Shown piece after piece: positions 1 through 64,000 of a stretch of DNA of 64,000 nt (position 1 is its first letter; each line of letters opens with the position of its first letter). The position numbers were made by a program, and so were the translations under genes. Below the pieces are notes generated by a model that saw only the letters and a list, made by a program, of their open reading frames with translations, ran no database searches and had not been told where the DNA came from. This DNA is from Bugula neritina (taxonomy: Eukaryota > Animalia > Bryozoa), in assembly GCA_964035545.1 (NCBI GenBank), contig OZ037768.1:24027319-24091318 (forward strand), given 5' to 3'.

Positions 1-1
1 A

Positions 2-2542
2 GGAATGTGGACGGAAGCTAAAAACAACAAACTAGATGAGCCCTTCTCTAGCGATAGACATAAACTGGATGCGGAGAATTTCTTCGATCTTCAAGTAAGA
101 ACTATGGCTACGTATCACAGCAGTAGCTAATATAACAGCAGCAGCTGATAGGTGTTTGGGTTGTGACAGCAATGGAATAAGTATATTTCATCAATTACCT
201 TTCCTTGAAAATGCTTTATAAAATAACCTGTCGAGTACCACATAGCATAACAAATGAAACATCAAGCAATGGTCTTGCTTATAATGATCAAACTGAACTA
301 ATGTGTCTTTAGATTTTTAAGATGAAATATGTCAATACATGTTAGCAGAGTGAATTTTTATTTAGTCGTTGTCTATTACAATTACTGCACCGAAAAAATT
401 GAGCTTCAATCAAAGCAATACATGTATACTGCTGCTTGAAGATCAAAGATGTTTCTGTAACTATCTGGCAGGTTTCTGTAGGAAACTTTCTACAAAGTAA
501 AATTTTAACAATAAATTGTGTTTTCAGTCTAAAATGACATTTAAAATCAATTCTTAGCTGTTATTACATTATTATCTTTGATTGCCAATTTGTAATAATT
601 TTAGTTTTCTAATGCAATAACTAGCTGTAGCAATGTTTTAAGCTAATTTGCTAAATTAATTTTGTCTCATAGACCAAAGGCAAACGAGTAAATAAAACTT
701 ACAGGCTGTATATGATAATTATAACAATAATGTCGTTAAACTCAGGATTTTGGATCTGAAATAGAACTTTGCATTAAAAAACATCTTTACATTGAACCAT
801 GACTGAGCTAGTTGGTAGTTTGAGTCTGTCAATATTTAATTATTTTTGTTTGTTGAAAACTCCAATTGATGTGAGGTAATAATGGATAGGTAAAGTTAGA
901 TGAATGGACTCTTTAATTGATTTTGTCATTATCTGTAATATTATATAATCATAGCTGAATGAATAATAATCACTATAGCATGAAATGAAAAACTTTAGTA
1001 GCAAATGAATTAAATTGAGCCTTACTTATTCTAATATCTATAGCATCATCATTAACCAATGTTGCACATATGATCTGGTTAAACAGGGAACCAATTTGTT
1101 TGTATCACAGCCCTTTACTGGTTTATCAGCTCTTTATTCAAAAGTAACATAAAAGAAAACAAGTTTATGAGATAAAGAGAAGTAAATACTTTAATTATCT
1201 GAATAACACCAATGGCTTTATTTTCAATCTTATTTCATCATTAACAAAATTATTTACGTTTCAATTGATGTCTCCAGGTCGTATAGCTCTATTAGTACGA
1301 GTAAATAATCTTAGTATACTCTTTACACGGTCGATGTACTTGGGATGAAAATATATGAACATTATTGCATTTGCAATGCCATAGACTGAAAGTAAAATAG
1401 CACTAGTTGCTTCTATTACAATTGCCACTGGTGGAAAAAAGTTAATAGTCTGACAAAGTACATAGACAACGACAAGCAAAATATTAAATAGATAGACAAC
1501 ATAACTCCAGATAATGTATTTACTAGCTGATATTATTAGTTTATCATCAGGTGAGTTTCTTTGAGTCATGGCTTTTAGTTCTCGCCATACTTTTACCAGC
1601 AGAACAGATATTACAAGTGAGAGGATCAGGTTTTGAAGTGCATAGCAAATATACACTACTCTATATTCCAGTGAGGTTGGTATAATTTGAATGTTCAATA
1701 GTTTCCAGCAAAACTTTAGCTCTGGTATCAGACCAAGAGCAAAAGAAGTTGACAACCCAATAAGATATAAAGCTCCAGTGAAATACTTCATGTTGCTAAT
1801 AAAAAAGTGTGTGCTATAGCTGTGCGGATGACAGACTCCAATATACTTTTCAATAGCCGAAACTAAAAATACAATGAATCTGAGAAAAATTACGTAGGCC
1901 ACTCCAGAAATTGTAAGCTTTGAGATCCAATAAGCAGTTTGTGTGTGAAGATGTAGTATAGCTTGCTTAATTCTGCAGCTGAAGTAGATAGATGAAATAC
2001 AGCTGTATAGTATATCAGATATGCTGAAGTTCACCAGAATCCAGAAGTACTTGGTAGTTTTGATCTCTGCCATCTGGTTGAGAATAGTCAGATGTAGAAT
2101 ATTGAGAATTATAGAGAGAAAGTTTATTCCGTCATTAATATATACAAACGGAGGATAGCATTCTTCTGTATCTGTGTGACAAGGTGAAATATCACCATAT
2201 GCTGGACTACTGTAGTTTCCACTCATCTTCTATCTCTTTGCTTAACAAAGTCTGTGCAGATAGTTTACAAAATGTACGAAACTTCAGCCTTCTATTTTAT
2301 ATCTCTACATTCATTTTGTGAGAGAGCTTAACTGATTTTAAAATAGGAAAAGATTAAAAGGCTATAATTTTGGTACAATATTGATGCGACATCAATAATG
2401 TGTGCTGCCTATGGTACTGTCAATGCTGTAATGGTGTATTTTTTACTTTACTGCTGTATCCAGGCATGGATTGGTTGGCTTCAACCACGTGATTCATTTT
2501 ATATATTATATATAATATATATATATAATATATATATATAAT

Positions 2543-2641
<99 letters not shown>

Positions 2642-5600
2642 AAAAGTTTACAGAGATAATTTTCGAAATATTAATAATAACTATAAATGTTAACTAACCC
2701 AACTTTACATTTTTGAGGCCATGGCTTTGCCTATTGCATAATAGATACATTATTTTTGCCCATCGCTGTGTGTTGTAGAAGGAAAGTATGCTGGTTTTTT
2801 ATAATAATGTTGTCTTTCACAGAATTTTTAAGCATGTTTGTTATAAAGAAACACAGAATAGTAGCCATGTTCATATATCAAATATATGTGAGGTTGATCT
2901 TGTTCTCCACTTGTTCTTAAAGGAGAAGGCGAGATACACGTCTGCAACAGGTAGAAAGAGTATCAGTGAGAACTACGCCTACCTGCCAAGCACCTTATCA
3001 GGCATGTCAGATAATGGAATGCCACTCTTCTCTCAGTGGAACTACAAGATACTCTGCCATCCATTAAAGAAAGAAGTCCCTCTAAGCAGGTGAGCAATGG
3101 ACTATAATTACTGTAATATTTTCGACCTGTCTGGCAAGAAGTAGGTTATGGTAAATTATCTTCTAATCCTCAGTTGAAATGATTATCAACTTGTAATTTT
3201 AAACATTTTCAAAAAAAATACATTACAGTGAAATCTACGTCTGTAATTTGGGTCATGACTGTACTGGTCACCCTACTATCTGATTGGTTTATACCTTCAG
3301 ATTCCGTCTAGAAGATGACCTTAGTGTGAGAGTGGCAAGGGCAAAGACATACGAGCAGGCCAAGCTGGAGAGGTTTGCTCGGTTCAGCCTTTGGCCAGCC
3401 ATTGCCGGTCCCAACTCGCCATTTAGACCTTCAAAAGAAGGATACACTAGTCTGACAACTGGGAGTTTCCTGGATAGTCTCATGGCGGAAATCCCAGGTG
3501 TGGTAATTCCCTCTAGCATTCTGTTAGTCAAAGGGGAATCTCCTCTCTCTCTTCAATGTAGCATTACACAAATATGTTATGTCAAAAGGGAATAAAAGTT
3601 AACCCTTAAAAAGATTAAAAACATAATATTTCTTGGATCGAGGTGTTCTTTGGGCAGGAAACCAGACTAGAAACCTAACAAATATGTCTTAATTACCTTA
3701 AGATCAAACCATGGAACTTATGCTTTTTCAATACCATGAATTATAACGTCAGGAGAATTACCAAATACATAGGACTAACGAAATATCATGTAATTTTGAC
3801 ATATTTACAGCTGCTAGTATGCTTGTTATACAGGAAAAGATAATTATGCTGGAGAGATCAAAGATGATGTATTCAATGAAACGGCCTTAGATCATGACTA
3901 TAAACATCCGACTGGGAATCAAAGTCTTCCACGGCCCCCAAAGAATGTAGCTTACTACCATAGGTAAGAATTGGGGCTATTTCTTGTATAGTATAGTCTC
4001 CTGTACAGGTTGTATAACCACATAATACAGGTTGTATAATCTCTCAATACAGGTCGTATAGTCTCCTAATGCAGATTGTATAATATTCTAATACAGGTTG
4101 TACAGAACCAAGACCAAAGATGCTATGGGAAGTGAGATAAGACATCGAGCATTCTCTGACGCTAGCCTCTACATCGCATACAACACACGACCTCAAATCA
4201 CTCCAAGCAAGGTCAGCAATACTATCCAATAGTATAATAGTATACTAGTATAATAGTATAGTAGTATAATAGACAGGGTATTGAATACATGTAGATTTCT
4301 TGTGATTTAGTTGACCAGATTTGTCATCTCATAGCATCACTGTCATAGAGTTTTCTAGAATTTATTACATAAGAAATTTTAAACAAATTATTAAATTGTT
4401 AAAGCAAGAATTTTGACATAACTTCTAGAGTAGGCAAGTATCTGGTGTCTCCATGTTCAAGTTGACTTTCTGGTAAATGATAAGAAGTTTTTGCTTAAAT
4501 ATGTTTGAAAATCTTCTACCATGCACATACTGTTTGTTAGGAAATATATTGATACTTGCTGAATCACAAATTAAGTGCAGCAATGGATAGCTTTGAATAG
4601 TCTAAGTTATTTAATTGCTTTCATTAATTGTGTTTTGGTTTGAAAACAAAACTTCTATTGCAATATTTCTCCTGTGTTAGAACACAGACTACCAAAACTT
4701 CTCCATTACTACACCTACCACCTATCTATCTATAAACATAGCATGTTCATCAGAAGAAAAATCATGACATGAACTGCCCTAACAATGCATTATGTAATGC
4801 CTAACAATAGCTTAGCTTTTGAAACATTTTATACTTTCGAAATTTACAGAAAATTATGTTTATTTGAATCTTGCATATATATGTATCTCATGCTTTCTAA
4901 GCATAAAAGAAAGTGCCATGTGGCATAGGGTCTTCCAAAAATGACCAACACTTACATGCCAACTTCTTATTTGTATAAGAAAAATATTAATCCTAAATAT
5001 ACACTGTGCAGGACATGTGTACAGGACGTAGATATAATTATAACAGTTGTATTCATCTTGTAGGTTGAATGGTGTGTACCCAACAAGGACTGTCATTTAT
5101 GGCAAGCAAGTGTGAGTATTTTCTAAATAAACTGGTATGTGGTTGCCTTGATGCTGCATAGATCTGGGCAGAGTTGATAAACTTTGTAAAGTATTGCCAC
5201 AACTGAAGTGTTGAGTAGTATTTGCAGCGGCTTTTAATTTGTTAAAAAATTACTCTTGAAAATTTACTTGCTTAGAAGTTAATTAATATTAATCATGCAA
5301 ATGGTGAATTTATTCATAATTGAAACATGTGCATATGATATAATGATATTTTTAACATTCTTTATATATATATACACACAAGACGTCTAGGATTGTTTAG
5401 GATAAAATACTAGGGTTGTTTGTTTAAATACATACAGAGAGGTGAATGTAAAACTAAGAAATGTTCCAATTGGAGTCACAGGGTCTCTTATGCCATACCA
5501 TTGGAAATAATTTACCTGACCCCATTACACTCCTGGAATCCATATAATTTAGAGTATAACGCAGGTAAGTGGTGATCTACATACTATCTCAACAGCTATA

Positions 5601-7828
5601 GAAACTCAGCTAACCTAACTTTTGCCTCGAATAAGATTTAGTAAAACCTTAAATGGTCAACAAGTAAGAAACACAAGACCTACTCTCGCTAAACTCCAAC
5701 AATTTTCAGATGACAGAGTGCCAGTCATGTGGAATACGAGCGGGACGTACAGGAGAAACGGTGACCATAGCGAGAAAATGGCCATATATGGAAATTCTAG
5801 ACAATACTTCTACAGAACTCCACACACATTCTTCGGTTTGTTCCACTTACATACTGCTACACAACAAATGAGTCTACTGAGTTTTGAGTTTAGTTTCAAC
5901 TAAGAAATTGAGGTTACGTTATAGTGTGCCTATTAAAATCAGATATAGACCAAACCGTTAGAAAATATAATGCTAGAGAGATTTAGATTTGAATGTAGAC
6001 CTGAATAGGTGTAATGGTTTGTAGATGGACAGAGAGCTATAAAAGACGCAGCAGACTCCCTGAGATTTAGTATGTCTGTGATGGACTCTCAAGGACAGAT
6101 CTGGTGAGTGAGTCACATTATAGATGTGATGATGCTGTCAATAAGATGCCGCTGCCAGTCTTATAAAGGAGTGAAAACTTGTAAACCAGTTTTAACAGTT
6201 CTAAAAAGCATTTTCAGCAATTCAGATGCAGACATGAGTAATGTGTAGGTAATTTGTGTATTTAACCGTAAATTTGAAATACAACAGCTTATAAAGTTGG
6301 GGCGTAAATGATTTTTCAATAGATTGGTAATTTTGCTTTAAATCTATCCATTTGAAACTTAAACTATCATTCAACGTTACTAAGGTTCAAATATACTAAA
6401 CAAAAATATATAGCTATACTATTTTGGTGAAGGAAAACACGGGCTAGTGGTATCCACATCATGACCCCGAATATACCAGGAGTTGGTGTGGTGAGGCAAA
6501 GGTATCCCATCATGCCGGTTCACCAGGCTGGCAGCATGATGTTCAAAGAGATTGATGCTCTAAAAGATGTTACACTAGAGGCAGCAGCTCACAGGAGATT
6601 CTATAGAGATAAAGTGTACCATAATGGGACTATTGAAGAGGTGACATATTTTACTTCATTTCCACGTGGAATTCATCATGCAATTTTCAGCTTCAGGCTT
6701 TGAAAAAACTGCTTTTTCAGACTTAATAACTTAGATGTAACCAGTTTGATTAGTTTTGATGGGAGCAGGTGTTTAAAAGTGCTAAAGCATGGTGTTTTTG
6801 GAGTTATATCAGTTTACAAGTATGGAGCTTAGAATTTGTCATGTTATGTTTCTCGCACTCAAGTTTGGTATGTTTTAAGTTACAATTACTTGTTGTCTTA
6901 ACTCAAAATATTATAAAATTTAATTAGCATGTAATTTAGGTGAGAGTTACTTGTATTAGTTAGTAGATGTATGGCTTCTAAGTTGATCACGATTTTATAA
7001 CAACTCTTTTGGCTGTACAATTTTTATCATGTCATAAATTGCTTTTATTATTATGATGATTGAGCTGACCCTATAATTTAATAGCTAGCAATTGCTTGCT
7101 GCTAGGTGTTCACATTTGAAATTGGGCTGGGTGACAAAAGTGCTGCGGGTCCCCATCATCACACAGTAGACATCACAGAGTCCGAGATAAAAAGACTAAA
7201 AAGTGGCGAGAGAGTGACGGTTCTAACGTCATCTTCAGCAGGACATGACCATGAAATAACGTTAGAATACAGAGTAGCAGTCTATCCAGAAAAGAGAAAG
7301 ATCATAGAGCATTGTGAGTAGAAAGCAACTACTAATCGATTTGATTGAAAATACTATAAGAGATGAGATTTTCTTGACTTATTTGAGATTATTATTTACT
7401 CTAAAAATAATTATTTTTTAAATACTTGATTATTTTAAAGTTACAGCATACTGGGCATAGAACGTTGTCAAAACATTGTTACTGCCACACTCAAGAAAAT
7501 GCTTCTGGTTGCTATATAACGTAACTTCTGTACACAAATAACTAATTGCTTCCAGTAACTTTTCCCAACATAATTCGAGATGGTGAATATGGTTCAATGA
7601 TTTGTCATAAATCACAACTCATTTGCATTCAGTTTCTACATTGCTTCTTGCTCATTAAATATGTTGATTAGGAGTTTATGAAGTTAGATAAAGTGTTAGA
7701 CTTGCTATTTTGCTGTTACAGTATTTCTGACTGCCTGTGACGGGAGAGGGTGGACGTGCTATGATGGACACAAAGGTTGGGTCATATGCAACGAATGTGC
7801 AGACCAATTCCCTGACGTCAATGTATAG
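2..7828 (+). CDS. Uncharacterised multi-exon protein, 5' end outside the window; C-terminal HxH...HxH / Cys-His domain
   Basis: Exons with GT-AG boundaries and consistent phases: <2-94, 2923-3089, 3301-3497, 3834-3963, 4097-4211, 5064-5111, 5438-5564, 5710-5835, 6025-6103, 6433-6640, 7106-7313, 7722-7828 (TAG). They join into one ORF: ...LDEPFSSDRHKLDAENFFDLQ|EKARYTSATGRKSISENYAYLP...LMAEIPG|KDNY...YYHR...SYAIPLEIIYLTPLHSWNPYNL...RQRYPIMPVH...GPHHHTVDI...AGHDHEITL...CDGRGWTCYDGH...PDVNV*. Confidence 0.88.
1261..2226 (-). CDS. Intronless 7TM rhodopsin-like (class A) orphan or chemosensory-type GPCR, nested antisense in intron 95-2922 of the host gene
   Basis: 321-aa ORF with seven hydrophobic segments. 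TM1 has ILN, TM2 has NFSISD, the DRY-like motif is IEKYIGVCHP and the NPxxY-like motif is ANAIMFIYFHPKY. There is an N-terminal N-glycosylation sequon (NYS). Confidence 0.85.
   Translation of the reverse strand: MSGNYSSPAYGDISPCHTDTEECYPPFVYINDGINFLSIILNILHLTILNQMAEIKTTKYFWILVNFSISDILYSCISSIYFSCRIKQAILHLHTQTAYWISKLTISGVAYVIFLRFIVFLVSAIEKYIGVCHPHSYSTHFFISNMKYFTGALYLIGLSTSFALGLIPELKFCWKLLNIQIIPTSLEYRVVYICYALQNLILSLVISVLLVKVWRELKAMTQRNSPDDKLIISASKYIIWSYVVYLFNILLVVVYVLCQTINFFPPVAIVIEATSAILLSVYGIANAIMFIYFHPKYIDRVKSILRLFTRTNRAIRPGDIN
2499..2639. repeat. (TA)n microsatellite
   Basis: Directly visible imperfect TA run. Confidence 0.95.
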
Positions 7829-8215
7829 CACTTGCTAAAAATAATTGCTTTATTAAAATTGTGATTTCTTATAACTTTTTTTTTCTATCAGTGTCTAAAA
7901 ACAGTACACAAAGTATAGAAGAACAATATAATTATTTTCTAGTTGACAAAAAAAACAAATATAATCCCTGAGACATAAAACATGATGAGGTTAGACATAA
8001 ACAATCAGTTAGAAAAAGTTGTGGTTAAACACTATCAATTGGAGCTGAAGATATATATTTTATATAGTTTACAAATTATTTTGTTTACCATTTAAATGAT
8101 ATTATTTGACTAAGTGGCTTTGGTAAAATTTGATCTGTAAAACAAATTCAGGTAAAATATACAATAAACAAACTTGAAAGTGATACAGTGATATTTCCTA
8201 CTAGGATACAAGTTT

Positions 8216-9606
8216 CTACAGGTGAGTATCATTAGTGTGAGAATAAGTAGAAACATTACTATTCTGGTTAATACCGTAGACGGCATTACATATATCGCTG
8301 ACGGCAGCAGAGATTTGCTGAGAAGTTGTCTCCCGGCCCACACTCAGACGCAGAGCATTACACGCTGCCTCATAGGGTATACCACTTGCCAATAGCACTG
8401 CTGAGGCTTTAGAGCCAGCTTTAGAATGGCAGGCAGCTCCTACACTAGCCATTACCTTCTGGCAGTTATCTAACACAGTACGGCCATTGAAGGCATCACC
8501 GACAATGGAGACATTGCACGTGTTGGGTAACCTCTCGGATAAAGAGCTTCTCCCATTTAAAGTGATTCCGTGAGATTTTAATGCAACACTGAGTTCTTCT
8601 TCGAGTTGATCTCTAAGCGTCTGCATATGAAGTTGATATGTTTGAATATTAGCAGTTACGAGCTCACACGCTGCTCCTAAGCCCGCAATCATAGCAGTAT
8701 TCTCTGTACCAGCTCTATAATGTCTTTCCTGACCACCGCCAACAAATATGGGTTCCAGCGGGCAGTCACCCCCTTCCAGATTACGTACGTACAGCGCTCC
8801 GATTCTGGGGCCATAGAACTTGTGGCCGACAATGGTCAAATAATCAACACCTAGATCTTCCACACTGACTCTGATTTTTCCAATAGCCTGGGCAGCATCA
8901 GAATGAAAATACACTCTGTTTTCCGAAGACTGGTTGTAATTTTGAATAGCTTGCGATAAATCTCTAATGGGTTGAATCACACCTTCAAAAATTGTGACAA
9001 ACTTTCAAAAATATAAAACAGAGATAAGACAAAACGTTTCAGTAAATAAGCTAATAGTTTTAATTAAGAAATTTAAATAAACTGATGAAACATTGATAGG
9101 AATAATTTACCTGTTTCATTGTTGGCCAACATGATTGTAATTAGAACAGTATTGGGTCTGATAGCTTCCAAAACATCTGCAACTCTGACAGCATGACTAG
9201 TTTTATCAACTTGTACAAATGTCACATGGGCTTGACCATCATGATGCATTTGTTCTAAAGGTTTTCGGATAGAATCATGCTCTATAGTAGAAGTTATAAT
9301 ATGGGGCACGCTAATATCACCACCACCACCTTTCATTTGATGAACTTTAGCAAATGTGTGAAGTATTGTACAGTTAGATTCAGTGCCACCAGAAGTGAAC
9401 ACTATTTCGCCAGGTTTAGCTTGTATCATGCTTGCAGTCTGCTTTCTAGCCCTTTCCACGTATCGTTTAGCCTCATGCCCAAAGACATTACTACTACTGA
9501 CATTGCCCCATGCATTAGACATAGCATCTTTAACTACTTCTTGCACCTCAGCTGCCATCGGTGTTGTAGCGTTTGTGTCCAAGTAAATAATATCTTTAGC
9601 ATTCAT
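8216..9606 (-). CDS. SCLY: Selenocysteine lyase (PLP-dependent class V aminotransferase fold)
   Basis: Two exons, 9606-9111 and 8982-8216, with a phase-1 GT-AG intron in ...NNETG|VIQP. Motifs: IYLDTNATTP, FTSGGTESN, EHDSIR (Asp146-equivalent typical of SCLY; NFS1 has EHK), HSDAAQAIGK, GHKFYGPRIGALY (PLP lysine) and SVGAACHS (catalytic Cys, SCLY type). Confidence 0.93.
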
Positions 9607-9757
9607 TTCAACTTTAAAATGGTAGCGCTATGAAGGGGAACTAAAAGCACCACCCGTGTGAGCTGACTGTTTCACAGCAAGGTTCTAACTACAATATGGT
9701 TACATGCATACAATAAATCATCAGATATTCTAATTAAATGTACTTCTCAATACTCAC

Positions 9758-9989
9758 ATTTACATATATACATACAGTTTGCATACTGATACTGCTCATA
9801 GACATTCTCTGCCAATTCCAGCAATCTAGACTCAGATACATTGTATTGTTAGATTAGGATACATTGCAAACACTGATGGTTGCGTTGTTAATTGAAAAAT
9901 AGCAGAAACAACCATTAAAAGAGATAGGTGTGCTAATTTTTAGCACCTGGTCAAAACATAAGTAAATATAAAACACGTATAAGCCTAAG
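9758..9989. promoter_or_regulatory. Probable bidirectional promoter and first non-coding exons shared by SCLY and SCAPER
   Basis: A minus-strand donor (GTGAGT at 9757-9752) lies upstream of the SCLY ATG. A plus-strand donor (AAG|GTAAGT at 9990) could splice to the acceptor at about 13237, just before the SCAPER ATG. The two genes are divergent. Confidence 0.45.
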
Positions 9990-12695
9990 GTAAGTGTATG
10001 ATATTAATAAGTATAACATTAACAAGGTTAGTGCTACTATTAATTAACTCTTTTGTCTTACTCTTAGGTTTGCCCATGGCTATAGGCATAGCTATAATAA
10101 TAAGTATTAGTATATATTAATAACAATATATATATAATGTATAATATATATAATTATAGTTATTAATATTTTAAGTTTAACTACGATAATAATAATTATT
10201 ATTATAATGATAATCATAACAAATATAATATTCAAATTGAATTTGAATGAATCATAATGATAATGATAAGCCCAGGACTAATCACTAAGACTAAGAGTAA
10301 GAGTAAGCCTAAGGATAACGTTAACTTATAACTGGATGCAGGATGAGCCTACTCCTAGCCCTAGCATTAGCAATACCATGACGCTCACTGTGACACTGAA
10401 AATGAATACTTACAGTTACTTACAGATAATGATATTTACTTTTACTTTTAGAATAACTAGAACTATAAGAATACATGCCATTTTTAAAAGAATTCTATTT
10501 ATTATTATTATTAAATTTATTTAAATTATTAATACTAAGTCTAATACTAACAGCAACAGTATTACTATTAGTATTACAGTAATACTATAAGTAATAACAA
10601 TAATCTAATCAATTTCCACTTCCAATTTGTGATTACCATGAGGATGACATTGACACTTTAGTTCAGAACAGAGGACTTATCTAATAACAATAATCTTAGA
10701 CCTAGCGCTTATTTGTAACACGTGAAAATGCCTGCATGTTTGACGACTGAACCCTCAAAATAATATTATTGTTATCATAAGTTCAATGAAGTGCACCATC
10801 ATTCTTATTCCTACGATCCAATAATCTTTGGCATATGCATGGAGTTGTCTCCTTTAGGTCATCAAAGATGAAAAAATTAACGCTTCAATTAAAATTGAAG
10901 ATCTAAGGCTTCAATTAAGGTGCACAAACATTAGGCCCGCAGTTAAATAAAAATGAAATTGTTTTAGAAACATTCAACATCAAAATGAAAATGAAATGAC
11001 TCAATAGTGATTTTCAATTTGCATTTAATGTTATTGAAAATTTTGCACTTTTAATTTGCACAGTTTTTAAGGTATTTTAGTTATTGTCGATTTTATTGTT
11101 GAAATCGGATCTTAGCATTAGTTTTACTTTCAGTTTCAGATTCAAACGTCAAACTCAAAGTAAATACTAAAATAGTAATTTATTTGTAATAAGTATGAGT
11201 ATGACATTAACACTAACAGGCTGAGACAGTATCAGTATAACTATAAGTATCGCGATCGGTATGAGTATAAATATTCAAAATCTTAATGCTATTGATAATG
11301 ATAATCAAATGATTAATTGATGATTAACTTGAAGTTTAACTCAAGTTTAATACTAATACTAATAGTAATAGTAGTAGTAGTAGTAATACTAATAGTAATA
11401 CTCAGTAAATGTAATAGTAATGGTCTTAATTGATATCAATTATTATAATTTAATTGCCAATGAAAGGTTATAGTTATGCTGATTGAGTGACTCTGATAAT
11501 TATAGTGAATTATAAGCATGATAAAGCGATATGTTTTATAATAATTGTTGTATTTATAATACTTAATAGAATTAAAACAATATTAATATTATATTCTGAT
11601 CATCACTATCAGTTTGAGAGTTTAAGACATGGGATTGAGTGATACTGATAGTGATACTATTCTTATGAGTATAACTATTTCTATGGTCTATGAGCATCAG
11701 TATAATTGCAATAATATCAACATAACACTAACAGTCCTCATTTTAGCTTCAGTTACTGTAACAGTTCTGTCTTTTAAATTTGAATAAAGATAGTCTTTTC
11801 TAGTTTTGCTCATCAGTGTTTTATTGCGTGGAACTTACATCTTAATGGCATAGTCAAACCAAGATCTACACTGTGTTTTATATGTTAGAGTTTTCACTTT
11901 CTTTCAAGGCTTGGCCAACATTTGACAAGATTCTAAAGATACTATTAACAGCTAAATAAAAAACTAGACTACCAAAGATATAAGCATAATTGTAGGTTAA
12001 AAAGATTTGTTAATGTAGAAAGTAGAAATTATAAAATAGTGAATCAATACATTGTATAAATACTCATTTGCTATTGCCATTGTCAGTTATGAGATATTAA
12101 TGCAAGTTTTTACGTGATGCAAAAGTGATAAGAGTTTATCTAGTTAGTTTAAAGAAAATAATCAATATAACAAATATTAATGTAAATGCAAGTACTATAT
12201 ATACTAATTGATAGACTAAACTTAGTTGCTGTAAACAATATTTTCATTCTATTGCAAGAAGATAATCACCTAAGTTTTCTGGAGCTCATATGGCATGAAA
12301 ACTCAGCTAGAGAGAAACTTAGTCCTAATTTTAATTTATTAACATTTCCTGACATGTCTCACGGAGGGAAGTGTACATGTTGCTCTCTGCAGTCAACCCA
12401 GTCATTATTTGTTGATGTCTAGTAACATACTAAATATATAATAGTTCATTGTATCTAGTTGTAATACAATCATACTGAATATATAATAGTTTTAAATATT
12501 CAACTGAAACTTGGGTGTTAATTAAACTAGATATGTTCTCAGCTAATGTGATCATTGCGATATATAGAGTTTGTTATAAACATCTGAACCAAGAGCCAAA
12601 ATATTCTCAGATATTCATAAATGCATCTCATTCATACAAATTCAGTTTTATTTGTTTAGTAGTTGTCTGCTCTTTTTTAATATAAATATTCTAGC

Positions 12696-12950
12696 TCACA
12701 CATATTGTATAGTAGTATATATACTCACACATATTGTATAGTAGTAAATATACTCACATGTATTGTATAGTAAATATACTCACACATATTGTATAGTAGT
12801 ATACATACTCACACATATTGTATAGTAGTATATATACTCACACATATTGTATAGTAGTAAATATACTCACACATATTGTATAGTAGTAAATATACTCACA
12901 CATATTGTATAGTAGTATATATACTCACACATATTGTATAGTAGTAAATA
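12696..12950. repeat. 29-bp minisatellite (ACTCACACATATTGTATAGTAGTATATAT)
   Basis: About 9 tandem copies. Confidence 0.9.
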
Positions 12951-13265
12951 TGGCATACAGTTTTGGTCAGATAGTTTGTTCACTTAAACTGCTTCATTCG
13001 TTCATTTTTTTCATTCGATTAGAATATTCTGAGTGCTTAAAGATATCTTGTAAGTTAGCGCACAGTGGAAAGCATAAATTATATAATATGCTTATCAAAA
13101 CAGTGAATTCCATTGCAAAGAATAGATATATACACGTAATAACAAACTTATTGTCATCTAACTTATATGTTGTATGAATAGTCTGCTGTGATGTTACACT
13201 GTAGCTATTCGTTCAGAGTGTGCTGGTTTCATGTAGACCTCCTCACTGACTAGTAATGTGGCACT

Positions 13266-25200: not shown

Positions 25201-28200
25201 TGTCATCAGGTAATACTATGATGTCATCAGGTAATGAGATGATATCTGGTAATACTATGATGTCATCTGGTAATAGGATGATGTCATCAGGTAATAGGAT
25301 GATGTCATCAGGTAATGAGATGATGTCATCAGGTAATAGGATGATATCACCATGTCATGATATATATTCCACTATCTACTTTGTGTTGGTTACAGTTACA
25401 TCATCACGGTGGGGATAGTGGACAAGCTACAGAACCTCTACACCAACGTCAGGGGCTCTCTGGAGACCAACTCTAACCTCTTCGCATTCCTCCAACACAG
25501 CATTAGCTTTCTCACTGCTATAACCAAGCTTACGGCATCTAAGAGGTCAGCGTTGCTGCTATGTATTATATACTCTGTTCTCAATGACTTCTCCTTCAGT
25601 GTGCTCACGTGTGGCCGGTGTTGTAGACCTCACGGTGCGTTTGAGGCTACGAAGGTGACGGGTTCGGAGGAGCTGCTGCAGACGTACGAAGACATTGAGT
25701 TGGCCGGCATCATGTCTCTGCTCTACGGGATGCTGCTGCATAATGTGCCCACTAGAGGGGAGACCTCCACCCCGCCCACAATATCCTCCAATACTCTTAC
25801 AGTCACTCTGGTGGGCCTCAAGCTAATTAATCAGCTGGCAACAATGGACCTTCACTTGGTTCAGGTTAGTGTCTAGTGTGTGTATGACTACCACATTACA
25901 TCGTATTACAGTGTCTAGTGTATGTATGACTACCACATTACATTGTATTACAGTGTCTACTCTGTGTATGACTACCACATTACATTGTATTACAGTGTCT
26001 AGTATGTGTATGACTACCACATTACATTGTATTACAGTGTCTAGTGTGTGTGTGTGACTACCACATTACATCGTATTACAGTGTCTAGTGTATGTATGAC
26101 TACCACATTACATCGTATTACAGTGTCTAGTGTATGTATGACTACCACATTTCATTGTATTACAGTGTCTACTCTGTGTATGACTACCACATTACATCGT
26201 ATTACAGCGTGTGTTGGGGGCAGAAGGCGTGTCGCTGGAGCTACGGCATATCACCAGTTACCTTATATGGTATTGTACTCACCATTTCCAGGACAACGAG
26301 GAGTTGCTACACGAAGTTATATTGTGTATTGGCTACTTCGTCGTACTCAACTCTGACAATCAGGTATACAGTCAACACCAACCCTGGTACTCAGTTAAAC
26401 ATAGTGAGTAGTGAGTGAAACTGAGTGAGTAGAGAGTGAGACTGAGTGATTAGAGAGTGAGAGTGAGTGAGGAGAGAGTGAGACTGAGTAATTAAAGAGT
26501 GAGACTGAGTGAGTAGAGAGTGAGTAAAGAGTGAGACTGAGTGAGTAGAGAGTGAGACTGAGTGAGTAGAGAGTGAGACTGAGTGATTAGAGAGTGAGAC
26601 TGAGTGAGTAGAGAGTGAGACTGAGTGATTAGAGAGTGAGACTGAGTGATTAGAGAGTGAGACTGAGTGAGTAGAGAGTGAGACTGAGTGAGTAGAGAGT
26701 GAGACTGAGTGAATAGAGAGTGAGACTGAGTGAGTAGAGAGTGAGACTGAGTGAGTAGAGAGTGAGACTGAGTGAGTAGAGAGTGAGACTGAGTGAGTAG
26801 AGAGTGAGACTGAGTGAGTAGAGAGTGAGACTGAGTGAGTAAAGAGTGAGACTGAGTAATTAAAGAGTGAGACTGAGTGATTAGAGAGTGAGACTGAGTG
26901 AGTAGAGAGTGAGACTGAGTGAGTAGAGAGTGAGACTGAGTGAGTAGAGAGTGGGTAGAGAGTGAGACTGAGTGAATAAAGTGATGTAATATGATTCACA
27001 GGCTGTCATACAATCCGGACAAAGACCCACAATCCTACAGCAGCTCTGCTCGCTACCCTTTCAGTACTTCAGTGACCCGAGACTCGTACACATTCTCTAC
27101 CCGTGTCTCATTTCCTGCTGCTACATGTGTGAAGGTAACAAACTCGTCATAGAAGAGGAACTCAGCTGTGACTTACTTGCCAATTTCTTGGAGGTAAATT
27201 TTCTCTACTTTTGACAGTTTTTTGTGACCTATTTTTACTCTATGCGACCTATTTTTACTCTATGCGACCTATTTTTACTCACTGTTATTTATGAAGTTTG
27301 TGAAAAGTTGCACATTTAAAATGACTTTGTAGGAATCACTACTGCAGCAGCAACGAAATTCGCTGCCTAACAGTGCCGGCAATAGAAAGAGCACCTCAGG
27401 TAAGATTAACATTTTATTGCCACAGATATTAGTATGAGTCACACTAGATATTAGTATGAGTCACACTAGATATTAGTATGAGTCACACTAGATATTAGTA
27501 TGAGTCACACTAGATATTAGTATGAGTCACACTAGATATTAGTATGAGTCACACTAGATATTAGTATGAGTCACACTAGATATTAGTATGAGTCACACTA
27601 GATATTAGTATGAGTCACACTAGATATTAGTATGAGTCACACTAGATATTAGTATGAGTCACACTAGATATTAGTATGAGTCACACTAGATATTAGTATG
27701 AGTCACACTAGATATTAGTATGAGTCACACTAAACTCTGCATGTAATAAAGGAATGTCTAGTTAAAGGAAAATGTGAATCAAATGGCTTTACTTGGAAGT
27801 TTAATTTTCTAACACTTTAATAATAAGTTGTGACCAAAAGTTTAGTTATTGGCAACTCAATTCAAGCCACCTTACAATCCCTTCTGTCCGTTTGTATTAT
27901 TTTATTTTGCTGAGACAATTTGAGTCAAGACTTCAATTAAAGCTAAATGTAGATAGAAAGAGTCGTGGAGTAATACTGTATAAGGGAGGTTAGGCAGGAG
28001 TCCCTAACATAGATTAACAAGTTAGAACTTAGGCAATGGTGTTGACAGCAACAACATAAGTTATCATGATTTTATTAATAATAACTGAAATAATAGTATT
28101 ATTAAAGCAATGTAGTACGTTATAATAACGATATAATTTAACATAATGATATTAATAAAGTTAATTGTTGCATAATTAATATTATTTTATTAAGAAAATC

Positions 28201-29610
28201 ATCACAACTATTGCTCATAACAAGAATTAGAGCATATGCACTAGAAATACTGGCTTCCACTTAATTACCTTTTCCTTTAATCTATAAATTACTTATTTTT
28301 AGAGTTTAATTAATATTTTATATTATATTGTAATATTTTATATGATATTATAATGTGGTATGGTATAGTATGATATGATATAGTATAATATAATATAGTA
28401 TGATATAGTATAGTATAATATAGTACGATACGATAAAATGATGGTATATCATCATAATATCCATTTGATTGTAATAATAGAACTGTATATAAATGAAGAC
28501 ATATAAATACAGTAGTAAATGTTATGGTATGTTTGTATTAACGGCCACACTGTAGGATTAAGGTATATGCCAGCCTACACATAGCATGCACATGCTCTGT
28601 TTGTGTTTACATTACCAGCTCTAGCTGCACAATTCCAGTTGATATGCCAATTCACAATATTGATAAATACACAAAATGTCATTTCTCAATTATACTTGCA
28701 AATTGTATCAACATTGAGAGGTGCAGCGCTAACTGCACACCTCTGCTTTGAAGGGCTATGCAAGAGTTAGCACAAATATTTACTTTAATGATTTTCTGGT
28801 TACAGTTTTTGCTATTTTGACAGGAGTGGATTTAAACCCCTGTAGTTACAATACTGCTGCCATAACAATGCTGCTAGCTGTTGGTGTTATTTATTCTTCA
28901 TTAGTTATTCATTACTCAGTGAAGTGTTGGTTGCAGAATGTTTTCCTATGTTTTGTCTAGCTGATAAGGTAAAAGTATACCGAAAGTAGATTTTTTAGCA
29001 GTAGATTTGAAAGTCGCCAACTGCTTTTAAATATTTCCTCAAAAATTTAAAAGCAGTGTAAATACACTGATATTTAAATAGTGAGGGAATGGATGTTGGC
29101 CAACCCCCTTTATCCAATTTAGCTGGCTACGGCCCTGGTTACAAGTACCTGCAGAGGGTTGCCACTTGACTACCTGCACATGATGTGTCAGTTGATTTTT
29201 TATTTAATAATCATCTGGTGGCAGGTAGTTCAGTCTTCATTATCAACTCTTGTATCCGTCAAATAAAACAATTCACTTGTTTACACTGGAGGTTATAGTG
29301 TTTAATGTGTCATAATACACATCCTACTATCTGTATACAATATAAGTGTTGTCACCTTTCCTCGACCATTACTATATCTCATATACTATCTTATATACAG
29401 TGTGTCCTCTTATGCAGTATATATATATACAATATGCAGTATATATAGTATGTATAGTATATGTAGTATATATAGTATGTATAGTTTATGTGGAATCGGC
29501 TTGTTTTAGGAATGACTCATCAAGATGGCCGAATGTCCCTCGCTGCCAGATTTCCTAACAATCAATGGGCTGAGGCTAAACAATATTTTTCATCCGAAAC
29601 TGACCCTTAA
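13266..29610 (+). CDS. SCAPER: S-phase cyclin A-associated protein in the ER (SCAPER)
   Basis: About 29 exons (approximate): 13266-13646, 14781-14907, 15521-15790, 15894-15997, 16262-16422, 16618-16763, 16952-17294, 17513-17820, 19232-19394, 20176-20377, 20604-20715, 21001-21141, 21259-21414, 21604-21713, 21823-21936, 22085-22243, 22391-22495, 22817-22947, 23887-23952, 24096-24222, 24386-24489, 24732-24855, 24935-25209, 25395-25545, 25628-25864, 26208-26363, 27002-27193, 27333-27398, 29510-29610 (TAA). Diagnostic segments: [78 protein letters not shown], a long coiled coil, the zinc finger CIVC...HLQSHLRGQQH, LLHEVILCIGYFVVLN, and the C-terminus RFPNNQWAEAKQYF. Confidence 0.95.
15290..15475. 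repeat. 21-bp minisatellite (TTCTCAGTCTATAGAGAGAGT)
   Basis: About 9 copies. It is the source of the spurious ERVSQSI ORFs. Confidence 0.9.
16432..16605. repeat. Degenerate ~20-bp repeat (CTAATAATAGACACACT..) filling a SCAPER intron
   Basis: About 8 diverged copies. Confidence 0.75.
17832..17998. repeat. Compound CACAATGT/CACAGTAT repeat
   Basis: Short-period tandem units directly after a donor site. Confidence 0.8.
18900..19227. repeat. 16-bp minisatellite (ACTACACACTGTAGTA), internally near-palindromic
   Basis: About 20 copies ending at a SCAPER acceptor. Confidence 0.92.
19400..19590. repeat. 24-bp minisatellite (ATAACTCCGCCCACCCTGTCTGTT)
   Basis: About 8 copies starting right after a donor. 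Confidence 0.9.
25196..25345. repeat. ~21-bp repeat copying the exon/donor junction (ATGATGTCATCAG|GTAAT)
   Basis: About 7 copies; the first overlaps the true SCAPER donor at 25209/25210. Confidence 0.85.
25867..26207. repeat. 42-bp minisatellite making up essentially a whole SCAPER intron
   Basis: About 8 copies, each ending TATTACAG; the last copy supplies the inferred acceptor. Confidence 0.9.
26410..26975. repeat. 21-bp purine-rich minisatellite (AGAGAGTGAGACTGAGTGAGT)
   Basis: About 27 copies. Confidence 0.93.
27424..27731. repeat. 22-bp perfect minisatellite (AGATATTAGTATGAGTCACACT)
   Basis: 14 essentially identical copies in the last SCAPER intron. Confidence 0.95.
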
Positions 29611-31398
29611 TCACAGGCAGCCGGCATATCTCGTTTATTCCGTCCAAACTGTTCGAATTGACAGTGAAAAGCCGATTAAATGTAGCTTATTTATTTGTGA
29701 ATAGAGACGTATGTTATCATTTTCATTGCATGAATGAGAATAGCTCATTGGATAATCACAAATATATACTGTAATGTGATTTTATTTCTTTTTTGTTGAC
29801 TGCTGATACAATTATCTTATTTCTTTTTCTTTTACTTTTTTTAAATGTTTGCTTGAGTTTTGTGTTTTTGTTATTGAAGTGTTTTGTATCTTATAATACT
29901 ATAACATAGTTGAGTTGAACTAGGCATTATATGCAGCATTTCTGTGTGCAATAAATTCTCTGCTAAAAAACTAAATTCCTTCATTTGCTCAGAACTGAAG
30001 ATGTTTTATAGGCTGAGATTGTTTCAGTGCGTGTAGCATTATAATATGTAGTATATCATGTAGATTGTAGTGCATGTAAAGAGAGCTTAGAATCCTAGAA
30101 ATTATATAATAGAGAGCTGGGAATGCTAGAAATTTCCCGCTGCTGTCAAAAATTTGGATTACTAGTCATTCATGCGAAATCCCTGCCAAAACTGCATCTA
30201 TTTAAGGACAGATAATAAGGCTTGGGGTAAGCTAATCAACGCTGAGATAACCCGAATAATTACACAAATAATTAGCATTGTGTATGCAAGATATTATTAC
30301 CAAGGCTATGAAGATATTATTACTAGGGCTATGATGTGTAATTACATTGTCAACGGATTTCGTACCACTTAATTAGTATTATAAACATGAAAATTTGATT
30401 ATTGAATTATATTTGTGATTTGATGATATTGGTAGAGCCTCTGCTGCAAGCAAATCGTGTATAAACAAACCAGTCTCGCATGCAAAAGCAGGTGTCCGGT
30501 GGGCACGGCATTCTCAGTCTATTTATAGACTGTGAGCCTCTTTTTGTGAACTCTTCCATGTCAAAGTAGGGGTGGCAAAATTTTGTAACCAAACACAAAA
30601 TTAAAATGACTTTTACTGAATAATGATTTTAAAAGTCAATAAAACTTGAAACTTTATCGTTCAACCAATTGGGATAATTATTGGTATAATTATTGATCAA
30701 ATGTTGAAAAATAAAGCATAATATTTTTGTTTGGCTTTAACTTGTGTTTTAATGAAATGATATAAATAAGTGCTTACATCCATTAGTTGTAAGAGCTACT
30801 AGGTATAAGCTTATAATTAAAATACAATTTTAATAGTTGAATTCCCAAATTTCATATCATTTTGCATATAAGTTTGAATTAAAAAATTACCATCAAATTT
30901 TCTTTTAATTCAACTCCAATAATCAATTGTAAAGCAATTACTACACTGGCACAATGTATCTACCCACACATGGGAATTGGGTTTATTTATAGAGAATTTA
31001 TTTTCAAAAAAGTTCATAAAAAAGCTGTAAAGCTGTTTGCAAGTAATGTATATTTATAATAAAATAGCCAAACAATTTCAAACATAATAATGTAAATAGT
31101 TGAAAACAATCTACATACAATCTAATCATTGAATGCTATCTAGAAAATATGGCCATAATAATACTGCAGTAATGATAGCAAAATAACAAAATAAATTCAA
31201 TACATAACGTCATTATTATGTGCAATAATTTACAAATAAATACAAATTGCCACAAATGGGCTAAAAAGAGTTTTTATTTTAGAGATTATCAACTAAGATC
31301 AGCTGTCATTATAACTATGAGAGGAAACGTTTCCGTGGCAACAGTTTAGAAGCATTTTGAGTGAATTTGTATTTATTAATTGAAATTCATGCCTATGG

Positions 31399-34300
31399 CT
31401 AAGTTGAGCTTTGAGGGCTGGTAGAGGCACCCGAAAACTGGCTGGAGACGCTGTCGGGTGGAAGACAGTCTAAGTAGTCATCGTCTGGTATGTAGACAGC
31501 TGAGTCATCGTTGCTGTACAGAGAGTTCATCTAAAAGAAACATTTTAATATATTATATAATATATATTACATTATATTATATAATATATTATATTATATA
31601 TATTACATTATATATATTATATATATTCTATTATATTATAATATTATATAATACATGCAGTGAGAAGAGGCTCTCACTCAGGGAGTCTAAGAGAACAGCT
31701 GCTTCCCACAATATTGTTTACAAATCACATGCTAAGTTTATCATTTAAATGCTGTTATTAGCTACCAGGTGAAATAAATCATAAATCTCACTATTCACAA
31801 CAGCTATTAAATTTTTAGCTTCACTAATGAGCAACATATTTAATTGAAAATCTGTTTATAACCAGAGCTTTATTATCCATATTAGCCCTCAACCCCCCCA
31901 CCTCCTACTAACTCACCATGGATGGATAGGAGCCATGACTCATCATCTCTTCTGGGTGAGAATTGTTATAGTCTGGAATCTGCTTCCAGGACTGTTGGTG
32001 GTACGGGTCGATATTTTTCAGCCCGTTGTCCATTCTGAGTGGACTTTGGGCTACCATAGGTATACCTTGTAAGCTGCCTGGCATATTCTAAAAATAAAAC
32101 AAATTGTTTAAAAATAAATTGTAAAGCAAACTATATTGTCCTAAAATTAAAATATGCAAATCAAAAAGAGAGCAATATGAATCTAATGTTTACTAAGCTT
32201 GCAATAATATTCTTTTAGCAAAATTAAAGTTTTAATTCATGTCTTAGAAAAATTTTTATCTGTATTTTTCCAATGTTAGAAAAGACAAAAGTTGAGTCAC
32301 TGTAAATTATTCAAATGTAGGATAGCTGCAAAAGACAAGCAGCTCTGAAGACGTAACTCAGTTGTTAAACTACTCTTTATAATTAACCAACGCTCCCTCA
32401 AAACTTCACCTGGTAACTACTTCAATCTGATTAAAAGAACACTTTGTCATAATGAACTTTGATAGTTACCTTCTCTTGCTGCTGTAACTGTTTCATCAGA
32501 ATACTTTTCTTCTTGTCTTTACACCTTTTATTCTGGAACCAAACTCGAATGACTCGAGCACTGAGACCCGTCATCTCGCACAAGTGGTCCTTCATTAGCG
32601 CGTCTGGTCTGGGATTGGCAGCGTAACAAGTACGTAACGTCTGCAACTGCTTCTCAGTCAGCACTGTGCGAACTCTCGTAGGTTTACCGTCCTTTCTCTT
32701 CAGCTTGTTGTTGCAGACGGATTCTACAGACAGAGAAGATTGTGTAAGACAGAGACAAGAGTTATGGTTCATACAGGAGTTAAATAGTTGGGAGATGTTG
32801 GATTGTATACTGTATATTTACATACAGAGACGTTTGAGTATACAGTTGTTATAACTTTACAACTGCAAATCATAGTAGCAATGGGCTATAGTTCTAAAAG
32901 TTACTTCTATTTTTACCCAAAAAATAATCTGTAGGAAAGCTACAACAGTTTTATAAGCATAGCATTTCAAGTATAAATAAATAATTAACATTCAGGCTTT
33001 TGTGTAGTTTACACTTTTTGCTAGAAAATAAACGCAAGATGCTAAATCCAAAGGGGTCCAGGGTTAGTTGAAAACATTTAAGATGTTGAATAAAATGTCA
33101 GGAAAGACATTAAAGCAGCAAAATTGCTATTTCAATGCCACAGAGCCTTTGTTCCATAGCTAGAGGTAACCAACCACATTTATTGGTGTGATAGAGCTAA
33201 GACTAAGAGAAAAATCACAGTTGGCATTGCAAAGAGTGCTGCATGTTTCACGGCAGCAGCAGCGGCAGCAGCAGCGGCAGCAGCCTTAATGCTAACATCT
33301 GAAGAGAGAGAAAAATGTGAAGAGATGGTTTATTAGAGGATTCGAGTGGATTCAGTGTTTGTTTTCCAGTTAATCTAAGCCAGCAAATCAATGCCAGACC
33401 AGCTGCAAGTCTAAATAAAGTGCTGTGATAGAATTTAGCATAATAACGATGTACACCTCAATGATTCGGATAGATTTGATAACAATAATAACTTCTACAG
33501 TTACCGTTTATATTGAGTTTAAAGCAAATCATCGCCTTTTGAACACAAGGGAACTCATATCATTCTAATGTTTAGATTCAACTGTATTAGCAGGGACTAA
33601 CCGTGCAGAGTTCTGGTGGGGTCCTGGTGGTGTGGTTTGTGGTTGTTGTTTATATTCGGAATGAGTCTGTCATCTTCACTTTCTAAGACTGAGTTTCTAT
33701 CTAACACTTCGCTATCTTCTTTACAGAACAGTCCCCCCTCCCTGTGTGAGAAATAGTCTCCTGGTTTTAGCTGACGGCTACAGGCAGTACAACGGAAGCA
33801 CTCTATGTGGTAGACATTGTTGTCAGCTTTCATCATCAAATCATTCTTAGTCATCGCAACCCCGCACTTGGCACAGGACGTTACAAACAACCTACAGCAG
33901 AATATTTACAAAATTTTATAGCATTTCCTCCATTTTATGGTTTTTTAAAGCCAAACGTGCCCGTTTTAATATTACATATATATAAATATATTATTTATAC
34001 TTTGTGCTTATGCAAGCAACAATAACTTAAATTATAATAAACATGCGTAAGTTGCAGCAGTTACGAGTACATTAATTGAAGTTAGGAAGTATAGCTTTAT
34101 GCTTGTACAGCTCTTAACATTCAAGCAACTGTGCTTTTTCATGCGTGATTGAATAAATTCAGTTATAATGTTATAAATAAAATGTAAAAAGCTTTATTAT
34201 TATTATCATTATATATAAAATAAACATATATGACGTATAAATGGAGTAAAGAAATATCTTATTTTCACTGAACAAATTTACAAACTTGAAGAAGCTGAGA

Positions 34301-37300
34301 AAGAAGGTAGAGATAAGAGATTAGAAAAGGGCTGATACAGCAGGTATAAATAACAGCACTTCTTATCTCCCCGCTAGTTTGCAGGGTGTAGAAATTCTTG
34401 TTTCACTTAGAATAAACAATTAAACACCAATTTAGTGATAAGACCAGTGAGCTAGTAGCTTCATATGCAAACAACAAGCAACGCAGATACAATTCTGATT
34501 GTTTAAAAATTTCACATCAGAGTAACAAAGCAAGCTTAATTCACTTGTTTCCCAAACATCAATTCCGTAGTTGCATAAACTGATACCACAAGTTGGGTAA
34601 TTTGAGAGGAAAGAAACTTCATCTAGATTAGTTGTATGACAATACGCCTGTAAGGTAATACTATTGAAAGAATTTTCCTCCAATATTTCAAGTACCGCAA
34701 GAAGGGAGATATGTGAGACGTGAATAATTCATGAGTTACAAACTGACTGTTGAACACGAGTTTGGGCTCAATAATTTCTCCTCAGCCAATCAGATGCCCC
34801 GATAGAACACCCTTCATACTTCACTGCTTAGTATTTGCAGATCTACTTAAGTAGTAATAATGATTTGGTTATTTGTTTGATACAAAAGAGATTTAAACAG
34901 ACTAACTTTGCCTCCATCATAAACACAAAAAATGTAAAATAAATCCTTTTTATTTACTTTTCACATATGCTAAGTTTTATAATATTAAAGATTGCTTGTT
35001 AGAACAATTTTGTAAAAATTTGTTCAGCTTGGCCAAAAAGATTTCCCCACACACATATATCTTCAGGTGTGTCAGAAGGGATCAATATTCCTCCCAGTAA
35101 TTTAATTCAATACCAAAATATTCAGCCTGCGGGTGAATCACAACCTTGTATGATTATCATTACGATTATTACAATAATTAATGTTATTTAAAAAGAGCAT
35201 TGTACTAAGCAGCGTGTACACTTGTATACTAGCAGGTATAATTTACCTGTAATAGCAGCATGCTGTATACATATTGTATACTAAAACAATGAATTTAATA
35301 GTTGCGTTTGAAGCTGAAAGATTTGTTTAATTCTAGCCTGCTGCGTCAGCTTCAAACTTCTAATCAGCTGCTTTTATTTTAAATGATATGTAGTTGATAT
35401 TGTTGTAGAAATTCTTAATTAATGGTGATTATTTGAGTTATATTTAATAACATATGCTGTTGGTTGTTCAGTTTATGCTGAACGTTGAAATGAATGAAAC
35501 AGTCAACACAAAACCTGCCCTTATGACAGACTTGAAGGATGATCTCTTTAAAAACAGCTTATTATGACCACTTAACTTTCTATCTACAGCATATGCAATG
35601 CTACCATGCATAGAGTGTCATAGATAGCTGAGCATATGCCAAGTGGCAGTCACTTGCAGGTTGTTGTCATATAAAGAGACTAATAACAGCAAGTGCTTGC
35701 AGGTTGCCCAAAAAGTTATATAACAGAAGAATGAGACTCCTAAATATATCTATAAAGTTGTAGGACTAGCTACTAGATGCTGAGGAGATGCAATCAGATG
35801 ATTTGGTTAACTTAATAAACCCAACAGCAAACAATAATTATAATAAATATAAACAAATACTTTTTGTGGTTGAAATGGTTGGAGGTGTCATGCATTGTAT
35901 ATATTACTGAAGTAATTAGCACGGCCAGTGAGAGAATCTTCTTTGTAGATGACTTAGAAAAGTTGAAGGTGAAAAAGCCGTTTAACCTGACAAGTAAACT
36001 AATCTAATGCCTGTTTTTTATTTCTCCTATTATCGGAAGATGATTAGGAGCTCCTAAATCAATGATGTAATTGCAAATAATTTTTTAAAATATTGTTGCC
36101 AATACAATATGTTGTATCAATTGACGCAAACAAAGTTTCCCAATGTCTTCACTCTCCAGTTGTAGTAAACAAATAAAAATAAACATAAATTGAACCAAAT
36201 AAATGTTATGTTGCTTATTGAGTGAAAAAATTCTCTAGCCTTGCAATTTGCAAAGAAATAGTCAATTATGACTTAGTTTATTACAGATGTATAGTTCAAT
36301 ACAATGTTAACTTCAGCATAATCTGGTTTCTCTTGAGTAATAATAAGAATCTATACATAGTACTAATACTAGCATGTGCTGTCTTGTTTATTACAAGTTT
36401 AGATGCGAAAAACCAGTTCGAAAAATATTTTCTTGCCAAGTTGCAGAAATTTATTTTCTCTTTTTGAAATTTATATCTTAGAGTTTTAAATAAGTTTGCT
36501 TGGTTGTTTATTTTATTTTTATTGCCAGAGCTGCGAGGTGACTCACCTGTTATAATCTGTCTTGCAGTAAGCTCGGCCTCCCCTCAGAAAACACGTGCAG
36601 TTCTCGTCTAGGTATGTGTGACATTCGGCACAACGTAAACAGGCGCTGTGCCACTCCAAGTCGGGTGTGACTTTCATGACGTAGGGGTCTGTGATGTGTC
36701 TGTTGCAACCTGCGCATACGGGTGTCTTCGGCTCCACTCTCTCCGGGAGCACCGACTTCACATGGGCACAGTCCATGCTCTTCACATCTGAAACAGGATT
36801 TGATAGTTTGACTTTGTAAATTCAATAAGTAAACATTTTTTAGCAAACAAGAAGAATTTTTATTAAAAATGAAATTATGGGAAAGCATTATGTTAGTAAA
36901 AGTTATTTTTATTAAATATATACTTTGCCTGTCTCTGTTAATGTATTATTATAAGATAAGATGATAGTCTGTATTTAGAATAAAATCCTACGCAACTGTT
37001 ACGGCAAACTTGGTACTTCATGATATAATGTATCATTTAAATGTTTTACTTATTTTTATACAGTTTATTTTTAGTCAAAAACTAGTTGCCCAAAAAGAAA
37101 TATTAACTGCAGAAATATTATATTCATGATAATATAATTAAATTAATATAACTGAGCTGCATTGGGAAGAAATTTATATTTCATGCATCTTATAACATGG
37201 TCACCACTAAGACTGTTGATTGTAATTTATACAACATTATCTTATGTTAACAACCCATAGTATATACTATATTATATACTATATTATATAATATTATACT

Positions 37301-39102
37301 ATTGGGAAAAAATTTATCCTACAAGTTCATAGGGTGTTAAGAAGACAAAGTACATTATTATATTTATTTTAAAGTTATTTAAATACTTTTACAAATTAAT
37401 TTTGTTGAAACCCTGATATATTTAACTTTATAATATTATTACTCCTATTTATACTTTATTAAGTAAATAAATCTAGAGGCAAATTACTCTGCTAGTAGCT
37501 AGTAGTTAGTATACATACTAGCCGCTCCTCTGGCAGCTTTAACTATGCTGCCGACATCAATACTTGTGTACTCACCAGGAAATACAGCAGCTATTTATAT
37601 TAAGTATTTCAAAACATAAGCAACAATTTGTCTTATTGAATACAATTTAGTTTTATTTACTTTATAAATATATTTGTTTTTGTTTATTAATTACTTGATG
37701 GTAAATTTAAGCTGTTAGTCAATTATTTGTAGAGAATTAAGTATAAAAGATAAATGTATATTAAAATATATATATTACATGCATATGCTATAATATAAAC
37801 ATATTTTATAATGGTTATTATAACACATGCATATCATATAATACAACACATGCATATATGATGTATTGTGATGCATGCATACAATACAATTATAATGTAA
37901 AAATAATATATGTATATAGTATATAATTGATAATATAAAAAATTAAACTGTGCTGTTATAGGTATATCTTACAATATATAATACAAAATATAATACATAT
38001 AATGTTTTATTTTTAGAAGAAAATGTCTTGCATCTCAACAATGTTAATTATAAGTATATTTATAATACGATACTAAAGATCATTAAAATACACTGGATAC
38101 ATAAATACTAAATAGGGCTACAATTGTTCTAATCTGTTACAAGTAATATAATATGTTTTATAATTTGTTATAAGCTAAAAGGTATAATAATATATTTAAT
38201 TTTATTTGCTTCAACAAATTAAATATTTGATTTAAGACAACAAATCTAATATTTCCTAAACCACATTAGTATATTATAGTATATTATAGTATATCATAGT
38301 ATATTATAGTATATTATAGTATATTATAGTATATTATAGTATATTATAGTATATTAGGAAAGTTATGGGTGTAATATATTATAGGGTATGGGCAGCTTAT
38401 TGACTACTGGGGTGATATTAATATAATGTGAAGCTTAAATCACAGTTTTAATGTAATATATTGTAAAAAATGTATAATAATATATTAACAAAAATATAAT
38501 TATATGTGTAAATGTATGAATATAAATATATAGTTTTGCCAGTTTATATTACCTTATATTCTGCTTATAATGTAGGCTTAGAAATAAATACGTCAGCTTT
38601 AACTTTTATGGTTTGTTTTTAAAATGTTACCATTATTCAATTTATTAAACATTATTATATTTTATTACAAGAAAGTTTTGAACAGGTTTTGACTTTATTC
38701 AAGAGTAAATTTGCTTAAAATGTTTATCACGGTAGTCACAATATCTAATTTATTTCACTAGGAAATCACCAAATATAAAACAATTTCATTTGGGAAAAAA
38801 TATGTTAAATTATCAAATTATTGTGTAACTCTTGACAAATAAGTTAAGTTGTAAGTTACTTTTCATCTAATGCAGATGTAAAGGTATTATGGCTGATGCT
38901 AGTAACACGAACTCTACCTCAAAATATATTATAAATTATATTTGATTTAGAAATATACGATTAGTCGATTAGGTATATGGTAATAGAAATTAGCACAAGG
39001 AATATAAAAATGTAATGTTTACTAGAAATGTTAATATCAGTTTTACTTACTGTTGTTAGCCGCATCAGAGAGAAGCTGCTCCGAGATGACTTCCATAGTC
39101 AT
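31399..39102 (-). CDS. ISL: LIM-homeodomain transcription factor Islet (ISL1/2, tailup orthologue)
   Basis: Exons: 39102-39051, a possible microexon 37590-37576, 36787-36547 (LIM1, CAGC...[10 protein letters not shown]...YCKTDY), 33891-33602 (LIM2), 32723-32470 (homeodomain, [32 protein letters not shown]...[15 protein letters not shown]), 32087-31917 (Islet-specific LID region, GIPMVAQSP...SWKQIPDY), 31530-31399 (TAG). Confidence 0.96.
33180..33298 (-). other. Candidate alternative terminal exon of Islet (LIM-only isoform)
   Basis: Strong acceptor TTTTTCTCTCTCTTCAG, in phase with the LIM2 exon. It encodes DVSIK(A)11[23 protein letters not shown]. The TAA overlaps AATAAA and is followed by a GT-rich tract. 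Confidence 0.45.
37576..37590 (-). other. Candidate 15-nt symmetric microexon of Islet
   Basis: TAG|CTGCTGTATTTCCTG|GTGAGT. Phase 1-1 and frame preserving (net +5 aa, ...TAVFPD...). Confidence 0.5.
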
Positions 39103-39216
39103 AGTTACGGAATATTTTATACCTTTAAACTATAATTGTCCAAATATTTCCTTTAGACAATAGCAACAGCAATAATAACAGGGTACAAGCCTGTATAATT
39201 AAGCTAAATCGTTATA

Positions 39217-39351
39217 TTTATAAAATAGATGTGCACTTTCCCTATCTCATGTGTGTTTGCAGTAGAAAGCTATCCTTATGATAGAAGAGACACCTTACTT
39301 TCTATAATATACACTCGGATTATTATAGCTGGCATGCTGTTATCTGATTGG
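39217..39351 (-). promoter_or_regulatory. Possible Islet proximal promoter elements (CCAAT box, TATA-like)
   Basis: Minus-strand GACCAATCAG at about 39344-39353 and TATAAA at 39222-39217, upstream of the Islet ATG. These motifs are weak evidence in AT-rich DNA. Confidence 0.25.
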
Positions 39352-42300
39352 TCAGTTGAGGTGTTAATTATTTATGGACGACCTACAGTGGAACTATATT
39401 GCCCTGAGGCAGTGTGCAGCTGCAGACGTTGAATAAAAACTACACGAAATGGAAATCTGAAATAAAAACCTTATTGGGTCTAACAACAAAACAAAATAGT
39501 TTAAACAACTTTTAGAACAAATTTATATGTATGCATATATTTTTTTAAATAGGCCTATATAATATTTCATTCTAAAGAGATTTATTATATAAATTCTAAG
39601 GCATTCATTGAAAAAAGCTTTGCCTAAAGCTATTTCAGAAAATGTTATCAAATCAATTCTAGAAAAAGCTGATCAACTAAAAACTACTATGCCCATGTAG
39701 GCGCTGTGTAACCGGGTGAACGGGAATAAATAAGTTTACTGCAACAAACCCAACACCTTGCTGATGGGTTTAGGGTATTATGAAGACTTTCACAGGTGAA
39801 GTAAACAAGAAAAGGCATTTTGACAGGCAAATTCATAAAGCAGTGTCCTCAGACAAAAATGAGGTACATTTTAACCAGAAGGGTCTAATTGATATGTGAC
39901 ATTGTAATCTCATTAATACTGTGTATGTATAACAGCTAATATTATGTAATAACAGCATCACTCGAATAGTTTCCTAGTAATCCCATTAATTTTAATTGAT
40001 TCTAATTTAGTTTCAACAAAGGTTGTACCTATTTTTATTTGTTAGCTGAAAGTCATATGACTGTAAGGCTCCACAAGTCACTGGTTATTTTGACAATGTA
40101 GCAATGTTTAGAAATGTTTGGTACATTTCTTACTTTAGTACTTTAAAGTAGAACAATTTATGTAACTAAAAGGGTACATTGCTATTATTTCATGATATTA
40201 TATTATTTCAAGAAGGGAGCAGCTATATATTATGGTCTAGGGGTTAGAATATTTGGCTCAATAAACACGAAGTTAGAGTAAAGAGCCAGAGTAAAGCCCA
40301 TTGGTGATGCTAGGAAGAGCATCCAGTCATAATTGCTCCTGTGCCCCATCTGAATAAGTCTTTAGCCAATTTAAAAAATCCTTCCATCCGGGGTTTGTCA
40401 ACAGCCTTCAAACAATTAAAATATAATTTAAGTTTCTTTAACCGCTCATCTGTAGCTGTATGATAATTATTGATATGATATTTGCTTTAACATTCATGAC
40501 TCTTACCTTTTCATAACTAAAACTAAAAGAACACTGACAGACATTGAGTTGGTTTCTATCGGTTCAGCATAAAATTAGTGATACTAACCAGTAGCAGACT
40601 CTATAAAATATAAATATTTATTACTCTTTTGGCACTTTTAGAAAATGTTATGAGTAATTTCAAAAATAATTTAGTTTTTTTTCTAGTAAAAAGAGTTAAA
40701 ATAGTTAGGAGTTAATTGAAAAGTACCACTTTAAATGATTAAGTGTTCATCTTTCAGTTAGATACTGGACATTTATTGCAAAAAATTGCATGGTGGGATG
40801 CTCTGAGAAGAGAGATAGAATGAGAAGCTCTTACTGCTTGATTCCAACAGTTGGCTATCATATAATATATAAAATAGCAACTATAGCCAGCAATTAAAAT
40901 CTTCATATGGCACGTGTGAAAAAACGTACAAGCTTAAATGAAATTACATATTTTTTTGATGTTTTTAATCATTTAAGGCATACAATTTATTTATTTATAC
41001 ATTATAATGTTGGCAAAAATATTTTCCAACCTTTATGCTGGGCTTTATTTTTGAAACATTTTTAATGATTATCTTTAATCAAAAATAATATTTTATTAAA
41101 GTTACAATCAAAGCATAAATAAGTTTTTGATTTCAGGCCATTCATGCAGATTTAATGTTCACTAATTTAAAGTATTGTTTGTATTCAAGCAATTAGGCAA
41201 ATAATTTATTTGATTTGTTGGTTTATATAAACTTATATTCAGGTTGGTTGTAAAGGGGATGGAGGTTTCCCATGATCTGATTTGATGTTATAAACAATTC
41301 GATCAACCATATGCAAATAGCGTGTGCATTCTTAGCACCTGTAGAGAACCTGCACACCCATGTCAAGTTTGCATAGAGTAAGGTATTTGTGTGTAGAAAC
41401 CGAATGTCATCCCTACCCATCACTATTTGAACAGCTCAAAAATAATAAAAAATTTGAACTTATTATTTTGATAAAAAAATTAATGCAAATAAATGTGTTG
41501 AAGTGAAACTTGTACAAACATACATATTCAGTTTTGCTGCATTGATGAACAATACTGCAAAGAAAAGCAAGTCTATAACCAGCTTGAAACAACAAACTCA
41601 GCATTGTTTGGTGTGAATAGAACTGCATGTCTTTAACACATACTAAACAAATACTATCTAATCGTGGCCGTGTGCAGTTAATAGACTAACATCCATGCTA
41701 CGTGCTTCTCCATTTCAAATGAACACGATATTTTCGTACAACCCAATAAAACTTTTTATCTTAGAAATAAAATATTTGTAACTTTAAGAAAAAATGCCTT
41801 TGATGTTTGAAGTTTTGATCATGTAGGAGTTGAAATCAATTTCCTTACACGAGAAATAGAAGCCAAATTAAACTAAACAATTTATTTTACATTCTTTACT
41901 TTGTATTAAAAACTTCCAGTACAATATCGGAAAACAAAATATGTTACAGAAATAAAATTTTGAGCTTTTTAAGTTAGCTATACTTCTTGCTAACAGTTAC
42001 ACTTTTGATTCTAGAGTATATTTAAAAGATTTTATGTTTTGGTGCACACAAGTTATATTCACATATTCTAAATACATTTTATTAAAACATGTTATTTAAA
42101 ACAATTATTATTTTACATCCTAGATGGAGGATTTTTTTTCATCTATCCAGTTATAAAAACAATGAAACTAAATTTTTTCTAGCACAAAAAGTTATTGAAA
42201 ATTGCATTTCCACTAACTCTCATTTCAAATATTCACTAGCATAGACACAAACTTGGATCAATCAAATTACATGGAGGTAACGGAGCTAAAAGTTTACAAT

Positions 42301-43757
42301 GGGTCAATGATTTCAATCTGAGATAAACTTCAAAATTTAAGAAAGCTTGTCAGCTGGAAATCATGAGCTTACTGAGTGCAGACAAATGTGTTTCGTATCT
42401 ATTCAGTCAGGAGTATTGTGAAGTGGTGTGTATACACGTGTCTTGTGCTGGTAATACATATCAAAGAGTGCATTTCACCTAACTTATGGTAACTTTGTAG
42501 TTAAAATTTAGTGCTTTACCATTACTTAAACATACACCCTATAACAACATCAACTGCTGCAATAGAAGATATAGAAACAAGCGTGCCACTGTGCTAATAT
42601 TACTCCAAGGTCTTATAAATATGGCACAAGTTTCATTTCAATATTATTCCAAATTTTTGCCAGCTGATGTCTGATTATAATTGATTCAACTTGTCACAAT
42701 ACAAACAACTTTAAAACACACTTAGTGGTGATTAAGTGAATTAGGGGGCAGGGATGAGGCATTTAAAGGAGGATTAGCAGAGAATTCTGGACTCAGTTGG
42801 GTATAGACCAACTGCCAAGGCTAACTTACTTACACTAATTGATGGGATTAATTATATTAAGACAGACCGATGGCACAAGCCAGCAGCAGCCGTTGACTAT
42901 ACAATCCACGTTCAGTAGAGAGTTGGTAACCTCTTAATGGTACTTAATGCAGCTAGTGCTGCCCCTGTATCTGCCTTCACATAATATTTCAGTACCAAAC
43001 ACTACTTCCTTTTAAATTCTTAAAAATATTAAAATACTTATTAATTAGCTTTTCTTGCTGCTATAGAAGGAAAATAAAATTTATTTACAGACAAATATTA
43101 CTTGATGTCTGACAGATTTTATGATTTTGATTTAGTGGAGCAGCCCTATACTTGATTCGCTAACTTTTTCAGACCTGGAAAACATTTGCTGCCTTCTCAC
43201 GCTGACTCTACCGGATGTCCAACTGCTGCTCCTAAAACCATCACATCCAATAAACTCAACACGTGCAGGCAGCACCTCTGAGAGTAAATTAGTGAAGTGT
43301 GCGTAGGAGATGCTCAGGAGGCCAGCCGTCTGTCTGTCTGTTCACCATTGCTTTTAATATTATACTGCCATAACGCTGATCCTACCAACTTTATTTTAAA
43401 CTTCTTGAACTTAGCAAATACTAACTGTAAGCTACTAAATAATTCAAAATTTTGCTCTATTATACTACCCTGCCCTACAATACATCACACTACACTATGT
43501 CACATGATGCTATGTCACATGACACTATGTCACATCACTATGCACCATAGCACAATAAAATGAGCTGTGTTAACACTGCAGTGCTCAGTAGCAGGAAAAG
43601 AAAACAGTTGTGATAATTTAGGGAGAAGGTAAAATTGTAACACCAACATATATCAGTACAAACACAGCTAGATAACACCATGTGCATCACTGTGTTTGTA
43701 TAAGACTCATTAGCTTGTTGTATTCTGTAATACTGTTGTATATAGACTGATAGCACA

Positions 43758-43882
43758 TACATAGGTGTTATACACTGCCAGGGGTGGATACATAGGTGTT
43801 GTACATTGCCAGGGGCGGATACATAGGTGCTATACACTGCCAGGGGTGGATATATAGGTGTTATACACTGCCAGGGGTGGAT
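43758..43882. repeat. 31-bp tandem repeat (TACATAGGTGTTATACACTGCCAGGGGTGGA)
   Basis: 4 copies; related CCACCCCTGG units occur in inverted orientation at about 44300-44357. Confidence 0.85.
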
Positions 43883-45217
43883 AAAATGCTTTAGGCTGGA
43901 AATGATAGGTAGCTTGCAGAAGATTTTTTAAAATAGTATATGATATTATATGTTTTATTGTTAATAGTGTATAAGTCACAAGCTGTAATGGAGAAGGATT
44001 AGTTTTATTGAAGTATCGCAAGTTTAAAAAATATATTCAGTTGTTGCTTTCCTAAGGAGTAGCTCTGGGACGTCGAAGCTTGCTGTTTGCCAGCAAGTAG
44101 CTATAGAATGTTTAAGAATTTAAAACTCTTTCTAGATTAGAAAGTAAAGTCAATGTTTATGAATGTCTATTATGAAAATAAAGTTAAACCATAAAGCAGT
44201 ATTACAAAGAGCTTTTATAAATAGAGAGATTATTATCCACATGATTTAGTGCTATAATTCACCCCTAAGGCCAGTACTAATTCACCCCTAAGGCCAGTAC
44301 TAATCCACCCCTGGAGGAAGAGCTTATCCACCCCTGGAGAAAGAGCTATCCACCCCTGTGTGTTGAGTTGTGAGGTTTGGGGAAGGAAGTTATCAGGCAG
44401 ACAGTAGCTGGAGACAGAGTTATCATTTGGGTGTTTGTTATGAAGATTAATTAGTGACATATGAGGTGTATATAACAGATATGAGTAAGACAAAACATTA
44501 CCACTAGATTAGAAAGTGGTAACATGGTCACAGGTCTCCTATCTCTCACTTCAGCTATTTTTATATCTCTGCACATACCAAACAGAAGTTGCAGCAGCTA
44601 TTTTAGGTTATGGAAGTCATGACACCCTTAGTGTAAATATATCTGATCGGAAATAAATAACTTCCAAACTAAACTTATGTATATAATACAATAACATATA
44701 TACAATATATTATATATATATATAAATATATATATAATGCATTATATAAAATGTATTGCATTAAAATAAACATTCTGTTTTATTGTAATGTTATAATTAT
44801 ATATTTTATCAATAATATGCTATTACTATATATTTTATTGTGGCTATTGTAATTATATATTATTTTATTTTATTGCTTAAGCTATGCATTGTATCATATT
44901 ATTGCTATTACTATGCATTTTATCGTATTGTTATAATTATGCATATATTTTATTAATATGTTATAACTGTATATTTTATTATGATGTCATAACTATATAT
45001 TATTTTATTGTATTGTTATAGCTATATATGTTTATTGTATAATTTATATTAATTTACAAGATAAAAAACTCGCCACCAATTCCAAAAACATTACAGTAAT
45101 TAAATGGATTGACTATGATGAAACTTTCCATGATATATAGATATAACAAATCAGGGTAAGTAATCAGTCCATATAGGAACAACCGCTGCCGTTACTTGCT
45201 GCCGCTACTTGCGCTGA

Positions 45218-48200
45218 CTATACCTTCTCTATCATCTCGGGCACAGCCTGTAATCAAACACAGCCGATCAATAAAACAACTTGAAAAGACAATCACTGTA
45301 CACAATGAATTTCAATGAACGTTTCACTGACTTGAATTGTGTTGAGACTTGAGAGTGCAAATCTGTCAACGTCTGTATAAACATGAGACTTACAGAGTGT
45401 ACAGCAGACGGACAGACACACAGACAGACAGGAAATAGTAACTCAAACAGTTCGTATAAATATTATGTAATTTATTTACACATGAATACTTACACAAATC
45501 AAGTACTAATGTTAATTGTATTTAAGAGAAAGTTGAAGTAAATAAAAGCACATGTTAATTGATATTACAGCCCCACTGGTTGAAGGAAGAGAAGCTGGTT
45601 GTATTCAAAAGTCAAATAAAATCACATTTTATTACAAATTTGAAAATTGCATGATTGTCAAAATTGCATGCAATATTTTTCCACTCACAAGATATAGAAA
45701 TTCAAACACTATTTAACAAACTCTCTGTTGGTTATATTAGAAAGGTAGGCCATGGGTAGTCCAGGTGAGGAAATTTGATAATAATTATAAATATAATTAT
45801 GATATGTAAACAGAGGGCATAGCAGCAGGTGCTAATTACAGCTAATAGGTGGACTGTTGAATATAACACCATTGAAGTGTGTCGTCTAATCATCTACATA
45901 TTGGCTGACAAGTTAATTGCAGCTCAAAAAATGAATCATCCAATCAGAGATCAGCAGGAGCCGTGAGTTACCCACTTCAACTCAATGCCACTGAATGGAA
46001 ATTAATAAGGAAATATTGTCTACCATACTATAGGAGGGGTGAGCACTCATGTGAGGGGCTTTGAGGTGACCAAGGGGCATATTGAGGTAACCAACAGGCA
46101 TTTTGAGGATCAAGTAGCCATCCATAATCATTTGTAAACCCCAGAAGTACATAATTGTAAACATTAGTGCCTCAAGGCTTCAGTTCTCATTGGATGAGTT
46201 TAGACACTTGAGATTCAAATAGAGAGAAGTGTTGATGGGCCATTGAACTGTTGAAAAGCTGCGTTGAAAGAACTTAATAATTCTCTTAATATTTTCAACC
46301 AACACACAACAAGTTGTTACACTTAGAGAAAAAAAATTCACCAAATCAGGCAAATTCTAGAAACTTCTTTTGCTAACTTGGCAATTAAATCAAGCATTAT
46401 GATTTACAATGATGAGGAGAAACTGCAATATGTTGGTGTGAATTGCATGAAATAGTTGATATTAGAGAGAGTTGAATTTTCACCACAGTTGTCAGTTTGT
46501 GTCATGATTTCCAATTAATTAGCACTTTCGGCAGAGTAAATGCTCTCCACATTGAACATAGCCAACACTGAAAATTAATATTAATTTGAGGTGTTACTAA
46601 CTAGGAATTAAATTAGCAATAGTAGTAGTAGTAAAGTTAGTAGCAGTAGTAGTAGTAGTGGCATGTTAGTAGTAATAGTAGTGGTAGTTACAGTGACAGT
46701 AATATCAATATAATAGTAGTAGTGATAGTAATAGTAGCTGTATTGGTAAAAGTAACAGAAGGTGTGAAGTTCCATAAAGTTGTGTTTGAAAGAGAAGACA
46801 ACTCCTGAAAGCACAGCTAACCAAACAGTAAATAGAGTTTGAGAGTTATCTGTCCAGAGTGTAATGACTAGAGAAAACTGTGAGCATACCGAGAGGCAAG
46901 AGAGGTCTAGGAGCTAAAATCAATAAATCAGGTATTTACTGATGATTCACATTCCTAGACAGCACCACGGTGAGAGCCAATGAGAGTCTTACAAGGGTGA
47001 CATCATAACAACAGCATTTCTCTGTTGCCACGCCTTAACTGTCTAGTGAACTCAACTCTCATCTGATTACTTCAAAATAGAGAAGTTAGTTAACTGACCT
47101 TGAAAAGGTCGGCAACGAGTCCGTAGTCAGCCACCTGAAAAATTGGAGCCTCAGCATCCTTGTTGATGGCTACAATGACTTTGCTGTCCTTCATCCCCGC
47201 CAGATGCTGGATGGCCCCGGATATTCCGACAGCGACGTACAGTTTCTGGAAATATTCAGGAGAGCAGACATTACACACCCTGTCCCTTCAGTTGTCTCCC
47301 CTTTAAACAGGAGAGATAATTACTCTACCTCTCTCCCTTTACACAGGGGGAGATATTTACTCTACCTCGCTCCCTTTACACAGGGGGAGATAATTACTCC
47401 ACCTCTCTCCCTTTACACAGGGGAGATAATTACTCTGCCTGTCTGCAGGAAATAACTGGACTTACAGGTGCAACTATTTTCCCAGTCTGACCAACTTGCA
47501 TGTCATTCGGTACAAAACCGGCATCTACAGCGGCTCTTGACGCCCCCACGGCAGCGTTCAGCTTGTCAGCGAGATCATACAGCATCTGGAAATTCTCTCC
47601 ATTCTTCATACCACGTCCTGAAAACAGACAGAGTTTATACTCTTACTGCTACCACTACCACTACTAATACTATTAGTACTGCTACTATTACTGCTCCTGC
47701 TACTACTACTACTACTGCTACTACTAATACTATTAGTACTGCTACTACTACTAGTACTACTACTACTGCTACCACTACTAATACTACTAGTACTGCTACT
47801 ACTACTACTGATGACTCACCTCCAGAGATGACGGTATCGGCACTAGTCAACTCTGGTCTGTCACTCTTACTCAACTCTTGACCTTCGAAGGTCGTCAGGT
47901 CATTTGTTACGTCAGCAGAAACTAGTAATGAAAACTTTCAATGTGTAGACAACTTTTACATAAACAAATGACCATAAATACAGTTAATAGTATCTAGTAT
48001 AGTTAGTGGTATATATAGTGCAGTTGCTAGTATATACAATACAGTGACTAGTACACCCAAGAGTGGACAACTTCAAGTACATACACGGTTCGGCGCTGGT
48101 GCTGCCCCCCAACTCTGCTGGAGGAAAAGCTGTGGAACGGACTGTGACTATCTTGATGGGGTCTTTGTGCTTCAACGTCATAATTGCATTACCTGCGATA

Positions 48201-50056
48201 GAAATTACCTGCGAGATAAATTACCTGCGAGATAAATTACCTGGGAGAGTACAAATTACATGTGCTTAGACCTAATTCTACAAAGCATTAGTTTGGAATT
48301 AAGCTATGGAACTTTTTGATCCAGAATCTGAAGCTACAATAGTTTGTCTTCATTGTAAATGCTAAGTTTATTAGTAAAATATATTAATGAAAAGTAACAA
48401 AAAGTAGTTCATTGAGCGATCTTATGCTGTAGACTGACGTACCGGCATAAATAGGTCGGACAAACGTATCGGGATCTTCTATGCCTATGATGTCAGATAT
48501 CGGACTAATATCTAGTTTGGCAGCTACTCTGGGTAGAAGGTTCTAGAAGTACATATCACGGGATTAGAATGAATGACCAGTTCTTAGCAACGTTACAATT
48601 AACTAATGTAAAGCTTTGAGTATAACTCTATTATAATACAGTATGAGCTGTTGATCTGTTCAATAGACCTTTACATGGCTGTGTCTGCAGCTAACAGTAT
48701 AATGAAATAGTATGCAGTATAATGGAATAATACGAAGTATAATGAAATAATATGCAGTATAATGAAATAATATTGTAACTTGAAGTAAAATACTACTTGG
48801 TGACAGCACATTTGTTTGTGTCCATTATTCATCAGTGCAGAACGAATAAACAATACATTTTCATTCTAGCCAATGATAGAACGAGAAATTTGGCGAACTA
48901 TGTATCACCTCACGCTATACATTTTGCTCATGATAGTAACATATATGGATATTATAGACTTACTTTGCCAAATGCAGAGGCGTTGGAGAAGATGTGAGTG
49001 AAATTGAACTGCTTGTGTGCCTCAAGAATGACTGGAGTGAGAGACTCGGCAAGGAAACCTTTGAACACGGGATTGTCAGCGAGCAGGACCTTGCTGACCC
49101 CCTTCACCTTGCCAACCTCCTCCGCTACCTGATAGGTAGTTCATGAATTACTATACATGATAAGGTATATATCAGTTAGTAGAGCTCTCAGCTGGCTCAA
49201 ACTCTAAGGGGGGGGTTATTAACTAACAAATCTTAAATTTGTTGAATTTTATCATCTGAATCTATATAATAACTCTGGCTTGGTAGACACATTAGTTTCT
49301 GCTATTTGTGAAGGCTTGACCTTGTGCTATGCTAAAGAGGGGACAAATCCTGAAACAGCTGCTGTATACAGATTGAGTCACAGATGGGAGAATGGAATAA
49401 ACTAGTGTTTCTACCAAAGCACTTATGAAAGGTGTTTGAATTTAATTCATAGTTCAAAAGAATCTCTAGGAATTACGTGCCCAGATAAACATACCTGATG
49501 ATGAAACACAGCATTTCTAATAATAAAATGATTTAATCAAATATTATCATAACATTCCTCTTATACTACAGGTACGCAGTCACTTGTAACATACGTACCT
49601 TGGCGCAGTCTGTTCCAGCCACCAGACACGTAATATCTCCCCCTACTTTAGATGCCGCTGTGAGAGTGTTGAGTGTAGAGGCTTGTAGACTGGCATTGTC
49701 ATGCTCACACACGACTAGCGTACTGGCAAACCTCTGGGCCAGTGAATTCTAACACAGAAGATCAGCCAATATCACTGATAGTCATTTTACACATTTTAAG
49801 ACCCAATTCCAAACATAAGCACTTATACGACTAGTTGATTTTAAATAGATGGTAAAAAATATCAATGCATATATGATTGTGAGATGCATGCAAAAGGGGG
49901 TTGAGTTATGCAACAAAGTTTTGCATTAAATTTAATTGCTTAAAAAGTTTTGAAAATTAAAGATTTGATAATGTGAATTATCATAATATAGGCAATTATA
50001 AATATTCAACTCACCAGTTGCTTATGTAGTGTAAGAACTCTTTTGAAAGATAACAT
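45218..50056 (-). CDS. ETFA: Electron transfer flavoprotein subunit alpha, mitochondrial
   Basis: Nine exons: 50056-50015, 49748-49599, 49128-48964, 48542-48443, 48192-48085, 47921-47820, 47617-47466, 47245-47099, 45247-45218 (TAG). Presequence-like [26 protein letters not shown]. Motifs: [27 protein letters not shown]...[56 protein letters not shown]...[22 protein letters not shown]. Confidence 0.97.
47645..47812. repeat. (ACT)n-type trinucleotide tract in an ETFA intron
   Basis: Imperfect ACT/GCT/AAT repeats. Confidence 0.85.
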
Positions 50057-51990
50057 TTTTATCTCTAGTTCAATGAATTAAGCTGAAATTACTAAAAATA
50101 CAAATATAAAAGTTGAAAAATAATTTAGAAATACTCATGATCGAAAAAATAGATTAGAAATCAATTAGCAACGCACATATTCATAATGATAATTACAATT
50201 GTTGACTTTTATCATTTTTATTTTATTAATAAAAACTGTTTTAATTATGATCAAACTGTTTTAGTTTAACAATAACAATAATTATAATAATATTAATATT
50301 ATTAAATTTAATTATTATTTATATTAAAATACTTAAATTAGATTAAGTTGATTTATGTATATTCATTATTTCGCTATCATTATGACTTTCAGGCATGAAG
50401 TTGCAAATTCAGTAATTTACTTTTAATGCATTTGTCACTCTTAGAGATGCAAATTCAACATCCTAAATTAGAAAATACCAAAATTAACTTTAGACTGCTC
50501 AGCAAACTTATATAAAATGAAAATATTTCAATGTGAAGGTTATGTTGTTACATTGATGTCTCTTTTGCTAGCAAACCTTAGCGCGGGCTTATTTTCATCA
50601 AATGCCCATAAAATCAATGAGACTTGCAAAGAGGTTAAGTGCTCACAGGCTTTAAATGCTTACTCTGTTGAGCTGCTTTGAGAGACATCAAGCTGATAAT
50701 CTGGTCAAAGGTTATCCATATACCAATCACCAATGGTTATTATAATAATGATACTTCACAATTGTCACCATTGTCATTGCTGAAACTCAGGGCAAAATGT
50801 GGAGTAGTGTGCTTGTAGAGTAATGCTGCTTGCTATAGGTATAAGTATATCGCTAAAACTGTTGTAGATCCAAATCTAAAGATCATTATGATTATGGTTA
50901 TATATATATAATTATATTTATATTATTATTAATATATATTTAATTTTATGATAAAAATATACTGAAAGTGAAATAGTAATTCAAATTGAAATTGTGAATA
51001 GTCAATACTCAATAACTTTCAACTCAAAGTAACTTCTACTTTAAAGTCATACTGATAGTTTAAACACAAACACTAATACTAAGTTTTACATACTTCAAGT
51101 CACTGAGCTGGAATAGATATTATTGAGTTCGATGCTTCAAGTTTAAGGACTAAAAGTAAAAGTAATTGTTACAGTTAGTGTTACTAGTGTCACTACTACT
51201 AGTACTACTACTACTACTACTACTACTACTAGTCTAGTTAAGTAGTTTTACTTTGTGAGTAGAGTTTCTCATAGAAAAATATTCACTTTTACAAAATTCT
51301 GGTGAATAGGAATAGCTCTAGTGCATAGTGATAGTTAGACATGAGTCATGGTAATTTACAGTTTGGTAGATTTAATTTTATGCTGATAATTTATCAGAAT
51401 CATAAAATTTATTATTCATGACATAATCAGAATGATAATAGGATAGCCTACTATTTAAAACTCAATCTAAAGTTTTAGTTTCTAATTGCTGTTTTAATAA
51501 ACTGTTTAATTGCAGTTGTTGATGGTTTCAAATAATCATATTTCAAAAACAGCTATGATGGATTAGATAACAACAGGCTGGGCATATAATGTCAATAAAT
51601 TACTATTTGCATTTAGTTTTACTCATACTGGCTATGCTTTTCTATTGTGTTCAGTATGGATGGAAAAAAATGGTCCATGTTGTATATTCATGTAAGTAAA
51701 ATATAACCATGGCTATACACCAGTTTTTAAATTAAATTATGTTTCTAATTGTTAGTAATCATAATGGAAGGAAATTCAACATATGGAATCTAATTCTTTA
51801 TTTGTTAGTGTTTTATGGTGTGATGTAAATAAAATCTAGTTCATGTGATAATAGGAGTCATTATTTAATCACTACTTCCTTTTTAGATTGAGCACACAAT
51901 GAGCCAAGTTGAACACTTTTTCAGTGGTTTGATATTCACAGTCAGTTGAAAGTGTTTCTGATATATTCTTAGTTGTGTTGGGCACTTAAG

Positions 51991-54900
51991 ATGGGGACAA
52001 AGGCTAGGTTAGTTTGACTACTCAAGTATAAAATGAAAACTTTGCTATTCTCCTCTGAGACAAGCTAATGAAATGTTGCAGTTCTTGTTTCAATATCCTT
52101 GTTGGTTTGCTGTTAGTAATGAGGACATATTGGGCTGTGAGATAAATACCTCGTGTTACAAGTTATAAAATGGAAGTGAAGATTTAGTAATTGAATAAGT
52201 ATGACATGCGTTAGCTGACTGAAACATAAGCTGTTTCATGGAAGTGAGGCTATTTTCTCGTGTCATACTATATATTTTTTACTCAGTCTCATAACATGTC
52301 ATTGTGTTTCCCTAATCTAGAGCTCATATCTATGAATCAAAAGCAGGAAAAGATGAGGCTGAAGATAAAATTGTCTGCTTCAACCATTCCAAAGAGCTGG
52401 CCAACATGAGGTTAGAGGGCGTGACTTAGTCTAATAAGTAACTGTTTGAGATTATAGGGTTATCTCTTAGACATGTTTCATGTGGTTACTCACTGAGCTA
52501 AAGGGTTGTAATATTATGTTCTGATGTTAAAATAACCCCCTTTTTACTACATCCTTGTTCTAAATATTTAGGATCAAAGTGAAAAAATAACTTGAATTGA
52601 CTGAAAGCTCTGGGATTTAGCATCACACGGTGATACAGTTTAATTTACTCTTGGAATGGTCTAGTGTTGACATATTTCACTACACACAGTGAGATATTCC
52701 AATATTATTTCACTTGGTGGAGTTGTCCCTCTTTTTCAGATGTCATGAGAAAGTAGATTTCTTTCTACACAGACCTATAGTTGAGTACGTGGTGATATTT
52801 CTTATAATTGCCGATGCAATTCTTGTGACAGCGTCACTTCTCCTTGAAATAAAGATAATAGAGCAATCAGGTTAGAGTTGTCTCATCTCATTTAGTTTTA
52901 ATTTTTATTCACGAAATTTAATGTTGAAAGTGAAAGGTTACTAGACCCCTGTAAACAAATGCCATAACAGCATTTTCAATGTGTTTTCTAATGAATTTAA
53001 CAGTGAAAAACTGACTTGAAATCAAGTCATATATTTCAATATATCATAAGAAATAACGATGACATAAATTGTTTTACTCTGCACACTGAACTTGTGTGAG
53101 AATTGAAATGAAATGGAAATGAGGAGTATACATTGAACAGCTGTTATTTTAGGGAGTTTGTGTGGGGTAAGTTTCTATGACAACCATGACTCATATTTCT
53201 ATTACACTGGCTAGGAACATTCCAGAAGTATTCTCATTAAACTGCCTTCTTTTTATTTGCGTTTCATGTTATATTTCGAGGCTGAAATTATCAACTGGCT
53301 GTAATTTTATTTGCTATCAACTTATGCTGCTTTAAAAGTTGCAAACATTGTATTTCTGTAGTCGGCATTATTTCTGAGCAAACTCATGGTACTTTGTTTC
53401 AAGTTGAAACAATATTTTGTAACGAAGCTGAAATAAAATGTCGACTGATACACCGCCCTCTGGTGGACATCAATTCTCTAATCTAATTGAGGATATTGTT
53501 TGGCAGCATTGTGATTTCTAACCTGATTCAGACAACTTTGTAGAAAGTGCCCCGCTGTGCTTGTCTTTATTATTTAATGCAACTTGACCTTGACATGACC
53601 TTGATGTGACCTCTGTCACTAACTTTCTCAAACAAACATCTTTTACTTCTTATAAGTTTCACGCTAACATTTTTTTGAAAAAGTTGATCAGAATGACAAA
53701 CTTTTCTGTAGCTACTCCTATTTATCTCTTTCTATTAGTACCTCACGCACTCGATAGTCACCGTTACGAATCTCCTGTCTTACTGTAGCTGAAGATGCTG
53801 TGACAGCCACCACCACCACCGCATCAGGAGCCACAACTCCTCATTCCGCTAGTCATAGTAGTCTAGATGTGGCCGCAGAAGCCCTGCACATTAGCAGCTT
53901 AGTCATTCTCACTCTCTTTCTTATTGAGGTAGGAAAGATTCATCTGTTTGCTGTGTTTGGTTGGCGTGTAAAACTCTGACATTCTGATATTGATGTGTTA
54001 CTTTGCAGATATTTCTCAAGTTGTATGGACAAAGAGAGAAATTCTTTAAGAGGAAGTTGCAAGTGGTAGATAGCTTTATAGTGGCGATATCGTTTGGCCT
54101 TGACATTGCGGTGCTGATCATCAATGATATTGACTCTAGTATTATCAACGGTCTCGGCCTCATCATCATTCTACGACTCTGGAGATTTGTGCGGATAGTA
54201 AATGGTAGGTGTTTATGGTATGTAGGAGTGGAACCAGCAGTGGGTGGTGTGTAGGGGTGTAGCCAGCAGTGTGTGGTATGTAGGGGTGTAGCCAGCAGTG
54301 TGTGGTTTGTAGGGGTGGATTCAGGGTCTCTAACCATTATATCACAGCATATATCTGGAATAGTATACATTTGTTTTCATTCAATTAGATTCCACAGTTT
54401 CAATTCTATATGATTAAATACAGTATCTGTAGAAGTGAGAATCATCATGTGTCACATTCATCATCTGCCTGTCAGCATGTGTCATATTCACCACCTGCAG
54501 CTGCCTGTCACCATGTGTCACATCCACCACCTGCAGCTGCCTGTCACCATGTGTCACATCCACCACCTGCAGCTACCTGTCACCATGTGTTTCTGTCTTC
54601 TGCAGGTGCTGTCGTAGCGACTAAAGAGAAGCTGTCAGAGGAAATGCATGAAGTTAAAAGACATAACGCTGAACTCACAGAGCGAAATGCAGAACTCGAG
54701 GTAACTACGGCAACCTCCCTAACAACACATTGTTTGACTACCAGCAGTGTATAGTAGTACCTGAATATAGTCAACAGTGTATAGTAGTACTTGAATATAG
54801 TCAACAGTGTATAGTCATACCTGAATATAGTCAACAGTGTATAGTAGTACCTGGATATAGTCAACAGTGTATAGTAGTACCTGAATATAGTCAACAGTGT

Positions 54901-56671
54901 ATAGTAGTACCTGGATATAGTCAACAGTGTATAGTAGTACCTGAATATAGTCAACAGTGTATAGTAGTACCTGAATATAGTTAGACTCTCTCATTCCCTT
55001 AGATTGTCACAGCTCTTCTCGATTTGTGACCAAGTTGCAGTTTATTCAAGGGTTGTGTTCTCTGTGTGAAGTGTGTAAGAGAGTGGGTGACTCCCAACAC
55101 CTCAATGTAAAAGCTCTGCTCTGTATTACAGCTGGCGATAGAGAACAAGGAGAAGGAAATAGACTTCCTGAAAGGGAGGTTGGCGAGATACGAGCCAATA
55201 GACATGGTGCCCACCGGCTCTACCCGACTTCCTGCGTGTTAGTATATTTCCTGTTTTACATTCTACCAGGATGGGGGGGGGTAAAAATGTGCCCTCGATG
55301 TGTTATGATAGCATGAGTGATACTTTGTGTAAACAATAGTGACTGCTTTAGTTAGTAAAGTGTTGTTTGAACATTTCACTCTCTCATCACCCTCAGGCTT
55401 GAATACAGCAATCTAAGGCTATAGTTCAACAGGATGGAGGTGGGGAGGGAGGCTGATGTAAGGAAGATATTATTAAAGCTCTAAACTGATACAAATCACA
55501 AGCTAGCAGTTGACAGTCTGTAGTGTGAAAAGAGTGAACTTATCAGCTGCTCTGATTACAATAACATTTCTATTACACAGTCTTATCTGTTACATCTTTC
55601 CCAGCTTCCTTCATAACTGACAGCACCTTATCTGAACATGTGATTCCTTGTCACAGCATAATTGTTTAAACACTGCTGTTCTTATTGCAATAATTCTTGT
55701 AGGGGGGGGGGGGTTGTGACATTCGCATTGTTTACATTGACTCACAGTCTATGCTTTCCTGTAGCCTGTGAACTCAACTTTACTTTATGTGAGGAAGGTA
55801 GGCCTCTCAGCTATTGTAGAGGTTGACGTATGCCCTCATGACATCACCAGTGACCTAAATAATCTGCTGCTTGCAGTCTATTTCAATTCCAAACGTTAAA
55901 TATTTTCCAACTGTTGTTAGATCTGCCAGAGACGAGGGAATTCCCCAAACAGGTGCTGGGAGATGTTACGGATGACGAGGACTACAGGGTGCAGGGTTTC
56001 GCAGGTCAGTTGATTGTTTCCTTTTTTACCAAAGAGTGGTGGTTCGCTGGTGGGTGTGGAGGTGTAGGTTTCGCTTAACTTGAGTTTCTGTTTGTGTGGC
56101 GTGACAAGAGCATTGCTAGCTCGTAAGTTGAATTATTACCTTGTAGACGTGCACCATACGACAGGGAAGCCCAGAATTACTCTAAGTACTGCAGGTACGG
56201 CTTTCCAGGCCTACCAGCCCGGAGCCACGTACCAGCCCACCAGCCAGTACCCCACCGAGCAGCTCCACAGATCCCCCAACGCTGTCGGCAGCAGTGCCAG
56301 ACTAGGCAGTGGTGGAGAAACTGGTGGGGGCTATAGGGGGACTGAGGAGCCAGGAGTGGAGACAGCTGATGAATCAGATGTTGTGTCTATAAAACCTGCC
56401 AAATACAGGAGTGGAAATACCTTTACAGTGAAAAAGGTGAGTAAGGGGGTGGGGGGAGTGTGGTTATTGAAAGGTGGAGGGGGCGTGGTTATTGAGAGGT
56501 GGAGGGGGCGTGGTTATTGAAAGGTGGAGGGGGGGCGTGGTTATTGAAAACTAGATATTTTGTATCTAGATAATAAAACTGGTTTATTGAGCTATTAATA
56601 GCAACACATTGCCTGCTGCCTACATAATGTTTATATTTCTGTAGGATGGAGTTCCAATGACCTCTTTATGA
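51991..56671 (+). CDS. Voltage-gated proton channel (Hv/HVCN1-TMEM266 family) with a long C-terminal tail
   Basis: Exons: 51991-52007, 52321-52410, 52740-52870, 53789-53928, 54009-54204, 54606-54700, 55132-55237, 55921-56004, 56195-56436, 56645-56671 (TGA). S1 VVIFLIIADAILV (Asp112-equivalent), S2 LHISSLVILTLFLIEIFLKLY, S3 VVDSFIVAISFGLDI, S4 LIIILRLWRFVRIVNG (RxWRxxR plus Asn). A coiled coil follows, there is no pore domain, and the protein ends DGVPMTSL*. Confidence 0.9.
54465..54980. repeat. 33-bp (54465-54590) and 30-bp (54742-54980) minisatellites flanking one Hv exon
   Basis: Units CTGCAGCTGCCTGTCACCATGTGTCACATCCAC.. and CAACAGTGTATAGTAGTACCTGAATATAGT. Confidence 0.88.
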
Positions 56672-57754
56672 GCTACAAATTAACTGTAGACCTCGCTGTC
56701 ACCGTCCAATCTATTGTCTATTCTCTGACTTATGATCAGAAATCATACTTGGTCTTCCATCATGTGTCTAATTATGTTTCTTTAATAAACTTTTTGTATT
56801 TACTACATGAAAAAGAAGACAACTTCACTTATTATTTGCATAATATTATGTTTACACTCTTTTATCATTGTAAATAATTTGTTCTAATCATATCAAGTAT
56901 TTATGTATTATCTATGGCTGTGACTGATATTATTTACCACAATGAGATTGATTTAGTTCATGTTGCAAGAAAATTTCATTATACTTTTTTATTATTATTA
57001 ACAATTTTATGCTGTGTTGAAAGAACTTTATTTAACTGTGAATCATCATGATAATAATATACGATTATATAATCACTATAATCTGTGTCGTGAATTTGCT
57101 CAAGGAAAATAAAAGTTAACACAATATATCATAACAGATTTAAAATTGTCTTCACATAATAGTAGGCTGCAGAGAGTTGACAGTTTATAGACTGATTATT
57201 TGACTGTGATTTTGTGCCGATCTAATACTCTGGTACTTAGTCTAATATTGGGATGCTAAACTTTATTGAGTTTAGCCACATTATTTTATTGAAACATTTC
57301 ATTGCAGCTTTCGGTCATCAAATTTTAAATAATTCAATTGTCAAGAAAAACAGTCAAACCTTTCTCCCAGAAATAAATTATTTATGTTTGCTATTTTTAT
57401 AATTTTTTTAGTACCATGATATAACTTAAATTTTAATTATATAGCAATAGACATGTTATAATGGGAAAGCTATAAAAGTATAAAGTAAATAAAACCACCA
57501 CGCAGCGCAATAGGATGCATCATGGTTTGACTCTTCGGTCGACTCTTTCAGTTATAAATGATGAACACAGCGAGTCATCTTCGAGATAAAAAATAAGTGG
57601 GCATAACTCTTGAGTATATTTCCTGCCACTTTGTTTTGCTTTCTTCATTGCAGGTTTGTAAGGCACAAGTGTCGGCTGCTTTTGTTCACTGTAACAATAC
57701 TAATTAGTCCAACTCTTTGACAAAATATACTAACAACCTGCAACTGTTGGTTGT

Positions 57755-60700
57755 ATGCATCTATTTGAAATGGGTCTCTCGGATGATGAATATGTGATGG
57801 AAGAGTTGAATGATCTGCCATACTACCATGGATACATAAATTCGTCCAAGGTAATACTAACACTAATACTAATAGTAATACTAATAGACATACTCATAGT
57901 GATAGTAATAGTAATACTAACACTAATAGTAAATAGTAATACTAATAGTAATACGAATAATATTACTAATAGTAATACTATTAGTAATACTAATGCTTAT
58001 ACTTATACTGATACTGATGGTAATAGACAATAGACTAAATAGTAATACTAATCAGTATCATTATTACTATTACTATTACTATTACTATTAGTATTACTAT
58101 TACTATTAGTATTACTATTAGTATTACTATAAGTATAACCAACTATTACTATTAGTATTAGTTATTTAGTATAAGATTTAGTATCACTGTACTAGTATTG
58201 GACACTAGTCTTAGATTTACTTATACTTTTAGTATTAATATTAGTAATACTAATATTAATACTAATACTAATAGTACTACTAAAAGTAAATCTAAGAAAA
58301 TGTTCAATACTAGTACAGTGATACTAATACTAATACTAATAGTTATACTTATACTTATAGTAATACTAATAGTAATACTGATACTGATTCAGTGATTGTG
58401 ATACTCATTAGTCATTACTAATACTAATAGTAATGCTAATAATAATAGTAATACTTATACCAATACTTATGTTTTATAGTTAATGTTATAGATTATAGAA
58501 TATAGAATATAGCCTATTGAGTTATATTTCTAGTTACACTAATACTAATAGTAATACAGTAATAGTAATACTAATACTAGCTCTTGCCTAGATCAGCCTT
58601 GTCCTAAAGTTCATCTTCATCTTGATCTTCACTTGAAGTTGATAATCCTAGGCTTATGCTTTAAGTTTAACTTCTACTTAAAAAGTAGTGAATAGATATA
58701 CCAATACTTATACTAATACTGATACTATAAGTAGACTTTTCCTTGGTCTTTAACTTCAGGTAAAAAAGTGGCATAATAATAATAATAATAACTGTTCATG
58801 TTGGTGTTACTGTTAGTTATCATTATGCTTATAGTGCTACTATTACAACTAGCCTATTACTATTAGTATTAGTATTACTATTACTATTAGACTTACTTCT
58901 AGTATTGCTATTTCCCATACTGTATAAGTGTAAGTATCTGAAAAATGATTATGATAGCAATTTATTTATTCTTTAATTTATTATTGAAATAAAATCCGTG
59001 ATAAACTCATTATTTTATCATGATTAACTAAATATAAATGGTGTTCGGCTAGTAACTAAAATCCATATGTAGGCCTAAGATCCATGTTAAGGCCAAGGGA
59101 ATAGATTTGGAGAATTTAGTAATACTGTAGTTATAACCAAGTTTAGGCCAAAGTTGTATTGAAGATTATGATTGTGCAATATGAAGACATGGGATATGCT
59201 TATCCCCTATTAATATCTTCAACTGCTTAAACCATTAGGGTGACTTTGATAATCGTATTATCTTATTATTTTGTACTGAATAACAGCTGTTTAATCTTGG
59301 CATATACAAGTTAAACTTCCACTAATTACTATTAGTAAATTAGAAATCTTATTATATAACTGTTTGTTAGTGTGAATGCAGTGTAAAGTTGAATGCAAGT
59401 TGAATCTAGACTCAAACTGAGATAGTGTTCAATCATAGAATGCCCGATAGTACAAGCCACATGGAATATTATTGTAGTAGTTGTGGTGATGCAATGCTGT
59501 GCTTAGGTAATTACTGTTATATTCCAGGCTGTGGCACTGTTACGTCACGAAAGACCTGGGACATACCTACTTCGTCAGAGTACCAACATACAACACAAGG
59601 GTACCTTCACCATATCCGTCATCAAGTATGTATACCAATATACGATACAGTATAGTGTCATACTGTACTAGAAGTTGGGCTGTAATGTACTACATAACAT
59701 AGTATATACTATAATACTGTGTATTGTATAGTGCAGAGTATATTACATAGCATATAATATGTTATAAAGTTTGTAATATATTATACAGTATGTAATATAT
59801 TATACAGTATGTAATATATTATACAGTATGTAATATATTATACAGTATGTAATATATTATACAGAATTAGAACTGTTCTTGCGGGTGGGGGAGGGGGTGT
59901 AGCGTCTTGTACCGAAGTTTCTCTGGAACACAGGCTTTTTGCACTCTGTAAAGGTCACCATGTACTAAAACCAGCCAGTGTGGTGTTGGCCTTGTTTCCT
60001 CACCACCAGTCACTGTCTGGTTTCCTCGTTGTCTGGAAAGTTCTGTTTTTGCTATTTATTTGTTGACCCCGTGTTGACCTTGTACTGTAAGCTGGTCACA
60101 TCCTAGTACTATCTCATGTCCCGTTGTATGAACATATCTTACGTCTGGGTGTGCCTTTTATTTTGACGATTTGTGGATATTATTGTAGTTTTCTTATTGC
60201 ATTTGAATCCATGAACTGAGCGACTATTGAAGGGCTGACAGCGACTAGTTTTCCTCTGCTGACTTGCGGCAGCGTATTTCATGTGATAATATTATATTTT
60301 CATTACTATACTATCAGAATATTGAGATGTGGATAGTTCCTTCTCGTTTCTATACTTCAGCCAGCTGGATAGATATTAATTATACGTTTCATTAGCCCTT
60401 CATCCTGCTCTGTGCATACGAGGCCCCTTCCCCTGAGAGCCATACACTATATTATAGTATTAGCATAGTCAGTGTATTCATTACGTTGTTATGTCGTCTC
60501 TAGGATGTTGTTAACTTTTTGATGTGAGTCAAGAAAACCAGGCCTGGGGTCGGCTAACCTGGACTTATAATTGAGTATAATATTTCTACCAGCCGTATCT
60601 CCAGCTCTTAGCCTATCTAGTGCTCAGTAAATTAGAATTAGCTGGTTAAATATGCCATTAGCCGGGATTTGCTTTCCACTCAGGTAGTATAATATACCAA

Positions 60701-63700
60701 CCTTCTTTTCAGTACTTGCCAGGTATTACGAAATAATTTCAACATCGAGTAAACTTTGAAGCAGCAGCTGTTAGTGATTATGAGAGAACCAATTAATCTC
60801 GAGTGTGTATACTTAGTCTTATCTGTTTAGCTGCCTAGTGCATGCAATAGTGCTGCAATCTTTGGGTAACAACAGCGGTAGGTTGAATCTTTCTTTATAT
60901 CAGTTTCCCATCACCTTGTAATACATTACGTGCTGGTTTTATTTTCAAAGTGTTTTAGCTAATAAATATCTCATCACTGGCAGGGAGTAAAACTAACATA
61001 GAGATGCATTGTTTAGCTGTGGTGTTTATTGACATGGGCAGCGTGCAGCTTGTTTATTATGGGATTGTTGTGTTGATGCTGCATTCCACTGCAAGACAAA
61101 CACGTCCTTTGAACTCCTTGACCTCTCATCTCTTTCCCACAAGGACTCTAAGTGATTCACTATTCATATCGACTACTTATAATCCATATTAACCAGGGTT
61201 TATCCATCATCTCAACTTAACAATAGACGGCTAGCTTCGTCTATGCACTGGATATGGCAAACAAATGGTGTTTTGATTTGATGAAGTCTCAGTTGAGTGC
61301 AAAAAAGAGCATTTTCTTCTCTATGAATAGAATATTACTGACTGGTGAAATTTGAAAGAGTGGATTTCCTGTTGGCCACGGCTTGGCCATCAGTAAACTA
61401 ATGGGGAGATGATGTAGTTTAGAGGTTAATTATATCTGTCTATGTTATGTAACATCCTGGTCAATGCAGGATGTTACTGTATAGCAGCTACACCATTTCA
61501 AGTGTGTTGACACACAGACAGAAAGCTCTGTAGGCAGTTGACATTGTATATATTTCCCATAACAAGTCATAGCTTATACTTCATTAGCTGCTGAAATCTG
61601 CAGCAGAAATTGGAAAACTGCAGTAAGCGAACATTGAAAGCTATTTTTATTGTTAAAAGCAGGCATTTAATTTCAATTTTCTCTGCATGATCATTATGAA
61701 CTATACTTGTTCGTACCCCACACTGTATTACATTGCCACACGACCTTGACACACATTGGTAGAGTACCATCAGCACCTTGTCACCACTGACTCACTGAGT
61801 ACTCAGCTGCCTGGAGATATGATGTCATCAAATACCAAACTATTGACTACCTTTTCTCGACTTTGTTGTGATTGCTGTTTGAGAAATACATTTGTTCTGC
61901 TATCATGTTATGGTTTGGACTTTAAGCTTTGAAAAGTTTTCTTTATTTTGATATACAAACACAATGGCCTGGCTTGCTATTCATTTGCTTATAGTTTGCA
62001 ACAAAGAAAGTCTCTAATGTAAATGATATGAAACCTCTTAGTGTAGATAACATCTCTTGCTTTTCAGAATGTTTTTAAGGAAAACACAATTAGCTTAATG
62101 TGCTGTGGTAATTGTCTACACAACAATGACTTCAATGTGCTGCGTGTGTTGGAAATATGTTTAAAGTCTTCTCCACTTTGATGTGTTGTGATGTAATTTT
62201 ATTATGTATTATATATTATATTATATATATTATATATTATGTATCAACATTCACAATTTGTTAGTATCTTCTTTTTGTAGACAGTTTAGTATTTCTAGTG
62301 TAATGAATAGAATAAAATATAGAAATAATTGAAGTGGGCTGAAAATTTTTTCTTGTAATAATGGAATTTATTAACAATAGAGAGGATAACTACTAAATCT
62401 TTCAAAGAACGGTTATAATTAATCATTTTCATGATTTCAAATTTTTCAAGACTTTCTGGTCATATACTGTTTTGGCAATCAAATGGTTTTAGCCTACGGT
62501 CATCATATGTCAAAGTGTTTCGGCCCCTCCCCCCTCCCTTATGAGCGCTATAGAGGGGTAGCTACTATAATTAACGTTGTCAAAGTTGCCCGCTTATACA
62601 GCTGTCTGTAGTAACCATTGCCAGCTACATCAGTTTAAATATATTCTGGCTGTGAATTAATATGTTGATCTCATGTATATATTCAATGTGATATCACGTC
62701 TACTATAATCAGTAGTATGTCCAAAATGCATAATGTGTTTTCTCTTATATGCAATGGTATATTTTGGGAGGTATTTCAGAAATTTTCATTAATTATTATA
62801 AAATCTAATTTTGGAAGCAATGCTTCAGTGAAGAATGATTCAGGTTGCAGTTCACTGATTTAATGAATTCATTACATAATGTTATTTATTATCTGGTCAC
62901 CCTTGACTTTAATCTATTAGTACCTTCAGAGTTCAGTTAGACTAGAGAGAGAGTAGTATGTCACAGGCACTTCCTCCTTTATCACGTGACAAACTCTTGT
63001 CAATTCATAAATAAAGAAATAGCATGTGATATGCTATTATGATACAAGATACTGCCAACTGTGTTGTAATGTTTTTCTTAGTTGCTCAACTCACTGGTCT
63101 TGTCACTTGGAAAGATCCATAACTCTTATTAAAACGCATCAGGTTGCGAGAAAGTAGCTAGAAGCAGCACAGAGTTAGTGGTTACTCGGTGTATTGGTTG
63201 GGCGTGCTGAGTTTACACAACGAGGGCTATACAAATTTTGCACTCAGTCACCCCAACTCGGTGCTGCTTCTAGCAATATTCAAGCTGCAACTGTGCGCAG
63301 ATTTGAGAGTTCTTCACATCGCTTTAGTTGTAGCATAAACTCTTCTGCAGATCTCTAACTCTGTATGTACAGAATGTGGTCTATTTGTTGTAGAAACAGA
63401 ACAGACAAGAGAACGGATATATACCACTTCACGGTGCTGGGTACTAGGGGGTCTTACTACGCCAAGAAGGGGGTCAACTTCAAGAGAGTGGTGGACCTCC
63501 TCCAGTACTACAAGAACAACGACTACGAGAATCACCTTGACATTCCCAACATCAGACTCGTGCACTCGTTAGACAAACCCGACTACGTCACGCCATATTC
63601 CTACGCCTCAGTCGAAGGTCGATTCGAGAATCTCATGGCTCATTTACGTCAATTAGATGAGGTGACCGGAGAGGAGATATGCGAGTGTGGCATAGGGGTG

Positions 63701-63883
63701 CGAGACGCCACCCTCCCTAATGGCTGGATGATGCATCTCACACCGGAGGAACCTAAACTAATTTTCTTTCAAAATGATGAACTCAACCTGACGCAGTGGG
63801 ATGTCCCTGAAGGCCTCTGGGAAAAGATAACTCCCAATCAAAGGCGACTCATTCATGAAAATAAGTTAGACAGTGCGGGCTAG
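57755..63883 (+). CDS. Small SH2- and WW-domain adaptor protein (about 228 aa)
   Basis: Exons 57755-57850, 59528-59625 and 63394-63883, phases consistent. SH2: LPYYHGYINSSK|AVALLRHERPGTYLLRQS...FTISVIK...IYHFTV...FKRVVDLLQYY. Then CECG and a WW-like segment, LPNGWMMHLTPEEPKLIFFQNDELNLTQWDVP. Confidence 0.85.
57851..58900. repeat. Degenerate period-3 (ANT)n low-complexity tract
   Basis: TAATAC/TAATAG/TAGTAA-type triplet repeats; similar tracts lie at about 10100-11760 and 50950-51250. Confidence 0.75.
59898..60446 (+). mobile_element. Candidate LTR remnant with an adjacent polypurine tract, inside an intron of the SH2-WW gene
   Basis: A purine-rich tract, GGGTGGGGGAGGGGG (59883-59897), directly abuts TGTA... 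The 549-bp segment ends ...TACA (TG...CA termini) and is GC-richer than its flanks. No internal ORF or target-site duplication was confirmed. Confidence 0.35.
63140..63293. mobile_element. MITE-like foldback element
   Basis: Inverted arms GCTAGAAGCAGCACAGAGTTAGTGGTTACT (from 63157) and AGTCACCCCAACTCGGTGCTGCTTCTAGC (to 63274), with a 14-bp perfect core and imperfect outer CAGGTTGC / GCAACTG termini. Confidence 0.55.
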
Positions 63884-64000
63884 TCCCCCCTCTGGACGTG
63901 TTCATTTGTAGATAATAAAACTAGTCTATTTTTATCACTCATAGTATTTATTATAATATTTTTATGTGTTCGTATTTTGCTTTACTATTCCTGTGCAGTA

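What the first reader, a model, noticed from the sequence alone, without database searches (positions are those of the whole stretch)
51991..56671. The gene in the TMEM266 position keeps true proton-channel residues
Seen: S1 Asp (IIADAIL), S2 His/Phe/Glu/Lys (LHISS...LFLIEIFLK), both S3 Asp (VVDSF...GLDI), S4 RLWRFVRIVN, then a coiled coil and a long disordered tail. Established: Hv1 needs the S1 Asp112 for H+ selectivity, whereas TMEM266 (HVRP1/C15orf27) lacks it, does not conduct protons and has a long C-terminus. Inference: either the TMEM266 lineage came from a functional Hv at this locus, or this is the ancestral Hv locus from which HVCN1 moved. This protein combines an Hv-type sensor with a TMEM266-like tail length and genomic position.
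Basis: partly seen in the sequence, partly recalled or inferred. Interest (0 to 1): 0.8.

Follow-up and report, generated by a model that had tools for sequence, protein, structure and literature searches.

The report
Bryozoan proton-channel gene beside ETFA
A moss-animal gene lying where vertebrates keep the non-conducting voltage sensor TMEM266 is an expressed, complete-looking voltage-gated proton channel with a long tail, which suggests, but does not prove, that TMEM266 descends from an old, once-conducting branch of the proton-channel family.

Summary
Spliced transcript contigs from four studies fix a gene with ten coding exons (ATG 51991, TGA 56669-56671, 391 aa). It encodes a pore-less S1-S4 sensor with the full proton-channel (Hv) signature: S1 Asp, S2 His/Phe/Glu/Lys, both S3 Asp, S4 RLWRFVRIVNG. 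A coiled coil and a disordered tail of about 130 aa follow.

The genome is a cheilostome bryozoan. The gene order SCAPER, Islet, ETFA, this gene matches SCAPER, ISL2, ETFA, TMEM266 in fish, chicken and goat, though gene orientations differ.

The gene is not the canonical Hv1, which lies 0.94 Mb away and groups with Watersipora, annelid and priapulid Hv1. Three more Hv3-like genes exist. None of the five is TMEM266-type.

New here:
- The gene keeps ancestral introns that TMEM266 also keeps and canonical bilaterian Hv1 has lost.
- Its last micro-exon (…VPMTSL) is shared with an arthropod family that NCBI names "TMEM266-like".

Sequence trees leave its place open: joining it to the TMEM266 families is not rejected (AU p 0.24). 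Six Hv-family loci in other phyla are not beside ETFA.

Verdict: a real, probably conducting Hv-family channel. Its TMEM266 orthology is plausible (about 0.55) and unproven. The scan had already noted two of the Hv3-like paralogues elsewhere in this genome.

The parts
50806..50838 (+). 3' end of a non-coding first exon of the channel gene; the exon extends further upstream by at least about 220 nt, and its start is not fixed
   Evidence: The loose 5' letters of transcript contigs (table 7) match here with 1 mismatch and nowhere else in the window. The GT donor is at 50839 and the AG acceptor ends at 51886.
51887..52007 (+). Exon with the start codon (ATG 51991); codes MGTKA plus 2 nt. The phase-2 intron that follows is at the same place as in sponge Hv1, TMEM266 and the sea-spider long form.
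   Evidence: Joint 52007>52321 in 4 runs; in-frame stop upstream of the ATG; phases; intron comparison.
52321..52410 (+). N-terminal cytoplasmic exon (29 whole codons)
   Evidence: Joints in 4 runs; GT..AG.
52740..52870 (+). S1 exon, with the selectivity-filter Asp (IIADAIL). The Glu119 equivalent is Ser and the Asp123 equivalent is Glu. The exon ends in a phase-1 intron.
   Evidence: alignments A2.
53789..53928 (+). Thr/Ser/Ala-rich S1-S2 loop and S2 (His, Phe, Glu). It ends with the ancestral phase-0 intron directly after the S2 Glu.
   Evidence: Transcripts of the sibling lineage carry an in-frame 12-nt insertion behind 53818 (table 4).
54009..54204 (+). End of S2 (Lys), S3 (both Asp) and S4 (RLWRFVRIVN, plus the first base of the Gly codon). 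The phase-1 intron inside the Gly codon is shared by all Hv and TMEM266 genes examined.
   Evidence: PDB hit to Hv1; 115 database hits, those with a recognisable S4 being Hv-type.
54606..54700 (+). First half of the coiled coil
   Evidence: Joints; weak matches to the coiled-coil families ZapB and DivIC; aligned in register with the Hv1 and arthropod coiled coils.
55132..55237 (+). Second half of the coiled coil (…EKEIDFLKGRL…). The donor at 55238 removes the in-frame stop that lies 3 nt downstream.
   Evidence: Joint 55237>55921 in 3 runs, and 55235>55921 with two replaced letters in the fourth.
55921..56004 (+). Tail exon
   Evidence: Joints; phases.
56147..56436 (+). Main tail exon, rich in Thr, Gly, Ser and Pro, with no Pfam family above its cut-off
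   Evidence: Transcripts of the sibling lineage differ at about 7% of letters but carry no indel here (table 8).
56645..57153 (+). Last exon: 8 codons (DGVPMTSL), TGA at 56669-56671, then a 3' UTR reaching at least 57153
   Evidence: Joint 56436>56645 in 4 runs; C-terminal motif comparison.
47189..49748 (-). ETFA exons (ETF and ETF_alpha domains, and an N-terminal exon with …STLVVCEH…). The gene lies head-to-head with the channel gene; the first-Met exon was not located, and the known 5' parts of the two genes are about 1 kb apart.
32431..36785 (-). Islet-type LIM-homeobox gene (two LIM exons and a homeodomain exon)
   Evidence: Pfam Homeodomain E 9.6e-17; LIM-type ORFs.
15667..16007 (+). SCAPER_N exons of the SCAPER gene, which runs over roughly 13-27 kb

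Best explanation
**What it is (shown).** An expressed gene with ten coding exons in a cheilostome bryozoan, encoding a 391-aa protein:
- a short N-terminus;
- one S1-S4 voltage-sensing domain with no pore domain;
- a coiled coil directly continuing S4;
- a low-complexity tail of about 130 aa ending in …VPMTSL, which has the form of a class-I PDZ ligand.

**How it most likely works (inferred from residues; about 0.7).** It is a voltage- and pH-gradient-gated, proton-selective channel of the Hv type.
- Protons pass through the sensor itself.
- The S1 Asp pairs with an S4 Arg to form the selectivity filter.
- The three S4 Arg, the Trp, and the Phe/Glu/Asp charge-transfer centre gate it.
- The coiled coil makes it a dimer, and the tail end tethers it to a scaffold.

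**Where it belongs (inferred).** It is one of five Hv-family genes of this genome and is not the canonical Hv1 orthologue.
- It belongs to an old, intron-rich lineage that also holds the arthropod proteins NCBI names "TMEM266(-like)". The link is a shared terminal micro-exon and an in-register coiled coil (about 0.8).
- It lies in the SCAPER-Islet-ETFA-X position that TMEM266 holds in vertebrates. It is therefore probably the lophotrochozoan counterpart of the TMEM266 lineage, still in the ancestral proton-channel state (about 0.55).
- On this reading, the bilaterian ancestor had two Hv-family genes: an ETFA-linked one that kept the old gene structure, and a DUF1168-linked, intron-poor one that became canonical Hv1 and probably HVCN1.
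For: **Gene model and expression**
- GT..AG joints at all junctions appear in contigs of 4 runs from 4 studies.
- The frame is single and open, 391 codons.

**Hv signature**
- Alignments A2 and one search show Asp at the Asp112 column, and His, Phe, Glu and Lys in S2.
- They also show Asp at both S3 columns and RxWRxxRxxNG in S4.
- The best solved relative is human Hv1. All database hits with a recognisable S4 are Hv-type.
- Asp112 as the selectivity filter, and Val at that place in TMEM266/HVRP1, come from PMC10377628 and PMC4148356.

**Not the canonical Hv1**
- The gene at C4:23.136 Mb groups with Watersipora Hv1 (100*) inside a canonical bilaterian clade (95*).
- Holding this gene together with that clade gives p-AU 0.044. 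Holding it with the bryozoan Hv1 pair gives 0.069.

**Synteny**
- ETFA, Islet and SCAPER lie in the same order as in Poecilia (TMEM266, ETFA, LIM-homeobox within 10 kb) and as in goat and chicken gene lists.
- Islet-Scaper is a known block conserved from sponge to human (PMC3514665).

**Introns**
- Sponge and coral Hv1 have introns N1, N2, post-S1 (phase 1), S2-Glu (phase 0), pre-S3 (phase 0) and NG (phase 1).
- TMEM266 and the sea-spider long form keep all of these.
- This gene keeps N1, N2, S2-Glu and NG exactly, and the post-S1 intron two codons downstream.
- Canonical Hv1 of priapulid, hemichordate, annelid, limpet, the bryozoan itself, Ciona and fish all lack the S2-Glu and pre-S3 introns.

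**Canonical Hv1 has its own linkage**
- It lies head-to-head with DUF1168 in both Priapulus and Glandiceps.

**Tail end**
- DGVPMTSL here matches DVPMTSL (Argiope), NVPVTTL (Pycnogonum, also a terminal micro-exon after a phase-0 intron), DIPMTSL (Limulus) and DVPITAL (Strigamia).
- When the fetched proteins were scanned (241 at that point), only the two long forms then in hand had this ending.
- The coiled coil matches the arthropod profile in register at E 2e-4.

**Other support**
- No TMEM266-type gene was found elsewhere in the genome.
- A clade of this gene, the arthropod family and vertebrate TMEM266 is not rejected (p-AU 0.24).
- Limulus TMEM266-like is nearest to chordate TMEM266 clusters by language-model features (0.93, a lead only).
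Against: **Against a link to TMEM266**
- No tree unites the gene with TMEM266 or with the arthropod family. All three sit on stems of 1.6-2.4 changes per column and float.
- By BLAST the gene is closest to slowly evolving Hv1s (coral 111 bits) and farthest from TMEM266 (50-57 bits).
- The shared introns are ancestral states. They exclude descent from an intron-poor Hv1 but do not prove common descent with TMEM266.
- The gene's coiled-coil intron lies 7 codons upstream of the one TMEM266 and Pycnogonum share.
- Arthropod TMEM266-like proteins and vertebrate TMEM266 share departures in S4: a basic residue before R3, and no Asn-Gly. This gene has none of them. If those departures are inherited, the gene is not their orthologue; if they are parallel, the arthropod-vertebrate link is itself weak (tails beyond the coiled coil give E 0.11).

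**Against ancestral synteny**
- Relative to Islet, both ETFA and this gene are inverted compared with vertebrates.
- ETFA is not beside the Hv-family gene in Ciona, Glandiceps, Owenia, Pocillopora or Oscarella, nor beside the mite TMEM266-like gene. The sea-spider look-up showed no neighbour within 10 kb.

**Against conduction**
- The Glu119 equivalent is Ser, the Asp123 equivalent is Glu, and the S3-S4 loop has no His193 equivalent.
- No current has been measured.
Confidence: 0.55

Rival explanations
1. A lineage-specific Hv paralogue. The gene arose in the known lophotrochozoan expansion of Hv channels and lies beside ETFA by chance or by a later move. TMEM266 is related only as a fellow member of the Hv superfamily.
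For: - The review PMC10377628 reports 3-4 Hv genes in bryozoans, brachiopods and phoronids, some with large loops and large intracellular domains.
- This genome has five.
- The gene shares loss of the Glu119 equivalent with two of the Hv3-like paralogues.
- Close relatives found in the databases are bryozoan exon fragments only.
- Orientation relative to ETFA and Islet differs from vertebrates, and six other Hv-family loci are not ETFA-linked.
- Trees are unresolved.
Against: - With five Hv-family genes among roughly 15,000 genes (a rough figure of mine), chance adjacency to ETFA on the side away from Islet is about 3 in 10,000. The same four-gene order recurs in vertebrates inside a block already known to be ancient.
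- The terminal VPMTSL micro-exon is shared with chelicerates and a myriapod, so the lineage predates Lophotrochozoa.
- The gene keeps the S2-Glu intron, which every canonical bilaterian Hv1 examined lacks, so it did not come from the bryozoan Hv1.
- AU p is 0.069 and 0.044 for those placements.
Confidence: 0.28
2. A single ancestral locus. The bilaterian ancestor had one Hv gene beside ETFA. This gene is the resident copy, the bryozoan canonical Hv1 1 Mb away is a local duplicate, and in vertebrates HVCN1 and TMEM266 arose from that one gene by the vertebrate genome duplications, HVCN1 having moved or lost its ETFA partner.
For: - Both bryozoan conventional genes lie on the same chromosome, 0.94 Mb apart.
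- TMEM266 is reported as restricted to vertebrates (PMC6392501).
- In one quick tree TMEM266 sat next to ambulacrarian Hv1 (SH-aLRT 90).
Against: - The bryozoan canonical Hv1 groups with annelid and priapulid Hv1, not with this gene.
- Canonical Hv1 shares a derived phase-0 intron directly after S1, and a head-to-head DUF1168 neighbour, between a priapulid and a hemichordate. That locus is therefore as old as Bilateria.
- Fish HVCN1 and Ciona Hv1 share a derived intron 10 codons before the S1 Asp and lack the ancestral introns that TMEM266 keeps. This is more simply explained if TMEM266 split off before tunicates and vertebrates parted.
- From my memory of the human map, HVCN1 (12q24) and TMEM266 (15q24) lie in different paralogy regions.
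Confidence: 0.1
3. A functional rival, independent of the ancestry question. Despite its residues, the protein is a non-conducting or leaky voltage sensor, like TMEM266 or AcHv3-type proteins, acting through its tail.
For: - The Glu119 equivalent is Ser and there is no His193 equivalent.
- Its arthropod relatives have lost R3 or Asn214.
- TMEM266 is a working sensor without proton current (PMC6392501).
- The long tail with a PDZ-type end suggests signalling or anchoring roles.
Against: All residues known to be required are present: the S1 Asp, three S4 Arg, Trp, Asn-Gly, Phe/Glu/Asp and the second S3 Asp. These include four of the five places where TMEM266 departs from Hv1. Even the more altered AcHv3 still conducts protons (PMC10377628).
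Confidence: 0.25

Closest known systems
Voltage-gated proton channel Hv1 / HVCN1 (human, Ciona, coral and other animals)
   Same: - A pore-less S1-S4 domain.
- Asp in S1.
- His, Phe, Glu and Lys in S2.
- Two Asp in S3.
- RxWRxxRxxNG in S4.
- A coiled coil continuing S4.
- A phase-1 intron in the Gly codon after S4.
- The best matches in the PDB and in the protein libraries.
   Different: - It is not the orthologue of canonical Hv1, which is a separate gene in this genome.
- About 130 extra residues follow the coiled coil, ending in a PDZ-type motif.
- The Glu119 equivalent is Ser, and the S3-S4 loop has no His193 equivalent and is 4 residues longer.
- It keeps the S2-Glu intron that canonical bilaterian Hv1 lacks.
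- It lies beside ETFA rather than DUF1168 or TCTN.
TMEM266 (HVRP1, C15orf27) of vertebrates
   Same: - Position in the gene order SCAPER, ISL, ETFA, X.
- Coiled coil followed by a long disordered tail encoded by extra 3' exons.
- Introns N1, N2, S2-Glu and NG at the same or nearly the same places.
- Closest superfamily is Hv.
   Different: - TMEM266 has Val for the S1 Asp and Met for the second S3 Asp.
- Its S4 reads WRxKRxxDA, and its N-terminus is about 100 aa against about 45 aa here.
- Its tail is about twice as long and has no PDZ-type end.
- It lies tail-to-tail with ETFA; this gene lies head-to-head.
- Pairwise similarity is the lowest in the set (50-57 bits).
Arthropod 'transmembrane protein 266(-like)' / uncharacterised long Hv-like proteins (Limulus, ticks, spiders, Pycnogonum, Strigamia)
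   Same: - A C-terminal …[VI]P[MVI]T[STA]L ending; in the one member mapped (Pycnogonum), as here, it lies on a terminal micro-exon after a phase-0 intron.
- An in-register coiled coil (E 2e-4).
- A long low-complexity tail.
- An intron-rich gene structure.
   Different: - They have Glu, not Asp, in S1.
- S4 has lost R3 and/or Asn-Gly, often with a basic residue before R3.
- Their coiled coil carries a highly conserved VEDLEHEVAYLKEKLKK motif that is only partly recognisable here.
- The mite gene is not beside ETFA.
Unconventional Hv3-type channels (Aplysia AcHv3 and lophotrochozoan relatives)
   Same: - The same phylum-level expansion.
- Larger loops and intracellular parts than Hv1.
- Three such genes in this genome keep the S2-Glu intron too.
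   Different: Hv3-type genes lack the first S4 Arg (xLWRxxR or xSWRxxR here, xPWRxxR in molluscs) and have S1-S2 loops of about 50-110 aa in this genome. This gene has all three Arg and a loop of about 30 aa.

Membership tests
Hv (voltage-gated proton channel) family | A single S1-S4 voltage-sensing domain with no S5-S6 pore domain | tested here: met
   The exon map covers S1-S4, then a coiled coil and tail; no further transmembrane exon lies in the transcript. A local Hv profile matches the S1, S2 and S3/S4 exons.
Hv (voltage-gated proton channel) family | Acidic selectivity-filter residue in mid-S1 (Asp112 of human Hv1) | tested here: met
   Asp in IIADAIL lies in the Asp112 column. Its role is taken from PMC10377628.
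Hv (voltage-gated proton channel) family | S4 signature RxWRxxR with the conserved Trp, followed by Asn-Gly | tested here: met
   RLWRFVRIVN^G.
Hv (voltage-gated proton channel) family | Charge-transfer centre (S2 Phe and Glu, S3 Asp) and the second S3 Asp (Asp185) | tested here: met
   LFLIE, VVDSF and GLDI, aligned with Hv1.
Hv (voltage-gated proton channel) family | C-terminal coiled coil continuing S4 (dimerisation) | tested here: met
   52 residues after NG align without gaps to the Hv1 and arthropod coiled coils. There are weak matches to the coiled-coil families ZapB and DivIC. Dimerisation itself was not tested.
Hv (voltage-gated proton channel) family | External Zn2+ site (His140 and His193) | tested here: inconclusive
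   The S2 His is present; no His lies in the S3-S4 loop.
Hv (voltage-gated proton channel) family | Voltage- and pH-gradient-dependent, proton-selective current | not testable with these tools
   Needs electrophysiology.
Canonical bilaterian Hv1 orthogroup | Groups with Hv1 of other phyla; intron-poor sensor region (no S2-Glu and no pre-S3 intron) | tested here: not met
   The gene lies outside the 95* canonical clade; AU p 0.044 when forced in; it keeps the S2-Glu intron. The paralogue at C4:23.136 Mb meets both criteria.
TMEM266 / HVRP1 | Non-acidic residue (Val) at the S1 selectivity-filter place | tested here: not met
   Asp here; Val in shark and fish TMEM266; PMC4148356.
TMEM266 / HVRP1 | S4 with Lys before the third Arg and Asp-Ala in place of Asn-Gly; Met at the second S3 Asp | tested here: not met
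   Here the residues are Val, Asn-Gly and Asp. The TMEM266 features are from PMC6392501 and the sequences.
TMEM266 / HVRP1 | Coiled coil followed by a long disordered C-terminus | tested here: met
   199 residues follow S4, about 130 of them beyond the coiled coil, rich in Thr, Gly, Ser and Pro. This is shorter than the roughly 250 residues of TMEM266. No sequence similarity between the tails was detected.
TMEM266 / HVRP1 | Genomic position next to ETFA, on the far side from ISL2 and SCAPER | tested here: met
   for the window; for fish; for goat and chicken. The order is the same; the orientations of ETFA and of this gene differ.
TMEM266 / HVRP1 | Sequence-based orthology (a clade with TMEM266) | tested here: inconclusive
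   Not recovered in any tree, but not rejected (p-AU 0.24).
Arthropod TMEM266-like long forms | C-terminal …P[MVI]T[STA]L ending (on a terminal micro-exon in the one gene mapped, Pycnogonum) and a conserved coiled coil | tested here: met
   DGVPMTSL on an 8-codon last exon after a phase-0 intron, against Pycnogonum's 7-codon last exon; motif list; coiled coil E 2e-4.

The most novel reading that the evidence does not exclude
TMEM266 is not a vertebrate invention. It is the vertebrate end of a bilaterian-old, ETFA-linked Hv paralogue that began as a true proton channel with a scaffold-binding tail. This bryozoan gene is its least-changed living member. Loss of the S1 acid and of Asn-Gly in vertebrates (and partly in arthropods) came later and in parallel.
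Probability: 0.5. Interest if true: 0.7.

Novelty: new member of a known kind. Interest (0 to 1): 0.55.

Why it matters
TMEM266 is a conserved brain protein and a working voltage sensor whose output is unknown. Published work calls it vertebrate-restricted, with Hv1 as its nearest relative.

If this bryozoan gene and the arthropod "TMEM266-like" proteins are its kin, three things follow:
- The family gains an outgroup that still looks like a channel.
- The order of changes that silenced conduction can then be read off living sequences and tested by swapping residues.
- The long tail gains a first testable handle, the PDZ-type end.

The work also gives the Hv field a gene-structure and synteny framework for sorting the many invertebrate Hv paralogues: an intron-rich type against an intron-poor, DUF1168-linked type.

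If the linkage is a coincidence, the gene is simply one more untested member of the known lophotrochozoan Hv expansion.

Tried and rejected
**Searches that gave little**
- Pfam on single exons gave no Ion_trans hit, because the exons are too short. That blank means nothing.
- The word-based protein search cannot reach full-length relatives from a 65-aa exon. Mixed alignments of full-length Hv proteins plus exon rows were used instead (A2, A5). They returned TMEM266 and the arthropod family, but no full-length orthologue of this gene and not its own product.
- In the representative library the close relatives are exon fragments only.
- A first MAFFT alignment of exon rows with one full-length protein misplaced S1 and S2 (A1) and was dropped.

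**Trees**
- The 'careful' tree search on 67 rows did not finish in two runs. Quick trees and AU tests on 43 rows were used instead.

**Candidates rejected**
- A candidate at C1:14.158 Mb turned out to be a domain-IV sensor of a sodium- or calcium-type channel, not an Hv-like gene.
- A 581-aa hit (P0134) is a fusion of an Hv sensor with a glycosyltransferase, probably a gene-prediction artefact.

**Synteny look-ups**
- Hv-family genes of Ciona, Glandiceps, Owenia, Pocillopora, Oscarella, Priapulus, Patella and the mite Oppia showed no ETFA; Pycnogonum showed no neighbour within 10 kb. Asterias was not on record.
- The bryozoan canonical Hv1 is flanked by polyubiquitin and a PRL-type phosphatase, not by TCTN or DUF1168.

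**Tails**
- Profile comparison of the tails found nothing beyond the coiled coil.

- All database, family, structure-sequence and own-genome searches were made exon by exon, by reference. No search, fold or structure prediction was run on the joined 391-aa model.
- The exons were joined only inside local scripts, read from the window file by coordinates. This was done to check the frame and to give one row in local alignments, BLAST tables and trees.
- Musset et al. 2011 could not be read. The five Hv1-versus-C15orf27 differences are cited from memory and checked against the TMEM266 sequences fetched here.

Full report
**1. What is there**

The window is G000:C4:24027319-24091318 of a 216-Mb genome. 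The canonical Hv1 paralogue of this genome is 69% identical to the Hv1-like protein of Watersipora subatra. The transcript runs include "symbiont metagenome" RNA-Seq and an "organism A". The organism is therefore a cheilostome bryozoan.

Contigs of four runs from four studies were laid on 51300-57200. They skip exactly these introns, with GT..AG ends:
- 52007>52321
- 52410>52740
- 52870>53789
- 53928>54009
- 54204>54606
- 54700>55132
- 55237>55921
- 56004>56147
- 56436>56645

Such joints can only come from spliced RNA, so the gene is expressed.

The contigs are 90-95% identical to the window. They therefore come from a sibling lineage of the species. In the window itself all junctions are canonical, and the phases add up to one frame of 391 codons with a single stop, TGA 56669-56671.

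A non-coding first exon ends at 50838. The 3' UTR reaches at least 57153.

**2. The protein**

Aligned with Hv1 proteins from sponge to fish (A2), the product has these features:
- Asp at the selectivity-filter column of S1.
- His, Phe, Glu and Lys in S2.
- Asp at both S3 columns.
- RLWRFVRIVNG in S4.
- 52 residues in register with the Hv1 coiled coil.

It departs from Hv1 in three ways:
- Ser lies at the Glu119 column and Glu at the Asp123 column.
- The S3-S4 loop is four residues longer and has no His.
- The S1-S2 loop, about 30 residues, is rich in Thr, Ser and Ala.

After the coiled coil come about 130 residues rich in Thr, Gly, Ser and Pro. They match no Pfam family above its cut-off and end in DGVPMTSL.

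The S3/S4 exon alone hits human Hv1 in the PDB (E 1.5e-7), ahead of the Ciona voltage-sensing phosphatase (E 0.022). It finds 115 proteins among 1.84 billion representatives, and the 112 with a recognisable S4 carry the Hv motif. The named ones are Hv1 of priapulid, spider, flatworm, sponge, Ciona and hemichordate. No TMEM266 was among them.

The literature used here makes Asp112 the selectivity filter and puts Val at that place in TMEM266/HVRP1. TMEM266 sequences fetched here show Val in S1, Met at the second S3 Asp, and WRxKRxxDA in S4. The window gene has the Hv state at all of these.

I therefore predict a conducting, dimeric proton channel (about 0.7). No tool here can test conduction.

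**3. The neighbourhood**

- ETFA lies on the - strand at 47189-49748, the only ETF_alpha match in the genome. It is head-to-head with the channel gene, and the known 5' parts of the two genes are about 1 kb apart.
- An Islet-type LIM-homeobox gene lies at 32.4-36.8 kb (-).
- SCAPER lies at about 13-27 kb (+).

In the fish Poecilia, TMEM266, ETFA and a LIM-homeobox gene are direct neighbours in that order. Goat and chicken gene lists give TMEM266, ETFA, ISL2, (RCN2) SCAPER. Islet-Scaper is a published regulatory block conserved from sponges to humans. That paper's main text does not mention ETFA or TMEM266.

The four-gene order is thus the same in bryozoan and vertebrates. SCAPER and Islet are convergent here, as I recall they are in human. 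ETFA and the channel gene are each inverted relative to Islet compared with fish.

With five Hv-family genes among roughly 15,000 genes (a rough figure of mine), chance adjacency on that side of ETFA is about 3 in 10,000. I take ancestral linkage of ETFA with an Hv-family gene as likely, not proven.

**4. The other Hv-family genes of this genome**

Searches with the S3/S4 exon, with shark TMEM266, with Limulus TMEM266-like and with an Hv profile find five genes in all.

| Place | Type | Features |
|---|---|---|
| Window (C4:24.08 Mb) | Conventional, long tail | RLWRFVRIVNG |
| C4:23.136 Mb, 0.94 Mb upstream | Canonical Hv1 | Nearly intronless, RLWRIGRVVNG |
| C1:18.05 Mb | Hv3-like | No first Arg, S1 Asp kept, large S1-S2 loop |
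| C3:21.43 Mb | Hv3-like | No first Arg, S1 Asp kept, large S1-S2 loop |
| C1:32.70 Mb | Hv3-like | No first Arg, S1 Asp kept, large S1-S2 loop |

None of the five has TMEM266-type residues. The review PMC10377628 already reports several Hv genes in bryozoans, some with large loops and intracellular domains.

**5. Trees**

- In quick maximum-likelihood trees, the C4:23.136 Mb gene joins Watersipora Hv1 (100*) inside a canonical bilaterian Hv1 clade (95*).
- The window gene forms a clade with bryozoan exon fragments (99-100*) on a stem of about 2 changes per column, and is otherwise unplaced.
- Vertebrate TMEM266 (stem 2.3-2.5) and the arthropod long forms (stem 1.6) also float. TMEM266 sat beside ambulacrarian Hv1 in one tree and among sponge and cnidarian Hv1 in others.

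AU tests on the 43-row set:

| Grouping held together | p-AU |
|---|---|
| Window gene + arthropod family + TMEM266 | 0.24 |
| Window gene + the two bryozoan canonical Hv1 | 0.069 |
| Window gene + whole canonical clade | 0.044 |

Sequence alone thus mildly disfavours descent from canonical Hv1 and cannot decide the rest. By BLAST all the long-branch families are closest to slowly evolving Hv1s. TMEM266 is the window gene's weakest match.

**6. Introns as independent characters**

Exact exon maps give the following.

Sponge (Oscarella) and coral (Pocillopora) Hv1 have:
- two N-terminal phase-2 introns (N1, N2);
- a phase-1 intron three codons after the S1 "DLK" (post-S1);
- a phase-0 intron right after the S2 Glu (S2-Glu);
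- a phase-0 intron before the S3 "FD" (pre-S3);
- a phase-2 intron after S3;
- the phase-1 intron in the Gly of "NG".

Other genes compare as follows:
- Fish TMEM266 and the sea-spider long form keep all of these except the post-S3 one. They also share a phase-0 intron at the same coiled-coil position.
- The window gene keeps N1, N2, S2-Glu and NG exactly, and the post-S1 intron in the same phase two codons downstream. It lacks the pre-S3 intron. Its coiled-coil intron is 7 codons upstream of theirs.
- Canonical Hv1 of Priapulus and Glandiceps shares a different, phase-0 intron directly after "DLK/DLQ" and lacks the S2-Glu and pre-S3 introns.
- Owenia, Patella and the bryozoan canonical gene keep only the NG intron.
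- Fish HVCN1 and Ciona Hv1 share a phase-0 intron 10 codons before the S1 Asp and also lack the ancestral ones.
- Priapulus and Glandiceps Hv1 are both head-to-head with a DUF1168 gene. Fish HVCN1 lies beside TCTN.

These data fit two old lineages: an intron-poor canonical Hv1 with its own neighbours, and an intron-rich lineage. TMEM266 cannot easily be a late copy of an intron-poor HVCN1.

The caveat is that the shared introns of TMEM266 and the window gene are ancestral states. They exclude some histories but do not prove a common one.

**7. The arthropod link**

A mixed alignment search (A5) returned a family of 410-507-aa proteins from spiders, ticks, mites, horseshoe crabs, a sea spider and a centipede. 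NCBI names two of them "transmembrane protein 266(-like)".

- They end in DVPMTSL, NVPVTTL, DIPMTSL, DVPITAL or NPMTAL. The window protein ends in DGVPMTSL.
- In Pycnogonum, as in the window, these residues lie on a terminal micro-exon after a phase-0 intron.
- When the fetched proteins were scanned (241 at that point), only the two long forms then in hand shared the ending.
- The coiled coils match in register (E 2e-4).

I take this as good evidence (about 0.8) that the window gene and the arthropod family are one lineage, older than Lophotrochozoa.

Whether that family is truly TMEM266 is less sure.
- For: a basic residue before R3 and Asp/Gln-Ser in place of Asn-Gly; an "FRIV"-type end of S2; the identical intron pattern; and nearest language-model neighbours that are chordate TMEM266 clusters (0.93, a lead only).
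- Against: pairwise scores no better than to Hv1; no tail similarity (E 0.11); no clade in the trees.
- The window gene has none of those S4 departures. Either they arose in parallel, or the window gene is not their orthologue. This is the main internal tension of my reading.

**8. Synteny elsewhere**

ETFA is not within 10 kb of the Hv-family gene in Ciona, Glandiceps, Owenia, Pocillopora, Oscarella, Priapulus or Patella, nor of the TMEM266-like gene of the mite Oppia. The sea-spider look-up showed no neighbour at all. All but the mite gene are canonical or pre-duplication Hv1 genes, and mite genomes are scrambled. These blanks weaken the case for a single ancestral ETFA-linked Hv locus more than the case for an ETFA-linked paralogue.

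**9. Verdict**

- The gene is a real, expressed, probably conducting Hv-family channel with a long tail bearing a PDZ-type end. It is one of five Hv-family genes in a phylum already known to have several.
- It is likely part of an old intron-rich lineage shared with arthropods.
- That it is the counterpart of vertebrate TMEM266 is supported by gene order, gene structure and tail architecture. It is not contradicted by an AU test, but is not shown by sequence phylogeny. I put it at about 0.55.

**10. Method note**

All database searches were made exon by exon, by reference. The joined model was never sent to a search, fold or structure tool. It was assembled only inside local scripts, for frame checking and as a row in local alignments and trees.

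Noticed in passing
G000:C4:23136108-23137215 (L002, L010 2040-3237): This is the canonical Hv1 of this genome. S1-S4 lie on one exon, the only intron is in the Gly codon after S4, and S4 reads RLWRIGRVVNG. It is 69% identical to Watersipora Hv1-like. It is flanked by a polyubiquitin gene and a PRL-type phosphatase, not by TCTN or DUF1168.
   Followed up: yes
G000:C1:32697606-32698997 (L023 3606-4997): A fifth Hv-like gene. It keeps the S1 Asp and Glu, has an S1-S2 loop exon of about 110 aa, and its S4 reads LSWRVVRVINS (no first Arg, Ser for Gly). The exon-only and single-protein searches missed it; the Hv profile found it.
   Followed up: partly
L019 8579-14480 (Priapulus) and L012 2859-39359 (Glandiceps): Canonical Hv1 lies head-to-head with a DUF1168 (PRKRIP1-like) gene in both a priapulid and a hemichordate. 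The two Hv1 genes also share a phase-0 intron directly after the S1 'DLK/DLQ'. In the bryozoan, DUF1168 is on the same chromosome but 13 Mb away (C4:10.065 Mb).
   Followed up: partly
window 49569-50838: ETFA (-) and the channel gene (+) are divergent, and their known 5' parts lie about 1 kb apart. A shared bidirectional promoter is possible.
   Followed up: partly
window 53818: Transcript contigs of the sibling lineage carry an in-frame 12-nt insertion in the Thr/Ala-rich S1-S2 loop. The same contigs have many indels in the 3' UTR but none in the tail exons.
   Followed up: no
window 54216-54317, 54442-54590, 54745-54981, 56448-56549: Minisatellites with periods of 29, 36, 30 and 25 nt fill parts of the introns after S4, inside the coiled coil, and before the last exon. 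They produce long spurious repetitive ORFs on both strands.
   Followed up: partly
window 57852-58467: A microsatellite-like array of about 600 nt (6- and 18-nt units, TAATAC-type) lies about 0.7 kb beyond the last mapped 3' UTR base (57153).
   Followed up: no
window 63365-63883: A 172-aa ORF (+) with an SH2-like end and a WW-like stretch (LPNGW…W..P). It has no Pfam hit above cut-off. It is the next gene beyond the channel and unlike the vertebrate neighbours of TMEM266 (NRG4, FBXO22).
   Followed up: no
window 8216-9606 and 1261-2226: A class-V aminotransferase (selenocysteine-lyase or cysteine-desulfurase type) lies on the - strand, and an intronless 321-aa ORF that looks like a seven-transmembrane receptor on reading (not tested) lies upstream of SCAPER.
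   Followed up: no
P0038 (440 aa): A database protein with two Hv-type sensors in tandem, each followed by a coiled coil. Its origin is unknown.
   Followed up: no
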